From Myxococcota bacterium (GTDB taxonomy: Bacteria > Myxococcota_A > SURF-8), in assembly GCA_965140415.1 (NCBI GenBank), contig OZ223209.1:416001-480000 (forward strand): a stretch of DNA of 64,000 nucleotides. The letters are read 5' to 3'. Position numbers and translations under genes: made by a program. Shown one piece after another: positions 1 to 64,000 of the stretch. The notes under the pieces were generated by a model that had not been told where the DNA came from, ran no database searches, and worked only from the letters and a program-made list of their open reading frames with translations. Positions within the stretch are counted from its first letter, which is position 1. Each line of letters begins with the position of its first letter.

Positions 1-696
1 GATCGTCTGGCCGAAGCTCTGCGCCTCGTCCAGCCGGACATTGTAACCCAGAATGGTTTTGGAAATCTGCTGCGGGAAATACTGGGCCAGTTTCGCCACG
101 ATTTCGTTGGCAAGGCGGGTGTTGCGATACAATGTTGGAATCACCATACCCAGTTTCGGCGTTTCGCCGCCGTTTCGTTCCCGCACGGTCTGGATCGAAT
201 GCACGACTTCCGCGCAGCCGTCCATGGCCAGATAGGTCAGCGCCACCGGCACCACCACGAATTCGGAAGCCGCCAGAATGTTCGTCGTCACCAGCCCCGC
301 CGAAGGGGGCGAATCGATGAAGACGTAGTTGTAATCGGTCGTCGAGGCCAGTTTGGCGATGACCTGTTTCAAGCGCTGTTCGCGATCCTTTTTCACCGCC
401 AGCTTTTCCGGCAGATTCGAAATGGATTTATTGGAACAGATGATATCCAGCCGCTCGTAACGGGTGGTGACGATCGCCTCAGCCGGGTTGAAGCCGGGTG
501 TCGTCAGCACGTCGACGATGGAGTGCGGCACATCGCGCACCGGAATTCCCAGCGATTTACCTGCGTGACCCTGGCTGTCCATGTCGATCACGAGGGTTTT
601 CTTGCGCTTTTTCTGCGCGATATAGGAGGCGAAATTGACCGTTAACGTGGTCTTGCAGGTGCCTCCCTTTTCATTGATGAAGGAAACGACCTTCAC
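1..696 (-). CDS. ParA/Soj-family ATPase (3' end runs off window)
   Basis: Not in the ORF track; translated by hand from GTG at 696 (RBS AAGGAG): MKVVSFINEKGGTCKTT...VIDMDSQG...YVFIDSPPS...VVVPV...NVRLDEAQSFG. Deviant Walker A and Walker B present. GTGA overlap with upstream stop. Confidence 0.92.
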   Translation of the reverse strand, partial: MKVVSFINEKGGTCKTTLTVNFASYIAQKKRKKTLVIDMDSQGHAGKSLGIPVRDVPHSIVDVLTTPGFNPAEAIVTTRYERLDIICSNKSISNLPEKLAVKKDREQRLKQVIAKLASTTDYNYVFIDSPPSAGLVTTNILAASEFVVVPVALTYLAMDGCAEVVHSIQTVRERNGGETPKLGMVIPTLYRNTRLANEIVAKLAQYFPQQISKTILGYNVRLDEAQSFGQTI

Positions 697-1064
697 GCCG
701 AAATCTCCTTGCTTTTAGCGCCCTTGGCGCTGGATGCGCGTTTTTTTGCTGTCGTTTTAGGAACTTGAAGCGCATCCAGTTTGGTTTCCATACGTTCCAT
801 AATTTCCTCTACTGAAAACAGCCGATCTTCCAGCGCGTGCAGTTCTTCCTGCAATTTGGCGACATCGCCCTTGGTGGGAATGTTCACCTGCTCCAAAGCG
901 GCTGTAACGGATTTCTGAATGATATCACGAAATTCCAGAGATGCCAGCATCATTTTCTGAAAAGTCATCATGAAACGTTCGTTGTTCATGATCGCAGTTA
1001 ATGCCTCGGAAATGCGGTCACTGTACATGCCGCGCAGGTCGTCGAAAAAACGGGATTTTGTCAT
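693..1064 (-). CDS. Phasin/PhaE-like helical coiled-coil protein with Lys/Ala-rich tail
   Basis: NIPTKGDVAKLQEELHALEDRL resembles the NLPTRxD coiled-coil of PHA granule-associated proteins; tail KTTAKKRASSAKGAKSK. Start taken as ATG 1064. Confidence 0.55.
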   Translation of the reverse strand: MTKSRFFDDLRGMYSDRISEALTAIMNNERFMMTFQKMMLASLEFRDIIQKSVTAALEQVNIPTKGDVAKLQEELHALEDRLFSVEEIMERMETKLDALQVPKTTAKKRASSAKGAKSKEISA

Positions 1065-1327
1065 TGTCGTTACACCACTTTCACTTGGGTGACCCGGTGC
1101 CGTCGCCGGATTCCTCACCCTAACTAGTCGTTACTGAAATTGCAGCAGCCTCTGCCGTTACGGCGCTGGGAAGTATGGCATAACCTCGACTTTCAGACAA
1201 GGGAAAAGCTATACGGGATCACGATCCGTTTCGAGCGAATCGACTCCTTTCCTGTGACCATCCATCACCCGTTTCCGCCTCGATTCCGAACTGTCTTTTC
1301 TGTGGCTACAGCAGAGTCTGAAAGATA

Positions 1328-1356
1328 TTGACAGCCTAGGGTTGCTCTCCTATAGT
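1328..1356 (+). promoter_or_regulatory. sigma70-type promoter for RDD-smc-ftsY-ltaE
   Basis: TTGACA-17bp-TATAGT. Confidence 0.75.
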
Positions 1357-1416
1357 GACCTATCCAATTTTAGCCGGGGCGCGCGAGTCGTGTGCCGGAC
1401 GTGTGCAGGATGACGG

Positions 1417-1974
1417 ATGACAGAGCAGGAAAAACAACCGGAACCGGACGAGAACATCGAACCGGAGCAGAACCAGCCTCAACAAGCGGATAACGAGGCT
1501 AGCCAGCCGATTGCGCAGCTACTGGAAGAAGATCCGCAGGTGGCGGATCTGGTCTACCGTGTGTTGGCGCGTGCCATCGATTCAGTGGTGTTCACCATGT
1601 TTTGCGGAGTGGTGTATCCGGCTGGAATTTTTGCGGGTTTGCTGTATTTACTCATCGCCGATGGTCTGATGGAAGGCCGTTCGCTGGGCAAGCGCATTAT
1701 TCGCTTGCGGGTCGTATCCGATATCGACGGTTCCCCCATCGGCTTTCGCCGCGCGATGATCCGCAACAGCCCTTTCGTGCTGGTCTCTTTTTTCGCTGTC
1801 ATCCCGATCATCGGTTGGATTCTGTTGTTTACGGTCGGAATGCTGATTCTGGGTGCGGAACTCTATTTCGCCATCACCGATACACGCGGTCAGCGCATCG
1901 GAGATATTCTGGCGGGAACGCTGGTTGTAGACGACCGACCAACGCAGAATCATAAGCCGGATTACGAAATCTAG
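1417..1974 (+). CDS. RDD family membrane protein
   Basis: RVLARAID...GRSLGKR...IRN...GQRIGDILAGTLVV pattern, hydrophobic helices. Confidence 0.88.
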   Translation: MTEQEKQPEPDENIEPEQNQPQQADNEASQPIAQLLEEDPQVADLVYRVLARAIDSVVFTMFCGVVYPAGIFAGLLYLLIADGLMEGRSLGKRIIRLRVVSDIDGSPIGFRRAMIRNSPFVLVSFFAVIPIIGWILLFTVGMLILGAELYFAITDTRGQRIGDILAGTLVVDDRPTQNHKPDYEI

Positions 1975-2025
1975 GAGCGAGCGGCATCGCTCCATCCATT
2001 ACCGAGTGATTGGAACTGAATCTCA

Positions 2026-5000
2026 ATGCGAATCAAACGTCTGGACATCGTTGGGTTCAAATCTTTTCCCAACAAAACCACCCTGCTGTTCGACAAGCCC
2101 ATTGTGGGTGTAGTCGGTCCCAACGGCTGCGGAAAATCCAATATCGTGGATGCCATTCGCTGGGTCATGGGCGAGCAGGGAATGAAGGCTTTACGTGGCC
2201 GCAATCGCGAGGATGTCATTTTCGCCGGTTCGGAAAGCCGCGCTCCCAGCGGAGTGGCGGAAGTCACCTTGACTTTCGATAACAGCGACCGCTTGGCCCC
2301 GCCGCAGTACGTCGATTACGCCGAGATCGCCATCACGCGTAAACTCTACCGAAACGGCGACAGTGACTACCTGATCAACAACACCGAATGCCGCCTGAAA
2401 GACATTACCGATATTTTTCTTGGAACCGGTGTCGGCAACAAAGCCTATTCCATTATAGAACAGGGTCGTATTTCCTTAATCGTTTCGGCCAAACCGGAAG
2501 ATCGTCGCTTTATGATCGAAGAAGCGGCGGGCATCACCAAGTACAATACACGCAAACGCGAAGCCGAGCGCAAAATGGCCGCCACGCGGCAGAACCTGCT
2601 GCGCGTCAATGACATCATAACCGAACTGAAAAAGCAGCTCGGTTCGTTATCCAGGCAGGCGAAAAAAGCCGAACGCTACCGCGAATATAAAGCACAGTAT
2701 AAACAACTGGATCTGCGTTTCAGCGCTCATGACTATGCCGAAATCGTGCGGCAGGGCCAGGTGATTATTGACCGCATCGCAGAACTGGAGCAGGGCATCA
2801 CCGATAATGCCAACAAGCTATTGGCCCTGGAAGGCGAAGTCAATGCGCGTAACCTGCAACTGGCCGAGTGGGAACAGAAAGTCACTACTGAGCAGGAAGA
2901 AGCCATTCGTCTGGATCAGCAGATCAGTTTATCCGAGCGCGATCTGCAAAGTTACAGCGAGGAAATCGAACGCATTTCCGCACGCAAGCTGGAATTCGAA
3001 CGCGAAGCGGAAGACCTGATTCAACAACTGGACACCCAGAAACGTCTGGTCGAGCAGTTGGAAGGAGAACAGCGCCGGGCCGTGGAGCAGGCGCAACTTT
3101 TCGAAGGCGAACTGGCCGACGTTCAGGAGCGCAGCCGCGCCGTACTGGATGATCTGGGGCAGAAACAAAACGATGCCGAACGCTTAAAGCGTACGATCAA
3201 CGAATCCATTTTAAATGCCGACCGGGCGCGGCATCGGCTGGAAACCATTCGCCAGCGCGCCAATGAGAACGTCGAACGCACCGAACGCAATCGACGCGAA
3301 AAACTCGAACTGGAAACCCAGCACGACGAGCAGGAAGCCCAGCGCGAAGTATTCCTGAACGATCTTGGTGGCTTGCGACAAATGAAGCTGCGACTGGATA
3401 CCGAACGCACCGAAACCACGGATCGGTTGTCCGCCGAGCATGAAGCCTATCTCGACGTGGAAGAACGCCTGACCAATGAACGCGACTCGTTCACGGCGGT
3501 GCGCTCGCGTCTGGATTCTCTACAGGAACTGGACCGCAGCCTGGAAGGTTTCGGCGAGGGTGTCAAGGCGGTGATCGGTGCGTCTGAGGGACGCTTTGAC
3601 GACGGCGAACTGGTTGACGTGCTGGCGCGTCTGGTGGAAGTGGACGTCGAGCACGAAAAAGCATTGAGCGCGGCATTGGGCGAACGTTTACAGTGGCTCG
3701 TGGTGCGTGACCGACAGGCCGGTCATAAAGGACTCTCTTTATTGGAAGAGTTGCAGGCCGGGCGCGCGGGCTTTATCCCTTCTCAAGGGATGCTGCCGCA
3801 ACATGACGATGCGCCTGAAAACTGCCGCAGCCTGCTGGAAGTCGTGCGCGTCAAGCCGGAAGGCGGCGACAGCATGGAGCGGCTGCTGTCTGGTGTGATG
3901 CTGGTGCCGGATATGGCCACGGCGGAAAGCGAATGGGAACGCTGCAACGGGCGCTATTCCTTCGTCACGCCGGAAGGTGTATTGCTTGATTCCAGCGGCG
4001 CAATTTACGGTGGCGGTGGAGAAAGCATTTCGCAGGCGTTGTTGAAACGGCAACGCGAAATGCAGCAATTGTCTAGCCAGAAAACAGAACTAGCGGCATC
4101 TTGCGAACAACTGGCGCTATTGCGCGACGAGCACCTGCAACGCATCCGCTCGCTGGAACGCCAGGTCGAATCCACCCGCCAGGAAGGTCACCGGCAGGAA
4201 ATCAAGATCCTGGAGCAGGAAAAAGACCTGCGCCATTTGGAAGACGGTATCGATCAGCTTCGGCGGCGGTTGGAATCGCTGGAACGCGAATTTCACGCTT
4301 ACCAAAGCGAAATGGGTGAGTTACAGGAACAGCGTCGCGAACAGGAAGCGAAACTCGAACAGGAAACGGACACGCAACAGCGCTCGGAACGGCAGTTGCA
4401 AAGCGCGCAGATCGAATTGGCTGAATTGTCCGAGCGGCGCGAACTGATTTCCCGCGAATTGACCGATAAACAGGTGCAACTGGCCGAAGCCTCGCAGAAA
4501 CGGCGACATCTGGAGAGCGAATTGAAGATGAGCCGCCAGCGGGAAGTCGATCTGGCCGGGCGGCGGGAGAAAATCACTTTCGATCGCGAACAGGGCGACA
4601 GCCGCAATGAGCAACTCACGCGCCTGATCGAAGTCTCGCGTGAAAAGCGCGAAACGACCATTCAACAGCGCGAACAGATGGAAGCCAACCTGCGTAAGCA
4701 ACGCGAGGAACTCAGCCACGAGCAGGAAGCCTTGCGCGACATGGCCGAGCAGGTACGCGCCGCACGGCACAAGCAGGAAGAACTGAACGGGCAGTTGTCC
4801 GAGTCCAAGCTGACGCGCAACGAATTATCCTTTAAATCCAAGCACCTTGAAGAACGCATCCAGGAACGATATGGCCTGGATCTGGGCAAGGACTATTTCG
4901 AATACATCACCGAGGAAGAACCGGGCGAAAAAGAACGCGACGAAATGGAGCGCATCAAGGGACACATCGAGCGCATCGGCGATGTGAACCTGGGTGCGAT

Positions 5001-5568
5001 TTCGGAGTACGACCAGGTCAGCGAACGCTATCAATTCCTGCTGGATCAGGAGGAAGATCTCAAGCGCTCGCTGGATATGCTGGAAAACGCCATCAAGAAA
5101 ATCAACCGCACCACGCGCAAGCGCTTCAAGGAAACCTTCGAAGAAGTCAACCGGCGTTTCTCCGAATTGTATCCGCAGCTTTTCGGCGGCGGCGAGGCGC
5201 GCCTGGAAATTCTGGACCCGCAGGACATGCTGCATACCGGTCTGGAAATCGTCGCGCGACCTCCGGGTAAAAAGTTACAGGCGGTAAGCCTGCTCTCCGG
5301 TGGTGAAAAGGCGTTAACAGCGGTCAGCCTGATTTTTGCGATCTTTTTGTATCGCCCCACGCCATTCTGTCTGCTCGATGAGGTCGATGCGCCGTTGGAT
5401 GACATCAACATCAGCCGTTTCAACTCGACGGTCAAGCGCATCTCCAAGTTGAGCCAGTTCATCCTGATCACACACAACAAGAAAACCATGGAAATCACCA
5501 ACACGCTTTACGGCGTGACGATGGAAGAACCGGGTATTTCCAAAATTGTTTCCGTAAATTTGACCTAA
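2026..5568 (+). CDS. smc: Chromosome segregation protein SMC
   Basis: GFKSF, GPNGCGKSN Walker A, long coiled coils with hinge, LSGGEK signature, LLDEVDAPLD Walker B. Confidence 0.98.
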   Translation: MRIKRLDIVGFKSFPNKTTLLFDKPIVGVVGPNGCGKSNIVDAIRWVMGEQGMKALRGRNREDVIFAGSESRAPSGVAEVTLTFDNSDRLAPPQYVDYAEIAITRKLYRNGDSDYLINNTECRLKDITDIFLGTGVGNKAYSIIEQGRISLIVSAKPEDRRFMIEEAAGITKYNTRKREAERKMAATRQNLLRVNDIITELKKQLGSLSRQAKKAERYREYKAQYKQLDLRFSAHDYAEIVRQGQVIIDRIAELEQGITDNANKLLALEGEVNARNLQLAEWEQKVTTEQEEAIRLDQQISLSERDLQSYSEEIERISARKLEFEREAEDLIQQLDTQKRLVEQLEGEQRRAVEQAQLFEGELADVQERSRAVLDDLGQKQNDAERLKRTINESILNADRARHRLETIRQRANENVERTERNRREKLELETQHDEQEAQREVFLNDLGGLRQMKLRLDTERTETTDRLSAEHEAYLDVEERLTNERDSFTAVRSRLDSLQELDRSLEGFGEGVKAVIGASEGRFDDGELVDVLARLVEVDVEHEKALSAALGERLQWLVVRDRQAGHKGLSLLEELQAGRAGFIPSQGMLPQHDDAPENCRSLLEVVRVKPEGGDSMERLLSGVMLVPDMATAESEWERCNGRYSFVTPEGVLLDSSGAIYGGGGESISQALLKRQREMQQLSSQKTELAASCEQLALLRDEHLQRIRSLERQVESTRQEGHRQEIKILEQEKDLRHLEDGIDQLRRRLESLEREFHAYQSEMGELQEQRREQEAKLEQETDTQQRSERQLQSAQIELAELSERRELISRELTDKQVQLAEASQKRRHLESELKMSRQREVDLAGRREKITFDREQGDSRNEQLTRLIEVSREKRETTIQQREQMEANLRKQREELSHEQEALRDMAEQVRAARHKQEELNGQLSESKLTRNELSFKSKHLEERIQERYGLDLGKDYFEYITEEEPGEKERDEMERIKGHIERIGDVNLGAISEYDQVSERYQFLLDQEEDLKRSLDMLENAIKKINRTTRKRFKETFEEVNRRFSELYPQLFGGGEARLEILDPQDMLHTGLEIVARPPGKKLQAVSLLSGGEKALTAVSLIFAIFLYRPTPFCLLDEVDAPLDDINISRFNSTVKRISKLSQFILITHNKKTMEITNTLYGVTMEEPGISKIVSVNLT

Positions 5569-5582
5569 GGAATTAGCGAACG

Positions 5583-7061
5583 ATGGAATCGATAGACCTG
5601 CAAGCCCTGACCGAAGTTATTTTGGGCAACGACCTTTATTTTTACAGCCTCATCGGCGCGGGCGTGCTCGTACTGGTGTTGATCACCTGGCGCTTGATCC
5701 GTTCCGGTTCTTCGAAACTGGAAGAAGAAATCGATGAGGATACGGAAGCCACGCCGCAGGAGCGTATCGTCGATCAGGTAATGGGCGATGTTGCCAGCCG
5801 ACCCGCAGGCGGTGAACGCATCGAAGAACCGCTGATCCAGCACGAGCCCGCCGACAGCGGGGAAGAACGTCAGGCGCTCGACACCGACACCGTGCAGGTT
5901 CTGGCCAAGATTTCCACCGATTCGCAGTTGCCGGTCGACTACGACGTTCAACCGGTAGGGACGCCTTCCCAGGAAAAAATGCTGGAGCGCGGCAAAGCGC
6001 AGGAAATACTGGAAGAGGAAGCGGAAGCAGAAGAAACCGCCCCCGTTGCCGAAGCCGAGCCAGAGGCTGAACCTGCTCCCGAACCGGAGCCGGAACCTGA
6101 GCCGGAACCGGAACCTGAACCCAAGCCCGAACCGAAAAAGAAAGAAGAAAAGCCCAAACCCGAGCCTAAAACGCTGGAGGAGGGGCTGGCCAAAACCAAG
6201 GGCGGCTTTATCAGCAAATTGAATCGTCTGGTATTGGGCAAAAAGCAGATCGACGAAAACGTCTTTGAAGAACTGGAAGAAATCTTATACGAAGCGGATA
6301 TCGGCCCCACCGCTACGCGCCTGTTCCAGGCTGTGACCGAGCAGGCCAAGCGCAAGGAACTGAAAGATCCCGCTCGCATCAAAGAACTGCTTAAAGAGGA
6401 AATCTCGCAGATTCTGCAAAAAGCGGAAGCTCCTTACGAACCGACTGGTCCGGCTCCTCATGTTTTACTGATGGTAGGTGTCAACGGTGTGGGAAAAACC
6501 ACGACCATCGGAAAGCTGGCCAAGAAATTCTGCGACGAAGGCAAGAGCGTGGTGCTGGCTGCGGGCGATACCTTCCGGGCGGCGGCAGCGGAACAACTGA
6601 CGATCTGGAGCGAGCGCAGCGGCGCGGAGATCATCTCCGGCGAAGAAGGCGCCAATCCTTCCGGCCTGTTGTATTCGGCGGTGCAGTCGGCCAAGTCGCG
6701 CAATGCCGATTTCTTGATCGCGGATACCGCCGGACGGTTGCACACCAAGTACAACCTGATGGAAGAACTGCGCAAAATGAAGAATGTGGCGGCCAAAGCA
6801 CTGGAACGCGAACCCGATGAGATCTGGCTGGTGATCGACGCCAACACCGGTCAGAACGCGGTGAATCAGGCTGCCAAATTCCACGAATCGCTGGGCTTGA
6901 CCGGCATCATTCTGACCAAGCTGGACGGCACCGCCAAAGGCGGCGTGGTCATCGGCATCACCGATCAACTGGGTCTGCCCATCCGTTACATCGGTATCGG
7001 TGAGGGAGCCGAGGATCTGCGACCCTTCAAGGCCGCGGAGTTCGTGGACGCACTGTTCTAA
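5583..7061 (+). CDS. ftsY: SRP receptor FtsY with N-terminal TM helix and acidic (EP)n linker
   Basis: GVNGVGKTTT, DTFRAAA, DTAGRLH, TKLDGTAKGG. Confidence 0.97.
   Translation: MESIDLQALTEVILGNDLYFYSLIGAGVLVLVLITWRLIRSGSSKLEEEIDEDTEATPQERIVDQVMGDVASRPAGGERIEEPLIQHEPADSGEERQALDTDTVQVLAKISTDSQLPVDYDVQPVGTPSQEKMLERGKAQEILEEEAEAEETAPVAEAEPEAEPAPEPEPEPEPEPEPEPKPEPKKKEEKPKPEPKTLEEGLAKTKGGFISKLNRLVLGKKQIDENVFEELEEILYEADIGPTATRLFQAVTEQAKRKELKDPARIKELLKEEISQILQKAEAPYEPTGPAPHVLLMVGVNGVGKTTTIGKLAKKFCDEGKSVVLAAGDTFRAAAAEQLTIWSERSGAEIISGEEGANPSGLLYSAVQSAKSRNADFLIADTAGRLHTKYNLMEELRKMKNVAAKALEREPDEIWLVIDANTGQNAVNQAAKFHESLGLTGIILTKLDGTAKGGVVIGITDQLGLPIRYIGIGEGAEDLRPFKAAEFVDALF
6050..6170 (+). repeat. Glu-Pro dipeptide (6-bp) low-complexity repeat in ftsY
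   Basis: EAEPEAEPAPEPEPEPEPEPEPEPKPEPK. Confidence 0.85.
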
Positions 7062-7103
7062 AAAAAAACGGACCCATCCATTCCGATTGAACGAGGCATC
7101 ATC

Positions 7104-8138
7104 ATGTCCGCCGCACCCATCGATTTACGCTCCGATACGGTTACTCTTCCGACACAGGCCATGCGGGAAGCCATGTTTAGCTGCGAGGTCGGCGACGACG
7201 TACTGGGCGAAGACCCGACGATCAACCGCCTGGAGCGCAGCTTCGCAAACCTGCTTGGCAAAGAAGCCGCACTGTTCGTTCCCAGCGGAACTTTCGCCAA
7301 CCAATGCGCCGTTATGACGCATACCGAATCCGGCAACGAGATTATCCTGTCGGAAGACTGCCACATTTTGCAACACGAGGCGGGGGCTTCGGCGCTGTTG
7401 TCGCGCGTGCAATTGCGCACGGTTTCTCCAGCAAACGGCAGCCACCTCACGGCAAAGGAAATCCTGCCGCGCATTCGTATCGGGGATGACATCCACTATC
7501 CGCGCACGAGCCTGATTTGTATCGAGCAGGCCACCGCCTGGGGCAGCCTGTATCCCATCGACGAAATGAAGGCGATTGCGGAATTGGCGAAAACGCACGA
7601 CCTGCGGGTGCATATCGACGGCGCGCGGCTGTTCAACGCCGCCAGCGCCTTGAACGTAGAAGCTCGTGAACTGGCCGCCTACGGCGATTCGGTCAGCGTG
7701 TGTCTTTCCAAAGGTTTGTGCGCCCCGGTCGGCTCGTTGTTGGCGGGAACGGCGGAGTTTATCGCCCAGGCCAGGCGAAACCGCAAAATCATGGGCGGCG
7801 GCATGCGACAGGCCGGTTTTCTGGCGGCGGCGGGCGAAATCGCGCTGGATCAGATGCGCCTGCGCCTGGAAGATGACCACCTCCATGCACGCCTGTTGGC
7901 GGAGGCCATCCAAGCCCTGCCGGGGTTGACGCTTACCCGTCCCTGCCAGATCAACATGGTGTTCTTCAAGAACGAAACCGGGCGCATCGATGATGCACAG
8001 GCCTTGCAAGCGTTATACGAAAAGGGCATCTGGACCTATCCACCGGAAGGCGGCGAATTCCGGCTCGTCACGCACCACGGCGTTGAACGAGACGACATCG
8101 AGCGCGCCGTCCAGGCCATTCAAACCATATTCGCTTAG
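7104..8138 (+). CDS. ltaE: Low-specificity L-threonine aldolase (PLP)
   Basis: DLRSDTVT, GDDVLGEDPT, HIDGARLFNA, CLSKGLCAPVGS, GGGMRQAG. Confidence 0.93.
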   Translation: MSAAPIDLRSDTVTLPTQAMREAMFSCEVGDDVLGEDPTINRLERSFANLLGKEAALFVPSGTFANQCAVMTHTESGNEIILSEDCHILQHEAGASALLSRVQLRTVSPANGSHLTAKEILPRIRIGDDIHYPRTSLICIEQATAWGSLYPIDEMKAIAELAKTHDLRVHIDGARLFNAASALNVEARELAAYGDSVSVCLSKGLCAPVGSLLAGTAEFIAQARRNRKIMGGGMRQAGFLAAAGEIALDQMRLRLEDDHLHARLLAEAIQALPGLTLTRPCQINMVFFKNETGRIDDAQALQALYEKGIWTYPPEGGEFRLVTHHGVERDDIERAVQAIQTIFA

Positions 8139-8146
8139 AGCTTCTC

Positions 8147-10156
8147 TTATTCGGCTTCCCACCAGATCGGCGAAGACCAGGCCCGTTCCTGATGTGTTTT
8201 CGGAATGGCGCTGTCCGAGCAGCCTTCCGGCAACTCGTCCGCGTTTTCCGGGTTGCAGTCGTAGGCGACCCAGCGACAGCTTGGATTCTCGATGACACGC
8301 GCGTAGTACAAGGCATCCTGGCTCGGATCGAAATCGGGATCGCTCCAGATGGCACACAACTGCTGCTCGCCTTCACCGGTGCGCTCGCAGCTCTGCTCGT
8401 CCACAGCGGCTTCTTCCTGATCGCTTTGGGCCACGTCGAAAACCTGTTGCTGCGGTTTGCCGTCGGAGTCGATCCACACCTTGATAATTTGCGCCCGTTG
8501 TAACGGAGTCCCCGGATTTTCGAAGCTTCCTTCATCCGCTTCCGCATAAATCATGAACACCGGTTCATCGCCCTCTTCTTCAGGTGAAGAAAGATCCGAG
8601 CCCATCGGAACACCCTTTTCGTAGCCTTCTGCAACCAGTTGCTCCGGGTCCAGACACAAGTTTTCCGAGTAGCCATAACCACCGAAAAAGCGCAGACGAA
8701 TGCGCGGGCCACTGGTGGTGTAGATTTCCCGGCGCTGCATCGCATCGAAAATGGCGTCCCGGCTTTTCTCCTGCGCCCAGACCGCCGCCAGTCCACCCGG
8801 ATTGTACATGCGCGGATTATGGGTAAACGTCCCTTCGCCCAGCCGCTTGGCCGCCGTGTCATCCACCATACCTACATGACCCAAAAAGCCGACTTCTGAC
8901 ACCATTCCCGGCGTTCCGTTGTGATTGTCCGTGCTGCCGATAACGCCGCTCTTATACGGATTCACGCCCAGGCGTTGACGTTCCTGCAAGCCGAAAGCCC
9001 AGACGTTGCGGATGTAATCCAATTTGGACAAGCACCCGAAGCCGTTGACGCCACCCCAGCCGGGCGTGTCGCCGCAGTCATCGAATTCGCTTTCACGGAT
9101 CTTTTCGAAGTCGCAATAGGGATCTTCCGGGATGCCCTCGAACCCGTTTTTACATTCCATATCGCCTTTGTGCTGCATCCCTTCCAGAACCGGTTCCATT
9201 TGCAAGCGCAGTTGCGCCTGATCGCGCTGGCTTTGCAGGCTTTCATCTTCGGAATAATACGGCGTATACAAGTTGCCGTTAGACCAGTTGGAGTTATGGG
9301 GAAGAACCATCACGTCGCAGCCGTTGTCATTGTCCAGGCAGTTGCTTTGCAAATGCTTCCACAGATCCGTTGCGATCGGATACTCGTAATACGCCGGTGG
9401 CAGATCCGTGAACAATGCATTTCGGAACATGACGACGCGATGCCAGTTGACCACCCCTGCCGAGCCGGTGTACTCGTAGCCGGGAAAGGTAACGAACTCG
9501 CAACTAGCCGTGCGATCATAGGCGCGTTCAGCGGACTCGCGCACCATCTGCCAGGCCATCTCGGCGTACTGCCGACATAAAGCCAGATCGTCGCCGCAGA
9601 TTTCTTCCATCCGCTTCGGCTCGTCCGTGGCCAAGCGCACTCCCCATTGTGTCACACGGCTTTGTCCGCCTTCGCGATAGTCTTTGCAGGCTTCGTTAGT
9701 ATAGGCGGGAGAATCTTCCAGGGTACAAAGCAGATGCTCGCCGAAATATTCGATGTGATCGGAAAGACCGACGAAATCAAGCGGGCGGTCGATTTGAGCC
9801 TGACGCGTTCCTTTTCCCGTTCCATCCAAAGGCGGCAGCCACACGCTCTCTCCTTTTGCAAAGGCATAGGCTTCATCCATCGAAGTACGCACGTCATAGC
9901 CAAAGGCGTCCCAGGACAATGACGAGTGGGCGTGCCAGTCTCCGAAATAGAGATTGCGCAAGGGGTTGAAATCATTGCAGGCTTCTCGCTCTTCGGTATA
10001 TTCGAACAGGCGCTGCTCGGCTAACGAATCCGTATCGCCATCGGTTTCATATTCTGAATCCGCATCCCCGAACCACTCGTTTTCGTCGCCATCGGAGCAG
10101 GCAAGCGTTAACATGAGGATCGAGCATAAAGTCACTAACCAACCGTACACGTTCAT
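8147..10156 (-). CDS. DUF3604-family (PHP-like metallohydrolase) lipoprotein
   Basis: Lipobox LTLAC, FGDWHAHSSLSWDA, LDFVGLSDH, IGSTDNHNGTPG, YTTSGPRI, YYARVIENPSCRW, QERAWSSPIW; start ATG 10156. Confidence 0.85.
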   Translation of the reverse strand: MNVYGWLVTLCSILMLTLACSDGDENEWFGDADSEYETDGDTDSLAEQRLFEYTEEREACNDFNPLRNLYFGDWHAHSSLSWDAFGYDVRTSMDEAYAFAKGESVWLPPLDGTGKGTRQAQIDRPLDFVGLSDHIEYFGEHLLCTLEDSPAYTNEACKDYREGGQSRVTQWGVRLATDEPKRMEEICGDDLALCRQYAEMAWQMVRESAERAYDRTASCEFVTFPGYEYTGSAGVVNWHRVVMFRNALFTDLPPAYYEYPIATDLWKHLQSNCLDNDNGCDVMVLPHNSNWSNGNLYTPYYSEDESLQSQRDQAQLRLQMEPVLEGMQHKGDMECKNGFEGIPEDPYCDFEKIRESEFDDCGDTPGWGGVNGFGCLSKLDYIRNVWAFGLQERQRLGVNPYKSGVIGSTDNHNGTPGMVSEVGFLGHVGMVDDTAAKRLGEGTFTHNPRMYNPGGLAAVWAQEKSRDAIFDAMQRREIYTTSGPRIRLRFFGGYGYSENLCLDPEQLVAEGYEKGVPMGSDLSSPEEEGDEPVFMIYAEADEGSFENPGTPLQRAQIIKVWIDSDGKPQQQVFDVAQSDQEEAAVDEQSCERTGEGEQQLCAIWSDPDFDPSQDALYYARVIENPSCRWVAYDCNPENADELPEGCSDSAIPKTHQERAWSSPIWWEAE

Positions 10157-10325
10157 TTGAAATCCTTTGGTGAAAATTCCTCGGCACAACTGACATGTCA
10201 TTCTATTTCCGGTTGCGCGTAATGCAAGGAGATTTTGGAGTTGGGGCGGGATTACTCGGGTAATATAGAGGTAGCAATTTCCAGAAATGAAGACCTGTTA
10301 GGCTCGATTGATCCTGCCTAAACTC

Positions 10326-10353
10326 TTGACAAACCGGGGCCTAGGGGTACTGT
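10326..10353 (+). promoter_or_regulatory. Putative sigma70 promoter for ammonia-lyase operon
   Basis: TTGACA-16bp-TACTGT. Confidence 0.5.
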
Positions 10354-10404
10354 TAAGCAAGTTGAAAATATGGAAATACCGGAAGGTTAGATAGCGTGCG
10401 AGAG

Positions 10405-11943
10405 ATGAGTGAAAAATCGGAAAACAGGGTGGAAATTCAGATCGACGACCAACCGTTGACTATGAGTCAGATTCAGCAGATCGCCGCCAATAAGGCGCGT
10501 GTGACGATTGGGAGCGACCCGGAATATGTACAGAAAATGCAGAATTCACAACGCATTCTGTTACAGGTATTGCAAAGCGGCAAACCCGTATACGGCGTCA
10601 GCACCGGCTATGGGCGTAGCTGCGGCAATCGCTTCGAACCGGAATTGACCGACCAGTTGGGTTACAACCTGATTCAATATCACGGTGCGGGCGTGGGTGA
10701 AGCGCTGGATCGCGAATCGGTGCGGGCGGCGATTGCCTGTCGTATCACTTGTCTGGCGCTGGGGCGCTCCGGTGTTTCATTGGACTTATTGAAGCGACTG
10801 GCGGATCTGTTGAACCGGGACATCGTGCCGGTGATGCCGCAACTCGGTTCGGTAGGCGCTTCTGGCGATTTAACGCCGATGTCCTATATCGCCGCTTGCC
10901 TGCTGGGTGAGCGAGAGGTTTTCTATCGCGGAAAACGCATGAGCGCGAAAGAGGCGTTCAAAGCGGAAGGCTTAAGCCCCTATCGTTTCCAGCCCAAGGA
11001 ACCGTTGGGCGTATTGAACGGCACCTCGGTTATGACCGGTATCGCTGCGGTGGCTTTGCGCAAAGTCCGGCATCTTTTAGAAGCGGCAGTGGCTGCCAGC
11101 GCACTGACCAGCCACGCCTTGGCCGGTCACGACGAGCATTTCCATCCGGTTGTCACCGATTCCAAACCGCATCCGGGACAGATCTGGGTGGGGCAGAAAC
11201 TGCGAGAGTTGTTGCAGTTCACCGAAAAGCCGCTGGAATCGGATGCGGCCAGCGACTTGCAGGATCCGTACTCAGTGCGTTGCCCGCCGCAGATTCTTGG
11301 CGTATTGGCCGATGCGCTGGAGTGGATCGAAAGCTGGGTACAGCGGGAAATCAACAGTTCCAACGACAATCCCCTGACCGATCCGGATAGCGAAGATGTG
11401 CTGCGTGGCGGCAATTTCTACGGTGGGCATATCGCGTTTGCCATGGATGCCCTGAAACCGGCGCTGGCGCAGATGGCCGACATGCTCGACCGGCAACTGG
11501 CGCTTTTGGTCGATCCGCGTTTCAATCGCGGCCTGCCCGAAAACCTGGTCATGGAAAACGGCTCGGCTCCTGGAATACACCATGCTTTCAAGGGCTTACA
11601 GATTACGGCGTCGGCACTGGTAGCGGAAGCGCAGAAAAACACCATGCCCGCCGCAGTGTTCAGTCGCTCCACCGAATCGCACAACCAGGATATCGTCAGC
11701 ATGGGAACCATCGCGGCCCGCGACGTGCAACGGCAGTTGCATCTGGTCAGCCGCGCCAATGCCATTCATCTGATGGCCGCCGTGCAGGCCTGCGAAATTC
11801 GCGGCGGCTTGCAGGCGCGTCCGCAGTTGCAGCGTATCGTGCAACAGGTTCGTGAAATCGTTTCGGAAATGCACGAAGATCGCCCGATGGACGCCGAGGT
11901 GGAACGTCTGGCCGAAGCGCTGCTCAATGGGGAGGTGAGTTAG
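10405..11943 (+). CDS. MIO-dependent aromatic amino acid ammonia-lyase (HAL/PAL/TAL family)
   Basis: VYGVSTGYG, GSVGASGDLTP (ASG MIO), QDPYSVRC, NDNP, GGNFYG, HNQDIVSMG; start may be GTG 10396. Confidence 0.93.
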   Translation: MSEKSENRVEIQIDDQPLTMSQIQQIAANKARVTIGSDPEYVQKMQNSQRILLQVLQSGKPVYGVSTGYGRSCGNRFEPELTDQLGYNLIQYHGAGVGEALDRESVRAAIACRITCLALGRSGVSLDLLKRLADLLNRDIVPVMPQLGSVGASGDLTPMSYIAACLLGEREVFYRGKRMSAKEAFKAEGLSPYRFQPKEPLGVLNGTSVMTGIAAVALRKVRHLLEAAVAASALTSHALAGHDEHFHPVVTDSKPHPGQIWVGQKLRELLQFTEKPLESDAASDLQDPYSVRCPPQILGVLADALEWIESWVQREINSSNDNPLTDPDSEDVLRGGNFYGGHIAFAMDALKPALAQMADMLDRQLALLVDPRFNRGLPENLVMENGSAPGIHHAFKGLQITASALVAEAQKNTMPAAVFSRSTESHNQDIVSMGTIAARDVQRQLHLVSRANAIHLMAAVQACEIRGGLQARPQLQRIVQQVREIVSEMHEDRPMDAEVERLAEALLNGEVS

Positions 11944-12366
11944 ATGAGTGCTACGCCGGTTTTGGAGCACAGCATCCGTTACACCGTTCCCTTTCACGAT
12001 CTCGATCCGATGGGCGTTGTCTGGCATGGGAATTACCTGAAATATTTCGAACATGCGCGCGAGGCGCTCTTCGATCAAAACCAGGTCAATTTGTTCGAGG
12101 TCTACCGGGATACGGCCTATGCGTTTCCTATCGTGCGCAGTGAAATCAAGCACATTCATCCCCTGCGCTACCGCGATGAAATCACTTGCATTGCCCGCTT
12201 GACCGATGCCAACCGTATGCTGGTCGTCGAATTCGAAATCCGGTTAACAGAAACCAACGAACTCTGCACACGCGGAAAAACCAAACAGGTTGCGGTGCGT
12301 TACCCGGATATGACCCTGGAGCAGGCGATTCCCGCTCACATCCGAGAGGCCTTGGGTGCCGGATGA
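11944..12366 (+). CDS. Acyl-CoA thioesterase (4HBT/YbgC hotdog fold)
   Basis: VPFHDLDPMGVVWHGNYLKYFEHAR. Confidence 0.92.
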   Translation: MSATPVLEHSIRYTVPFHDLDPMGVVWHGNYLKYFEHAREALFDQNQVNLFEVYRDTAYAFPIVRSEIKHIHPLRYRDEITCIARLTDANRMLVVEFEIRLTETNELCTRGKTKQVAVRYPDMTLEQAIPAHIREALGAG

Positions 12367-14087
12367 TCACGCAGCAAGATTTCGATCAGGCATTACAGAC
12401 GGGGGCGGTGCGGGTCACGGCCTGGGCGGATCTGCTCGACGGCATCAACGTGTTTCCCGTCGCCGATGGCGACACGGGCCGCAACCTTGTTTACAGCCTT
12501 TCTCCGCTTATTCAAGCCGATAGCCGCGACGAGCGCCTGATCGAGCGCCTGTTGATGTTGGCGCGTGGAAACTCGGGCAATATCGCAGTGCAGTTCCTGC
12601 GCGGAGTGTTGCAGGCCGAATACCTCTCGAATCTGCCCGCTGCCGTAAAACAGGGACGCGATCTGGCCTGGCAGGCATTGCCCGATCCGCGTGAAGGGAC
12701 CATGCTGAGTTTGCTGGATGAACTGGCGCTGGCATTGCAGGATCATTACGGCGAAGATGCCTGGGTCGAATCCGTGTTGGAGCGACTCGTGCAGGCGGTG
12801 CGGCGTACTACCCAGCAATTGCAGGATTTGCAGCAGGCAGGCGTCGTCGATTCGGGTGCATTGGGGCTGTTCCTGTTTTTCGATGGTTTTTTACAGCGTC
12901 TCAGCGGTATCGAGCAGCAACCGGCGGCGGTTGCCAAACTTTTCGACGGGCAATTGCGGTTGAACGCGGATCTTGAATTTGCACGGCACAACGGCAACTG
13001 CATCGACGCACTCATCAAGCGAAACGGTGAAACAGGCGAAAAGCTCAAGGATCTTGAAGCTTTTGGAGAGAGCATCGTTGCATTGGAGCATGGAGAATTC
13101 GTCAAGCTGCACCTGCACGGCGAGAATGAAGCGCTGATCAAACAGCGGCTGGCCGAACTGGGTGAGGTGCTGCGCTATAAAAGCGACGACTTGAACGAGC
13201 AGACAAGCCGCTTTGTCGGTGCGCGTAAAACGCAGGCGGTGCATGTAATGACCGATGCCGCCGGAAGCATGACGCGCGAGCAGGCCACGGAACTGAATCT
13301 AACGTTATTAGACAGCTACATCACGGTGGGCGATCACTGCCTGCCGGAAAGCTATATCGATCGGGATGACTTGTACCGGCGTATGCTGGCAGGAGAAAGC
13401 GCATCCACCGCGCAGGCCAGCCAATTCGAGCGCCAGCAGTTTTACCGCAAGGTCTGCGACCTGTATCCGAAGGTGCTTTATCTGGCGGTCGGTTCGGTGT
13501 TTACCGGCAATGTCGATGCCGCACAACAGTGGAAAAGCGAAGCGGACCCGGAAGATCGTTTGTCGGTGCTCGATAGCGGTGCGGCTTCTGGAAAGCTGGG
13601 CTTGTCGGCCCTGGCCGTTGCCCGTTACGCCCAGCAGGAAACGCAGCCGGAGAAGGTAGTTACCTATGCCAGGCAGGTCATCGAAACCTGTGAAGAATAT
13701 CTCTTTATCGAGACGCTGCGTTATCTGGCGCGTGGTGGGCGATTAAGCAAAACCAGCGCCTTTTTCGGAAACATGTTGGGTTTAAAGCCGGTTGTCAGCC
13801 CCTATCCCGATGGCGCTCGCAAGCTGGCGATGCTGCGTAACCGCAAGGATCAACTGGCATTTTTACAAAAACGCCTAGATCAGAGCCTGCCGAATGAATC
13901 CACTTCGCCGATTCTGCTGCAATACACCGACAACCGAAGCTGGGTGGAAACCGAACTGCTCGATTGGGTACGGCAGCAGCGATCAGCGGCGGAGATCGTT
14001 GTAACGCCCTTATCATTGACGACCGGAGTGCATGCCGGGCCGGGAGCCTGGTCGGTTGCCTTCTTACCGTCGGTGCCATCGAAATAA
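12363..14087 (+). CDS. DAK2-DegV fusion (fatty-acid kinase FakA/FakB-like)
   Basis: INVFPVADGDTGRN, ARGNSG, EGTML, VVDSGA (DAK2); VMTDAAGS, YLARGGRL, GVHAGPG (DegV); ATGA overlap with thioesterase stop. Confidence 0.88.
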   Translation: MITQQDFDQALQTGAVRVTAWADLLDGINVFPVADGDTGRNLVYSLSPLIQADSRDERLIERLLMLARGNSGNIAVQFLRGVLQAEYLSNLPAAVKQGRDLAWQALPDPREGTMLSLLDELALALQDHYGEDAWVESVLERLVQAVRRTTQQLQDLQQAGVVDSGALGLFLFFDGFLQRLSGIEQQPAAVAKLFDGQLRLNADLEFARHNGNCIDALIKRNGETGEKLKDLEAFGESIVALEHGEFVKLHLHGENEALIKQRLAELGEVLRYKSDDLNEQTSRFVGARKTQAVHVMTDAAGSMTREQATELNLTLLDSYITVGDHCLPESYIDRDDLYRRMLAGESASTAQASQFERQQFYRKVCDLYPKVLYLAVGSVFTGNVDAAQQWKSEADPEDRLSVLDSGAASGKLGLSALAVARYAQQETQPEKVVTYARQVIETCEEYLFIETLRYLARGGRLSKTSAFFGNMLGLKPVVSPYPDGARKLAMLRNRKDQLAFLQKRLDQSLPNESTSPILLQYTDNRSWVETELLDWVRQQRSAAEIVVTPLSLTTGVHAGPGAWSVAFLPSVPSK

Positions 14088-14281
14088 ACGAATTTCATAT
14101 ATTTTTACCGGTTTTATATCATTCAGCAAATACGCAACAAATAGAGCTTTATCGCCAAGCGGTTATAGGGTATTTTTGAATGTGATGCGCCTGTTTGCAC
14201 GTGGTGGGCATTGTGTCGCGTTACGTAGAAGAAATGGTGACTTGTATGCCGGACTGGTTACGCCATCCGTGGCGAACATTC

Positions 14282-14713
14282 ATGAAAAAACTGGCCAAAA
14301 GACTGATGAACAGTCCTTTCGGTCAAACGGCACTGCAACATGCGCCGATCGATTTGAGCGTGTTCAAGCAGCGCCCCGGTCCGCTGTTGATCACCGGTCT
14401 GATCTTACTGGCAGCCAGTTATATCGTCGGCTGGCCCATGATCGCCGCCTGCTCCTTCGTTGCCATTCACTTCGAAGATCCGCTGATTTTCGCAATCGGA
14501 GGCCCGGCTTTATATGGCCTGAGTTGGTTGGTGTTCAGTGTGGCCTTGATCTTCATCGGCAAGGAAAGCTACCAGCATCTTCACGTGTTAACGGAATATC
14601 TTGTCGTGCGTTTGATTGAAAAGCATGGCGAGCCCGATCAGTTGAACAGTTCCCCTAACGATTCATCTTCTTCGACCCAGGATGCCTCGACCGCGTCCAG
14701 CGACAGCGAATAA
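14282..14713 (+). CDS. Small hypothetical membrane protein
   Basis: Two long hydrophobic segments; start uncertain (ATG 14282 chosen); 3' end overlaps convergent gene. Confidence 0.6.
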   Translation: MKKLAKRLMNSPFGQTALQHAPIDLSVFKQRPGPLLITGLILLAASYIVGWPMIAACSFVAIHFEDPLIFAIGGPALYGLSWLVFSVALIFIGKESYQHLHVLTEYLVVRLIEKHGEPDQLNSSPNDSSSSTQDASTASSDSE

Positions 14714-15321
14714 TCCGAGCTTCCCCAAACCTGCAAGAACACGTCCGAAGGCCGCCCTTTTTCGTCGAAATGAAGCACGGCCTGTTTCTGCAAGGTCTTG
14801 CTATTATCATAGCGTCGCAGCGTGAGTGGCCCGTCCTGCGCCTGGCTGGTTTCCACAAAGCCGTTGAAATCCTGATAGACACAGCGCTGCACCAGATCGG
14901 CGGATTTCGAGTGATGCAGCAGTTTCCCCGTTGGCGGCAACAACAGCAGGCGCACGTCGTTTAACAGATTCATGGCAAACGCCGCCCGATCCAGCGGCGG
15001 TAGAGCGCGATGCACCACGGTGTCCTGTAGAGTAGCGGTGGCGTCAAAGAGTAGCAGTCCCTCGGCACTTAATAACATGCTGCGCAGGCGTTGCCCGGCT
15101 GGGTCCGCCAAACTCACACCCAATAACGACGGCGCTTCGCCAACGGAAAATTTTGTATCGATGCGATGCACGACGCGAAAGGGGCGCGTTTGAAAAGGAG
15201 CGGCGCAGGCTGCGATCTGCTCGTCCGAAATCGGAGTCTCCGTCCATTGCGCCAGCTTGGGACGAGCGCAGGCCGAAAGCAGCAACATAAGTAAAATGAG
15301 TAGAAAAATACGTTTCATCAT
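14638..15321 (-). CDS. Lipoprotein, DUF3261-like
   Basis: Lipobox LLSAC; LLSAEGLLLFDA and LLNDVRLLLL; adjacent to LolA-like and fabG as in aryl-polyene-type clusters. Confidence 0.6.
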   Translation of the reverse strand: MMKRIFLLILLMLLLSACARPKLAQWTETPISDEQIAACAAPFQTRPFRVVHRIDTKFSVGEAPSLLGVSLADPAGQRLRSMLLSAEGLLLFDATATLQDTVVHRALPPLDRAAFAMNLLNDVRLLLLPPTGKLLHHSKSADLVQRCVYQDFNGFVETSQAQDGPLTLRRYDNSKTLQKQAVLHFDEKGRPSDVFLQVWGSSDYSLSLDAVEASWVEEDESLGELFN

Positions 15322-15944
15322 TACGGGTAACGCTTGAAGGTCGCGTCCGAAAGCTTGGGATTGACTTTGGGAGCGGTGAATATCAACACGGTGCGCGCCT
15401 GTTCGCTTTCAATAATTTCAATGCGTTCGATGACGCCCGGTTGCTTGGCCAGCGTAAGTCGCACGCGAGCGATCATCTTGGCAAGGCCGTCCTCTTTGGG
15501 CGTCAGTTCGATACAGGGCGGATCGTCCTTGATCAACGTGGCCTTAAAGGTGGTGTCGTTCTCAAACGAGCCGCTCATCCACTGCGCGATACGCTCCATC
15601 ACGATGCGCAGCGCTTCCAGCCGCTGGCCGCTTTCCTGAACGATTTTCCCATTCTGCTCGGCGTAGCGGGTGATGTTGCCCTGATACATCAGCAAGGCAT
15701 TGCGGATCGGCGAGTGATACTCCCAGCGCAGATTGTCCGGGGCGCGGTAATAAAAGCTGCCCTTGCTGATTAGCGGTTTCGTTAGAATTTTCAGATGCTT
15801 TTCTTGTGTGAAGGGCGATTGCAACGACTGCACCGCTTCCATGGCCTGCCCGATCTGCCACCAGTCGTTCGTCCAGCCGAGTTGCAACAGGCTGCAACTC
15901 GCTACCAAAAGAAACACCATGATGCCGCGAGCACGTCCGCTCAT
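15321..15944 (-). CDS. LolA-like outer-membrane lipoprotein carrier protein
   Basis: FTQEKHLKILTKPLISKGSFYYRAPDNLRWEYHSP, N-terminal signal, ATGA overlap with fabG. Confidence 0.88.
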   Translation of the reverse strand: MSGRARGIMVFLLVASCSLLQLGWTNDWWQIGQAMEAVQSLQSPFTQEKHLKILTKPLISKGSFYYRAPDNLRWEYHSPIRNALLMYQGNITRYAEQNGKIVQESGQRLEALRIVMERIAQWMSGSFENDTTFKATLIKDDPPCIELTPKEDGLAKMIARVRLTLAKQPGVIERIEIIESEQARTVLIFTAPKVNPKLSDATFKRYP

Positions 15945-16684
15945 GACATCCCGCCATTGACCGCCAGTACCTGGCCCGTGATGTAGCTGGCCTGCGCGGA
16001 GCACAAGAAAGCAACGGCGGCGGCGACTTCCTCCGGGCGTCCGATGCGTTCCATGGGGATGATCTGCTTGATCATCTCCACCGGTGCTTCCTGGATCATG
16101 TCGGTGTCGATCAGCCCCGGCGCAACCACGTTGACGCGAATGCCGACTTTGGCGGTTTCCTTGGCCAGCGCTTTACTGGCGCCGATCAATCCGGCTTTGG
16201 CGGCGGAGTAGTTCACCTGACCCCGGTTGCCTGTCAGACCGGATACGGAGGAAATGGAAACGATTGCGCCACTACGCTGGCGCATCATGTGCCGGATCAG
16301 CGGTTTGGTTAGGTTGTAAAAACCGGAAAGTGTGGTATCCAGTACCCGCTGCCAGTTCTCCTCGCTCATCAACGCGAACAGACCGTCTGCGGTGATGCCC
16401 GCATTATTGACCAGCACACCGATGGGCGCATGTTCTTTGCAGGCTTGATCGATGGCGGCATGGGCGGCTTCGCGGTCCGTCACATCGAAAGGCAATAATA
16501 CGCCCTGTGCGCCGGCCTGCTCGACCAGTGCCAGCGTTTCTTTAGCGGCGTCCTCATTCGATCGGTAATTGATCAGCACCTTGTGCCCCGCCTCTGCCAA
16601 AGCAACGCAGATCGCCCGGCCAATGCCGCGACTGCCGCCGGTCACCAGGGCGGTACAAGGTTCGTTCGTTGTGGGTTTCGTCAT
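15941..16684 (-). CDS. fabG: 3-oxoacyl-ACP reductase (SDR)
   Basis: TGGSRGIG, NNAG, GNRGQVNYSAAK, VAPGLIDTDM. Confidence 0.93.
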   Translation of the reverse strand: MTKPTTNEPCTALVTGGSRGIGRAICVALAEAGHKVLINYRSNEDAAKETLALVEQAGAQGVLLPFDVTDREAAHAAIDQACKEHAPIGVLVNNAGITADGLFALMSEENWQRVLDTTLSGFYNLTKPLIRHMMRQRSGAIVSISSVSGLTGNRGQVNYSAAKAGLIGASKALAKETAKVGIRVNVVAPGLIDTDMIQEAPVEMIKQIIPMERIGRPEEVAAAVAFLCSAQASYITGQVLAVNGGMS

Positions 16685-16830
16685 GGCTTTCTCTTGATAT
16701 TATCCGTGTTTTCATGCTTTTACGATTTACGTGAAACACGTTATACCACCGCCATAGCATCAGGGCAAGTCTACCGTTTTGCAGCGTTTATAAGTGTGTT
16801 GTCCAAGTTTGCAAAAGCCTTCGAAAAGCG

Positions 16831-16859
16831 TTGAACCGAGATTGGCTGCATGCTATAGT
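16831..16859 (+). promoter_or_regulatory. sigma70 promoter for dksA
   Basis: TTGAAC-17bp-TATAGT with extended -10 TG. Confidence 0.6.
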
Positions 16860-16909
16860 TATGGTTCGGAAGTTGAGCGAAGAGCGCCAACCAAACCGAG
16901 GGTAAAGCC

Positions 16910-17278
16910 ATGCGGAAAAGGGAGCTGCAACAATTCGAGGGTCTCCTCACACAAAAGATCGATCGGTTGATCGACAAGGCCGTGGGAATGATGGGTGGAG
17001 ACGGCGCAATGCCAGTACGCGCCGCCGATCCAAGTGACCGCGCTTCGTTGGAAGCCGAGAGCAACTTCTCCCTGCGTGTACGCGACCGCGAACGAAAGCT
17101 GATCCTCAAAGCCCGCCGGGCGCTGGACCGCATCAAAGACGGCAGTTACGGTTATTGCGACAATTGTGGCGAACCGATCAACAAAAGCCGTTTGCGTGCA
17201 CGTCCGGAGGCCAGCCTGTGCATCGAATGCAAGCGGGAAATGGAGGAGCGGGAGCGCAGGGCGAAGATGTTCCGCTAG
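16910..17278 (+). CDS. dksA: RNA polymerase-binding protein DksA
   Basis: ADPSDRAS tip, RDRERKLI, YGYCDNCGEPI...RLRARPEASLCIECK zinc finger. Confidence 0.93.
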   Translation: MRKRELQQFEGLLTQKIDRLIDKAVGMMGGDGAMPVRAADPSDRASLEAESNFSLRVRDRERKLILKARRALDRIKDGSYGYCDNCGEPINKSRLRARPEASLCIECKREMEERERRAKMFR

Positions 17279-17380
17279 GATCGTGAAGAGGAAGCCTGTC
17301 CGGGGATGGGGAGCATATCAACGAATCGATTTGCTGTATCGTTGTAAGATGATTGGGATTCATGTGAAGGATATGGTCTG

Positions 17381-17995
17381 ATGAAGCGACAGATACGTGT
17401 AACACTCGCGGCGCTTGTAGCCGCTTCCTTTTTATTAATGGGTCATTACGCACCATTGCCGCTGGTGTTTCATGAACTGTATGGGAGCCTGTCGGGTTGG
17501 GGAAAGCTTACGGTGACGGGGCTTCGCTACGAAGCCGAGCAGCCAAAAGGCGAGTCATTCAGCCTGAGTGTATCACGTCCCGACAGCTTTAAATTACAGC
17601 TCGATTCCAAACCGACCACAGCCAATGCCGCCGAGCGCCGTTTTATCCAGCTTTTATTATCAGCCAACAGCAAAACTGCGTTGCTGGATAAACTCAAAAG
17701 CTGGGATGTCGATGTAAAAACCCTGGAACTGGGAATGATCGACCGGACGATCTGCTATATCCTAGGTGCGAAGCAGGACCAGTCGCATCGTCCCCAACTC
17801 TGGATCGACAAGTTCAGCCATCAGCCGGTTCGCCTGCTGTTGTTCGCCGCCGAAAACGGAAAAACGCAAAGCCTGGAAATCCGCATGCAGAACTGGGATA
17901 ATCCGGCGTCCAACGGGCGTTTTCCGCAAACCGTTTCCTTTTCTCAAAACGGACAACCGGTAAGCCGCTGGACCCTGCTGTCCATGGGCGATTGA
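17381..17995 (+). CDS. Hypothetical exported protein (possible LolA-like fold)
   Basis: N-terminal hydrophobic signal; LWIDK...PVR beta-rich pattern. Confidence 0.65.
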   Translation: MKRQIRVTLAALVAASFLLMGHYAPLPLVFHELYGSLSGWGKLTVTGLRYEAEQPKGESFSLSVSRPDSFKLQLDSKPTTANAAERRFIQLLLSANSKTALLDKLKSWDVDVKTLELGMIDRTICYILGAKQDQSHRPQLWIDKFSHQPVRLLLFAAENGKTQSLEIRMQNWDNPASNGRFPQTVSFSQNGQPVSRWTLLSMGD

Positions 17996-18001
17996 TTCCC
18001 C

Positions 18002-20479
18002 ATGCCGCCGTCGTCTTACGCCACGGTCATTCTTCCCTTACCGCTGGACCGCTTGTTTACTTATGCCGTTCCCGATTCGCTGGCAGACGGGCTACAGCCC
18101 GGTATGCGCGTGGAGGCTCCCTTTCAAAAGCGCTGGCTGGTGGGCATCGTGCAAAGCATTACCCAAAAAGCGCCGGATTTCGACGTCAAACCATTGGGCG
18201 CGGTGCTGGATGGTAAACCCTTGTTCGACGAAGCCCTGCTCGATTTCTTGATCTGGCTGTCGCGCTATTACATGGTGGCTCCAGGCGAAGTACTTATGCT
18301 GGCATTGCCGCCCGGCATGCTGGCGGGGGAACGTTTGCTTGTGGCGCTGACAGGCAGAGGGCGCGCCTTGTTGCAGGGGTTGCCGCTGCCACCTGGAGAA
18401 AACGCGCCGCTGCCGTCGGAATCGAAAAACTGGATGAAGAAGCTGGCGCTATTGCCATTGACCGGTGAGGTGATGTTCTCCGCCTTTCAGAAGAAAGCGC
18501 GGCCCTTATCCAGATCCATGCTGCGCCAGTGGGAAACGGCGGAACTGGTGAAAGTCAGTATCAGCCAGCCCGGTTCGGGGTTGCGGGAAAAGCGTGTAAC
18601 GATTCTTCGGACTGCGCTGGATGAACCGGATGGTCTGTGCGCCTTGGCGCGCGCTCCAAAGCAGGCGGAGATTTATTCGCGCCTGTGTCGCTGCGGAGCC
18701 ATGGAACGTTCGGCCTTCGTTAAGGGCGACGCGGCTTGTGCGCGTGCGGTGTCCGAATTGATCAAGCGCGGCCTGATCGATTGCGAAGAGAAGATGGTGT
18801 ATCGATCTCCATTGGAGAATCACGTCTTGCCTGAGGATGAAGACCGGGGACAATTTGCGGACTTGTGGCCGGATCAGCAAAAGGCGCTGGATGTTATCGA
18901 AAAGGCGCTCGTAAAGAAGGAGCATGAAGTCTTTCTGCTTTACGGTACGCCGGGTTCGGGAAAGACGGAAGTCTATCTGCGGGCGGCCCGACAAAGCCTG
19001 GCCCAGGGAAAAAGTGTACTGCTTCTGGTGCCGGAGATTTCATTGACGCCGCAACTGGCGACGCGCGTGCAGCGGCGTTTCGGTGGCAAGGTGGCGCTAT
19101 TGCATTCGGCGCTTTCCGCCGGGGAGCGTTACGATGAATGGCGGCGCATCCTGAGCGGCGAAGCCCGGCTGGTGGTCGGGGCGCGTTCGGCCTTGTTTGC
19201 GCCGTTGTGCGATCTGGGTCTGATCATCGTCGATGAGGAGCAGGACCCTTCGTATAAAAGCGAAGAGAGGGTGTTGTATCAGGCGCGTGACGGCGCGGTG
19301 ATGCGCGCCAAGCAGGCGGGAATCCCGGTGCTGCTCGGTTCGGCTACGCCCAGCGTGGAAAGCATCGCCAACGCCAAGGCCGAGCGCTACAGCATGTTGC
19401 GTCTGGCGCGACCGGAAGAAATCCGAAAACCGAAGATGCACCTGATCGACATGGGCCTGCACCGCACCAGCAAGCGTTCGCTGCTCAGTTCCGAACTGGT
19501 GCTGGCGATCGAACAGCGCCTGGCGAAACACGAGCAGGTGATCCTGTTTTTAAACCGGCGCGGTTATGCGCCGTTTCTGTTGTGCAGCGCCTGCAAGCGC
19601 ACGGTGGATTGTCGCCATTGCTCGGTGACAATGCCCTATCATCGCACGGTGGGCAAGTTGCTCTGCCATCATTGCGACGTGCGTATGACGGTGCCGGAAC
19701 GCTGCCCGCATTGTGGCCGCGATACGTTGGAGCTGCACGGAGTCGGTACGCAGCGCGTTGAAGACGAACTGGAACTGACTTTTCCCACCGCGCGGATTGC
19801 GCGCATGGATCGCGATGTCAGCAGTAAAAAGGGTGCTCTGCGCGAATTGCTGGACGCTTTCGGCGCGGGAGACATCGATATTCTAATCGGAACCCAGCTC
19901 GTCACCAAAGGGCACGATTTTCCAAACGTTACTCTGGTCGGGGTACTGAGCGCCGATGCCGCCCTGCACATTCCCGATTTCCGCGCCTCCGAACGTGCTT
20001 TCCAACTGCTCTATCAGGTTGCCGGGCGCGCCGGACGACGCGAGCGGGAAGGCGAGGTCATCGTGCAGACTTTCCAGCCGGATCACCCGGTACTGCGCTA
20101 TCTGAAGCGACTGGACCCCGAAGGCTTTTATAAAGAGGAGCTACGAGCCCGAAAGGATCTGTACCCGCCGTTTAAAAAGCTGGCGTTATTGCGCTTTGAG
20201 CATGAAGACCAGCAGCGTGTGTTGGGCGCGGCACAGGCCTTCGGCGAAGCCTGCCGAAAGGATCTGGAACGCACGGATGCCTTTCCAACGGTGCTGCTTC
20301 TCGGTCCCAGCCCCGCTCCGCTGTTACGCATTCGCGAACGTTACCGCTATAGACTGCTGTTCAAAGCCGACAACCGGGCGCAGTTGCACCGCTTCGTGAA
20401 ATTTGCATTGCAACGGCACGGTGCGCTGCTGTCATCGATTCGTTGTCTGGTGGACATCGATCCCGGCTCGATGGGCTAG
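18002..20479 (+). CDS. priA: Primosomal protein N' (helicase)
   Basis: GTPGSGKTEVY, LVPEISLTPQ, GARSALFAP, four CxxC, GHDFPNVTLVG, QVAGRAGR. Confidence 0.97.
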   Translation: MPPSSYATVILPLPLDRLFTYAVPDSLADGLQPGMRVEAPFQKRWLVGIVQSITQKAPDFDVKPLGAVLDGKPLFDEALLDFLIWLSRYYMVAPGEVLMLALPPGMLAGERLLVALTGRGRALLQGLPLPPGENAPLPSESKNWMKKLALLPLTGEVMFSAFQKKARPLSRSMLRQWETAELVKVSISQPGSGLREKRVTILRTALDEPDGLCALARAPKQAEIYSRLCRCGAMERSAFVKGDAACARAVSELIKRGLIDCEEKMVYRSPLENHVLPEDEDRGQFADLWPDQQKALDVIEKALVKKEHEVFLLYGTPGSGKTEVYLRAARQSLAQGKSVLLLVPEISLTPQLATRVQRRFGGKVALLHSALSAGERYDEWRRILSGEARLVVGARSALFAPLCDLGLIIVDEEQDPSYKSEERVLYQARDGAVMRAKQAGIPVLLGSATPSVESIANAKAERYSMLRLARPEEIRKPKMHLIDMGLHRTSKRSLLSSELVLAIEQRLAKHEQVILFLNRRGYAPFLLCSACKRTVDCRHCSVTMPYHRTVGKLLCHHCDVRMTVPERCPHCGRDTLELHGVGTQRVEDELELTFPTARIARMDRDVSSKKGALRELLDAFGAGDIDILIGTQLVTKGHDFPNVTLVGVLSADAALHIPDFRASERAFQLLYQVAGRAGRREREGEVIVQTFQPDHPVLRYLKRLDPEGFYKEELRARKDLYPPFKKLALLRFEHEDQQRVLGAAQAFGEACRKDLERTDAFPTVLLLGPSPAPLLRIRERYRYRLLFKADNRAQLHRFVKFALQRHGALLSSIRCLVDIDPGSMG

Positions 20480-23400
20480 GGGCGTTTCTTCCGACTATGA
20501 ACCTGGTGCGCAAAGGCTTCCAGACGATTGATGTTATGGGTGGACTGCAACCCCTCATACACCAGCGTACACATCGACAGATCCGGCATCTGCTGCCGGA
20601 TGGAAGGCGTCAGCGCCGCCGTGACGGTGCCGAGCATGCAGTTGTGACACATGGTGTTGATTACCCCGGAAGCTCCGGCCTGCTCGAATTCCTCGATGCG
20701 GCTCAGATTCAATGAAAGGGCTTTATCGATCCAGAAGCTGGTGTGACGGCTGGCAGCGTTGTACACTTGCGGAAACTGGCGCTCCTGCGGCGTGCGGATC
20801 GAATCTGGGAAATAGCGATCCACCAGAGAGCGCAGCCAGAATAGCGCCGGGATCAAAGCGCGTGCGCCGTTTCCGGACACGCTGCGGCTCTGTCGCAACA
20901 ATTCCCGATGCAACTGCTCCATACCTAAAAACGCCACATCGACCAGCGAACAACTGGTCCAGACTTCAAATCCCAGTTCGTCCAGGCGGTCGTACAGGTG
21001 GTTGTTGGCGTGTTCGTTGATGCGCGTGTACACGTCGCCCACAATGCCGATGCGGGGGCGCTGGCCGTTGTGATCGCGTAATTTCACGGCTTGAAACGCC
21101 CGCACGGATTCTTTTAACGACGCCCAGAAACGACCGCCGGCCAGACCGTCCTCGATGCGTTTCAGGTTCTCCTGGTGCACCCGTTGCAACTCGCCGGGAG
21201 TCTGTTCGTAAGGTTCGTTTTCCACTTTCCACTTGTAGAGTCGGTCGATGGCGTACAGCCCCAATGTCAGGCGGATAATATAGGGATGACCCAGCCCGCT
21301 CATGGTGGGAGGATCGGCGATGTTCATCAGCGTCACGCCCTGTAAACCGTTGCGATCCAGAATCAGACGCAGCATCAGCAGGTATTGCGGCAGCAGGCAG
21401 GGACCGAAATAACTGGGTGTGTAGTAGCTGGCACCGTTCAAATCGAAATCCGGCTGTGCCGCGGCTTTAAGCAGATCTCCCACGAAAGAGATAAAGGGGT
21501 GGCATTCGCGCCCGTAGGCATGTCGCAGGCCCAGTTGCCAGCTCTCGTCATCGGTTGGCGGCAACAGCACCGCCTTGCAGTTGGAAGCGCGCAACGCGCC
21601 GATGAAAGCGTGGGCGTGATCGCTGAAATGCGGCACGTAATAGGTGTACTGTTGCAGCGGGCGGTCGGCGTGGCAGGGTTCCGGCCCCAGTTCCAGTTGC
21701 GTGCGTTTACCCGGATTGTTGCGCAGGGTATGCGCGAAAGCCTCCAGTCGCGTCACCAGCCCGGCTTCGGCCTGATGCTCGTCGAATTCCAGCACGATGT
21801 GCGGCGTGTCGAACAGTTCGTGTTCCAGATACTGATCGACAAAGGCATCCGGTCCGCAGCCGAAGTTGGTGACCAGCACGGCGGAAAGGCGCGGATTGCG
21901 TTTGAGAACGCGCGCGGTCTTGATGGCCTGGCGTCCGTAGATCCAGCGCACGCGATGCCAGAAACCGGGTAGCTGCTCCTCGGCCAGCGGCAGAAAATCA
22001 TTGGGAATCGGTTCGATACCCAAACTCTGCAATCGTCTGGCCAGATTCAAATTGACGTAGCGATCCGTCGTGTTGTAGGGACGCCCGATCAGCACTGCAC
22101 CAAGTCCGTTTTCCGAGTCCAGCCGCTTCAGCAAAGCCTCTCCGGCTTTCAGGCAGGCGTCTTCGAAGCTGCGCTGTTCATGAACCGCCGCCTTATAGGC
22201 GCGCTCGATGTCCTTGCGGTCAGCCTGTAATGTGTTGGCCGCGCGTTTTTTCCAGTATTTCAATTCCTGTTCGAAAGGCGTTTCCAAGGAAAGCACGTCC
22301 ATTCCGGTCGTAGCGGCGATGACCGAAGGCGCGGCCTGGGTGTAGGCACAGGCGTAACGCAGGTGCTCGTCGCCCGGCGGCGTGGCCAGCCGCAAGTGCG
22401 GAATGAAAATCTGATCGACGTTCTTCTCGCGCAGGCGCTGTACCTGCCCGAATAAAACCTTGATCGGATAGCAGAATTCCGCAGGAACGTGTGTCAGGCC
22501 CCATTCCACGCTTTCACGATTGCTTGCGCCGCTGCACACGACACCGTATCCCAACTCGGAAAAGAAGGTGGACCAGAAGGGCAGATGCTCGGTCATGCTC
22601 AGCGCAAAGGGGAAGCCGATCGTGCCGCGCGGGCCTTGTGCCGCGTGGCGGCTATGGGTTTCGAACAGCAGACGTTCGCGCGTGGCGAAGGCGTCCTGTG
22701 CGGGCAGGGGCTTGTCGCTACCGTTTTCGTAGCGACCGCAGACACTGCCGAAGCTGGCCTGCCGTCCGCCGGGGAAGCTGACTTTCTGTACCTCACATAG
22801 ATTTTCACAACCGCGACAGGTAAAGCTGGTGATCTGCGAGGGTTCGACAAGTTGCGCGAAACTCCATGCAGCCTCACGAGGTTTCGTTTCGTAGCGTTCA
22901 CGCGCCACGAGCGCCGCACCCAACGCCCCTGAAATTTCCGGATGCGGATGCGCCTTGACGCTGCGGCCTAAAAGTTTTTCGAAAACCGCATGTACCGCCC
23001 GGTTTTTTGCAACGCCGCCCTGAAACAGAATCCGTTCACCCAGCGGACGCGAACCGACGACCTTTTCCAGGAAATTTTCCCCGATGGCGTAAGCCAGCCC
23101 GGCGCACAGATCCGGCTTGCTCGCTCCCCGTTGCAGATGATGCACCAGATCCGAATCCATAAAGACCGTGCAACGGCTGCCCAGTCGCACCGGTTCATCC
23201 GATTCGAAGGCCAAACGGGCGAAATCCTTTTTGATGTCCACTTTCAGCCGCCCGGCCTGCTCCTCCAAAAAGGCTCCGGTTCCAGCAGCACAGGCGCGAT
23301 TCATCTGAAAGCGCGACACCTGCCCGTTCGACAGATGGATATACTTGGAGTCCTGGCCGCCGATTTCGATAATGGTGTCCGTTTCGGGGGCGAATTGCGC

Positions 23401-24630
23401 CGCCGAACGCGCCTGGGCGCTGATTTCATCCAGGGCCAGATCGGCGTCGATCAGTTCCCGCGCCAGATGCCGCCCGCTGCCGGTCGTCGCCAACGCGCGA
23501 ATGTCCAGTTTGTCGGGCAGTTGCGCTTCGATCTGCGCCATGGCCTTGGCCACCGCCTGCACCGGACGTCCTGCCGTGGGCAGATAGCAGGAGGCGATCA
23601 GTTTACCGTTTGGATCGATGACCGCCGCCTTGGTGCTCACCGAGCCGACATCCACACCCAGAAAGCCGAAAGTCGAAACCGAGGTTGCGGCAGGTTCGCT
23701 TTCCTTTTCGATTGAAGGCTCTTTCAGCGGCGCGCGGGCTTCCATGTCTTCCTTGTGGTTTGCCTGCGCTTGTTCCAGGGCTGTGTGCAACTGCGAGAGG
23801 CACACCGGTTCGGCGCAAGGCTGCTCCCTGGCGATCAGGGCCGCACCCAATGCACCCATCACAAGGTAAGGCTCCGGGCGGATGAAGTCACGCTCGGATA
23901 AACCTAAAAGCTGCTGAAACGCGCGCTGCACTCCATTGTTAGCCGCCACACCGCCTTGAAACAACACCGGCGCTGCGGGTGGTTTCCCGTGGCAGAGACT
24001 CACCAGGTAATTTCTGGCCAGCGCAAAGCACAAACCGCTGGTAATTTCTTCCGTCGGCGTCGCGCGTTGTTGCAGATGGATCATGTCGGTTTTGGCAAAC
24101 ACCGAACAGCGCCCGGCGACGCGCGCAGCCCGTTCGGTCTTGGCAGCCAGTTCGCCGAAAGTTACGATATCCAGACCCAATCGCTCCGCCTGCTGATCCA
24201 GAAACGCTCCCGTTCCGGCTGCGCACAGTTCGTTGAAGGCGTGGTCTTCGATGACCGGACCGCCTTCGCGTTGCTCGATCTGAATGAATTTGGAATCCTG
24301 TCCGCCGATTTCAATTATGCTCTTGACCTCGGGATGCAAGGTCCAGGCGGCGGTGGCGTGCGCCACGATTTCATTGACGGCGCCGGCTTGCAGCGCTTCT
24401 TTGAGCAGGCTTTTTCCCGACCCGGTCACGACACAACCGGACAGGCTCGGATCGTCCAACTCGCGTTGCAGATCCTGCAACAGTTCAAGCGCCGCTTGCA
24501 GCGGATGCCCTTGCGTACGGCGATAATGTTGGGCGAGAATCCTGTTGTGTTCGTCCAACACAACGGCTTTGATACTGACGGACCCCAGATCGAGCCCCAA
24601 CCACAACGATGCAGAATACTCAGAAGACAT
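20476..24630 (-). CDS. 2-hydroxyacyl-CoA dehydratase activase-type multidomain protein (2x BadF/BcrA ATPase + DUF2229-like)
   Basis: Two GxDxGSVS / EIGGQDSK / CAAGTGAFL repeats, CRGCENLC, CYPIK, NFGCGPD, TRLEAF; start ATG 24630. Confidence 0.9.
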   Translation of the reverse strand: MSSEYSASLWLGLDLGSVSIKAVVLDEHNRILAQHYRRTQGHPLQAALELLQDLQRELDDPSLSGCVVTGSGKSLLKEALQAGAVNEIVAHATAAWTLHPEVKSIIEIGGQDSKFIQIEQREGGPVIEDHAFNELCAAGTGAFLDQQAERLGLDIVTFGELAAKTERAARVAGRCSVFAKTDMIHLQQRATPTEEITSGLCFALARNYLVSLCHGKPPAAPVLFQGGVAANNGVQRAFQQLLGLSERDFIRPEPYLVMGALGAALIAREQPCAEPVCLSQLHTALEQAQANHKEDMEARAPLKEPSIEKESEPAATSVSTFGFLGVDVGSVSTKAAVIDPNGKLIASCYLPTAGRPVQAVAKAMAQIEAQLPDKLDIRALATTGSGRHLARELIDADLALDEISAQARSAAQFAPETDTIIEIGGQDSKYIHLSNGQVSRFQMNRACAAGTGAFLEEQAGRLKVDIKKDFARLAFESDEPVRLGSRCTVFMDSDLVHHLQRGASKPDLCAGLAYAIGENFLEKVVGSRPLGERILFQGGVAKNRAVHAVFEKLLGRSVKAHPHPEISGALGAALVARERYETKPREAAWSFAQLVEPSQITSFTCRGCENLCEVQKVSFPGGRQASFGSVCGRYENGSDKPLPAQDAFATRERLLFETHSRHAAQGPRGTIGFPFALSMTEHLPFWSTFFSELGYGVVCSGASNRESVEWGLTHVPAEFCYPIKVLFGQVQRLREKNVDQIFIPHLRLATPPGDEHLRYACAYTQAAPSVIAATTGMDVLSLETPFEQELKYWKKRAANTLQADRKDIERAYKAAVHEQRSFEDACLKAGEALLKRLDSENGLGAVLIGRPYNTTDRYVNLNLARRLQSLGIEPIPNDFLPLAEEQLPGFWHRVRWIYGRQAIKTARVLKRNPRLSAVLVTNFGCGPDAFVDQYLEHELFDTPHIVLEFDEHQAEAGLVTRLEAFAHTLRNNPGKRTQLELGPEPCHADRPLQQYTYYVPHFSDHAHAFIGALRASNCKAVLLPPTDDESWQLGLRHAYGRECHPFISFVGDLLKAAAQPDFDLNGASYYTPSYFGPCLLPQYLLMLRLILDRNGLQGVTLMNIADPPTMSGLGHPYIIRLTLGLYAIDRLYKWKVENEPYEQTPGELQRVHQENLKRIEDGLAGGRFWASLKESVRAFQAVKLRDHNGQRPRIGIVGDVYTRINEHANNHLYDRLDELGFEVWTSCSLVDVAFLGMEQLHRELLRQSRSVSGNGARALIPALFWLRSLVDRYFPDSIRTPQERQFPQVYNAASRHTSFWIDKALSLNLSRIEEFEQAGASGVINTMCHNCMLGTVTAALTPSIRQQMPDLSMCTLVYEGLQSTHNINRLEAFAHQVHSRKKRP

Positions 24631-24756
24631 ACCAGCGTCATCCTTTCCGCAAGAAAAAGAAAACGTAGCATTGGAGGTTATTGCGTCGATGCGGATTCCC
24701 GCCGCCCCGGTATGATCCAAGGGCGGCGAAAACCGACGCAGGATTAGAAGCGTTCC

Positions 24757-26154
24757 TTAATCTTCGGGCAGCACCAACAACTTGTTGCCCTCGTCGATGG
24801 CCCAGCATTTGCCGTCGCCGCGCGCGGCGCGTTCGGCTACCCAGGCCGCCGGATCGGCAACCGGCTGGAAACCGCCGGGCAGGATCTTTTCATCGGGCAA
24901 GGTGCAGTGCAGATAGAGCTTGACCTTCTGCTCCAACTGCAATTTCAGCACTCGGTCCGTTTTCCATAGGTAAAGCTGGAAATTCTTTTCGACCCATTCG
25001 TTCCATTCAGACAGCGGACGCGGCAGCCATTTGACCAGGTTGTCCCAGAACAGCTTTTTGGCTTTCAGATCGGGAGCCAGGCCGCTGACTTCCTCCGTCA
25101 GGTCCGGGCGTCCCAGGCAGGGAGCCAGGATCAGGGCTTCTCCGCCATTCTGGATGGCGAACTTCAACGCAATATCAAAGCAGTTCTGCACGCCGTACAA
25201 TGCGTTACAGGCGGGCGGTCCACCAGGAGAGATCACCACGTACTTGGCGCGTGGCAAAACGTTGGCGGCCAGTTCGTCGGCGGCTGTAGTCATGTGGCGA
25301 CAGACGGTGTCGGCGTCGCCCGCTTCCAGCCAGTCGATGCTCTTGGTGGTGCTGATCATATCGAGCAGGAAAACCGGCAACGGGGCGACCTTCTTCAATT
25401 CGCCGTTTTCGATGATGTGCTGCTCGCCGATCAAGCGCACCAGGCGATTGTCGTAGGAAAAGGGATTTTCCCGGCGCGTTTCATCTTCGTGGTAATAGAT
25501 GCGCCCGGCTCCGGCCAGTTGATGCTGCAAGGCCTGCTTGTGGGTGGCGGCAATGGTGCGGCGCGAAGCCAGTCCCGGCGAGATCTGCTTGTCCACCACG
25601 CTGAAGCCGTTCATGTAATGATGCTTCGATTCGTGGCCGTACACGCGCACTTCGGTTTTGAGCCATTCATCCCACAATTCGGCGGGAGAACCCAAATCGG
25701 TGTCACCCAGATAGCTGTGTTCTCCGCTGTCGCAGTTGTTGGCCAGCACCCGGTAATTTTTCAATCCCATCTGCTTGGCCATGGCGTCGATGGACGGGAT
25801 GAAATTCTTGCCATAGATGCCCGCATCGTGCGAACCGGTCGCCAGGAAAATGTCGATGGACTTGGGCTTTCCGCTCTGAATCTCCAACAACATGCGTTCA
25901 GCGATCAGTTCCTGTAACCCGGCGCGGAATTCGTCGGAAATAACCAGTCCAACACGTTTGTCCGCTACCATGTCTTTCAGTCGCGGCGAGCCGGTCGGGT
26001 TGGCCAGTGCTTCGTCGATCTTGACGGTCATTTGATCGCGGTTCAGGATGTTCTGGCTGGGTTTGGGCTGTACCAGATCGCCCATCAGGAAATCTTCGGG
26101 AAAGGGTACCTCAAGAGTCTTTTCACCATACGTGAAAGATAGCGTCTTGCTCAT
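24757..26154 (-). CDS. Lactate racemase (LarA/DUF2088) domain protein
   Basis: ALANPTGSPRL, FLATGSH, HHYMNGFSVVDKQISPGLAS (cf. LarA HFFAGFSGGRKSILPG), SPGGPP; start ATG 26154. Confidence 0.75.
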   Translation of the reverse strand: MSKTLSFTYGEKTLEVPFPEDFLMGDLVQPKPSQNILNRDQMTVKIDEALANPTGSPRLKDMVADKRVGLVISDEFRAGLQELIAERMLLEIQSGKPKSIDIFLATGSHDAGIYGKNFIPSIDAMAKQMGLKNYRVLANNCDSGEHSYLGDTDLGSPAELWDEWLKTEVRVYGHESKHHYMNGFSVVDKQISPGLASRRTIAATHKQALQHQLAGAGRIYYHEDETRRENPFSYDNRLVRLIGEQHIIENGELKKVAPLPVFLLDMISTTKSIDWLEAGDADTVCRHMTTAADELAANVLPRAKYVVISPGGPPACNALYGVQNCFDIALKFAIQNGGEALILAPCLGRPDLTEEVSGLAPDLKAKKLFWDNLVKWLPRPLSEWNEWVEKNFQLYLWKTDRVLKLQLEQKVKLYLHCTLPDEKILPGGFQPVADPAAWVAERAARGDGKCWAIDEGNKLLVLPED

Positions 26155-26491
26155 TGCTCTGCTCCGAATAAAGGTTGAATGGCAATTGCAGATATTACAC
26201 CTTGTGTAAGATGTAGCAGCTAGCCACGATGGCGTCAAGGAAGAATGTACACGCAAGAGGGCAATTCTTTGGATTTATTGCGACCTGAAACAGCCTGACT
26301 GTATTGCAGGAATATACACATTCGCTCTCATGAAAGACAATTGGGGAGAATTTGCGAAGTTGGTGCGGAAATCATGAATAAAAGCGGCAAAAAAATGCTT
26401 GCCGACCGTTGAAATGCTTGACAAACCGAAACAAACCTTGTAATAGACAATCCTCCATGGCAAACGGTCATGGACAACATAGCGGAGTTGG

Positions 26492-26567
26492 AGGCTTGTA
26501 GCTCAATTGGCAGAGCAGCGGACTCTTAATCCGAAGGTTGAGGGTTCGATTCCCTCCAGGCCTACCA
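26492..26567 (+). tRNA. tRNA-Lys (anticodon CTT)
   Basis: Acceptor AGGCTTG/CAGGCCT, anticodon loop CT-CTT-AA, GGTTCGATTCC T-arm, CCA end. Confidence 0.96.
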
Positions 26568-26615
26568 GATTCGGCTGCCGCCCCACGGGGCGGCAGTCGC
26601 GTATGGACCAACAGG

Positions 26616-26700
26616 GCGAGAATGGCGGAATTGGCAGACGCGCTGGACTTAGGATCCAGTGGGGTGACCCGTGTGGGTTCGAGTCCCACTTCTCGCACCA
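26616..26700 (+). tRNA. tRNA-Leu (anticodon TAG)
   Basis: Acceptor GCGAGAA/TTCTCGC, CTGGA-CT-TAG-GA-TCCAG, long variable arm, GGTTCGAGTCC, CCA. Confidence 0.96.
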
Positions 26701-26746
26701 TTATCGTATAGGGTTTTATAAACCCGCAAAAGCAAATGAGGTCGTC

Positions 26747-28147
26747 GTGTCGGAATTCCAGATTGATATCACCGAAATCAGTGAAGTCGAACGTGATGTG
26801 CGTGTCATCGTGCCGCAAGCGTTCATCGATCAGCGTTACGAAAGCCTGTTGGACGAATTGGCCGACGGCGCTCAGGTAAAGGGATTCCGCAAAGGCAAGG
26901 TGCCACGCAAGGTCGTTGCCAAGATGTACAACAAGCGCATCTTGCAGGACATCGAGCAGGAAGTGGTGCAGGAAGGGTATCGTCAGGCGATCGAAGACAA
27001 CAAAATGCCTGCCGTAGCGCTGCCTTCCTTCAAGCGCGAAGATCTGAAAAAAGGGACGGACTACAGCTTCTCCTTTATGGTGGAAGTTCGCCCCGAAATT
27101 AAAGAAGTCATTTTCGAAGGCGTGGAAGTCGAGCGCGAGCGTGTCGAAGTCAGCGATGAGCGACTCGATCAGGAACTGGAGCGTCGCCGCCAGGATAAGG
27201 CCAGCATGAAATCGATCGAAGGCCGCGACGTCACCGAAGACGGCGACTGGGTTTCGATGGACTATGAAGCCTTTAAAGACGGTGAAGCCATGCCGGGCAG
27301 CAAAAAGGAAAAAGATGTGCTGCAACTGGGCGGCAACCAGTTGATCCCCGGTTTCGAGCAGAACGTGATCGGCAAGAAAATCGGTGAGGAATTCGAATTT
27401 ACCCTGCCTTTCCCGGAAGACTTCCGCGTTCCCGAACTGGCGGGCACCGAGCTTTCCTTTCAGGCCACCGTGCATGAAATCATGGAACGCATCGTGCCGG
27501 AACTGGACGATGAATTCGCCAAGGACATGGGCGACTACGACGATTTAAACCAGTATCGCATTGCGGTGCGGGAAGAACTGGAAAAGAACGAAGAAGAGCG
27601 TGTCACACGTGCTTTCCATAACGAACTGTGGAAAAAACTAAGTGAAACCAATAAAATGGCTCTTCCTCCGAGCCTCGTGAAAGAGGAAGCCGAGAATCTG
27701 TTCAACAGCAATCTGCAACAGATGGTGCAACAGGGACTCGATCCGAAGGTGTTGGGCCTGGACGAATCCATCATGCGCGAGCGTGCCAAAGAGGAAGCTG
27801 AATTCAATCTGATCAGCGCCATTTTGCAGGAAAAACTGGCGGCTGACATGGGTGTAACCGTCAGTGACGAAGAGGTGGACGAGCACCTGGCCGAAATGGC
27901 CGCGCGTTTCGGTTTGCCGGTTGAACAGTTGAAAGCCTATTATTCGGCCAACGAAAACCTGGAAGGCATCCGCTTCGGTCTGCGTCAAACGCGCCTGGCT
28001 GAAATGCTGACGGACAAGGTCAACGTCGTTGAAGTCGATCCCAAGCCGATGAATGTTCCCGGTGCCATCACCCCGGCCAATGCCGAAGAAAAAGCATCCG
28101 CAGAAACCGAGGCTGAAGAGACGAACGAAACCAAGAGCGAGGAATAA
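26747..28147 (+). CDS. tig: Trigger factor
   Basis: GFRKGKVP, LIPGFEQ FKBP domain; start GTG 26747 after GAGG (ORF track extends through the tRNAs). Confidence 0.96.
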   Translation: MSEFQIDITEISEVERDVRVIVPQAFIDQRYESLLDELADGAQVKGFRKGKVPRKVVAKMYNKRILQDIEQEVVQEGYRQAIEDNKMPAVALPSFKREDLKKGTDYSFSFMVEVRPEIKEVIFEGVEVERERVEVSDERLDQELERRRQDKASMKSIEGRDVTEDGDWVSMDYEAFKDGEAMPGSKKEKDVLQLGGNQLIPGFEQNVIGKKIGEEFEFTLPFPEDFRVPELAGTELSFQATVHEIMERIVPELDDEFAKDMGDYDDLNQYRIAVREELEKNEEERVTRAFHNELWKKLSETNKMALPPSLVKEEAENLFNSNLQQMVQQGLDPKVLGLDESIMRERAKEEAEFNLISAILQEKLAADMGVTVSDEEVDEHLAEMAARFGLPVEQLKAYYSANENLEGIRFGLRQTRLAEMLTDKVNVVEVDPKPMNVPGAITPANAEEKASAETEAEETNETKSEE

Positions 28148-28189
28148 AACTCGCCGCCACCATAAAGGTGGTTGATCGGGAGGAACGCC

Positions 28190-28870
28190 ATGCTACCTAT
28201 GAGATTGATTTCGAAAGGTAAAACCGCCGCTTCTCTCAGCTTGATCGTCACCCTGTGCCTGCTTCTCTGCCTGCTCTCCGCCTGCGGCGATGACGACAAC
28301 GGCGATGTCGCTGCCGATGGCGATTTCGATGGTGATGGCGAGCAGAATGCCACCTTGACCCCGCCCGATTGCGACATGCGCCGCAGCCTGACCAATGCCG
28401 ACGTGCCGGTGGAATGCCTGGCCTGGTGTAACAAGGTTGAATTGGTCGGTGGCTTGGATACCACATCGGAAGACTGCCTGCGCGACTGCCGCGCGATGAC
28501 CTACGAGCTTTTACCCGACAGCATGTTGCGCATCGAAAACTGCATCGTCGTTACCAGCAAGCAATCCTTCGAAGACGCCCAGGACCGGGGTGATCTGTCC
28601 GCCAACCTGCAACAATATTGCATGGCGCTGGAAGTGAGCAATTTGCCGTTACCGCCCGAGCGGCAGGACGTCTGCGAAGACTTATACGAAACCATGACCG
28701 CCTGCAACGATGACACCGCCTCGATTCACCGCATCAGTTGCCTGGAAAAACAGGCTCCGCTGATGACCGAAGATGCCTTTATGCGCTACAGCTATTGTGC
28801 TGAAAAAGCCTGTGAAAGCAACTGGGTGGACTGCTTGCAGGAGCAGGTCTGTTATTTCTTCAATGATTAA
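28190..28870 (+). CDS. Cys-rich lipoprotein with short DGD repeat
   Basis: RBS GGAGG, lipobox LLSAC, GDVAADGDFDGDG, many Cys. Confidence 0.8.
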   Translation: MLPMRLISKGKTAASLSLIVTLCLLLCLLSACGDDDNGDVAADGDFDGDGEQNATLTPPDCDMRRSLTNADVPVECLAWCNKVELVGGLDTTSEDCLRDCRAMTYELLPDSMLRIENCIVVTSKQSFEDAQDRGDLSANLQQYCMALEVSNLPLPPERQDVCEDLYETMTACNDDTASIHRISCLEKQAPLMTEDAFMRYSYCAEKACESNWVDCLQEQVCYFFND

Positions 28871-29063
28871 GCTCTTTTCCCAGCGCCTCATCGCACGGGT
28901 TCTACACGAACCGGGTACCGAAAAGAAAACTGTTTCCAGTCAAGATACAGCATGCGAAACCGGCAAGCGCCTGTTGCCGGACGCCCCCATTCGCCTGCAC
29001 TTTTCTCTCTGTTTCGAAGCCGCCTGTCCTGAAGAGGATGACCACCAGGAGCCGCAGTCATGA
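28863..29063 (+). CDS. Small hypothetical protein (66 aa)
   Basis: Fills the gap exactly; overlaps the upstream stop (ATGATTAA) and the mnmE start (ATGA). Confidence 0.45.
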   Translation: MIKLFSQRLIARVLHEPGTEKKTVSSQDTACETGKRLLPDAPIRLHFSLCFEAACPEEDDHQEPQS

Positions 29064-30442
29064 CGATGCTATTGGATGATACCATCGCCGCCATCGCCAC
29101 CCCGCACGGGGCGGGAGGCATCGGCGTCATTCGACTGTCGGGTCCGAAAGCGTTTGATATTCCCAAACAATTGTTCGAAACTCCCCAAACGGAACAGCTG
29201 ACACCGCGCTGTATGCAACTGGGATACTGGCTTAAAGAAGTAAACGGTGAGCGGCTCGATCAGGTGCTGGTTGTCCATTTCGTGGGGCCTCATTCCTATA
29301 CCGGTGAAAATGTGGTGGAAATTCAAGCCCATGGCGGACGCTTGAACCTGGAGCAGATCCTCGATTCCGTCCTGAAACTGGGTATCCGTCCGGCCAGGCC
29401 CGGAGAATTCACCCTGCGTGCTTTTTTGCATGGGCGCGTGGATCTGACGCGCGCCGAGGCCGTACAGGAACTGATCGGTTCCCAAACCGAGGCCGCCCTG
29501 CGCGCCAGCCGACGGCACCTACAAGGCGATATCGCCCACTTATGCGGGCAGGTGCGCGAGCAACTGGTTGAAATTCTTGCACATATCGAAGCGCTGATCG
29601 ATTTCCCGGACGAGGAACTACCCGCCGATGCGGGGGATGAATACGAGCGGATTTTGCAGCAGGTAACGGAAACGCTGACAAACGCGGCGAACAGCTATGC
29701 TCGTGGGCGTTTGCTGCATGAGGGCGCGGAAACGATGATCGTGGGGCGCGTCAATGTCGGCAAAAGTTCCTTATTGAACCGTTTGCTGCGCACCGAGCGC
29801 GCCATCGTAACCGATACGCCCGGTACGACGCGCGATTTGATCGAGGCGACGGTGGATCTGGGTGGGGTGCCGCTGCGTTTCATCGATTCGGCGGGTTTGC
29901 GGGAAGGCAAGGACGACGTAGAGCGCATCGGCATTGAACGCGCCTGGCAGCGGCTGGAAAACACGGATTTCGTGTTGTGGGTGCTGGATCAGTCGCGTAG
30001 CTTGCACGAAGAGGAGTTGCAGCTTGCGCAACGTCTGAGCGGGCATCGCGGCGTGTTGGTTATCAACAAATGCGATTTACCCGGTAAGTTGGATCACGAG
30101 AAGTTGTCTGCTTTCGTACCCGATTGGCCGCGCGTGCGCTTAAGTGCGAAGACCGGTGAGAACATTGAAGAACTTGAGCGTTCCATTCAGGTTTTACTCG
30201 CCGATGGCGATGAGACCACTGATGAAATCGTGCTGACTTCCGCGCGTCATGCCCAGGCCTTCCGGCTTAGCGTAGAGGCTTTGCAACGCGCTCGCACGGG
30301 ATTGAGTGGTGAGATACTGCCGCCGGAATTGATCGCCGCCGATCTGCGCGAGGCGCTGGATACCCTGGCCGAGGTTGTCGGCCTCACCACCCCCGAGGAA
30401 GTGCTGCAACGCATTTTCTCGACCTTCTGTATCGGAAAATAG
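29060..30442 (+). CDS. mnmE: tRNA modification GTPase MnmE
   Basis: DTIAAIAT, SYTGENVVE, PGEFTLRAF, NVGKSSLLN, PGTTRD, FCIGK C-terminus. Confidence 0.97.
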   Translation: MTMLLDDTIAAIATPHGAGGIGVIRLSGPKAFDIPKQLFETPQTEQLTPRCMQLGYWLKEVNGERLDQVLVVHFVGPHSYTGENVVEIQAHGGRLNLEQILDSVLKLGIRPARPGEFTLRAFLHGRVDLTRAEAVQELIGSQTEAALRASRRHLQGDIAHLCGQVREQLVEILAHIEALIDFPDEELPADAGDEYERILQQVTETLTNAANSYARGRLLHEGAETMIVGRVNVGKSSLLNRLLRTERAIVTDTPGTTRDLIEATVDLGGVPLRFIDSAGLREGKDDVERIGIERAWQRLENTDFVLWVLDQSRSLHEEELQLAQRLSGHRGVLVINKCDLPGKLDHEKLSAFVPDWPRVRLSAKTGENIEELERSIQVLLADGDETTDEIVLTSARHAQAFRLSVEALQRARTGLSGEILPPELIAADLREALDTLAEVVGLTTPEEVLQRIFSTFCIGK

Positions 30443-30744
30443 CAGGCGCTACAATTCATTTTCAGAAATAGGTCAGGAGATTTCACCCGACATGGCATGA
30501 AATTATCGGATCATATGACCTGAGTTCCTGCTTTGACGGGAATGACAAAACAAATACAGACAACATCTTAAAAACGCCCTGTACGAAGTAATTGCAGACT
30601 TGATCTTCAGCTTTGCTTCCGTTACAATCCCAGCCGCAACAAGGTCGAGCGACTCCCCAGCGTATCCCGTTCAGCTTGTTATGGAGCCGTAGGAACCGAA
30701 CACTGTCCCGTTGCCGTAGATCCACTATCCGGGGAGAATAGACA

Positions 30745-31677
30745 ATGTCCGATAAATCTCGTAGTTCCGAAACGATTACCATTCAGATGTCCCGTCCCGC
30801 CTCCACTGCGTCTGTGTATACCCGAGGCTTGTGGGTTGCCATGTTCCGTCGCCAGGGTGACTTGAGCGATGAGCAGGTTGCAGCCATTCCTTCGTTCACG
30901 GTGGAGATGAACGGCATTACCCCAGATCCCAAGCGTGTGGCGCTGTTCCGGGAAGTTTGCGCAATCGGAGAAGACAACGGCGAATTACCCGCCCTGTTTC
31001 CGGAAACGATGTTCCTTTCGATGATGGCGCGTCTGTTTTCCAACAAACGTTTTCCTTTAAGCCCGTTGGGTTTGATTCACATGAAGCAGTCGGCCATCGT
31101 ACATGAACCGATTGCGACCGGCACGCCTTTGGATCTGCGCGTACATCTGGCGGAACTGGTGAAAACCGAGCGAGGCATTCACATCAATTGCGCGATGGAA
31201 GTCCGCCAGGGCGAAACGCTGTGCTGGGAAGGCATGGCGAATTTCCTGTCTCGCAGCTCAGATACGCGCTCCGGTAAAACCCGCAAGCAGGAAACCAAAA
31301 AGACGCCGCCGCCCGAAGCGCGCAGCACCCTGGAATTAGCAGGCGATCTGGGACGGCGCTTTGCCGCCGGTTCGGGGGACTACAACCCGCATCATCTCTA
31401 TCCCTTTACGGCCAAACTGCTGGGTTACAAACGCCCGATCGCTCATGGTATGTGGACGCTCTCCCGCGCGCTGTCCGAAGTTATGCAGCAACACGCCTTC
31501 GAACGTCCTTTCAAGATCGAAGGCGAATTCAAGCGACCGATCTTTCTGCCTGGGAAAATCAACCTGAGCTTCTCTGAAGATTCGGAAGCGGGTGAAGGAG
31601 CTTTCCGCTTCGGCGCGCATGATCCCAAAAGCGGCGCGCCTCATTTGCTGGGCAGTGTCGCTCCCTATCGCGGATAA
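30745..31677 (+). CDS. MaoC-family (double hotdog) dehydratase / R-specific enoyl-CoA hydratase
   Basis: SGDYNPHH, IAHGMWT, FKRPIFLP. Confidence 0.88.
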   Translation: MSDKSRSSETITIQMSRPASTASVYTRGLWVAMFRRQGDLSDEQVAAIPSFTVEMNGITPDPKRVALFREVCAIGEDNGELPALFPETMFLSMMARLFSNKRFPLSPLGLIHMKQSAIVHEPIATGTPLDLRVHLAELVKTERGIHINCAMEVRQGETLCWEGMANFLSRSSDTRSGKTRKQETKKTPPPEARSTLELAGDLGRRFAAGSGDYNPHHLYPFTAKLLGYKRPIAHGMWTLSRALSEVMQQHAFERPFKIEGEFKRPIFLPGKINLSFSEDSEAGEGAFRFGAHDPKSGAPHLLGSVAPYRG

Positions 31678-31700
31678 AGCCATAGAGCTTTTTGATTTCC

Positions 31701-31726
31701 GTAGCGGCGGAGCGTAAACTCCGCCG
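31701..31726 (+). repeat. GTAG-footed REP-like palindrome between convergent genes
   Basis: GTAG-CGGCGGAG-CGTAAA-CTCCGCCG; related arms at 55970 and 56096. Confidence 0.65.
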
Positions 31727-31733
31727 TGTTCGG

Positions 31734-34700
31734 TTACGAGTTGCGTTCCGGTAAATTATCCAACAACTCGCGCACTTTCAAGGCGAGTTGACTTGGTGTG
31801 TAGGGTTTTTCAAGGAAGTGAATGCCACGATCCAGTACGCCATGCTGGCCGATCGTGTCCTGAGTGTAACCGGATGTAAACAATACCGGCAATTCCGGGC
31901 GCAGGGCACACAGGGCATCCGCCAACTCGCGACCATTCTTTTTCGGCATGATGACATCCGTCAACAGCAGATCGATAGGACCATCATAGTCCTTTGCTAC
32001 ATTCAGAGCGTGTTCTCCGTTCTCAGCTTCCAGTACTTTATAACCAAGCTTGGTCAAGGTTCGAACTGCAATGTTCCTGACCACCGGCTCGTCCTCTGCC
32101 AGCAGAATGACTTCATTGCCTTTCGGTAATCGTTGCAGACCTTGTTTGCGAGGCGCGGAGTCGGCATGATCGGAAACTTTCGGCAACAGAATTTCAAACG
32201 TCGTTCCATTCTCCGGCGATGAAATCACATGAATGTGTCCCTTGTGCTGCTTGACGATACCGAATACGGTAGCCAGTCCCAATCCCGTCCCTTTGCCTTC
32301 CGGTTTGGTTGTAAAGAATGGATCGAAAATGCGCTTGCGGTCTTCTTCATCGATACCGATGCCGTTATCCTGAACCTGTAATCGTACATGTTCCCCGCTA
32401 ACGGTTTCGCCGCAGATGCGACATTGATTCTCATGAAACGTGACATTTGCCGTTCGGAGAATCAGTTTCCCACCATTAGGCATGGCGTCACGCGCATTGA
32501 CCGCCAGGTTGACGATGATCTGCTCCATCTGTCCTGGATCAACGCGCACCTGACCTAGCTTGGAATCCATATCCAATGTCAATTCAATATCTTCGCCGAT
32601 GATTCGCTTCAACATTTTAGATAGCCCGCGAATCTGATCGTTCAGATTGATGATCTTGGGTTGAATGATCTGTTTGCGACTGAAAGCCAGCAATTGTCGT
32701 GTTAAATCCGCCGCCCGGTCGGCGGCACGGGTGATTTCGTTCATGGTTTCATGAAGCGGATTGTTTTGTTCCAGATCCATCTGTGCTAAAGAAATGTTTC
32801 CATTGATCCCGGTAAGCAGATTGTTGAAATCATGAGCAATGCCGCCAGCCAGTCGTCCAACGGCCTCCATTTTCTGAGACTGACGCAGTTGTTCTTCCAG
32901 ACGCGCTTTTTCCTCCTCGGCACGAATGCGATCCGAAATCTCAAAGAACATGACCGCCATTTGGCCAGGAGAAATATTGAAGGCGAAAATTTCGAAATGG
33001 CCGCTTACGATTGTCCCTTGATAGGCAAGCTGCTTTTCAAGTGGAGGACCGCCTTTGGCGATCTGTTCCAAACGCTTGAATACGTGTGGATCATTCAAAC
33101 CGGGAAAGGCATTTCTAAGCGAAAGTCCGATCAATTCGGAAAGATCTCTTTGGGTTAAATAATCTGCTGTCGGATTGGAGTCTGCAAAGACAACTTCCCC
33201 ATCCGTGTTTTCTTCAAAAAGCAGTACGCCCACCGGAGAAGAATTGATGATGTTTCTGAATTGCGCTTCTTTCGCTTGAACCTCTTTTTCTGCCCGTTTC
33301 TGTTCCGTGATATCGCGTACATCCACCAGCATGCCGCTGTGTTTACCATCGGTAAGAACCCTGGCCATATGCACTTCGACCCAAACCGTATAACCATTGC
33401 GGTGAGTGCATTCCACTTCGATGCACTGATTGAGCAATCCGCTTTCGATTAATTGTTCCATTTCCTTTTTCAGAACGTATATATCCTGCTTGATAAATCC
33501 GGCCAGGTAGGCAACATGGTGCCCGACGATTTCCTTGGGAGCGATTCCCAGAATATCTTCGATGCGCGGATTGACGTCGAGACACATTCCCCATTGCGAC
33601 ACCAGCATGATCATATCGTTAGCGCTCTCAAACAATAGCCGATAGCGCTGCTCGCTTTCGCGCAATAAGTGTTCCCGTTGCATGTGGTCGCTGATATCGA
33701 GATGGGTGCCGATCATGCGTTTCGGTTTTCCCTGCTCATCCCATTCTACCGTTTTACCGCGCCCCAGAATCCAGATATGCGAGCCATCGCTGCACACCAT
33801 CCGGAATACCTGCTCGTACACGCCTGTCGGTGATTCCATGTAGCTGGAGAAAGCAGCCAGGGCTTCATCGTGATCTTCCGGATGGATGAGCCGGAGCCAG
33901 TTTTCAACAGTTGGAGTAAACTCGCCGGGTTGATACCCCAGCATGGTGTAAAAACGGGGACTGAAGTAGGCCACCCCGCTTTTCGTATCCAGATCCCAAA
34001 TTCCTTCACGCGTGGCATCCATTGCGTAAGAGAGCCGTTCCTCGCTTTGCAATCGTTCCGCTTCGGCTTTCTTTTGTTTTCGAATATCGCTGATTACTAC
34101 TGCGATGAATCTCGGTTCGCCGTTGAGTTTAGAGCGAATCACAAAAGTGTTAAAGCGAATAGGAATTCTCTCGCCGGTTTGAAAATGGCGTAGGATACCT
34201 TCTCCGGCAAAGGAATCATGCTCGACTGCCTTTGGCAGTACGCCTTCCAGCACGAAAGGCTGTTCTTCTACAGGTAGAAAATCGATGATTTTCAGTTTCT
34301 GCACCTGTTGTGCATCTTTAATGCCCACCATTTTCATGCCGGAAGGATTCAAATAAGTGACCTGCCCGTGCAAGTCTGCTATGCCAATGAAATCCGTGCT
34401 GTTTTCAACCAGGGCCGTTAATTTTTCCTGCTCCTGTCGGTTCTGTTGTTGCTGGGTGATATCCTTAATGATACCGATTACATATTTCGGCGTTCCGGTT
34501 CTATCATCGATGGTCCAGGTGCTTAATTCACCCAGGAAAGAATCGTCGTTGCTACGCAAAAAACGAAGCTGCTGATTGGGAACATGTCCTATATTTCGCA
34601 GTAGAAAAGCATTTTTAATTGCCTGTTCCCTGTCTTCTTCTGCAATAAACGAGCTAAAATGCCGTCCCTGGCTATATTTAGCGGCCTCCACTCCGAAGAG

Positions 34701-35663
34701 ATGTTGCATTGCCGGATTGTACCCGACTACATAACCATTCAGATCGGAGATGGTGACGGCATCGACGGAGTGCTGGAAGATGGCGAAGAATTTTTCTTCG
34801 CTTTCGCGCAATGCATGTTCCGCCAAGCGTTCTTCCGTGATGTCGTGACCGGAAGAAAGAGTACCGCTGACTTCCCCCTGTTCATCGGTTATAAATACAT
34901 TGTGCCAGGCGATGGTGCGTTCTAGACCATTGTAGGTCACAACGGTGCTTTCGTGATAGCTGGAGTTTTTAAGATTCCCTTGAAGAAGCTTGCGGTATAG
35001 CTTGCGGCAGGCTTCCCGATCCCGCTCTACGATGAAACAATCGAACCACTTTTTACCGATGACTTCCTGCTGGGTTCTGCCCAATATGCGGCAGCCCTTA
35101 TGGTTGATCATGGTAACGCGCTCATCCAGGTCCAGGCGCAGGAAAATCACCTCGGCCTGATCCAGACGGGATTGATAGGGAGACACATCATTTCGGCTGA
35201 ACAGGTGTTCGTCTAGAGTTTCCAACCCCATCACCAGAGTGTCACTATCGGGAATCGGTTTCAGGTTACAGCAAAGAAGCAGATTTTTATGACCGTTGCG
35301 CGAAAGACAGAAACGGATGTCTCGTATGGCTTTTCCCGACTCTTTCACAACTGTCCAAGGATGCTCTTCCGGCAGCAGAGGGTGCTTATCCAAACTCGAT
35401 AGTGTCCAGTCGTTTAAGGAATAGGCACCGGATTGAAGCCGATCCTGCGAAAGCTCCAGCAAGCTACAGGCAACTTCATTGGCGGAAACGATAATGTTGT
35501 GCTTGTCGATAATCAACATGGCGCCGGGACAAGCATTCAGTAGGCGGTTAACACTCGCCGTTTCCGAAACGGAATCGTTTCCGTTTTCCAATTCTTTGAT
35601 ACGGGATTGGGCGCGATCCAGTTGTTTGAGTAGTTCAGTGATGCGTTTCTGTGAGGCGTCCAT
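31734..35663 (-). CDS. Multi-PAS hybrid sensor histidine kinase / receiver
   Basis: About 6 PAS/PAC repeats, [12 protein letters not shown]-box, NARDAM, PFFTTK, GTGLGL, receiver LLAEDE...LTDVIMP. Confidence 0.95.
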
Positions 35664-35818
35664 GATTGATTCCAAATGTGGTTCAGCTAGAGATTGCAGG
35701 ATATGTCGTAAGCAGCATGAAAGAGCGATTGGTCACATGAAAAACAACTTTTTTGAGCATACCATTTTGGCAAGCTGGCAACAAGCGAATTATACACAGG
35801 TGTAAGATTTACTTTCGC

Positions 35819-36622
35819 TTACTCACCGGGAATGTACATCCGAGGGATACCATCGGGAAAGGGGAGCTGAAAGGTTTGAGGATCGATCGTTCCGTTGAGA
35901 GTGGGTTTGGAGCGCAGGGTCAACGTCAGCACCGTTTCACTTTGAGGATGCTCGACTTTGATGTAGCCGGGAAAAGCAAGTTGTTCCTCGCCGCGCACCT
36001 GCCAGTTCAGATAAGTCACCTGATAACGCACGCTTTTATCTTCCTGCACCACCCGAATCCGATACAGCTCGCCTTCGCGGTCGAACCAGAAGATTTGTTT
36101 GAGTCCTTGATCTGTAGCAAGAATGGAGAAACGATAATGCTTGGTTTCCGGATCGTATACCGGGCGCGTGGCACCACCGGGAAGGATAATCGGAGTCGCG
36201 CACAAAAGCGGCACCAGTTCCGTGGGTAAGATCGTCCAGCGCAAGACATCCCGCATCGCCTTGGATGTAACCGGCCCGAATAGCACACGTTTTTCTCGAA
36301 TATCGAAATATCGGAATTCGTCGCGGGTGTTGGTCCAGATGCCGAGCATTCCGGTGGGACCGGTCAATTCGAAGGTGGCGTCGCCGGGTTTTCGCACGAC
36401 CCAGATCAATTCCGCGCGTTCGTGGCGGCCTTCATGAAAAAACTCGAATTTGCTGTCGGCTTCCACGGAGTGGATCTGTCCGCCCCGTTTATGAAGTTTA
36501 GTCAGCAATTCTTTTGCACCGATGGGCGCAGGTGCTTGCTCTTGCTTGGGAGACAAGGTCTGACAGGCGCATAGCAGCATGGCCAGCACGATGAAAACGA
36601 ACGTTGTCGTGGCGGCTTTCAT
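35819..36622 (-). CDS. Lipoprotein, LolB/DUF4292-like
   Basis: Lipobox LLCAC, beta-rich; ATGA-coupled to TPR gene. Confidence 0.65.
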   Translation of the reverse strand: MKAATTTFVFIVLAMLLCACQTLSPKQEQAPAPIGAKELLTKLHKRGGQIHSVEADSKFEFFHEGRHERAELIWVVRKPGDATFELTGPTGMLGIWTNTRDEFRYFDIREKRVLFGPVTSKAMRDVLRWTILPTELVPLLCATPIILPGGATRPVYDPETKHYRFSILATDQGLKQIFWFDREGELYRIRVVQEDKSVRYQVTYLNWQVRGEEQLAFPGYIKVEHPQSETVLTLTLRSKPTLNGTIDPQTFQLPFPDGIPRMYIPGE

Positions 36623-38433
36623 GGCTGCTTCTCCGGCGGTGCGAGGCGCAGACGCAACATCGGCCACAAGTCGGGGAAAGCCGCTGTGAACTCATCAAGC
36701 AGCGCCGCCGGACGAATTTCCAGCGCGGCGGCTTGTTCCAGCACCTGGCGCAGCTTCTCTTCTCGATTCCCCTGATCTCGCAGCACCAGCGCCAGATGAA
36801 ACAGAATTTCCGCTTCGAAAGGTTCGATCATGGCCGCCAGTAAAAGCCATGTTTCGGCTTGTTCCAGATCGCCGCGATGATAGTAAACCCAGCCTAAGCT
36901 ATCGATAATATAGCCCTCTCCGGGTTTCTGCTGCAATGCCTTGCGCACCATGGCTTCCGCCTCGTCCAGTCGCTCACCCCGTTGCGCAAGGCTATAGCCG
37001 ACAAAATTCAAGGCATTGGCGTGATCGGGCTGAATCGACAGCAATGTCTGCATGGTTTCCAGCGCGCGGTCTTGCTGGTGATCTTCTTCGAGCATCATCG
37101 CCAATAAATAAAGCAATTCCGGGTTTTGCGGCAAACGTTGCAAGCCAAGTTGCAGTGTTTCCAGCGATTTCTGCATGCGTCCGGTATCACGAAAATAATT
37201 GGCCAGACTGCGATAGGTTTCCACATCGTCAGTCATGGTTTCGATTAAATGCTCGGCCAACTCGTCTGCTTTTGCTTTGTGGGCCAACTCCCACTGACAG
37301 CGGGCCATCTCCGCCTGCGACAGCGCATAATAGCGGCTGTTGTGTCTGGAAATGGGAGAAAAGGCAGACAGTGCCTTGGCGTATTGTTTGGCCTGCACCA
37401 ACGACCAGCCCCAGAAATAGCGAGCCCCGGCGTCGCCGAATTCAACTGCCAACGATTGAAACTGTTTCGCCGCCAGCACAAAACGTCCGGCTTCCGCATA
37501 AGCCAAACCGATAGAAAAGCGGATGCGCTCCCCGGTTTCATCCAGGCTTTCGGCTTCGTCGAAGTGTTTGCGTGCCTGTTGCAGGTCGCCACCCTGAAGA
37601 TAAAATTGGCCGATCTTCAATGGAATCAACGAGTTGGGAGGCAACAGGTTTTCCAACCGCTGAAAGAGTTTGATCGCCTGATCGAAGCGCCTCGTGCGGC
37701 TGTACCAGGTGGAAAGCTGTTCGATGGCCACCAGGTTTTCCGGGTCCAGTTCCAGCAGCCGAATCAAAGTCTGCTCCAGTTTGACGTATTCCTGTTGCTG
37801 CTGGTAAAGCTTGGTCAGTACCGAAAGAGATTCGAAATGAGTCGGACTGCGCTTTAGGATGTTCTCCAGAAAGCGGGTCATCCCTTCGATACCCTGCTCC
37901 ATGAAAACGAGTTCCGCCCGGTGCCGGATGGCATCGTCGTTAACCGGGTCCAGTTCGATGACGCGATCGAAATAGGCGGCGGCATCTTGAAAACGATTTT
38001 CAGCCAGCGCGATCTGTCCGAGAATCAGCACAGGTTCAATGAAGCGCTCGTCGAGTTGCTGTGCCTGTTTCAGGCTTGCGATACTCGTCTGCACCTGCCC
38101 GGAAGCCAGTAACAGCATCCCCAGTTCGTAATGCAGTCGTGCCGAGCCATTGTCGAAGGCCAGCGCCAGGCGCATCTGATCGACGGCTTCCAGGTAGCGT
38201 TTTTCATACTGCAACTGTTTGGCGTAGAAAAAGTGCTGATACGCTCCGGCAGGCGGATAGCTTTGTTCTTCTCCCACCTGCTCAGACGTCCCAGACACAT
38301 CCGCAGGGCGTAACGCCGGTTGCACGGCGCATCCGGCGATCAGCGCCAGGGCTAACCCGAGCAGAAAAAGGGCGATCCCGAGTCGTGTCAGGTTGTTACC
38401 GCTTACAACGGGTGGCCGGAGTGGATAAGGCAT
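36619..38433 (-). CDS. Tetratricopeptide-repeat lipoprotein
   Basis: LIAGC lipobox, many TPRs, ALNFVGYSLA...YIIDSLGWVYY. Confidence 0.9.
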   Translation of the reverse strand: MPYPLRPPVVSGNNLTRLGIALFLLGLALALIAGCAVQPALRPADVSGTSEQVGEEQSYPPAGAYQHFFYAKQLQYEKRYLEAVDQMRLALAFDNGSARLHYELGMLLLASGQVQTSIASLKQAQQLDERFIEPVLILGQIALAENRFQDAAAYFDRVIELDPVNDDAIRHRAELVFMEQGIEGMTRFLENILKRSPTHFESLSVLTKLYQQQQEYVKLEQTLIRLLELDPENLVAIEQLSTWYSRTRRFDQAIKLFQRLENLLPPNSLIPLKIGQFYLQGGDLQQARKHFDEAESLDETGERIRFSIGLAYAEAGRFVLAAKQFQSLAVEFGDAGARYFWGWSLVQAKQYAKALSAFSPISRHNSRYYALSQAEMARCQWELAHKAKADELAEHLIETMTDDVETYRSLANYFRDTGRMQKSLETLQLGLQRLPQNPELLYLLAMMLEEDHQQDRALETMQTLLSIQPDHANALNFVGYSLAQRGERLDEAEAMVRKALQQKPGEGYIIDSLGWVYYHRGDLEQAETWLLLAAMIEPFEAEILFHLALVLRDQGNREEKLRQVLEQAAALEIRPAALLDEFTAAFPDLWPMLRLRLAPPEKQP

Positions 38434-38449
38434 GTACGAAAACGTACGG

Positions 38450-38695
38450 CTAGCTTTCGGCGCCCGTAGCGGAATTGTTGGATTCTTCGGCGGGTAGGCT
38501 GGCTTGACGCTTTTGCTCGCGTTCCAGGATTTCTTCAGCCTGATCGACACCGATCGGTTCGGCTTTTTCTTGCGCATCCGGCAGGCTATCCAGATATTTC
38601 TGGTATTCCTCGTTAGTGAGGTATTCTTTTTTGAGGTTGCGTTTCACCGAGCGCACATCGTAAAGGGAGGGTGTTTTCTCCACTTTTGCTGTCAT
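38450..38695 (-). CDS. Small hypothetical protein
   Basis: RBS AAGGAG; LYDVRSVKRNLKK...EEYQKYLDSLPD. Confidence 0.75.
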   Translation of the reverse strand: MTAKVEKTPSLYDVRSVKRNLKKEYLTNEEYQKYLDSLPDAQEKAEPIGVDQAEEILEREQKRQASLPAEESNNSATGAES

Positions 38696-38947
38696 GTTTC
38701 TTCTCCTTCAACCCAGTCGGCGATTAAAGTTATTGCGCCGAATTGAGAAACTCCCTTTCATACATGCTAACCCTCGATTTGTCAAGGAGTTACACTATCG
38801 TGCGGATCTCTATTCCATTTGCGAGCGAGGGCGTGATTCAGATGCTTGCGTGCGCTGTTAAATCGTGGATAATAGCGGAGAACTTGTTTTGTGTTTCCCA
38901 GCTTGTTCGGATACCGGGCAGGCACTGATAAAAAGGCTATCTTCATC

Positions 38948-39631
38948 ATGCGCCCCTATGTCCAATCTATCTTGTTGCTATTATTGTCTTTTTCGCTTTC
39001 GGTGCTCGCGATTTCCTGTGCGCATCATGAGCCGCCGCATCGACCTTCGCCGTATGTGATGGAGGGAAAAGAGGGTGTCTTTTTAAATACCTTCACCTTG
39101 CAGCAGGGGGATTTTCCGATTCTGGGAGGACCGGAGCAGCTGCATGACGCACCCGAATACGAGCGTTTGCCCGACCGCAAAACCGTCGTCCGAATCGCCA
39201 AGCGCTTCAAAGAACACGGCTATTTTCTGAGAAAGGATTATCCCTTTAATTTCGGTAAGATCCACGTCAAGCTGGACGGCTACGACCCCAAGCATTACGT
39301 CGGCTTCATCTTTGTTTCGAAAGACGATTACGAAGAACCCAAGCAGCCGCCCGATGCATTGGAATCGCGGCAGAGTTATTTTTACACCGAAAAAGATCCG
39401 TCCCGCATTTCCGTCCCGGAACTGCTGATGCTCGAACAATTGAATGGTCAGGAACGGGCTTACATCGCGTTGATCAATGCGCATCAGTTCACCTGGCCCG
39501 TTGGAGAAGCCGACCAACAGGAAGTGATGGAAAAACGCCTGCAAGCGCGGGTGGATCTGTACCTTTCCTGGGTGGATGCGCGCCTGGCCAAACGTGCCGA
39601 ACAGGAAGCTGCGAAAAAAGAGGAACCCTGA
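38948..39631 (+). CDS. Hypothetical lipoprotein
   Basis: Signal ending LAISC; stop overlaps next start. Confidence 0.7.
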   Translation: MRPYVQSILLLLLSFSLSVLAISCAHHEPPHRPSPYVMEGKEGVFLNTFTLQQGDFPILGGPEQLHDAPEYERLPDRKTVVRIAKRFKEHGYFLRKDYPFNFGKIHVKLDGYDPKHYVGFIFVSKDDYEEPKQPPDALESRQSYFYTEKDPSRISVPELLMLEQLNGQERAYIALINAHQFTWPVGEADQQEVMEKRLQARVDLYLSWVDARLAKRAEQEAAKKEEP

Positions 39632-42474
39632 TGTCTGCCCAAGAGCAGCGAAAGAAACTGTTGCAGGTCTTAGCGGGGCGCTTTAAGGGACGCATTCACG
39701 CCGATAGCCTGGGCCGCAGGCTGTTTTCCACCGATGCGTCGATTTACATGGTCGAACCGCTTTTAGCCGCCGTCCCGCGCGACGAAGAAGACCTCGTCAC
39801 CGCGTTTCGTGCCTGCCAAGAGTTGGGCATCGGCCTGCATCCGCGTGGCGGGGCGACAGGCTTGGCGGGTGAATCGCTGGGACCGGGCTTGGTGCTGGAC
39901 TGTCACCCGGCTTTTCGTCGTATCGACCGCATCGACCCGGATCATCGCCGGGTGCGTGTGGGTTGCGGAGTGACGCTGTCCGAATTGAATCGGGCTGTGG
40001 CATTGCATGGCTTGAAGTTCGGCCCGGACCCGTCCTCGGGTACGCGCGCCACCATCGGCGGCATGATCGGTACCAATGCCACCGGTACGCATTCGCTGGA
40101 TTACGGCTACACCGGCGATCACCTGATCCAGGCGCGAGTTCTGACCTCGGCTGGCGAGATCGTGACCTTGCAGCCGGGAGATTTGGAATCATTACCGGGT
40201 GGCTGGAAGGAAGCGGCCCGGATCTGCCGCGAACGGCAGGAGATCATTGAAAACGGATATCCGCAACAGCATCGCAATCGCTGCGGCTACAATCTGCGTG
40301 TCTGGCAGGATGAGCAGGTCAATCCGCTGCGCCTGTTGGCGGGAGCGGAAGGCACCCTGGGACTGCTGCTGGACGCCACCCTGGATCTGTCGCCGGTTTA
40401 CGGCCATACCGGCCTGGCGCTGTTCTGTTTCGACAGCGTGCGCGATGCCTGCGAAGCGGTCAAGCCGTTGATGCGCCACCGGCCTTCGGGCTTGGAACTG
40501 ATCGACTATCACATTCTGGCAATGGGAAGGCGCTTCGATCCGATCATCGATGAACTTCTACCCGAACACACCCAGGCGGTGTTATTGGGTGAATGGAGCG
40601 GGGAAAACGAAGACGACGTGCGCGCCCGCATGGCCGCACCGCTTCGCGAGATGCGCGCATCGGACTCTGCCGCCAGCGACGTGCGCGAGGCGCATAACGC
40701 AAAAGACGCCGCCCGCCTGTGGCTGATCCGGCGCGAGGCGGAAGCCCTGATCATGAATCGTCCCGGTCGCACTCATGCCATCAGCTTCATCGAAGACGCC
40801 GCCCTGCCTCACGAGCGCTTGATTGAACTGTTCGACATTACCGAACGCGTGCTGGACGAACACGGCCTGGAATGGGCGACCTTCGGTCACGCCGGACCGG
40901 GCGAATTGCACACGAAAGTCTATATCGATCTGCATGAACCCGCAGATTATGCCCGACTCGTTCAGGCCGCAGATACGTTTTACAGCGCCGTAATCGCCGC
41001 AGGCGGTTCGATTTCGGGCGAGCATGGCGACGGCCTGGCGCGTTCCCCCTTTATTCAACGGCAGTATCCCGAATTGTTCGAAACCATGGGTCAGGTCAAG
41101 CAGGCCATCGATCCGCACAACACATTCAATCCGGGACGAAAAACCGTTTCCTTCAAGGAGCACCCGGCGCTCTCGCACACGCGCTTGTCCGGTCGCTCTG
41201 CCTGGGCGGCCACAAGACCCGAACTGCGTTTCGATGAAGGCGAATTCGAGAAAAGTTCGGAAGCCTGTCACGGTTGCGGCGCTTGCCGCAATGTCGGGCC
41301 GGAGCTTTCGATGTGCCCCCTGTTTCGCGTGACGCACGACGAGTTGGCCAGTCCGCGAGCCAAGGGAAACGTAGCGCGGCTGACATTGTTCGGACCGGAA
41401 ACCGCCTCGGCGCGGATGAGTAAAACGGCCAAAGCGGTTGCCGAGTATTGCTTCAACTGCAAACTCTGTCGAGTGCAATGCCCGAGTCACGTAGACATTC
41501 CCAAGCTGATACTGGAATTAAAGGCCGAACACGCGCGCGAACACGGATTGAGCTTGGGTCAACGCCTGCTGGCTGCGTCCGATTCGTTCATGCAGGTTGC
41601 GGGTTACCTTCCGGGGCTCGATCATGCCCTGCAACACTCCACGCTGCTTCGTGAGGTTACAGAACGCCTTACGGGGCTGGATCGAAGCGCACCCATGCCG
41701 CACTTGGAACGTGGCAGTTTCTATCAGAAAGCGACCGCGCTGCGTCAGCCGCAAAGCAAACGCCGCCTGTTGTACTTCGCCGACTCGATGGTGCTCTACA
41801 GCGATCATCAACTGGGCCTGGATTTCATCCGGCTGGCAAACGCCTTCGGCTGGGAGGTGATTCCCTATACCTTCGGAGGCAGCGGCCTGCCTGCCCTGGA
41901 TGTCGGCGACCTCCCGCGCGTGCGTTCAATCGTGCAGCAGCACCTTGCCAATCTGGCTCCTTATGTCGCGCGATCATTGCCTATTGTCTGTTCGGAACCG
42001 AGCGCGGCTCTCATGATCAAAGAGGAATGGCCGCTCGTCACGCAGAATCCGTTGGCGAAACAGGTATCCGAGCTGGTGCGGGAGGCCACGGATTTTCTGG
42101 CCGAGCAGATCGACGAATTACCCACACCGCTGCCTCTAAAAGAGCGCTCCTTGCGTCTGGCGCATCACGCTCCCTGTCATTTGCAGGCGCTGGGCTTGAA
42201 CCGTCCAGTAAAACGCCTGATCGAAAACATTCCGAAAGCGGAATTGATTCCGGTGGATCAGGGCTGTTGTGGGATTGCCGGAACCTATGGAATCTTGAAG
42301 GAAAACCGGGCGCGGTCGTTACAGATCGGTGCGGAACTGTTTACGGAATTGGCTACTGGCAACTACGACCGGGTGTTGTGCGAATGCTCCACCTGCCGGA
42401 TGCAGATTCAGTCCGCCGTTGCAAATGCCATCGTGCAGCATCCGTTGCAGTTTCTGGCGCAGTCCTTGACTTGA
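39631..42474 (+). CDS. FAD-linked oxidase with 4Fe-4S and CCG domains (2-hydroxyacid dehydrogenase-like)
   Basis: PRGGATGLAG, ATIGGMIG, GAEGTLG, SGEHGDG, CHGCGAC, CFNCKLCRVQCP, CCGIAG. Confidence 0.92.
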   Translation: MSAQEQRKKLLQVLAGRFKGRIHADSLGRRLFSTDASIYMVEPLLAAVPRDEEDLVTAFRACQELGIGLHPRGGATGLAGESLGPGLVLDCHPAFRRIDRIDPDHRRVRVGCGVTLSELNRAVALHGLKFGPDPSSGTRATIGGMIGTNATGTHSLDYGYTGDHLIQARVLTSAGEIVTLQPGDLESLPGGWKEAARICRERQEIIENGYPQQHRNRCGYNLRVWQDEQVNPLRLLAGAEGTLGLLLDATLDLSPVYGHTGLALFCFDSVRDACEAVKPLMRHRPSGLELIDYHILAMGRRFDPIIDELLPEHTQAVLLGEWSGENEDDVRARMAAPLREMRASDSAASDVREAHNAKDAARLWLIRREAEALIMNRPGRTHAISFIEDAALPHERLIELFDITERVLDEHGLEWATFGHAGPGELHTKVYIDLHEPADYARLVQAADTFYSAVIAAGGSISGEHGDGLARSPFIQRQYPELFETMGQVKQAIDPHNTFNPGRKTVSFKEHPALSHTRLSGRSAWAATRPELRFDEGEFEKSSEACHGCGACRNVGPELSMCPLFRVTHDELASPRAKGNVARLTLFGPETASARMSKTAKAVAEYCFNCKLCRVQCPSHVDIPKLILELKAEHAREHGLSLGQRLLAASDSFMQVAGYLPGLDHALQHSTLLREVTERLTGLDRSAPMPHLERGSFYQKATALRQPQSKRRLLYFADSMVLYSDHQLGLDFIRLANAFGWEVIPYTFGGSGLPALDVGDLPRVRSIVQQHLANLAPYVARSLPIVCSEPSAALMIKEEWPLVTQNPLAKQVSELVREATDFLAEQIDELPTPLPLKERSLRLAHHAPCHLQALGLNRPVKRLIENIPKAELIPVDQGCCGIAGTYGILKENRARSLQIGAELFTELATGNYDRVLCECSTCRMQIQSAVANAIVQHPLQFLAQSLT

Positions 42475-42499
42475 TTTCTCGCTTCGATATCGCACATTT

Positions 42500-42612
42500 C
42501 AAGAAATTGCAAACCCGTCTGATTTCAGGGTGGCGCGGGCCAAGCCATAGGCTTGCCCGTGTTCGAAATCTACATGGGCAAGCTCCGTTTCTCTTCGCTT
42601 CGCCCATGCCAC
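42500..42612 (+). repeat. REPIN-like element copy A (113 bp)
   Basis: 14 mismatches in 113 bp against the reverse complement of 53718-53830 (hand alignment); two inverted hairpins. Confidence 0.88.
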
Positions 42613-42688
42613 TCTCCTCGACAAATCACAAAATCGCTAAATAGAACGAGGTATAATAATTTCCTCTTTGTTTCGATGTTTTCTTTCT

Positions 42689-42718
42689 TTGACAGATCCT
42701 GATACTCAGCAGTACACT
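42689..42718 (+). promoter_or_regulatory. sigma70 promoter for cytochrome c3
   Basis: TTGACA-18bp-TACACT. Confidence 0.6.
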
Positions 42719-42774
42719 TATAATCCTATCGGATTAGTTAGGTATGGTTTGACTTCGTGCATGGGAGAAAAAGA

Positions 42775-43143
42775 ATGCGGCGCAACCTGTTGTCCATCCT
42801 GGTGATTTTATTGGTACTGACGGCTTTTGTTTCCGTTGCCGTGGCGGTTGCCGATGTGCTGAGTATTCCTGCAAAAAAGGGCACGGTAACATTCAACCAT
42901 GCCGCGCATGAAATTCGCGCGGGGAAAAACTGCCAGACCTGTCATCATGAAATAAAAATCGATAAAAGCGGAAAGGCGGAAAAAGTCGAGAAAGGCTGCC
43001 GGGACTGTCACAAGGCCAGCGCCGTAGAAGGCAACCGCTTTTCCCAGAAGGAAGCCTTCCATCAAACCTGTAAAGGTTGTCACAAGAAAAACAAGAAGGG
43101 TCCGTTAAAATGTTTCGGCTGCCACGCCAAGCCGAAAAAATAG
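42775..43143 (+). CDS. Tetrahaem class III cytochrome c (cytochrome c3 family)
   Basis: Signal peptide, VTFNHAAH, CQTCHH, CRDCH, AFH..CKGCH, CFGCH. Confidence 0.93.
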   Translation: MRRNLLSILVILLVLTAFVSVAVAVADVLSIPAKKGTVTFNHAAHEIRAGKNCQTCHHEIKIDKSGKAEKVEKGCRDCHKASAVEGNRFSQKEAFHQTCKGCHKKNKKGPLKCFGCHAKPKK

Positions 43144-43949
43144 CACGGACAGAATTCCTTAAATTCTGGAAACACGCCGCATTATTGCGCCTCGATCGCG
43201 TGTTGATCGAGCGTCACAGCCCTTCCGGCTGGTTTCAGGCGCTGTGGTCGGAATGCCTGCCTTTGCTCGTTTCGAAAAATGATTGGCGGCGTTTTACGAT
43301 GCAGGCCTATGGTCGCATGCCGATCTTCTCCGAGGACAATCATAACCGTCAGCTATTCGACTGGGAAGCCAAAGCCATCGACACGCAGTTTCCCATTGCA
43401 CCCGCCAATGTATTGGTTGCAGCGGCAGGCGGAGGACGGGAAATGCTGGCGCTGATCGAACGCGGTTTCAAGGTGGCGGGCTTCGATCCTCACCCGGATT
43501 TCATTCAATCTGCAAAAAAACGTCTGTCGCCCGAAAACGTCTGTGCGCTTGAAGTTGCAGGCTACGAAGAACTTCTAAACGGCATCGAAAGCATCGATGC
43601 CGCCGCCCCCTACGATGCGATTCTGTTGGGTTGGGGCAGCCTGGCGCATGTGGGAGAAGATGAGACGAGACGCCGCCTGTTTCAACGGCTGCACGAACTA
43701 TGTCCGAAGGGACCGTTACTGCTTAGCTGGCTTAGCCCTCCGCAACTCGACCGCACGCGCAGAAAAACGAGACGTCGGCTGCAACGAAACAAGATTCTAC
43801 CGGAGCGCATCCGCGATCACTACGACACGCACCTGGGTTTCATTCATCTTTTCGATGAAGGGGAGATCCGACAACTGGCGCAGGAAAACGGCTATCGAAT
43901 CGTGCTGTACGATGAATCTTTAGGACAATGTCATGCGCTACTGAGATAA
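43110..43949 (+). CDS. Class I SAM-dependent methyltransferase-like protein
   Basis: VLVAAAGGGRE...VAGFD, YDAILLGW; start uncertain. Confidence 0.72.
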   Translation: MFRLPRQAEKIARTEFLKFWKHAALLRLDRVLIERHSPSGWFQALWSECLPLLVSKNDWRRFTMQAYGRMPIFSEDNHNRQLFDWEAKAIDTQFPIAPANVLVAAAGGGREMLALIERGFKVAGFDPHPDFIQSAKKRLSPENVCALEVAGYEELLNGIESIDAAAPYDAILLGWGSLAHVGEDETRRRLFQRLHELCPKGPLLLSWLSPPQLDRTRRKTRRRLQRNKILPERIRDHYDTHLGFIHLFDEGEIRQLAQENGYRIVLYDESLGQCHALLR

Positions 43950-43984
43950 AAAAACCGGCCTCGCGTTTTGCACGAAGCCGGTTT
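43948..43984 (-). terminator. Intrinsic terminator (probably for minus-strand 44019 gene)
   Basis: AAACCGGC...GCCGGTTT stem with A7 tract on + strand. Confidence 0.6.
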
Positions 43985-44018
43985 CCAATGCGTTACCTAA
44001 AACAAGGTTTTCCGTTCG

Positions 44019-46352
44019 CTATTGCGCGGTTCGTACACAACGGGCAATGGAGGTGTTCGTTTTGCGGTTGTAAACGATCGGTCCGTTGGTGTCGACCTCG
44101 GCGAGCATAGCCCAAACGGCACTATCCGGTTTGCTGGTGCCTGTAAAATAGCCTGCCGTCATACTGGGAATATCGCTGTATGGCGGAGCGTCCTTGTCGA
44201 AATTGACGATAGTCAACAGCTCCATGAAGGTCGGCAGCCGCCAATCGTTGTATCCGTTCCATTCAAGAGCTTCACAGGTCGACAGAGCGCTTTTCCAGTT
44301 TTTGTAGCCTTCGGTGGACGTTTTCCACATCAGGTTCGCCAAGTGGTCAACCACCACGGTTTCCGTGCTTCCCTCTGTCGAAAAACGCGTGGCGGGCAGT
44401 GTCACTTCTTCGTCGACGCGGACGCAGCGAACCGCGTTTTCCTGTGTTGCGGCTTCACGGTTGGCGTATACGTCGGCGAACTGAACGTAGAAGTATTGGT
44501 TTGCCGGTGCGTGATAGGAAGAAGTCCAGTAGTTTGCACTCGACGTATCCGCAAAGTAGGATCGGTTCACAGCCGGAGCGCCGTCACCCATATCGAACAG
44601 CGAGAGCAGTTCCGCGATACCCGGCAGATGCCAGTCCGAATAGCCGCCGTAATCCAGGTTTTCGCAATAGGCCTCCGCTTCATCTTCCGTACAAAGCGCG
44701 GCATTACCGGCTTCGCAGCCTTGCGGCGCGGTAGAACTGACTCGTTGCCACATCAAGCCGGTCACATCATCTTTTACCACTTCCCCTTCCGTTGCGGCGG
44801 AAGGACAGGGATCGAGCAGGCTTCCGGTGTTGTAACAGGAATAGGAGCGTCCGGTGGTATAATACGTTCCGGCCTGGCCGTAAAAATCTTCGCCACTTGC
44901 CGGGCAGGGATTCAGTTCGCCACTATCGCCGAAGCAGGTGTACTGCGCAGTTGGAATGTTCCAGCAGAAGGCATGGCGGCAGTAATCTTCCGGGTAAACG
45001 GTGCCACTCTCTTCTTCGACTTCCGCCTCCGCTTCGGGTTCCGCTTCCGGTTCAAGTTCCTCTTCCGGTTCGATTTCAGCTTCCAGTTCTTCTTCCATAT
45101 CCGCTTTGACTTCTGCATCCAAGTCGCCATCGGATTCCATTTCCCACACATCCGCTTCCGTCAGATCGAGATCGCCATCTACTGCGTGTTCTTCTTCCGC
45201 AACTTCAAGCTCGACATCTCCATCTGTAACCATGTCTTCTTCAACATCCATGTCAGGGTCGTCATCGCCATCCGGCGTACCTTCCGTGCCGTCCCCGTCA
45301 ACGTCCCCATCGATGATCGTGTCGCCGTCTGCATCACCATCTAAATCGTCCTTATCCGCAGGCGGTATCACATGGTCTTCATCGCCAAGCGCATCACCGT
45401 CTGCCGCGTTTCCTTCACCGATGGTCACCACCCAGTTGCGATACAGACCGACGCCTTTTTCTCCTTGTAACGCCCAGAGAAATACCACCTGGTCGCCGAC
45501 TTCGAGATTGCTTCCGAGTGTGCATTCAATGGGGATCGAACGCACCGATTCCCCAGCCGCCGAGCTTCCGCCGCGTTTTCTTGCTGTAGTCAGATCCACC
45601 GGAATCTTTTTGTAACCGGGATAATTGGGAGTGGACACAATGACGAACTCGACGGTGCCATCGAAATCCGTTTGTAGATCGAGCGAAAAAGAAGCACCCG
45701 GCATCAGTTTATCCGGTGCATCGATCAAGGAAATCTGGGGAACCTCCTGACCGGACAGGCCCTGCGGGCGTCCGCTGTCGAAGCTCTCTTCGCCTTGGGC
45801 GCTGATCAGTTCCAGACTTTCCGAAACCGCGTAGTTCGAATGCACATCATCGGAGATCGTCACAGTCTGCGCAACGTAAGCACCAAGTACGCCGTCGGCG
45901 GTTTTAAGCGCGAAATACAGGGTAAAGGTTTGTCCTGCCAGTTCCATTTCGTTTCGAAGAATACCGGACAGATCGACGAGACCCGTAATCGGAGACGCAC
46001 CGACCTTGATATAGCCGTCAGCCTTCACGCCGTCTTTCTCGGCATACATGATGGTTTCTTCCACAAGCTCCGGCTCTCCAAAATCGGTTTGCAGGGTAAT
46101 GGCAAATGGTGCTCCCAGTTGCAGGCTGCTTGCTTGGATGGAACTGATCTGCGGAGCATCGGTGCTGTCGCTTCCTTCGGGAATATCTCCTTCGATGGTT
46201 TCACCGTTGTCGAAATCAAGTGCGTCGGTCAATCGATCGGCCAACTCGGATGCAACTTCACCCGCATCGGTATCCGAAGAACAGGCGGGAAGCAGTGCGA
46301 GAAGAAGAACGGTCAGCAACAGGAACTGGATCGTGCGGCAATGGTTGTTCAT
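44019..46352 (-). CDS. Lipoprotein with duplicated N-terminal domain, DGD/Glu-rich linker and two DUF1566 (Lcl-like) domains
   Basis: LLPAC lipobox; VKDDVTGLMWQ...GYSDWHLP...VRCVR and VVDHLANLMWK...GYNDWRLPT...ARCVR. Confidence 0.85.
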   Translation of the reverse strand: MNNHCRTIQFLLLTVLLLALLPACSSDTDAGEVASELADRLTDALDFDNGETIEGDIPEGSDSTDAPQISSIQASSLQLGAPFAITLQTDFGEPELVEETIMYAEKDGVKADGYIKVGASPITGLVDLSGILRNEMELAGQTFTLYFALKTADGVLGAYVAQTVTISDDVHSNYAVSESLELISAQGEESFDSGRPQGLSGQEVPQISLIDAPDKLMPGASFSLDLQTDFDGTVEFVIVSTPNYPGYKKIPVDLTTARKRGGSSAAGESVRSIPIECTLGSNLEVGDQVVFLWALQGEKGVGLYRNWVVTIGEGNAADGDALGDEDHVIPPADKDDLDGDADGDTIIDGDVDGDGTEGTPDGDDDPDMDVEEDMVTDGDVELEVAEEEHAVDGDLDLTEADVWEMESDGDLDAEVKADMEEELEAEIEPEEELEPEAEPEAEAEVEEESGTVYPEDYCRHAFCWNIPTAQYTCFGDSGELNPCPASGEDFYGQAGTYYTTGRSYSCYNTGSLLDPCPSAATEGEVVKDDVTGLMWQRVSSTAPQGCEAGNAALCTEDEAEAYCENLDYGGYSDWHLPGIAELLSLFDMGDGAPAVNRSYFADTSSANYWTSSYHAPANQYFYVQFADVYANREAATQENAVRCVRVDEEVTLPATRFSTEGSTETVVVDHLANLMWKTSTEGYKNWKSALSTCEALEWNGYNDWRLPTFMELLTIVNFDKDAPPYSDIPSMTAGYFTGTSKPDSAVWAMLAEVDTNGPIVYNRKTNTSIARCVRTAQ

Positions 46353-46553
46353 TTGAATTTACCTCCAACGGTTACAGGAGTGTAACGAATCTAAACTAGA
46401 TCGCTTTTTCTATCTCATTTTAGATGTTACGTCAACATAATGACTCTATTTCTTAACACATTCTAAAGATAGTTATTCGCAGGGGAAGCAAGAAAAATTA
46501 TACAACTATCCCATCTCCCCACACCATCCTATTGCCTGATTCGAAGACACAAC

Positions 46554-49500
46554 TTAGTAGCAGTAGTTGCTCAGCTCGGTATAGCTTTCAGAGTAGCACT
46601 GGGCGCAGAGGATCTGCCCTGTCGTGCCGTTCTTTGCACCGGCGCTGACTTGGGACGAACCGAAATAAATGTGCGTGGAGGGCCCACCCGCGCTAGCCGT
46701 AATGGCGCTCTGGTTCCCGTACAACACCGAATGATCAATGTACAAGTTGTAGGCAACGCCAACAATAGAACTCTGATTGGATACAAGCATAGACTGATCG
46801 CCAGAACTGTCGTTGCTCAATTTACTTCCGCGAATGCTTCCCTTGGCCGTTTCAATCATGCGGAAAGTGTGAGCGGTGTATGAGGAACACTCGTATAGTT
46901 CAATTTCACTGTCCGTAACGGTCGTGCTGATACCGTTATTGCTCAACACGCCCACGGCGGTGGCGTTCATATCACCGCGCACCTTGATTCGACTATTGCG
47001 TATGGATACTTCGGCGATATAGGCGTAAATGCCGTATTGAGCAGTGGTCGTATCCGATCCAAGCACGGAAATGGTACTGTCCACCATTTCCAGAATCATA
47101 TTCTCGGAAGTTCCGCCATTGCCTTCGATGGTGATGCCGTAGTGAGAGGCATCATCGCCGGTGACCGTAATGGAAACATGATCCAGCATCAGGCTTCCGG
47201 CCATCGAAGCAACCGTGTGAGTAATTCCACGGCAATTGCCTGCATTTCCGGTTTCGATGGAAACATACAGTAAGGAGGGTGAAACGCCCTCGCTGTAAAA
47301 TGCGGTTGCGAACGTGCCTCCACCGCGATTCTTGATGCTTAAGTGGCGCAGTTGCGAGTTATTGTTTCCTACAATGGTTCCGGCATTGACACCGCTATGG
47401 CTGTCGGACGTAATGAAGGTCATGCCCTGACCCGAACCTTCGATGTCTACGTATTGCTGCATGTACAGGCTGGCGTTCTGTAGATCGAATTCACCGGGTC
47501 CGATTTTAACCAGATATGGCGAAGTTGCGGATGCTCCGGTAATACCATTGACAGTATTGAGCAGCCGTTCTCCGTCGGCGGCGCTGTCACCGGTGGAATA
47601 AACATGAATCGTTTGGGAATACTCAGCCAGCATTCGGAATTTCGCACCGCCATCGTTACTGACTTCGAAGCGATCCGCTCCCGAGCTGTAACGCAGGATG
47701 CCGTCCGGGCTTATACCCTGCTTGGCGACGATCCAGACATCGGTGTCGTTGGTGTCGTCACCTACGGTCAGATCCTGCCCGACCACCATGCTACCGTCCG
47801 TTTGAAGTGTGCTGCTCATCGGTGAATAAAGGTTCGTACCACCGATAGTCATTTCAAAACCGCTGCCGCTTACATTCGGGAAACTGACGCTACCGGCATT
47901 TACGGTAAAGAGATCGCTGGAAGAGATACCCAAACTGGCATCGCCTTGTACTTCCAAGGTGGAGAGGGTCGCTCCTGCCGGAGTCGTTGCGCCGATTTCC
48001 GTATTGTCGATCGAGCCGCCACTAATGGTCAAGTTGTCCGCCACTTCGTTATCCGCCCAGGGATAAGTCGTGTTAACCCAGTTTCCGGTCAAGGTCTCCG
48101 CCGCCGTGATATCCGGTCCGACGCTATCGATACCGCATTCCCAAGCAGTCGAACTGATGTTCCACTTGAGCACGTAGCCATCTTCGCAGCTTGAGAGCAG
48201 ACCGAAATCCGTGCCGCTCATTTCCAGACCGCGATTGGTTAAAACATCATACGTAGTATCATCGTCCACGCCGTCGGAGAAACCGCTGGGAACGCTTTGC
48301 AATTCGCTCCAACTATGACCATGATCGCTGCGGGAAGCCTGGGTACTGGTACCGTCGCTATCGAAATTCACGGCCAAGCTCAGATCGCCGCTCGTGCCGC
48401 CGCCGGTCAAGCCGTCTCCGGCCGTCACGCCGGTCACATCGCCGCTGGTGGGCGCATAGGTTTCACAGATCCAGCTCGATCCGGAAAACTTCAGAATGGA
48501 GTTGGCCGAACAGCTTTTGATCAAACCGATCATGTTGCTGCCATCGATTTCGATACCGTTCGTTACATCGCCGCTGTAGATGGTATCATTGTCCACGCCA
48601 TCAGCAAAGCCGCTGGGGATGGTCTGAATTTCACTCCAGTCGTGCAGGTGGTCACTGCGAGACACCTGTGTGCTGCTGCCATTGGTATCGAAATTCACAG
48701 CCAGGTTCAAATCGCCGCTCGTGCCGCCTCCGGTCAAGCCGTTTCCGGCAGTCACGCCGGTCACGTCGCCACTACCGACCTCGTCGATACGGCATTCCCA
48801 AAACGATCCCGACTGATCCCATTTCAATATGTAGCCGTCATCGCAGGTGGAGAGCAGACCAAACTGGGTGCCATTCATTTCCAAGCCGCGATTGGTCTGC
48901 ACGCTATAGGTGGTATCGTTGTCCACGCCATCGGAGAAGCCGCTGGGAATACTTTGCAATTCACTCCAATCGTGTTGATGGTCGCTGCGGGCAACCTGGC
49001 TGCTGGAACCGTCGCTGTCGAAGTCTACCGCCAATGAAACACTCCCCGCATCACCACCGCCGGTCAGACCCGTACTTGCGATAACGTCAGTGATGTCCCC
49101 GCTCGATGTGGTGTAGGGTTCACAGATCCAACTTGTTCCGGTGTATTTTAGCACGGATTCGGGCGAGCAGCTTTTGATCAGACTGATCGCGTTACTGCCG
49201 TCGATTTCGATACCGTTCGTCGCATCGCCGCTGTAGGTGGTGTCGTCGTCCACGCCGTCGACAAAACCGCTGGGGATGCTTTGCAATTCGCTCCAGTCGT
49301 GTAGATGGTCGCTGCGGGAAACCTGCGTACTGCTGCCATCACCATCGAAATTCACCGCCAGACTCAAATCACCACTCGTACCGCCACCGGTCAAGCCGTC
49401 GCCCGCCGTTACGCCGGTAACATCGCCAGTGCCGCTTTCATCGGGGGCACAGATCCAAGCCGGGATTTCCGAATCCCATTTCAGCACTTCGCCTCTTCCA

Positions 49501-50930
49501 CAGGTCGAAAGTAAGCCGAAGTCATTACCGGTTATTTCCAGACCGCGATTAGTCTGAACGCCATAGGTGGTATCGTTGTCCAGATCTGTTGCGCAATACC
49601 AGGTACTGCCGCCGAGATCCCATTTTAAGACCTGACCGTCTGTGCAGCCAGGCAGCAGACCAACCTGGGTACCATCGAAATACAACCCGCCGCCTGTGGT
49701 GGCGCTGTAAAGTGTGTCGGCATCGGTATCGCAGTTCCAGAGCTGACTGGTATCGTTCCAGCGCAGCACGTTGCCTTCGTTGCAGTTGCCGACCAGTCCG
49801 ATTTCCGTACCGCTGACTTCGATGCCTCGTCCGCTCATGGCGCTGTAGGTCGTGCCGGTGGTATCGATCAGGACGCAGTCCCACTGCTGTTCGAGCGCAT
49901 TCCAGGCCAAGACCTGATCCGCGCCGCAGTCGGTGCGTAAGCCGATTTCATTGGCGCTGATAACCATGCCGCCGCCGGTGGCGGGATTGTATTGCGTATC
50001 GGCATCGGTGGAACATTCCCAGTTTTGGTTGGTGTTGTTCCAGCGTAGAATCTCGCCATCGGCGCAGGTGGCGATCAAACCGATTTCCGTACCGCTCACT
50101 TCAATACCGCGATCGATCATCGCCGTGTATACGGTGCTCGATCCGCCGATGGTCGTACATTCCCAACCCGATAAGGCGGCATTCCAATGCAATACCTGCG
50201 TATCGCTGCATTGGGTCGATAGGCTGATGGTGCCATTGGCGATTTCCAAGCCGCTGCCCGCAACGGCGCTGTACTGAGTGTCGTCGTCGACGCCGTCGGC
50301 AAAGCCTTCCGGGATCTGCTGGATTTCGCTCCAGAGATGGCTGTGAGTCGATTCGGAAAATCCTTCCAGGCGCGTATCGATTTCGGTTTCGGTGTAATAC
50401 AGATCGTCGTGATCGTGGGTGACGGGAGGAAATTCCTCTGGTTTATCCGTGATTTCATCCCAGGCGTGATCATGTCCGGCAAAACTGAAGGCGTCCGCTT
50501 CCATGCCTTGAATACTCTGTGCATCGCCAGCCGAAAGGGCGTAAGGCACCGACGTAACCCGGAGTTTTCCCGGCAGCAGCAGATCTTCATCGACCAGATA
50601 AACCTGGAAAGCCAAGGCGCGACCTGCATTTTGCGTCAGAATCGGCGCTAATGAACCAGGAGTCTGATTGCCACTGACGCCCAATTCCACGCTGAGCCAG
50701 CCATCGAGCGTTTCTACATCGGCAAACGTTTCCGTCCATAGTACAGTATCGGTATCGCCGGTTTCAAGCAGGCGAACTTCCACCCCACCCTGATAGGAGA
50801 ACCCCGCATCGCCGTCGAATATGCGCGCGGAAAGTTGCACCGAGGTCGGTGGAGCCGCCTGGACCATAGGCAGCCACAACACGATCAGGGCCAGAATGAT
50901 GAAAAGTCGAATTGTTGAAGTCAGGGACAT
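46554..50930 (-). CDS. Large secreted repeat fibre/adhesin-like protein (1458 aa)
   Basis: Signal peptide; LWTET...SVELG...SVPYAL N-domain; HDHDDLYYTETEID; 10 C-x(3-4)-VLxW-x(n)-WxC units; 4 GDVTGVTAGDGLTGGG units; C-terminal beta-helix-like region (YLVKIGPGEF). Confidence 0.8.
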   Translation of the reverse strand: MSLTSTIRLFIILALIVLWLPMVQAAPPTSVQLSARIFDGDAGFSYQGGVEVRLLETGDTDTVLWTETFADVETLDGWLSVELGVSGNQTPGSLAPILTQNAGRALAFQVYLVDEDLLLPGKLRVTSVPYALSAGDAQSIQGMEADAFSFAGHDHAWDEITDKPEEFPPVTHDHDDLYYTETEIDTRLEGFSESTHSHLWSEIQQIPEGFADGVDDDTQYSAVAGSGLEIANGTISLSTQCSDTQVLHWNAALSGWECTTIGGSSTVYTAMIDRGIEVSGTEIGLIATCADGEILRWNNTNQNWECSTDADTQYNPATGGGMVISANEIGLRTDCGADQVLAWNALEQQWDCVLIDTTGTTYSAMSGRGIEVSGTEIGLVGNCNEGNVLRWNDTSQLWNCDTDADTLYSATTGGGLYFDGTQVGLLPGCTDGQVLKWDLGGSTWYCATDLDNDTTYGVQTNRGLEITGNDFGLLSTCGRGEVLKWDSEIPAWICAPDESGTGDVTGVTAGDGLTGGGTSGDLSLAVNFDGDGSSTQVSRSDHLHDWSELQSIPSGFVDGVDDDTTYSGDATNGIEIDGSNAISLIKSCSPESVLKYTGTSWICEPYTTSSGDITDVIASTGLTGGGDAGSVSLAVDFDSDGSSSQVARSDHQHDWSELQSIPSGFSDGVDNDTTYSVQTNRGLEMNGTQFGLLSTCDDGYILKWDQSGSFWECRIDEVGSGDVTGVTAGNGLTGGGTSGDLNLAVNFDTNGSSTQVSRSDHLHDWSEIQTIPSGFADGVDNDTIYSGDVTNGIEIDGSNMIGLIKSCSANSILKFSGSSWICETYAPTSGDVTGVTAGDGLTGGGTSGDLSLAVNFDSDGTSTQASRSDHGHSWSELQSVPSGFSDGVDDDTTYDVLTNRGLEMSGTDFGLLSSCEDGYVLKWNISSTAWECGIDSVGPDITAAETLTGNWVNTTYPWADNEVADNLTISGGSIDNTEIGATTPAGATLSTLEVQGDASLGISSSDLFTVNAGSVSFPNVSGSGFEMTIGGTNLYSPMSSTLQTDGSMVVGQDLTVGDDTNDTDVWIVAKQGISPDGILRYSSGADRFEVSNDGGAKFRMLAEYSQTIHVYSTGDSAADGERLLNTVNGITGASATSPYLVKIGPGEFDLQNASLYMQQYVDIEGSGQGMTFITSDSHSGVNAGTIVGNNNSQLRHLSIKNRGGGTFATAFYSEGVSPSLLYVSIETGNAGNCRGITHTVASMAGSLMLDHVSITVTGDDASHYGITIEGNGGTSENMILEMVDSTISVLGSDTTTAQYGIYAYIAEVSIRNSRIKVRGDMNATAVGVLSNNGISTTVTDSEIELYECSSYTAHTFRMIETAKGSIRGSKLSNDSSGDQSMLVSNQSSIVGVAYNLYIDHSVLYGNQSAITASAGGPSTHIYFGSSQVSAGAKNGTTGQILCAQCYSESYTELSNYCY
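48150..49581 (-). repeat. 657-bp period tandem duplication within fibre gene
   Basis: Equivalent DxDTTYxVxTNRGLE codons near 49552, 48895 and 48238. Confidence 0.85.
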
Positions 50931-50944
50931 GAGCTTCCTCCTGC

Positions 50945-52096
50945 TTATCGACCGATTAGACCGTCAGCCGTAGGGCCAAGGGTCATGCGTGTTTGTAGGT
51001 TCGCTCCGCTTACGAGCGCGGTAGGATACAGAAAAGCGGGTTGCACCCGAAAATCCAGCGGTGTGGTGTCCGTATCCGGATCGGAATCGACATCGAGATC
51101 CTGATCGCCATCGCTTTCCGGCGCGACTTCCTCATCGAGATCGGAGTCGCCCCCTTGATCCCCATCGGGAAGAACCACCGTTCCACCGATTACAATGCTC
51201 CAGCCTCGATACAGACCGACCGTTCCATCTTCCGTTTTCAGGGCAAACATGAAGGTGACGACATCTCCGGCAGAGAGTTTTTCGGCATCCAGTGTGCCTT
51301 CAACGCGCATCACACGGCCTTTGTCGGTATCGATCAGTGAGCCTTCGACATCGAAGTAGCTGGTGCTGTTGGGCAAGGTCATGATGGCGCTGATAATCGG
51401 AGTGGAACCCTGATAATCGGTGAATAGATCGATGGTAAACGTATTTCCGGGCAGTAACAGGTCCGGGCCCTCGATTTTCTTGATCTGGGCGGCGGTGTCG
51501 CTGCCGCTGCCGCGCGGAGCCTCTTCGTTGATCAAGGTGGCATTGTCGCCAAAAGCGACGGTATCGACTGGCTCGCTCAATTCCTGCGGAGGCTCATCGG
51601 GAATGGCGAAGTTGGTAGGCCGATACAAACCCGTGCGGCCATCGCTGGTCTGTAGTGCGAAATTAAGGGTGAACGACATGCCTTGCAATGTCGGATCCCC
51701 CTTCAGGGTTCCGAACAGGGTCACCAGATTTTCGAACAATGCTGCCGGAACCGCGATATAGCCGCTGGCTCCAACGACCTGCACGATGACTTTATCTACC
51801 TTTTCCGGTTGTTCGAAGGCGCTGGAAATGCCGACGGAAAACGAGGCTCCCAGCCGGAAGCTGTCCGGACCGTTGATTACGACGATCTGAGGCGCACCGG
51901 AACCGGCTTCACCTTTGGGAGGCTGACTGTCTTCATATTCGCCGTCTTCGAATTCGAGTGCGTCGGTCAATCGGTCGGCCAGCTCGCCGGCCAACTCTCC
52001 GGCGTCGGTGCCGGAATGGCAGGAGGATAGCCACAACGCGGGAAGCAGCAGAAAAAGAACCGGCAACATCGGCGCGAGTGAGCGAGATGTAGTCAT
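50945..52096 (-). CDS. Lipoprotein, paralogue of the N-terminal half of 44019-46352
   Basis: LSSC lipobox; ELADRLTDALxF shared with 44019 gene; internal duplicated PQI...FALxTxDG..GLY domain. Confidence 0.85.
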   Translation of the reverse strand: MTTSRSLAPMLPVLFLLLPALWLSSCHSGTDAGELAGELADRLTDALEFEDGEYEDSQPPKGEAGSGAPQIVVINGPDSFRLGASFSVGISSAFEQPEKVDKVIVQVVGASGYIAVPAALFENLVTLFGTLKGDPTLQGMSFTLNFALQTSDGRTGLYRPTNFAIPDEPPQELSEPVDTVAFGDNATLINEEAPRGSGSDTAAQIKKIEGPDLLLPGNTFTIDLFTDYQGSTPIISAIMTLPNSTSYFDVEGSLIDTDKGRVMRVEGTLDAEKLSAGDVVTFMFALKTEDGTVGLYRGWSIVIGGTVVLPDGDQGGDSDLDEEVAPESDGDQDLDVDSDPDTDTTPLDFRVQPAFLYPTALVSGANLQTRMTLGPTADGLIGR

Positions 52097-52354
52097 ATCA
52101 TCTTCCGTTCGATTGCGAGGGAAACGCGTCCATACCTGAACGAGTTCCCATCGATCATCGTTTCATTTCACGTTACAGAGGAACTACCCACCTATTAAAA
52201 TAGCATGAAACCCCAATCTCTTCAACTTTAGATCGAAAAAGAGGGTCGATTATTCAAACCTATTTATCACAATAATATCAAATACATACAATCATCTTGC
52301 ACAATGTCGGCAGAAAGCGGCTAGTGCTTTTGTAAGCATCGGGTCGCTAAAGTC

Positions 52355-52384
52355 TTGACAGGGCAAATCGTTCTTGCCTATCCT
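52355..52384 (+). promoter_or_regulatory. sigma70 promoter
   Basis: TTGACA-18bp-TATCCT; predicted start site ~52390. Confidence 0.6.
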
Positions 52385-52388
52385 ATAG

Positions 52389-52561
52389 ACAACTGGAGAT
52401 ATTCGCCACCAGTGAACCGGTGGGTCCGCATATGCATATGCGGGAGGCTTCTGAAAAACAGTGGAGGGGCGGTGAGTCGGTCGGGTTGCTCGCAAATCAT
52501 GCCGCGAGTAATTCGACTGAGTGTGTTGATCGACTGGCGGATGTGAGTGGTAATCAGTTGT
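52389..52561 (+). ncRNA. Candidate structured RNA / 5' leader (unassigned)
   Basis: Closing stems ACAACTG/CAGTTGT and ATATTCGCCA/TGGCGGATGT; internal hairpins 52426-52443 and 52480-52517 with G-U pairs. Confidence 0.5.
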
Positions 52562-52578
52562 TGAAAGGATCTCGTACG

Positions 52579-52821
52579 ATGAAATGGAACGGAATGCCGC
52601 CACGCAACCCTGCGCGCTATAATACGGTTGACAGCGGGGTAAAGTGCCCGACCTGCGGAGAAGGGTCTCTTTACCCGCTTTTCAGTTGTTTGGAATCTCA
52701 TTTTGTCTGTTCGAATTGCGACGAGCGTTTCAGCCTGGAATCCTTGGTGTTCAAGCTTTCCGACAGCGACTTCGATTCTTTGGCAGATCTTGTCGGACAT
52801 CGCTATTGCGACCGAATCTGA
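52579..52821 (+). CDS. Small dual-CxxC zinc-ribbon-like protein (80 aa)
   Basis: RBS AAGGA; CPTC...FSC...CSNC...CDRI. Confidence 0.75.
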   Translation: MKWNGMPPRNPARYNTVDSGVKCPTCGEGSLYPLFSCLESHFVCSNCDERFSLESLVFKLSDSDFDSLADLVGHRYCDRI

Positions 52822-52942
52822 ACGAAACGAGATGGATTGACTCGATACCACGCGACGGTTGAGCCACGGTCGTCGCAGCCCGGACAGGGCAATACTGTAC
52901 ATCGAACGGAAACAACAAGCTTGGTTGGGAAAGGAGTGTCCA

Positions 52943-53620
52943 ATGCTTTCCACGAAAGGATTGTGGGCGTGTCTCGTATTGGCGTCGCTGGTGGTGGTAG
53001 GCTGTGACTCCTCGGACTGTGGCGACTGTATCGGGGATGGTGATAACGCGTTGTGCGAAGAAGGCGACAAGGGTTGCGACGATAGCTGGCGGACTGTCTG
53101 CATCGAGGGCGCCTTTGAACGCATCGAAGATTGCGATATCGTTAATGAAGCGTGCCAGGACGGCTTTTGCGTACCGTATGCTACCGATGGCGATGGCATT
53201 GCCGATGGAGACACGACCGATGGCGACAGCACCGTTGATGGCGATGTGGCGGACGGTGACAAGGTGGATGGCGATACTGTGGTCGACGGCGATAATCAGC
53301 CCGATGGCGACATGGAAAACGATGGCGATGTTGTGGTCGATGGTGATGTAACCGATGGTGATGTAACCGACGGCGACATGGATATGGTCGATGGAGATAG
53401 CCCAGTGGACGGCGATGCTCCCGATGGCGATATCATCGACGGAGATATCATCGATGGCGATATGGAAGCCGATGGCGATACACCAATTGATGGCGATGTC
53501 ATTGACGGAGACATGGACGGTGATGCAATCGACGGTGACAGTCCGGTAGATGGCGATGTGGACGGCGATTGCGATCTGGAAGATTGTGAAGCGGAAGGGG
53601 AAGTCGTAGCGGCGGAATAG
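52943..53620 (+). CDS. Lipoprotein: short Cys-rich domain + 24 DGD repeats
   Basis: RBS AAGGAG, lipobox VVGC, 24 DGD motifs counted. Confidence 0.85.
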   Translation: MLSTKGLWACLVLASLVVVGCDSSDCGDCIGDGDNALCEEGDKGCDDSWRTVCIEGAFERIEDCDIVNEACQDGFCVPYATDGDGIADGDTTDGDSTVDGDVADGDKVDGDTVVDGDNQPDGDMENDGDVVVDGDVTDGDVTDGDMDMVDGDSPVDGDAPDGDIIDGDIIDGDMEADGDTPIDGDVIDGDMDGDAIDGDSPVDGDVDGDCDLEDCEAEGEVVAAE

Positions 53621-53654
53621 GATTGCCCGCTAAATCGCTTCTCTTTTAGTAAGT

Positions 53655-53698
53655 ATGAACGAGCCGAGTCGGTTAACCGCTCGGCTCGCTTCATTTTT
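53655..53698 (+). terminator. Intrinsic terminator
   Basis: ATGAACGAGCCGAG...CTCGGCTCGCTTCAT followed by T tract. Confidence 0.75.
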
Positions 53699-53717
53699 GT
53701 CTGTTCAGATTCGACGG

Positions 53718-53830
53718 GTGGCATTGGCCAAGCGAAGAGAAACGGAGCTTGCCCATGTGGCTCCTTAACACGGGCAAGCCTGCGGCTTAGCCCGCGCCAC
53801 CCTAAAATCAGACAGGTTTGCAACTTCTTG
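53718..53830 (-). repeat. REPIN-like element copy B
   Basis: Inverted copy of 42500-42612. Confidence 0.88.
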
Positions 53831-53946
53831 TGATGCACCCTGTTGGATCTGGAATACCTTATTTTACCACAATTCCTCTTGCCTTTTACTCCTATTTATG
53901 AGACACCACCAATCCTTGGTTCTCCCTTTTTGGTTAGGAAATAAGT

Positions 53947-55800
53947 ATGAGTCCCGCATCGAACACAAACGGAAGTCAAAAGCAGATACGCAATGTCGCC
54001 ATCATTGCTCACGTCGATCACGGTAAAACCACCCTGGTTGACCGTATGCTGGAGCAGTGCGGCACCTTGAAACGCAGCGAAGTCGGCATCGACCGCGCCA
54101 TGGATTCCAACAGCCTGGAACGCGAGCGCGGCATCACGATCTTGTCCAAATGCACGGCGATGGAATTTCGCGATCTGCACGTCAACGTAGTCGATACGCC
54201 CGGTCATGCGGATTTCGGCGGTGAAGTCGAACGCGTGATGCGCATGGTGGATTCGGTGCTGCTGTTGGTGGATGCCTTTGAAGGTCCGATGCCGCAAACG
54301 CGCTTCGTCACCCAGAAAGCGCTGGCGCGTGGATTGAAACCGATTCTGGTCATCAACAAAATCGACCGTGAAGGCGCAGACCCGGAAGGAGCCGTCAACG
54401 AAGTTTTCGATCTCTTCGTTTCGTTGGACGCCAACGACGAGCAACTGGATTTTCCCATCATCTACGCCTCGGCCAAGCAGGGATACGCCATCAATGAGTT
54501 GGATGACGAACCTAATGATTTGACTCCACTTTTCGAGCTGATCGCCAAAGAAGTACCGCCGCCGGAAGTCGAAGAGGGTGAAAGTCCGGCCATGCAGGTC
54601 TCCACTTTCGATCACGACGATTACCTGGGCGCAATGGCGACCGGGCGTGTGGTCAGTGGATGCTTTAAGCGTGGTGAAATGGTGCTGCTGGTTCATCGCG
54701 ACGGTTCCCACGAAGAATTCCGTATTACCCGTATTCTGGGTTTCCACGGTCTGCATCGCTTCGATATGGATGAAGCAATCGCGGGCAACATCGTTACCAT
54801 CACCGGCATGAGCGAACTGAATGTCGGTGAAACCATTACAAGTATCGAGAATCCCAGGATATTGCCGCTGCTGAAAATCGATGCACCTACCGTGTCGATG
54901 GCTTTTCGCGCCAACACCGGACCCTTTTCCGGTAAGGAAGGCAAGTATGTCACAAGCCAGAATCTGAAAGCGCGGCTGGAAAAGGAAATCCGCTCCAATG
55001 TGTCTCTGCGCGTGGAACCGACGGATCAGGCGGACACCTTTATCGTCAGTGGTCGCGGCGAGTTGCACCTGGCGGTGCTGATCGAAACGATGCGCCGCGA
55101 AGGGTACGAATTCATGGTGGCGCGTCCCGAAGTGGTGCTGCAATACGATGAAAACGGCCATAAGCAGGAGCCGTACGAGTCGCTGGTGGCGGATGTAGAC
55201 GCCGAGCATTCCGGTGTTGTGATCGATGCGCTTAACCGACGTGGCGGACGCATGCTGGGCATGCGCGAAATGCGTTCCGGGCGCACCCGGCTGGATTACG
55301 TCGTCCCCACGCGCGGCCTGATCGGCTACCGCTCGCAATTCATGACCGACACGCGCGGCATGGGCATTTTGAGCCACGTCTTTCTGGAATACGGCGAATT
55401 TCTGGGACCGATGCGCGGACGTCAGAACGGCGCTCTGGTCGTACAGGATACCTGCACGACGGTCACCTTCGGTCTGTGGAAATTGCAGGATCGCGGCGTC
55501 TTTTTCGTGACTGCCGGAGAAACGGTGTATGAAGGTCAGGTGATCGGCGAGCGCAATCGCAGCGGCGATATCGTCATCAATCCCGGGAAAGAGAAGAAAC
55601 TCACGAACATGCGCGCCTCCGCCTCCGATGAAAAAAACTGGCTCAAGCCGCATCGCGTCTTGTCGATTGAGGAAGCCATCGAATTCATCAACGATGACGA
55701 GTACGTGGAGTTCACGCCCGAATCCATCCGCATCCGCAAGCGCTATTTGGATTTCAACGACCGCAAGCGCCTGGAGCGCCGCGAAGCGAAAGAACAATAA
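53947..55800 (+). CDS. typA: Translational GTPase TypA/BipA
   Basis: [48 protein letters not shown]. Confidence 0.98.
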
Positions 55801-55861
55801 GTTTTAGAAATCGTTAGCAAGCAGTCTGCTGCCGGATGGCGTCCAATTTCCAACACCCGGT

Positions 55862-55890
55862 TTGACTCCCGTGGGTCTTTCTCCTATGAT
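55862..55890 (+). promoter_or_regulatory. sigma70 promoter
   Basis: TTGACT-17bp-TATGAT. Confidence 0.65.
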
Positions 55891-55969
55891 AGGCTCCGTT
55901 ACATTCGGTTCTTAGTTGATTTTAGCTGAGTTAGAGAAATTACTAGTCATCATTAGCGATATCTTCTTT

Positions 55970-56096
55970 TAGCGGCGAGGCGTAAGCCCGCCGTTTTCAA
56001 GATGTTTTTCGGTGGGCGGCATGGGCGAAGCGAAGGGAAACGGAGCTTGCCCATGTGCTTTTGAACACGGGCAGGCAGGCTCACGCCTCGCCGCTA
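55970..56096. repeat. Composite REP element copy C
   Basis: 19-bp terminal inverted repeats TAGCGGCGAGGCGTRAGCC enclosing a ~60-bp core shared with copies A and B. Confidence 0.82.
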
Positions 56097-56122
56097 CGAA
56101 TATCGAATCGCCTGTACTCGAA

Positions 56123-57922
56123 ATGAAAGCGCAAACGGTGCAGCACAACCGTGCCACAAAACGAAGATTGACGATCGGCTGGGCGTCGCTACTGGTGGCA
56201 CTGATGGCCCTGTGTGCGCATCTCCCCAATTTGTGGGGATATTTCTTTATCGACGATTTCTGGCATCTGGATAACTTGATCAGCGGCGACTACGTGTTCA
56301 GCTTGTGGCGCACCACGCGCGAGCAACTGGCGCACCTGTGGTTTATGAACGATTCCGTGTTTCCTGCCATGGGCGGGCTACAGGAAATTGTGCTTTATTT
56401 CCGCCCACTTTACGTCGTTTCGCTTTGGCTGGACTACCACCTGTTCGGCTTTTCTCCCTTTGGCTATCATCTGCACAGCTTGTTATGGCATGTGCTGAAC
56501 GCCGTATTGTTATTGCACTTGCTGCGCCGTTTTCGCTTTTCGCTGCACGCGGCGTTTATCGGCGCGTTGATCTTCGCCGTGCATCCACTGGCGATTGAAT
56601 CGGTTAACTGGATTTCCGCCCGCAGCGGGCCGATGGCTACCGCGTTTCTTTTAGCGGCGCTACATGCGTATTTGAAGTATCGCGAAAGCGGAAAGCGGGT
56701 ATTTGCGCTGTGGCACACGCTCTTTGCCGTGGCGGCCTTATTCTGTCATGAACATGCCATGGCCTATCCGTTTGCGTTAGTGGCTTATGAGTTCATCCGC
56801 TATTTCAGCGCCGGGAAAGCTGCCGGCACTCGTCCGGCCTTCAAGCTGCTCTGGCTGCCTCCTCTGCTGATTGGCCTGGGCTTATTGGCCTGGGAATCGA
56901 GCCAGATCGGTCCTGATACCTTTTCCATGAGCCGGGTCAACCTGGATACTTTTCTGCGCTGCGGACCTTTGCATGTGCTGGCCTACAATCTGTTGCAATA
57001 TGGAAAGCTGTTTTTGTGGGGCGGGGTAACGACCTCCTTCCACTTGCTGCCGTTGCCGTTGGGCTGGGCTTACGGTTATCTGATTTTCCCGCTGTTCGCT
57101 CTGGCCACGACAATCGGGATTTTTACCTTACGCAACAACATAAGATTACTGGGTTTATTCTTTGCGCTGGCTATGCTGACGGCGATTCTGTGGATGCCGC
57201 CGAATGGACGCTATCTTTATCCGGCAGCACCGGGTCTGTGTCTTTTGGCGGCGCTAGCCGTCGAAGCCATCGGACAACGAGTGCAGGGTTTACCGAAATA
57301 CGTGGCAACGACACTGTTGGCGCTGCTGCTGCTTTGGTGGGCGGGAGTCAGTTTCGGCTTTGCCTATTCCTCGCAGAAAACGCAGCAGCGAGTCGCTCAG
57401 GCGGTGGAACAGATTTCAGAGCAGGTGCAGGCGCGACCAAATCTGAAACGCCTGTTTTTAATGAACCTCTGGCCACCGATGGTCTGCGTGGATCGCCTGC
57501 TGCCTCGCCTGTTGGGACGACCGGAACTGCCGGTATATATTCTGACGTATTCCAGCAGTCTCTACGTACCGGAAACCTCGCCGCTATTGCAGCAACTGGG
57601 GAAAGCGATTTTCCCGGTCGAGGAGCGTTGGCGAGAACCGTTGCAGATCGAAACGCAAAAACTGGAAGAGAATATCTTTACCTTGAAATCCGAACCGGTC
57701 GGTTTTTTTGCCGGACCGGCGGCATTTGGCTGGGCGCTGGAAACCTTGCCGATGCCCAGCCGTAAATCGATCCGCATGCCCGATTTCAGCGTGCGCATCG
57801 GTTCGCGCAGTCCCCAGGGCGGCATCCGCAGCTTTTTAATTGAAACGGATCAACCGCTAAACGACCCCGGCAGTCTCTTCATGCAATGGCAGAATGGCCA
57901 CATGCAAATCTGGAAACCGTAG
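56123..57922 (+). CDS. GT-C fold membrane glycosyltransferase (PMT/ArnT/TMTC-like)
   Basis: FFIDDF, YFRPL, PFGYHL, FAVHPLAIESVNWISAR, RYLYP, many TM helices. Confidence 0.8.
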   Translation: MKAQTVQHNRATKRRLTIGWASLLVALMALCAHLPNLWGYFFIDDFWHLDNLISGDYVFSLWRTTREQLAHLWFMNDSVFPAMGGLQEIVLYFRPLYVVSLWLDYHLFGFSPFGYHLHSLLWHVLNAVLLLHLLRRFRFSLHAAFIGALIFAVHPLAIESVNWISARSGPMATAFLLAALHAYLKYRESGKRVFALWHTLFAVAALFCHEHAMAYPFALVAYEFIRYFSAGKAAGTRPAFKLLWLPPLLIGLGLLAWESSQIGPDTFSMSRVNLDTFLRCGPLHVLAYNLLQYGKLFLWGGVTTSFHLLPLPLGWAYGYLIFPLFALATTIGIFTLRNNIRLLGLFFALAMLTAILWMPPNGRYLYPAAPGLCLLAALAVEAIGQRVQGLPKYVATTLLALLLLWWAGVSFGFAYSSQKTQQRVAQAVEQISEQVQARPNLKRLFLMNLWPPMVCVDRLLPRLLGRPELPVYILTYSSSLYVPETSPLLQQLGKAIFPVEERWREPLQIETQKLEENIFTLKSEPVGFFAGPAAFGWALETLPMPSRKSIRMPDFSVRIGSRSPQGGIRSFLIETDQPLNDPGSLFMQWQNGHMQIWKP

Positions 57923-57945
57923 CGTTATAAAGGTGGAACGTTTCA

Positions 57946-57965
57946 AGCGGGATTGCAATCCCGCT
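57946..57965. repeat. Perfect 20-bp palindrome
   Basis: AGCGGGATTG-CAATCCCGCT. Confidence 0.7.
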
Positions 57966-58089
57966 CGATCCTGATTCTCTCTTTTGTATATCTGTAACTG
58001 ACTGCAACTACAAAGAATTTTACTCATTCGGAATATCTGCATGGATAAACCTCCTCTTATCCAGCAAAGGGGGAGGAAGTGAGTGCAGC

Positions 58090-59100
58090 TTGAGAAAAAC
58101 ACGACAAATCGTTTCGCTTCTGCTCTTTTCGGCACTGGTCGCCTATGGTCTATTCGGTCTGATCGATAGGGACGGACTAGGACGCGCCCAGACAAAGGAA
58201 ACGACTACGAAAACAACGGAAAACAACACCATGAGTTGGAACAAACTAACACCTGCCGAAGAACGAGTAATCGTCCATAAGGGAACCGAAGCACCCTTCA
58301 GCGGCGAATTCGTCAATCATCACGAAGATGGCACCTACACTTGCCGACGTTGCAACGCGCCGCTGTTCGACAGCCACAGCAAGTTCGAATCCGGCTGTGG
58401 CTGGCCCAGCTTCGACGATGCCCTGCCCGGCGCGGTAAAAGAAGTTCCCGACGCCGATGGTCACCGGGTGGAGATTCTCTGCGCTAAATGTGGCGGGCAT
58501 CTGGGTCACGTCTTTCGCGGCGAGAGATTTACGGAAAAGAACACCCGGCACTGCGTCAACTCCCTGTCGATCGCATTTACGGAAGGAAACGAAATGAGCG
58601 ACGAAAAACAACAGATTGCAGACGCCTATTTTGCAGGCGGCTGTTTTTGGGGGGTGGAATACTACTTGGAAAAGGAACCCGGCGTACTTTCGGCGGTCAG
58701 TGGCTACATGGGTGGAACGCTGGACGATCCCGACTATGAAACCGTGTGTGGCGGAAAGACCGGACACGCCGAAACGGTGCGGGTGCGTTACGACCCGACT
58801 AAGACCGATTACGAAACGCTGGCCAAACTCTTTTTCGAAATCCACGATCCGAGCCAGGTAAACCGACAGGGACCGGATATCGGTTTGCAGTACCGCTCCG
58901 CCGTGTTTTATTCGACCGAAGCGGAAAAGACGATTCTTGAAAAGCTGATTGGCCAGCTACAGGCTCGCGGGCATAAGGTAGTAACACAGCTTGAAAAGGC
59001 GGGGCGTTTTTACGAGGCGGAAGCCTATCACCAGGATTACTACGAAAAAACCGGCAAGCAGCCTTATTGCCATGCCCGTACCAAACGCTTCGGAGATTAG
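58090..59100 (+). CDS. msrAB: Bifunctional methionine sulfoxide reductase (MsrB then MsrA)
   Basis: KFESGCGWPSF, GHLGHVF, RHCVNS (MsrB); AGGCFWG, GHAETV, EAYHQDY (MsrA); TTG start after GGAGG, alternative ATG 58231. Confidence 0.95.
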   Translation: MRKTRQIVSLLLFSALVAYGLFGLIDRDGLGRAQTKETTTKTTENNTMSWNKLTPAEERVIVHKGTEAPFSGEFVNHHEDGTYTCRRCNAPLFDSHSKFESGCGWPSFDDALPGAVKEVPDADGHRVEILCAKCGGHLGHVFRGERFTEKNTRHCVNSLSIAFTEGNEMSDEKQQIADAYFAGGCFWGVEYYLEKEPGVLSAVSGYMGGTLDDPDYETVCGGKTGHAETVRVRYDPTKTDYETLAKLFFEIHDPSQVNRQGPDIGLQYRSAVFYSTEAEKTILEKLIGQLQARGHKVVTQLEKAGRFYEAEAYHQDYYEKTGKQPYCHARTKRFGD

Positions 59101-59141
59101 ACGAGGTCTTCGTGATATTTAGCCACTGATTCTATCAATAT

Positions 59142-59294
59142 GTGGAGCAGGTCAGCAGACGCTGCTCCAACACAAGGGTTAAGTCGACCTATGAATTAGC
59201 TGATCTGCTTGACAAGGACAACTCCAAACTGCGACACATCCTGAAACTCGCTGATCTCGATCCGGTTGGGGTTGAGAAGGCGATGCAACGCTAA
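59142..59294 (+). pseudogene. Short HTH-like ORF/remnant (50 aa)
   Basis: Hand translation ...KSTYELADLLDKDNSKLRHILKLADLDPVGVEKAMQR*. Confidence 0.4.
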
Positions 59295-59377
59295 GTCACA
59301 ACGCCTTCAAAAATAATCACATTCCATTGAAGTTAGAATATACTGAAAACTTCAGAATCGTCTCAGAAGATCACTGC

Positions 59378-62317
59378 CTAATCACACGCTTCCGGTTCCA
59401 GGCGAATCGCGCAACTAGCTGAACCATCTTCACTGGTGCATTGAATATCGATGCCGTTGATCGGCATGGACCTATACGTGAAGGTGCAACTGCCTTCCGT
59501 GTAACCGGGTAACGGCTCATCCGTTATCGCGCAATCCTCCACATCGGTCAGCAATTGCTTGGTGACACCCCCGTCCATCGTGCGATACACTTTGAATCCA
59601 CACGGATTGGCCGGATCGGGTTCTGCCAGGATCGATTGACGCATGATATCCTCACATAACAGTCCCGCTGCGTCTACCTCGCAGAACAGCCGATTGAACT
59701 GGCTGCAATCCCAGGCGCAGTGGACTTCTTCATCACCATCGGTGTCCCCGTCAATCACGTCTCCATCTACTACATCGCCATCGGTTGTGTCCCCATCAAT
59801 CACATCTCCGTCCACAATGTCACCGTCGATATCCCCATCCTCGTCGCCATCCACCTCACAACCGGCGGTGACGCTGAAAGTGGAATTGAAATTCGGTTCG
59901 CCGTCGTTGTTCGGATTCAGGGCATCGGGAACCCATGTGCCGTTGTACCAGAATTTGTAGGCGTAGTCGTCGCAGGGAACAAAGGTCGTTGCGGACCACA
60001 GAGTGGCCCCAACACGATTCATGATAAGTCCACGCTGGGGATCCCAGGTGATACCATTGAAATTTCCCACCACCTTGATCGGCTCAGGAACGGAATCTTC
60101 TGAAATGAAATGGAAAGTGACGGTATTGCCATCGATCACAGGTGAAACATTTGGCAGGCCGTCGTCAACGTCTCCATCCACATTGCCATCGGTGTCCCCG
60201 TCGATGACGACATCTCCATCGATGTCGCCATCGGTTACGATATCTCCATCCACATCACCATCCGGTGTACCGCTGGTCAAGTGTATGCAGTCCGGGTCAT
60301 CCATGTCGGTTTTTCCGTCACTATCGTTGTCAACGCCATCCTGGCAATGAAATTCCGGTTCGCAGATGAAGTCGCCGAAGCAATCGGGTTTCGAGCAATT
60401 TGTTCGGGCGCAGTCAATACAGGCTTGCGGAATATCCGGTCCTTCACGAACACAGTCGCTCACACAATGTTGCATAACACATCCGCCTATGCAACTGTTA
60501 CAACCATCTGATAGAACTTCGCGGCAGGCCAGTTCTCCTTCGCCAATAATGCAGTCAGCAAATAGATCAAGCCCGGCGATACCTTCCAGATCATCAAGGT
60601 TATTGCAATTGCCCGTTTCTGCTATCGCTGCAAAACAATCTCCCATGTCGTCGCAGTCTGTCATGCCGTCATCATCTTCATCGATACCGTCATTACACAC
60701 CAATTCGTTGTCGTAATCCACAGGTTCCAGATTGTCCTGGTTGCGCACACAACGCGCGTGCAACTGATCGAAATCGTCTCCCGCCATTCCCCACCAAGCG
60801 GCTCCGATGGAGGCATCACCATAATCTAGATACAAGCAGATGAATCCTCCAGGCACATCAGGGTTATCGAAACAGGTCGCAACTGCCAGTGGTCCGATCA
60901 GCCCGGTTTTCCAATAGGGACCGTTTACCGAGTCGCATCCATCACAATCAGTTTCGCAGTCATCGTCTACGCAGCCCTGGTTGTGAACGCCGCAAGCACC
61001 GTCCGGTTCGGACGCAGGGCAACCGACCACCAGCGAGCGCAGGCTGTCGATATATGGCGCTTCCCAGTCATCAAAACCGCCCCATTCCATTGCTTCGCAA
61101 TAATCGGTTGTCGATGTTCCATCGTCGCCCGGACTCACCGGTGAGAAATCCTCATACCAGCGGCTCGGGTTTTGCCACATAAGCCCGGTATCGGGATCGG
61201 TGAACACGATGTCGCAGGCATCACCAAAGCCGTTATCGTTCGTATCGTCCTGACCCTCGTTGGCGACAAACCAGCAGTTGTCGTCGGCATTGACGATGGT
61301 GTCGAAGTCGGAATCGAGGATGCGGTCGAGATCAGGCACCACGGCATTCGAACCAAGGGTATCGAAGCGCGCCTGGAGATTGGCTTTGATTATCGAAGGA
61401 ATAAGGGTTTCGCCAAGTACCAAAGGAAAACCTGGTTCACGTGGAAGCACCTGAGCATCGGCCAGTTCCTGAATACGGGCTTGTTCGAGTTCGCCATCGG
61501 GAGCCAGATCTGCCGAGATGCTGTTGATGATTTCCTGCAGGTTGGCGTCCATCGATCCCGACGTTCGTTTCGCAGCGGCGGTGACCAGGACGCTGCTGAC
61601 TGCGAACAGGTAAGCGTTCTCAATCGTATCGCCCCCCTGAAGCGTCAGTTCGATAGCCGGGTCGTCGAGGCTGAAATCCGGCGGCCCGATGGGTAAGGCG
61701 GCAACCAGTTCGTCTTCCGCTTGTGCGATTGCATCGGCGATATCCGTTCCACTCTGCACCAAGGTTTTTACACGGTTGTAGGTCAGGTGGGTTAGCAGAT
61801 TGAGGTGCGCGTTCTGCACACCGTCACTGACAATCTCGTAGTAGGCGCGTAAAGTGAGATTCGCGGATGAAAGCCCGCCGGTCAACTCATTGTAATAGAA
61901 GCCGCTACCCTCCAGCGAAACAAAACCGCTGGCCTCGAACTGAATGCTGAATTCGCCCATATCGTTGATGGTTTGGGTGGTGAACTGCTGGCCGCTGGGA
62001 TTACCCAATGCATCTACCGGTGAAATCGTAATACTTGATCCGAGTACGAACGGACCTTTTTCTACCGATCCGTTCAGCTGTACGATGCCGGGTGCCAGAT
62101 CCAGATCGCCATCGGTGGTGTCGCCGTCTGTTGTATCGCCATCGGTGGTATCGCCGTCGGTGGTATCGCCGTCAGTCGTATCGCCATCAGGCGTATCCCC
62201 ATCAGGCGCATCCCCATCGGTTTGGGAGGAATCGTCGTCGGAACCGCAGCTTGATAGCATAAGGGAAAACAGCACCAGCATCAGTAACAACAGAATTCTC
62301 ATTCGAGTCATAATCAT
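59378..62317 (-). CDS. Mosaic lipoprotein: DGD repeats, KGPF N-domain, TSP3-like repeat, DUF1566-like, Cys-rich CxDGxDxDxDG repeats, CBM48-like domain
   Basis: LSSC lipobox; GSVEKGPFVLGS...NLLTHL; DNCWFVANEGQDDTNDNGFGDACD; DPDTGLMWQ...ARCVR; VVGNFNG...YKFWYNGTWVPDALN. Confidence 0.82.
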   Translation of the reverse strand: MIMTRMRILLLLMLVLFSLMLSSCGSDDDSSQTDGDAPDGDTPDGDTTDGDTTDGDTTDGDTTDGDTTDGDLDLAPGIVQLNGSVEKGPFVLGSSITISPVDALGNPSGQQFTTQTINDMGEFSIQFEASGFVSLEGSGFYYNELTGGLSSANLTLRAYYEIVSDGVQNAHLNLLTHLTYNRVKTLVQSGTDIADAIAQAEDELVAALPIGPPDFSLDDPAIELTLQGGDTIENAYLFAVSSVLVTAAAKRTSGSMDANLQEIINSISADLAPDGELEQARIQELADAQVLPREPGFPLVLGETLIPSIIKANLQARFDTLGSNAVVPDLDRILDSDFDTIVNADDNCWFVANEGQDDTNDNGFGDACDIVFTDPDTGLMWQNPSRWYEDFSPVSPGDDGTSTTDYCEAMEWGGFDDWEAPYIDSLRSLVVGCPASEPDGACGVHNQGCVDDDCETDCDGCDSVNGPYWKTGLIGPLAVATCFDNPDVPGGFICLYLDYGDASIGAAWWGMAGDDFDQLHARCVRNQDNLEPVDYDNELVCNDGIDEDDDGMTDCDDMGDCFAAIAETGNCNNLDDLEGIAGLDLFADCIIGEGELACREVLSDGCNSCIGGCVMQHCVSDCVREGPDIPQACIDCARTNCSKPDCFGDFICEPEFHCQDGVDNDSDGKTDMDDPDCIHLTSGTPDGDVDGDIVTDGDIDGDVVIDGDTDGNVDGDVDDGLPNVSPVIDGNTVTFHFISEDSVPEPIKVVGNFNGITWDPQRGLIMNRVGATLWSATTFVPCDDYAYKFWYNGTWVPDALNPNNDGEPNFNSTFSVTAGCEVDGDEDGDIDGDIVDGDVIDGDTTDGDVVDGDVIDGDTDGDEEVHCAWDCSQFNRLFCEVDAAGLLCEDIMRQSILAEPDPANPCGFKVYRTMDGGVTKQLLTDVEDCAITDEPLPGYTEGSCTFTYRSMPINGIDIQCTSEDGSASCAIRLEPEACD
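62106..62225 (-). repeat. 15-bp tandem repeat x8 encoding DGD(T/A)(T/P)
   Basis: TCGCCATCGGTGGTR-like units with synonymous variation. Confidence 0.88.
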
Positions 62318-62721
62318 CTCCTGAGCTTCATTCGTAATATGGGTAACTTGAGCGCAACTCTACTCCTTATATTCTTCAATTTCAACCTTTTATCAGTCAC
62401 GGAATGAATGAAGGATACAGCTTCCCGGCAAGCAATTGTCGGTAATTGTTTGTATGCAAGCGTATCGCAAACAGGGAATATTGCAGGTATTTATGGGAAA
62501 TCTTCTAAGTTCCACCTGTTTCCCAAGACAATCGAAGGCGCGTTAACCTCTTGTTATCAAATAACAAATAATGATTTCTCGCGTTTTATTAATCCTAATC
62601 TAACACAATCCTAACATGCATTTTCTATTCACAAAGCATCCATCAGTAGCGACATGCTGCGGTGGAAGAGACTAGGAATGTTTTATTGCTGCAACTCGTG
62701 TTCGCAAAAAGGATGTGCAAG

Positions 62722-64000
62722 ATGAATTGGATGATTCGTGGGAGTGTGCTCGTTCTGCTGCTGCTATTTCCGGTCGCCGCTCAAGCGGGTTTATACGAAA
62801 AAGTAACGGACGAAGAAGGCGTCAGCTATTATCCGCGCATGTTCGGTGAGGCGTTTACCAATACGCCGGTCTCCAAACAATTAAACCCACCGAAAAAGGA
62901 AACTCCGGAAACAGGAGAGCCCGTTACCGAAGATGTGCAAGTAACGGAAAAGAAAAAGGAAAAAGGTCCACTCTGGAAGATCTTCACCAACAAGCCGAAA
63001 AAAGCCAAATTCTTCGATCCGCGTATCGAACCGGTGTTGTTTGTAAGAGGCAGCTACGTTCACACCTTTGAGGATGTCATCAGCCATACGAACAACGATG
63101 GCACTGCTTTTAACGTAGATTCTTCCAAGATGGACCCTTCCCAGTTCGGGCATCGCGTCGGTTTCGTTCTGGAAAACGTGGAGCTGGGTCTGGCCGGTCG
63201 CTTTAACGGCAGCGGTATCTACTACAAAGCCAAGTTCGAATTGGTTCCAAGAGAAAAAGACGGTAACCGTTCATCCGATTACCTGAAAGATGCTTACCTG
63301 GGCTGGAACCTGTTCAGCATCTTCGATCTGCGCATCGGACGCATGAAAGTCAATTTCAGCCAGGCCAACATGAAAAGCACCGAAGACCGCCCCTTGGTCT
63401 TTTCTCCGGTGCTGGACACCCTGATTCCCAAGCGCCAGTTGGGCATCATGGCGGAACTCAGCGATCCCTGGAAGATCATTCGCGGTCGCGCGGGATTGTA
63501 CAACTCCGTGAAACTCGCCAGCGAACAGATTACCGATGCCGATCAACTGATGCGGGTCTTCCGCCTGGATCTGAACATTTCGAATCTGCTGAAACTGTTC
63601 AATGTCAATCCCTATGATTTAGACCTGAATGTGGGTGCAAGCTATGCCTACGTCAAAGAAAATTTCGATCCCAAGACCGAGCATCGCTGGCAGGGAATCG
63701 ACGCTCGCCTGCATCTGTTGCTCGTTACGATCGAAGGCGAATACGTCGTTAAGGATCATTACGGCACTCCCGATATCAATGGTGCACAGCAAAGCTACCG
63801 TGGCGAAGGTTATCACATCGATGTGACCATCCACGCCTGGCCGGAAGTGATCGATCTGGCTTTCCGCTATGAATTCATGGACGGCAACGACCTGAAGGAA
63901 GACGGATTCAACACGATCATGGCCATTGATGACCTCGTGCCGCAGAAGAAACGCTGGATCACCGGCGGGTTGACCTTCCACGCCACCGATGAAGCCAGCA
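62722..64000 (+). CDS. Outer-membrane porin (OprO/OprP-like), runs off window
   Basis: Not in ORF track; ATG 62722, signal MNWMIRG...AQA, LKDAYLGW...LRIGRMKVNFS...RQLG pattern. Confidence 0.75.
   Translation, partial: MNWMIRGSVLVLLLLFPVAAQAGLYEKVTDEEGVSYYPRMFGEAFTNTPVSKQLNPPKKETPETGEPVTEDVQVTEKKKEKGPLWKIFTNKPKKAKFFDPRIEPVLFVRGSYVHTFEDVISHTNNDGTAFNVDSSKMDPSQFGHRVGFVLENVELGLAGRFNGSGIYYKAKFELVPREKDGNRSSDYLKDAYLGWNLFSIFDLRIGRMKVNFSQANMKSTEDRPLVFSPVLDTLIPKRQLGIMAELSDPWKIIRGRAGLYNSVKLASEQITDADQLMRVFRLDLNISNLLKLFNVNPYDLDLNVGASYAYVKENFDPKTEHRWQGIDARLHLLLVTIEGEYVVKDHYGTPDINGAQQSYRGEGYHIDVTIHAWPEVIDLAFRYEFMDGNDLKEDGFNTIMAIDDLVPQKKRWITGGLTFHATDEAS

Follow-up and report, generated by a model that had tools for sequence, protein, structure and literature searches.

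Mosaic adhesive trimer (MAT) fibers of Bdellovibrio bacteriovorus are the closest described counterparts of the fiber analyzed in this study (Caulton et al. 2024, PMC10769870). The MAT paper postulates a 'surface element' without naming it, names no anchoring partner, and contains no occurrence of the word 'lipoprotein' (PMC10769870). Legionella Lcl, an adhesin with an Lcl_C (DUF1566) domain, has a collagen-like shaft. Trimeric autotransporter adhesins are anchored through their own C-terminal β-barrel. The HxH motifs of phage fibers hold metals along the three-fold axis. The known fiber chaperones act on the C-terminal tip of the fiber, and their genes are located downstream. Among the MAT fibers, ions were seen in Bd2133 (PMC10769870).

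Here, we analyzed a locus of a Myxococcota bacterium (GCA_965140415.1) in which the gene for a long repeat fiber (F) lies between the genes for two lipoproteins (A and C). The window, that is, the whole stretch of DNA analyzed, comprises 64,000 nt of contig OZ223209.1. F resembles MAT fibers in its Sec signal, conserved N-terminal domain, long repeat shaft, and variable C-terminal tip, and it lacks an S74 protease domain, as does the NS74 subgroup (PMC10769870). It differs from them in that its host belongs to another phylum, its shaft is built of Cys-pair and HxH repeats, and all scores of its N-domain homologs are below the curated family cut-off. Moreover, F-type genes have a cognate upstream lipoprotein, whereas none is named for MAT fibers (PMC10769870). 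Trimeric autotransporter adhesins are likewise long, modular, presumably trimeric repeat fibers of the surface with a binding head, but F has no barrel, and its anchor would be a separate lipoprotein that binds the N-terminus. Phage tail fibers and tailspikes share with F the shaft matches in PHROG, the HxH motifs, and a β-helix tip like that of tailspike depolymerases; unlike them, F is encoded on the chromosome and has no phage genes around it, carries a signal for Sec export, and has a lipoprotein partner instead of a baseplate. Protein C has Lcl_C in common with Lcl and other Lcl_C/DUF1566 adhesins, but it has two such domains, and what bears them is a lipoprotein with a stalk of Ig-like modules rather than a collagen-like shaft; collagen repeats, an Lcl-like trait, occur in sibling fiber proteins of the same genome. 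We propose that lipoprotein A may be the anchor that holds such fibers on the cell.

Results

Organization of the locus

All three ORFs are on the minus strand, as are all features described below. Gene A (50945–52096) encodes a 383-aa lipoprotein, the partner of the fiber; gene F (46554–50930) encodes the 1458-aa repeat fiber, predicted to be secreted; and gene C (44019–46352) encodes a 777-aa lipoprotein. A preliminary description of this DNA as a repeat fiber flanked by paralogous lipoproteins was confirmed, including the short tail of A ahead of the fiber gene: the tail is ~38 aa long, and the ATG of F lies 14 nt past the stop codon of A. The spacer between A and F (50931–50944) contains AGGAGG. 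The 201-nt spacer between F and C (46353–46553) is AT-rich and contains a TGTATAAT-like box and GGAGG. Promoter and terminator scans gave counts that were not above those of shuffled sequence, with no terminator in the F–C spacer, and Rfam gave no match over 42300–56400. No second full-length F was found in the genome. Inverted repeats of 118 nt (42495–42612 and 53718–53835) flank an 11-kb segment; a mobile cassette was rejected because this element has 72 matches genome-wide.

A module shared by A, C, and other lipoproteins

BLASTP aligned ~300 aa of A and C, as previously described, with 119 of 313 residues identical (38%, E 4e-48). A profile of the 12 copies of this N-terminal module in the genome matched 245 representative proteins at E ≤ 1e-3 and 111 at E ≤ 1e-30 among 1.84 billion searched; the similarity of A and C is therefore far beyond chance. 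The suggested internal duplication gained support from an alignment between module 2 of A and the first module of C (26%, E 4e-5). Near-identical DNA had also been reported at 46216–46247 and 51954–51985; 29 of the 32 positions were identical, inside a 94-nt stretch of 73% identity. Because this match encodes the helix motif ELADRLTDAL, it reflects protein conservation rather than recent exchange of DNA.

Both A and C carry the signal peptide and lipobox by which bacterial lipoproteins are recognized, and their acylation and membrane location are predicted on this basis. The signal peptide and lipobox of A were read at 52019–52096, with Cys26 at 52019–52021. The context of the Cys is LSSC in A and the less usual LPAC in C, and the residue is invariant in all 12 genomic paralogs and in 70 of 70 aligned family members. 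According to the AF2 model of A (pLDDT 84.9, pTM 0.78), the shared part contains, besides the lipobox Cys, a single helix and a pair of generic Ig-like β-sandwiches. The helix with the ELADRLTDAL motif (51959–52006; residues 31–46, model 7–22) corresponds to conserved alignment columns. Module 1 (51605–51886; residues 71–164, model strands 47–140) gave Ig, FN3, and PKD matches at Z 7–8. Module 2 (51188–51478; residues 207–303, model strands 183–279) was closest to LILRB1 D3D4 (7khf_A; Z 8.3, rmsd 2.8, 100 aligned residues). Many unrelated sandwiches matched the shared modules at Z 7–8, and no specific family stood out. The shared part had been called an unrecognized domain; no Pfam or NCBIfam model covers it, but its predicted fold is that of two generic Ig-like sandwiches.

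An acidic DGD-type linker follows in A (51062–51187; residues 304–345), with pLDDT below 60. The linkers of both proteins are acidic, with D+E fractions of 0.38 (A) and 0.46 (C), and an acidic stretch is also present directly after the lipid-bearing Cys in the order-specific helix and Ig-like module. In C, the shared helix and two-sandwich module (45405–46286; residues 23–316) and a long acidic linker precede two lectin-like Lcl_C domains (44031–44780; ~residues 525–645 and 657–774, the bounds of the second being approximate and taken from tblastn). The two DUF1566 ends read earlier from the sequence were borne out by PF07603 (Lcl_C, the former DUF1566), which matched in two stretches at 153.2 bits against a gathering threshold of 34.9 (E 4.3e-45). 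Weak matches of C to the adhesins Lsa25 and FimD were found in NCBIfam.

The module was present in 10 of 10 genomes of the order. The C-terminal domains that it bears vary and include Lcl_C, FGE-sulfatase-like domains, and β-propellers; of 66 family lipoproteins scanned, 15 had Lcl_C tips and 13 had FGE-sulfatase-like tips. It had been proposed that paralogs and their neighbors be counted: some do adjoin a fiber gene, but only 2 of 12, and the other 10 are in unrelated surroundings. The fiber N-domain was absent from the best 150 of the 245 family representatives, so that no lipoprotein–fiber fusion was seen among these. A word-based protein search with A returned the query itself alone, and a related-locus search with the module of C gave one weak match, in a metagenome-assembled genome. 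In the Protein Atlas, the module scored at most 0.81, which is a lead only. We read the module of A and C as an order-specific stalk on which lipoproteins in general would display their domains.

Domains of fiber F

A signal peptide of Sec type without a lipobox was read at 50856–50930 (residues 1–25). The following N-terminal domain (50511–50855; residues 26–140) matched NF053851 (Bdello_MAT_N) with an E value of 5.9e-5 and 22.9 bits, under the curated cut-off of 60 bits, and no protein of this genome matched the family above that cut-off. Among 20 homologs of the domain, 19 matched NF053851 at E ≤ 0.1 (best 4.9e-11), and no other family was matched by more than one. Judged by these profile matches, the N-terminal domain of F is a remote homolog of the Bdellovibrio MAT N-domain. 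In the Protein Atlas, it fell into unnamed clusters at 0.91–0.92, again a lead only.

Next to this domain is a segment with HxH motifs (50331–50477; residues 152–200; HDH 153, HDH 172, and HSH 196), followed by the repeat shaft (48126–50288; residues 215–935), which consists of 10 Cys-pair repeats and four composite ~110-aa repeats with HxH. The shaft matched PHROG tail proteins, for example phrog_10588 at 1.7e-14. F is probably trimeric; possible hints are its seven HxH motifs and the fact that, of the remaining seven N-domain proteins in the genome, five contain collagen triple-helix repeats. AF2 and Foldseek indicated a right-handed β-helix tip at the C-terminus (46557–47633; residues 1100–1458; pLDDT 67, pTM 0.73), with matches to AlgE4 (7e-5), pectin methylesterases, and phage tailspikes at TM 0.36–0.45. 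The modeled tip most likely binds or cuts polysaccharide. The tips of sibling N-domain proteins differ from this one and include FGE-sulfatase and Xlink-like domains. Peptidase_S74 had no match in F; two database relatives carry PF13884. A PDB sequence search with F gave no matches, and a word-based protein search with residues 1000–1458 returned only the query.

Pairing of lipoprotein and fiber genes

A lipoprotein gene was regarded as paired if it ended at most ~70 nt upstream of an N-domain gene on the same strand, as A does. A module-bearing lipoprotein followed by a fiber with the same N-domain, with gaps of 14–18 nt, was also found in G004, G006, and G009, which represent two families and in which the surroundings of the pairs differ. 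No C-like or Lcl_C gene was found downstream of the fiber in any of these three loci. Because the order A to F is kept in three related genomes and C is not, the unit consists of two genes, A and F, rather than three.

The genome analyzed here has eight N-domain genes at six loci, five of which begin with a same-strand lipoprotein composed of a lipobox, DGD linker, and ~45-aa tail (gaps 5–64 nt). Across the order, 21 cluster heads were examined: an upstream lipoprotein of the lipobox–linker–tail type was present in 14 firm cases and one doubtful case, four heads had no upstream lipoprotein, and two had a different upstream protein of ~490 aa. In the rest of the phylum, inspection of 22 N-domain loci showed such a lipoprotein at 12 and none with such a tail at 10, tails outside this genome being called largely by eye. 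All 10 partners outside the order whose N-terminus was read had a lipobox. Among the 14–15 partner lipoproteins of the order, 10–11 lack the Ig module and consist of just lipobox, linker, and tail; the Ig-like module is therefore not the link between lipoprotein and fiber.

The C-terminal tail

The tail of A (50948–51061; residues 346–383) is a candidate fiber-docking element. Similar tails occur in G004, P0010, P0020, and P0028, and in a quick tree the tail-bearing A-type proteins (A, G004/P0011, P0010, P0020, and P0028) formed one clade with an SH-aLRT of 95. A profile built on 19 tails, all taken from other genomes, was run on 60,913 six-frame ORFs of the present genome. The four minimal partners took ranks 1–4 with E values between 1.1e-6 and 0.0056, every match lying at the C-terminus of its ORF, and the tail of A was not among the matches listed (E above 1.3). 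Leave-out profiles from a first, mixed alignment found only the partner at 2.04 Mb (E 0.015) and missed A and the partner at 1.07 Mb. The tail of A looks like just the first half of the general ~45-aa tail; position and pattern are the grounds for regarding it as homologous. No meaningful family was found for the tails in NCBIfam.

Complex prediction with three copies of F (residues 26–215) and the last 60 aa of A gave a score of 0.59, compared to 0.02 for the best of three controls, and the verdict was weak support. In the calibration of the tool, 116 of the 157 solved complexes attained the mark, as did 2 of the 215 mismatched pairs; only 18 of the 157 solved complexes, and both of these mismatches, attained it with a score of 0.60 or below. 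Our job differed from the calibration in using its own alignments and three copies, the trimer being assumed as input. Contact agreement between runs was at least 86%, and partner pLDDT was at least 47.

Discussion

On balance, we lean toward the view that A and F make up a two-gene cassette in which F is the surface fiber, A is its lipid anchor, and the tail of A docks on the N-domain of F. F would be exported by Sec and would probably form a trimeric fiber, while the acylated Cys of A would hold the lipoprotein in a membrane. The helix and two Ig-like sandwiches of A would act as a rigid stalk, and the acidic linker would give reach. The short tail would then dock onto the N-terminal domain of F, probably by strand addition.

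Alternatively, the upstream lipoprotein may be an assembly or export helper whose tail binds the N-domain transiently in the periplasm and then releases it; such a protein would hold the fiber, trimerize it, or pass it to a secretion route. The same tight gene pairing fits this reading, complex prediction does not separate transient from stable binding, and the passage of the fiber across the outer membrane is left unexplained by the anchor. However, the minimal partners contain only the lipid anchor, an acidic linker that is long and disordered, and the short tail, a layout better suited to a tether, and the known fiber chaperones act at the opposite, C-terminal end from downstream genes; we therefore consider a helper rather unlikely. 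It is very unlikely, in our judgment, that the pairing has no functional meaning, with A a member of an expanded family that happens to lie beside a fiber and its tail a remnant of a lost C-terminal domain. The failure of the tail profile to recognize A would agree with this, as would the size of a family in which 10 of the 12 copies in this genome are unlinked to fibers. Such a coincidence does not account for the 14–18 nt adjacency kept across two families in three further genomes, the conservation of A-type tails within one clade, or the lipoprotein-before-fiber rule, which holds independently for the minimal partners.

The preliminary description had joined all three genes into one adhesion or prey-recognition machine of anchor A, shaft F, and lectin-like lipoprotein C. 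The anchor–fiber pair has stood, recurring in G004, G006, and G009, but C as a third part has not. A, F, and C do share a strand, and A and C share their N-terminal module. Lcl_C and FGE-sulfatase-like tips are found on family lipoproteins as well as on fiber-N-domain proteins of G002, and thus both scaffolds display similar binding domains. Nevertheless, a three-part machine is highly improbable: the three related fiber loci have no counterpart of C, the 201-nt spacer with its promoter-like box precedes C, the other 10 paralogs lie apart from fibers, and C groups in the quick tree with P0015 and other paralogs, in a different clade from A. Outside the A–F cassette, C would use the shared stalk to present its two lectin-like domains on its own.

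A broader form of the anchor model is possible, and we put it forward tentatively. In a phylum-wide system, every MAT-type fiber would be held by a dedicated lipoprotein whose ~45-aa tail is inserted in the trimeric N-domain, and this partner would be the 'surface element' of Bdellovibrio. In this view, the lineage would reuse the helix and Ig-like module, as a surface-display stalk or perhaps as an export signal, with a dozen binding domains of different kinds.

Lipoproteins with the shared module make up an unannotated family whose members display lectin-like and propeller domains, and the module is useful for annotating the many 'hypothetical lipoproteins' of this lineage. To explain how a bacterial predator recognizes many kinds of prey, MAT fibers are at present the best candidates, and the MAT-type N-domain was found in 74 of 301 genomes sampled in the phylum, indicating that such fibers are widespread outside Bdellovibrio. 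The upstream lipoprotein is a concrete, testable candidate for the anchor of MAT-type fibers.

Organization of the locus

The locus at 44019-52096 consisted of three ORFs, all on the minus strand: gene A (50945-52096, 383 aa), encoding a lipoprotein, gene F (46554-50930, 1458 aa), encoding the repeat fibre, and gene C (44019-46352, 777 aa), encoding a second lipoprotein. Alignment of A and C revealed 38% identity over 313 residues (E 4e-48), and module 2 of A also matched module 1 of C (26%, E 4e-5), bearing out the duplicated region reported in the preliminary description. The near-identical DNA noted there was also found, with 29 of 32 nucleotides identical in a stretch coding for the conserved helix motif; identity over the wider 94 nt was only 73%. 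The two DUF1566 domains assigned to the C-terminus of C are now classified as Lcl_C (PF07603). A ended in a short tail, as described, and its stop codon lay 14 nt from the ATG of F, which was preceded by AGGAGG. An AT-rich spacer of 201 nt with a promoter-like box separated F from C.

Copies of a ~110-nt intergenic repeat were located at 42495-42612, 53718-53835, and 55992-56057 of the window, two of them inverted around an 11-kb segment holding the three genes. The repeat had no match in Rfam but 72 blastn matches in the genome and is therefore a dispersed REP/MITE-like element. Divergent from A, a 253-aa ORF (52859-53620, plus strand) carried a lipobox-like signal and a short Cys-rich part; the remainder was nearly all acidic repeats of the DGD type, in which a 48-nt unit occurred 8 times, and neither a C-terminal domain nor a tail could be recognised. 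A small class III multihaem cytochrome c gene (42757-43143, plus strand; PF02085, 5e-12) and an adjoining 947-aa ORF (39631-42474, plus strand) appear unrelated to the fibre locus.

The shared module of A and C

Searches with tblastn and a profile detected 12 copies of the shared module in the 5.98-Mb source genome, in proteins of 169-1167 aa. In every case the module began at the lipobox Cys, followed by a short acidic stretch, an ELADRLTDAL-type helix, a PP..G...APQI turn, and one or two modules of ~100 aa. The acidic residues directly after the Cys resemble the surface-export signal of Bacteroidota lipoproteins. AlphaFold2 gave a confident model of A (70-sequence alignment; pLDDT 84.9, pTM 0.78), with a helix and two beta-sandwiches preceding a disordered linker and the tail.

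The shared domain had been described as unrecognised. No Pfam or NCBIfam model covered it, and in fold searches Foldseek and VIA-align returned only generic Ig/FN3/PKD sandwiches; the top match reached Z 8.3, and numerous unrelated structures scored Z 7-8. As modelled, the fold is ordinary and indicates no function. The profile matched 245 representatives among 1.84 billion proteins. By genome, the module was present in all 10 of the order (3-20 matches each) and in 1 of 21 that sampled the phylum's other families. The shared domain is a new, lineage-restricted family with an ordinary fold.

Among the 150 members listed, 66 (440-1273 aa) were scanned for domains after the module. Lcl_C followed in 15 and FGE-sulfatase-like domains in 13, one of these having both; beta-propellers followed in 8 and other domains in 6, and the scan showed no further domain in 25. 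In the source genome, the module was joined to Lcl_C, WD40, SBBP propeller, EGF plus FGE-sulfatase, and lamin-tail domains. We take the module to be a lineage-specific stalk on which lipoproteins display binding domains. No fusion of a family member to a fibre domain was found among the 150 top-scoring representatives of the 245.

The fibre and its N-terminal domain

F began with a Sec signal that lacked a lipobox. An N-terminal domain (N-domain) of ~115 aa came next, then three HxH motifs, ten Cys-pair repeats, and four composite ~110-aa repeats with one more HxH in each. For the C-terminal region of F, modelling gave a right-handed beta-helix (pLDDT 67, pTM 0.73, from an alignment of only 6 sequences) with low likeness (TM 0.36-0.45) to alginate epimerases, pectin methylesterases, and phage tailspikes. 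The N-domain matched NF053851, the NCBIfam model for the N-domain of mosaic adhesive trimer (MAT) fibres of Bdellovibrio bacteriovorus, at 22.9 bits, but below the 60-bit cut-off; 19 of 20 aligned homologues also matched (best 4.9e-11). Judged from sequence, this is remote homology to the MAT fibres rather than membership under the curated rule. The N-domain was present in 74 of 301 sampled genomes of the phylum. The source genome yielded no second full-length F. Five of its 7 other N-domain proteins carried collagen triple-helix repeats, which fits trimeric fibres.

Pairing of lipoproteins with fibres

In three other genomes (G004, G006, and G009), a fibre gene with an F-type N-domain began 14-18 nt behind the gene of a shared-module lipoprotein, in differing surroundings. 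The paired fibres had about 1715 aa in G004 and 4112 aa in G009; the one in G006 had about 1146 aa and was accompanied by further fibre genes. No C-like gene lay downstream of the fibre in these loci. The preliminary observation was confirmed, and its interpretation as an adhesion apparatus was partly supported, as an anchor plus a fibre but not as a three-gene machine.

Profile search of the source genome (G000) identified 8 N-domain genes at 6 loci, 5 with a partner and 1 with no intact partner. The four partnered loci besides A-F opened with a small lipoprotein (150-232 aa) of only three parts, a lipobox, an acidic linker rich in DGD, and a tail of ~45 aa, ending 5-64 nt before the fibre gene. 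Of 21 cluster heads in the whole order, including the source genome and leaving out six further places, some at contig ends, 14 had a firm and 1 a doubtful partner, 2 had a different ~490-aa protein upstream, and 4 had none. In the rest of the phylum, inspection found a partner at 12 of 22 loci and no such tail at 10. All 10 of these partners whose N-terminus was read were lipoproteins, and some had Cys-rich repeats between linker and tail. The Ig-like module occurred in only four partners of the order, three of which accompany the three longest fibres.

The complete set of 60,913 six-frame ORFs from the source genome was searched with a profile of 19 tails from other genomes. The four minimal partners ranked 1-4 (E 1.1e-6, 3.4e-5, 7.3e-5, and 0.0056), each matched at the ORF end; the fifth match had E 0.098. 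Neither this profile nor earlier ones recovered the tail of A, which is shorter and seems to correspond just to the first half of a general tail. Short A-like tails also occurred in G004 and in family proteins P0010, P0020, and P0028. A quick tree of shared modules placed A and its short-tailed relatives in one clade (SH-aLRT 95) with tail-less P0019, the G006 and G009 partners in another, and C with P0015, a two-Lcl_C protein.

Several loci differed in arrangement. At L103, which lies outside the window (G000:C1:1071693-1076107), a single minimal tail lipoprotein preceded three tandem ~400-aa proteins, each with an N-domain and a collagen triple-helix repeat, which look like miniature collagen-stalk forms of the fibre; two had a weak Xlink/C-type-lectin-like end, under the Pfam cut-off. 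Tandem short N-domain proteins at L090 (G002:C6) and L093 (G006:C1), with FGE-sulfatase tips in G002, had no tail lipoprotein ahead of them; the conserved ~490-aa protein took its place and may be an alternative partner. At L053 (G097:C4), the upstream protein ended in a hydrophobic stretch and basic residues, which looks more like a C-terminal sorting/anchor signal than a tail. The sole partnerless N-domain gene of the source genome, L107 (with upstream region, G000:C1:3727483-3728863), was overlapped upstream by a 73-aa ORF whose end resembles a signal peptide plus lipobox; this ORF may be a decayed partner gene.

Predicted docking and interpretation

Three copies of F residues 26-215 were modelled with the last 60 residues of A, with an alignment for each. 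The prediction weakly supported a complex, scoring 0.59 (runs 0.59, 0.38, and 0.69) against 0.02 for the best of three controls; at least 86% of contacts agreed between runs, and partner pLDDT was at least 47. When the tool was calibrated, 116 of 157 solved complexes passed the mark, as did 2 of 215 mismatched pairs; the passes at scores of 0.60 or under comprised only 18 of the 157 and both of these mismatches. The present prediction differed from the calibration in using custom alignments and three copies.

The word 'lipoprotein' is absent from the MAT paper (Caulton et al. 2024, PMC10769870), and the portions consulted of a 2025 review (PMC12428579) and a 2026 review (PMC13689555) name no anchor. 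Full-text searches, with most subscription journals outside their coverage, turned up no account of such a partner or of MAT-type fibres in this phylum. Given the A-F pairing and the lack of a named anchor in these sources, we propose that the partner tail would dock on the fibre N-domain and so tether the fibre, and that the Ig-like stalk of A may add reach. Docking is inferred, and so are the trimeric state, the outward orientation, and the binding of glycans. C stands apart as a lectin-like lipoprotein, and the unit comprises A and F, the first a lipid-anchored partner and the second a MAT-like fibre. The main point of interest, above the shared domain, is this conserved lipoprotein-tail partner of MAT-like fibres.

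Follow-up and report, generated by a model that had tools for sequence, protein, structure and literature searches.

A candidate structured 5' leader upstream of a small zinc-ribbon protein gene in an uncultured Myxococcota bacterium

Within the window, the whole 64,000-nt stretch of DNA that was analysed, a candidate structured RNA element of about 175 nt lies directly upstream of a small zinc-binding protein gene, on the + strand, in an uncultured Myxococcota. The element sits in a 482-nt gap between two divergent genes, a lipoprotein-like gene on the - strand (start at 52096) and an 80-aa gene on the + strand (52579-52821). A sequence-only reading had proposed an unassigned RNA here, running from a predicted start site to a ribosome binding site (RBS), and all of the sequences that it quoted were found where it had placed them. 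The features on which our analysis draws are the following.

52355-52384, + strand: candidate sigma-70-like promoter (TTGACA at 52355-52360, an 18-nt spacer, and TATCCT at 52379-52384)
52380-52384, + strand: AUCCU in the -10 hexamer, predicted to pair with AGGAU at 52566-52570 (probability 0.94)
52388-52396, + strand: 5' strand of the closing helix P1, GACAACUGG, predicted to form 9 bp with 52554-52562 (probability 0.94)
52399-52408, + strand: 5' strand of a second predicted long-range helix (52400-52404 with 52545-52549 in the MFE structure; alternatively 52399-52408 with 52535-52544)
52406-52423, + strand: predicted hairpin 1, CCACC/GGUGG with an 8-nt loop (probability 0.64)
52425-52444, + strand: predicted hairpin 2, 8 bp with a UGCA loop, on the 18-nt palindrome CCGCATATGCATATGCGG (probability 0.87)
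52477-52520, + strand: predicted hairpin 3, 17 bp with four G-U pairs and a 10-nt loop (probability 1.0)
52528-52535, + strand: GAUCGACU, alternative partner of 52475-52482 (from a sequence check and an enforced fold)
52554-52562, + strand: 3' strand of P1 (from the MFE structure and a mean pair probability of 0.94)
52565-52570, + strand: Shine-Dalgarno sequence AAGGAU, separated from the ATG by 8 nt (52571-52578)
52579-52821, + strand: gene for an 80-aa dual-CxxC zinc-ribbon protein, on which the leader would act

Several other features surround this locus. The neighbour at 52943-53620 encodes an Asp/Gly-rich secreted protein with 'DGD' repeats, for which only weak Bactofilin/MSCRAMM-like repeat matches were obtained, and the neighbour at 46554-50930 encodes a 1458-aa repeat protein with no convincing family match. 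The typA gene (53947-55800) is flanked by copies of a palindromic MITE/ERIC-like repeat at 53717-53810 and 55945-56010 (arms to ~56197). These copies have 84% and 87% column identity, respectively, to G000:C1:322465-322660, and both strands fold strongly.

At its 5' end, the element is preceded by a promoter-like site. A scan of 51900-53100 recovered three promoter-like sites, versus 0.9 +/- 0.9 in shuffles, and the TTGACA/TATCCT site is the best of them (10/12 matches); the other upstream candidates reach 9/12 matches only and lie in AT-rich DNA. The sequence-only reading had placed +1 near 52390. While the promoter-like site itself is borne out, the canonical +1 for the TATCCT -10 hexamer would be at about A52391 (range 52389-52393), which falls within the closing helix. 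At the 3' end, the RBS directly follows the structure, as had been claimed: the closing helix ends 2 nt from AAGGA (52565-52569) and 16 nt from the ATG at 52579. The same scan yielded no terminator-like sites (1.3 expected), including none between the structure and the ATG. At the level of sequence, the element therefore lies between a promoter-like site and an RBS, on the strand of the gene, with no terminator between. Two roles had been suggested for it, a cis-regulatory RNA or an sRNA. Because the element adjoins the RBS without a terminator-like site before it, the leader is favoured over the sRNA.

Folding predictions assign three robust helices to the element, the 9-bp closing helix (0.94), the palindrome hairpin (0.87) and the 17-bp hairpin (1.0), and leave the interior ambiguous. 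The closing helix arises from ACAACTG at 52389-52395, which is complementary to CAGTTGT at 52555-52561 and extends to 9 bp in the MFE structure (52388-52396 with 52554-52562). The other long-range helix proposed earlier, ATATTCGCCA with TGGCGGATGT, is real in that 10 bp can form, including two G-U pairs, but the MFE structure prefers to pair 52400-52404 with 52545-52549, and enforcing the ATATTCGCCA/TGGCGGATGT helix costs 1.8 kcal/mol (-68.1 vs -69.9 kcal/mol). Within the domain, the 18-nt palindrome at 52426-52443 is also real and folds as an 8-bp hairpin, and the stem previously given as 14 bp is present, but with a length of 17 bp (52477-52493 with 52504-52520). A competing helix between 52475-52482 and 52528-52535 exists as described. 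It pairs the base of hairpin 3 in a shifted register, TCGACTG being present twice, and the fold in which it is enforced is 4.2 kcal/mol costlier than the MFE structure (-65.7 vs -69.9 kcal/mol). In longer transcripts, an extra hairpin (GCGGCUA GUGCUU UUGU AAGCAU .. GGGUCGC) at 52316-52348, just 5' of the -35 hexamer, forms part of the MFE structure.

For 52386-52566, the predicted folding energy of the + strand is -70.4 kcal/mol (z -4.03), and none of 200 dinucleotide shuffles folded equally well, while the - strand of the same segment reaches -46.2 kcal/mol (z -2.96). As a background, we folded both strands of all 181-nt segments of the window, taken in 40-nt steps, and corrected the energies for GC content (n=3192). 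In this ranking the + strand of the element is 13th (residual -19.0) and the - strand is 2554th (residual +5.2). This asymmetry arises because 14 of the 65 predicted pairs are G-U, and the earlier statement that the G-U pairing works on the + strand only therefore stands. The feature is real, strand-specific and strongly folding.

Yet the exceptional fold depends upon where the RNA begins. From the canonical +1 at A52391, the predicted energy is -66.3 kcal/mol with a z score of -1.88, 7 of 200 shuffles are equally good, and the closing helix is absent from the MFE structure. This is an ordinary fold, and the predicted promoter therefore overlaps with the exceptional structure instead of abutting it. 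The overlap can be traced to an inverted repeat that the sequence-only reading missed. It had the RNA start at the predicted start site, which is approximately correct, but the repeat reaches further upstream, across the -10 hexamer, where it pairs with the RBS. The repeat (52380-52395/52555-52570) has 16-nt arms that are 81% complementary and spans ~191 nt overall, so that the closing helix reaches 9 nt upstream of the predicted +1. The AUCCU/AGGAU pairing between the -10 hexamer and the Shine-Dalgarno sequence is predicted to form across a 3x3 internal loop. Thus, AUCCU would be the anti-Shine-Dalgarno strand in any transcript starting further upstream. For RNAs that begin at 52378 or further upstream, pairing of the Shine-Dalgarno sequence is predicted (probability unpaired ~0), in a fold of -76.9 kcal/mol (z -3.53) that was equalled by 1 of 200 shuffles. 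When the RNA is started at 52390, the Shine-Dalgarno residues G52567 and G52568 are free (probability unpaired ~0.9). The overlap between structure and promoter could be read in three ways: transcripts may start further upstream, where only the 9/12 promoter candidates are found; long and short transcripts may both exist; or the terminal repeat may be a relic at the level of the DNA.

The element was also compared to known RNA families. Rfam 15 contains no family match for it, either at gathering scores or at E<=10, in agreement with the earlier failure to recognise a known riboswitch. Across the whole window, the two matches at gathering scores are both tRNAs, and the three at E<=10 in 52100-52950 (E 5.4-6.9) are to eukaryotic miRNA/lncRNA models, scoring 10.7-17 bits against cut-offs of 48-95. 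6S RNA and a multicopy repeat were two identities that the sequence-only reading had itself raised against a new RNA, and the element is neither. The 6S model (RF00013, gathering threshold 46.4 bits) has no match in 52100-52950 even at E<=10, and the only 6S match of the genome, at G000:C1:1786401-1786581, is a true 6S RNA elsewhere that scores 73.8 bits over the full model length. The element resembles 6S RNA in being ~180 nt long with its 5' and 3' ends paired as a closing stem. It differs in having a branched, multi-hairpin interior and in abutting an RBS, whereas 6S RNA is a rod with a central bubble. In the 5.98-Mb genome the element is single copy: BLAST returned one match, the element itself, and a covariance model built from its single sequence (R1) likewise recovered the element only. 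The palindrome was considered as a recurring operator and rejected, with 17 genome matches at <=2 mismatches against 17 for a control pattern.

The protein encoded downstream belongs to a very sparse family. Its best Pfam match is Sina_RING, at 25.9 bits and below the cut-off of 29.3, and the closest curated model is NCBIfam NF041197, 'dual CXXC motif small (seleno)protein', at 23.1 bits and below the cut-off of 40. An AF2 model (pLDDT 72.1) shows a zinc ribbon followed by a C-terminal helix. Foldseek searches of the PDB with this model gave no match at E<=0.001, the best being the N-terminal domain of MqsA (E 0.14). Of the nine other genomes in the order, four encode homologues (37-44% identity). 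A motif at the C-terminus, DFxxLxxxVxxR[FY]xxR[IV], is conserved. The Atlas holds unnamed clusters only for this protein, and a search of 5.8 billion proteins by shared words, a method limited by shared words and length, gave no candidate for the 80-aa query.

None of the four dual-CxxC homologue genes has the element upstream, and they share neither sequence nor architecture with it in their leaders. These leaders have hairpins of their own with no common architecture, and promoter guesses put their lengths at ~52 to ~193 nt. R1 gave no match at E<=1 in 60 related genomes, and with filters off, its best match at the four homologue loci was a 22-nt hairpin (11.2 bits). BLAST of 52340-52830 against 40 relatives found nothing above noise in another genome (best match 30 nt, E 0.047). 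A DNA pattern on hairpin 3 matched neither metagenome contigs nor genome contigs. When the search was guided by the protein, none of 337 pattern matches in metagenome contigs was confirmed, and genome contigs returned the same four Myxococcota MAG loci together with one 16-residue Flavobacterium match, which was disregarded. Among the papers listed for Myxococcus dRNA-seq, TSS and sRNA, none was relevant. No divergent homologue was found in these searches, and among the sequences searched the element is an orphan, single-genome candidate.

Near-identical copies do occur in metagenomes. Five public runs contain part of the stretch, none of them recorded as an RNA run; four were compared with the window, and two contigs from two other studies carry the element at ~92-94% identity. 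The first, X4, comes from a wastewater metagenome (depth 2), covers 52434-52572 and has 8 differences; the second, X5, comes from an algae metagenome (depth 2.8), covers 52309-52483 and has 10 differences and one gap. For X5, no difference is listed in the promoter-like segment 52342-52388. Among the differences listed, which are those away from contig ends, nine fall inside the RNA. Five of these are in unpaired positions (one in the loop of hairpin 1, two at the apex of the palindrome hairpin and two in the loop of hairpin 3), three preserve pairing, and one disrupts hairpin 3 at its terminal pair. In X5, A52389G keeps a P1 pair by converting A-U to G-U, T52400C converts U-G to C-G in either version of the second helix, C52417A lies in the loop of hairpin 1, and hairpin 2 has one substitution and a 1-nt deletion, both at its apex. 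In X4, a loose end suggests that G replaces TAT in hairpin 2, again at the apex alone, and hairpin 3 is changed at two loop positions, at one pair (G-C to G-U) and at the terminal pair, which is broken. When the same base changes were placed at random in the same intervals, the mean number of disruptive changes was 3.94, and one or none occurred in 2.5% of 1000 sets; a version of the permutation test based on MFE energy was not significant (fraction 0.248). It is suggestive that the changes in these two thin contigs, of depth 2-2.8, are mostly structure-compatible. Because indels alter the centre of the palindrome in both contigs while the base of the stem is kept, an RNA hairpin fits better than a DNA operator, and the indels at 52431-52436 in these relatives also argue against coding. 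The changes lie mostly in loops, with no sign of a conserved pocket in the two partial contigs, and there is no indication of a ligand-binding riboswitch.

Based upon these observations, the reading that we tentatively favour, and to which we give not quite an even chance, is that the element would be a lineage-specific, cis-acting structured 5' leader of the zinc-ribbon mRNA that controls ribosome access or mRNA stability. For such a leader, transcription, the position of the 5' end and any regulatory output are inferred. In this leader, three hairpins would be enclosed by long-range helices, the outermost of which adjoins the RBS, and the closing helix would decide ribosome loading. In transcripts that include 52380-52384, the helix would be extended by AUCCU/AGGAU and the Shine-Dalgarno sequence buried, while transcripts from TTGACA/TATCCT (+1 at ~52389-52392) would leave it free. 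In such short transcripts, the base-paired 5' end might mainly protect the mRNA from decay that depends on the 5' end. A counterpoint to the leader is that the homologous genes manage without the element.

Two kinds of known leader offer precedents for these activities. Shine-Dalgarno-sequestering 5' leaders include translational riboswitch platforms, the long rpoS-type leader and RNA thermometers. The element is like them in that a long-range helix closes a multi-hairpin domain before the start codon, and its extended form is predicted to pair the Shine-Dalgarno sequence. It differs in that no conserved ligand pocket or family emerged from the Rfam and homologue searches, and in that a transcript would have to begin before the one strong promoter-like site for sequestration to occur. 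The second kind are 5'-terminal stabiliser stem-loops of the ompA 5' UTR type. An RNA started at ~52389 would similarly have its 5' end immediately paired and its Shine-Dalgarno sequence free; however, the element is far larger and more complex, and its terminal helix is marginal with +1 at A52391. A bolder version of the leader, which we regard as a long shot, is that the element could represent a new class of cis-regulatory RNA restricted to an uncultured Myxococcota lineage and controlling a metal-binding dual-CxxC mini-protein, in which one hexamer would be both the -10 element of an internal promoter and the source of the anti-Shine-Dalgarno strand. Long transcripts from an upstream promoter would then be locked by the closing helix unless it is opened by RNase III, by a ligand or by a protein, for which the zinc-ribbon product itself is one candidate, and those begun at the internal promoter could be translated constitutively.

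The structure could have arisen in other ways. The element might be a decayed, solitary palindromic insertion of the MITE/ERIC-like kind in the zinc-ribbon leader, carrying -10-like and RBS-like ends, in which case the hairpins would be a legacy of the DNA element. Such an origin is unlikely, but several points speak for it: palindromic intergenic repeat copies are present in the same window, at ~53717-53810 and ~55945-56010, the element is bounded by the 16-nt imperfect inverted repeat, and homologous genes without the element are what an insertion would leave elsewhere. Like it, the repeats of this genome are intergenic and 160-190 nt long, end in inverted repeats and fold into several hairpins, and the copies lie just 1.1 and 3.4 kb downstream. 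Yet the element is single copy and folds on one strand (residuals -19.0/+5.2), whereas the repeats fold about equally on both (-32.5/-24.0 and -20.2/-20.2). It has no sequence similarity to them beyond word matches of 8-12 nt and no clear target-site duplication, and it is kept in two other metagenomes with mostly structure-compatible changes. The strong strand asymmetry also speaks against the suggestion that there is no RNA function at all, and that we are looking at a chance fold of a long intergenic region, or at an 18-bp palindrome that serves as the DNA operator of a repressor. We consider this quite unlikely. An orphan sequence whose rank of 13 out of 3192 in the window is not extreme would be compatible with chance, and a perfect 18-bp palindrome at ~+37 to +54 of the predicted transcript with an operator, but 0 of 200 shuffles fold equally well, the palindrome is no more recurrent in the genome than its control (17 matches each), and X4 and X5 both change the spacing of the half-sites while keeping the stem base.

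A stand-alone sRNA of ~175 nt, transcribed from TTGACA/TATCCT and released by processing or factor-dependent termination, would account for the promoter-like site directly upstream, for a compact closed domain with paired ends and for the strand-specific fold. Nevertheless, we find it improbable given that 51900-53100 has no intrinsic terminator and that the helix ends so close to AAGGA (2 nt) and the ATG (16 nt); in addition, nothing similar occurs elsewhere in the genome or its relatives, and there is no 6S match in a genome that already has a 6S RNA. Finally, the region could encode an N-terminal extension of the zinc-ribbon protein beginning at GTG 52420 (133 aa), as there is an in-frame ORF at 52420-52821 and this frame stays open over the 76 codons that precede the ATG. 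This is hardly credible. The alignment with homologues does not begin until about residue 8 of the 80-aa protein, and in two of these homologues no more than 8-9 codons are open ahead of the aligned start codon. The 53-aa extension has no Pfam match, nor did any of the three reading frames across the element (0/3). The 1-nt deletion in X5 and the net 2-nt change in X4 at 52431-52436 would shift the frame, and AAGGA stands 9 nt before the ATG at 52579.

If the cis-acting leader is real, then it would be a further structured regulatory leader, from an uncultured part of the Myxococcota that has hardly been studied, and would provide a first handle on an uncharacterised family of small zinc-ribbon proteins. 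Were the overlap between the -10 hexamer and the anti-Shine-Dalgarno to prove true, promoter choice would set translational competence. For now the element is not a discovery; its value is that of a well-defined target on which to map 5' ends and run reporter assays.

One of the public runs, X2, which is a sister sample from the probable source study, breaks within the element. No contig of this run spans 52534-52567, which holds the 3' strand of the closing helices and the start of the RBS, and the flanking contigs (at 52533 and 52568) continue into unlike sequence. A 29-nt tail on one of them matches the - strand of G000:C1:2880051-2880079, although the genome goes on there with other sequence, and the other loose end is absent from the genome at <=3 mismatches. 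An insertion or a rearrangement could explain the break, as could a contig artefact.
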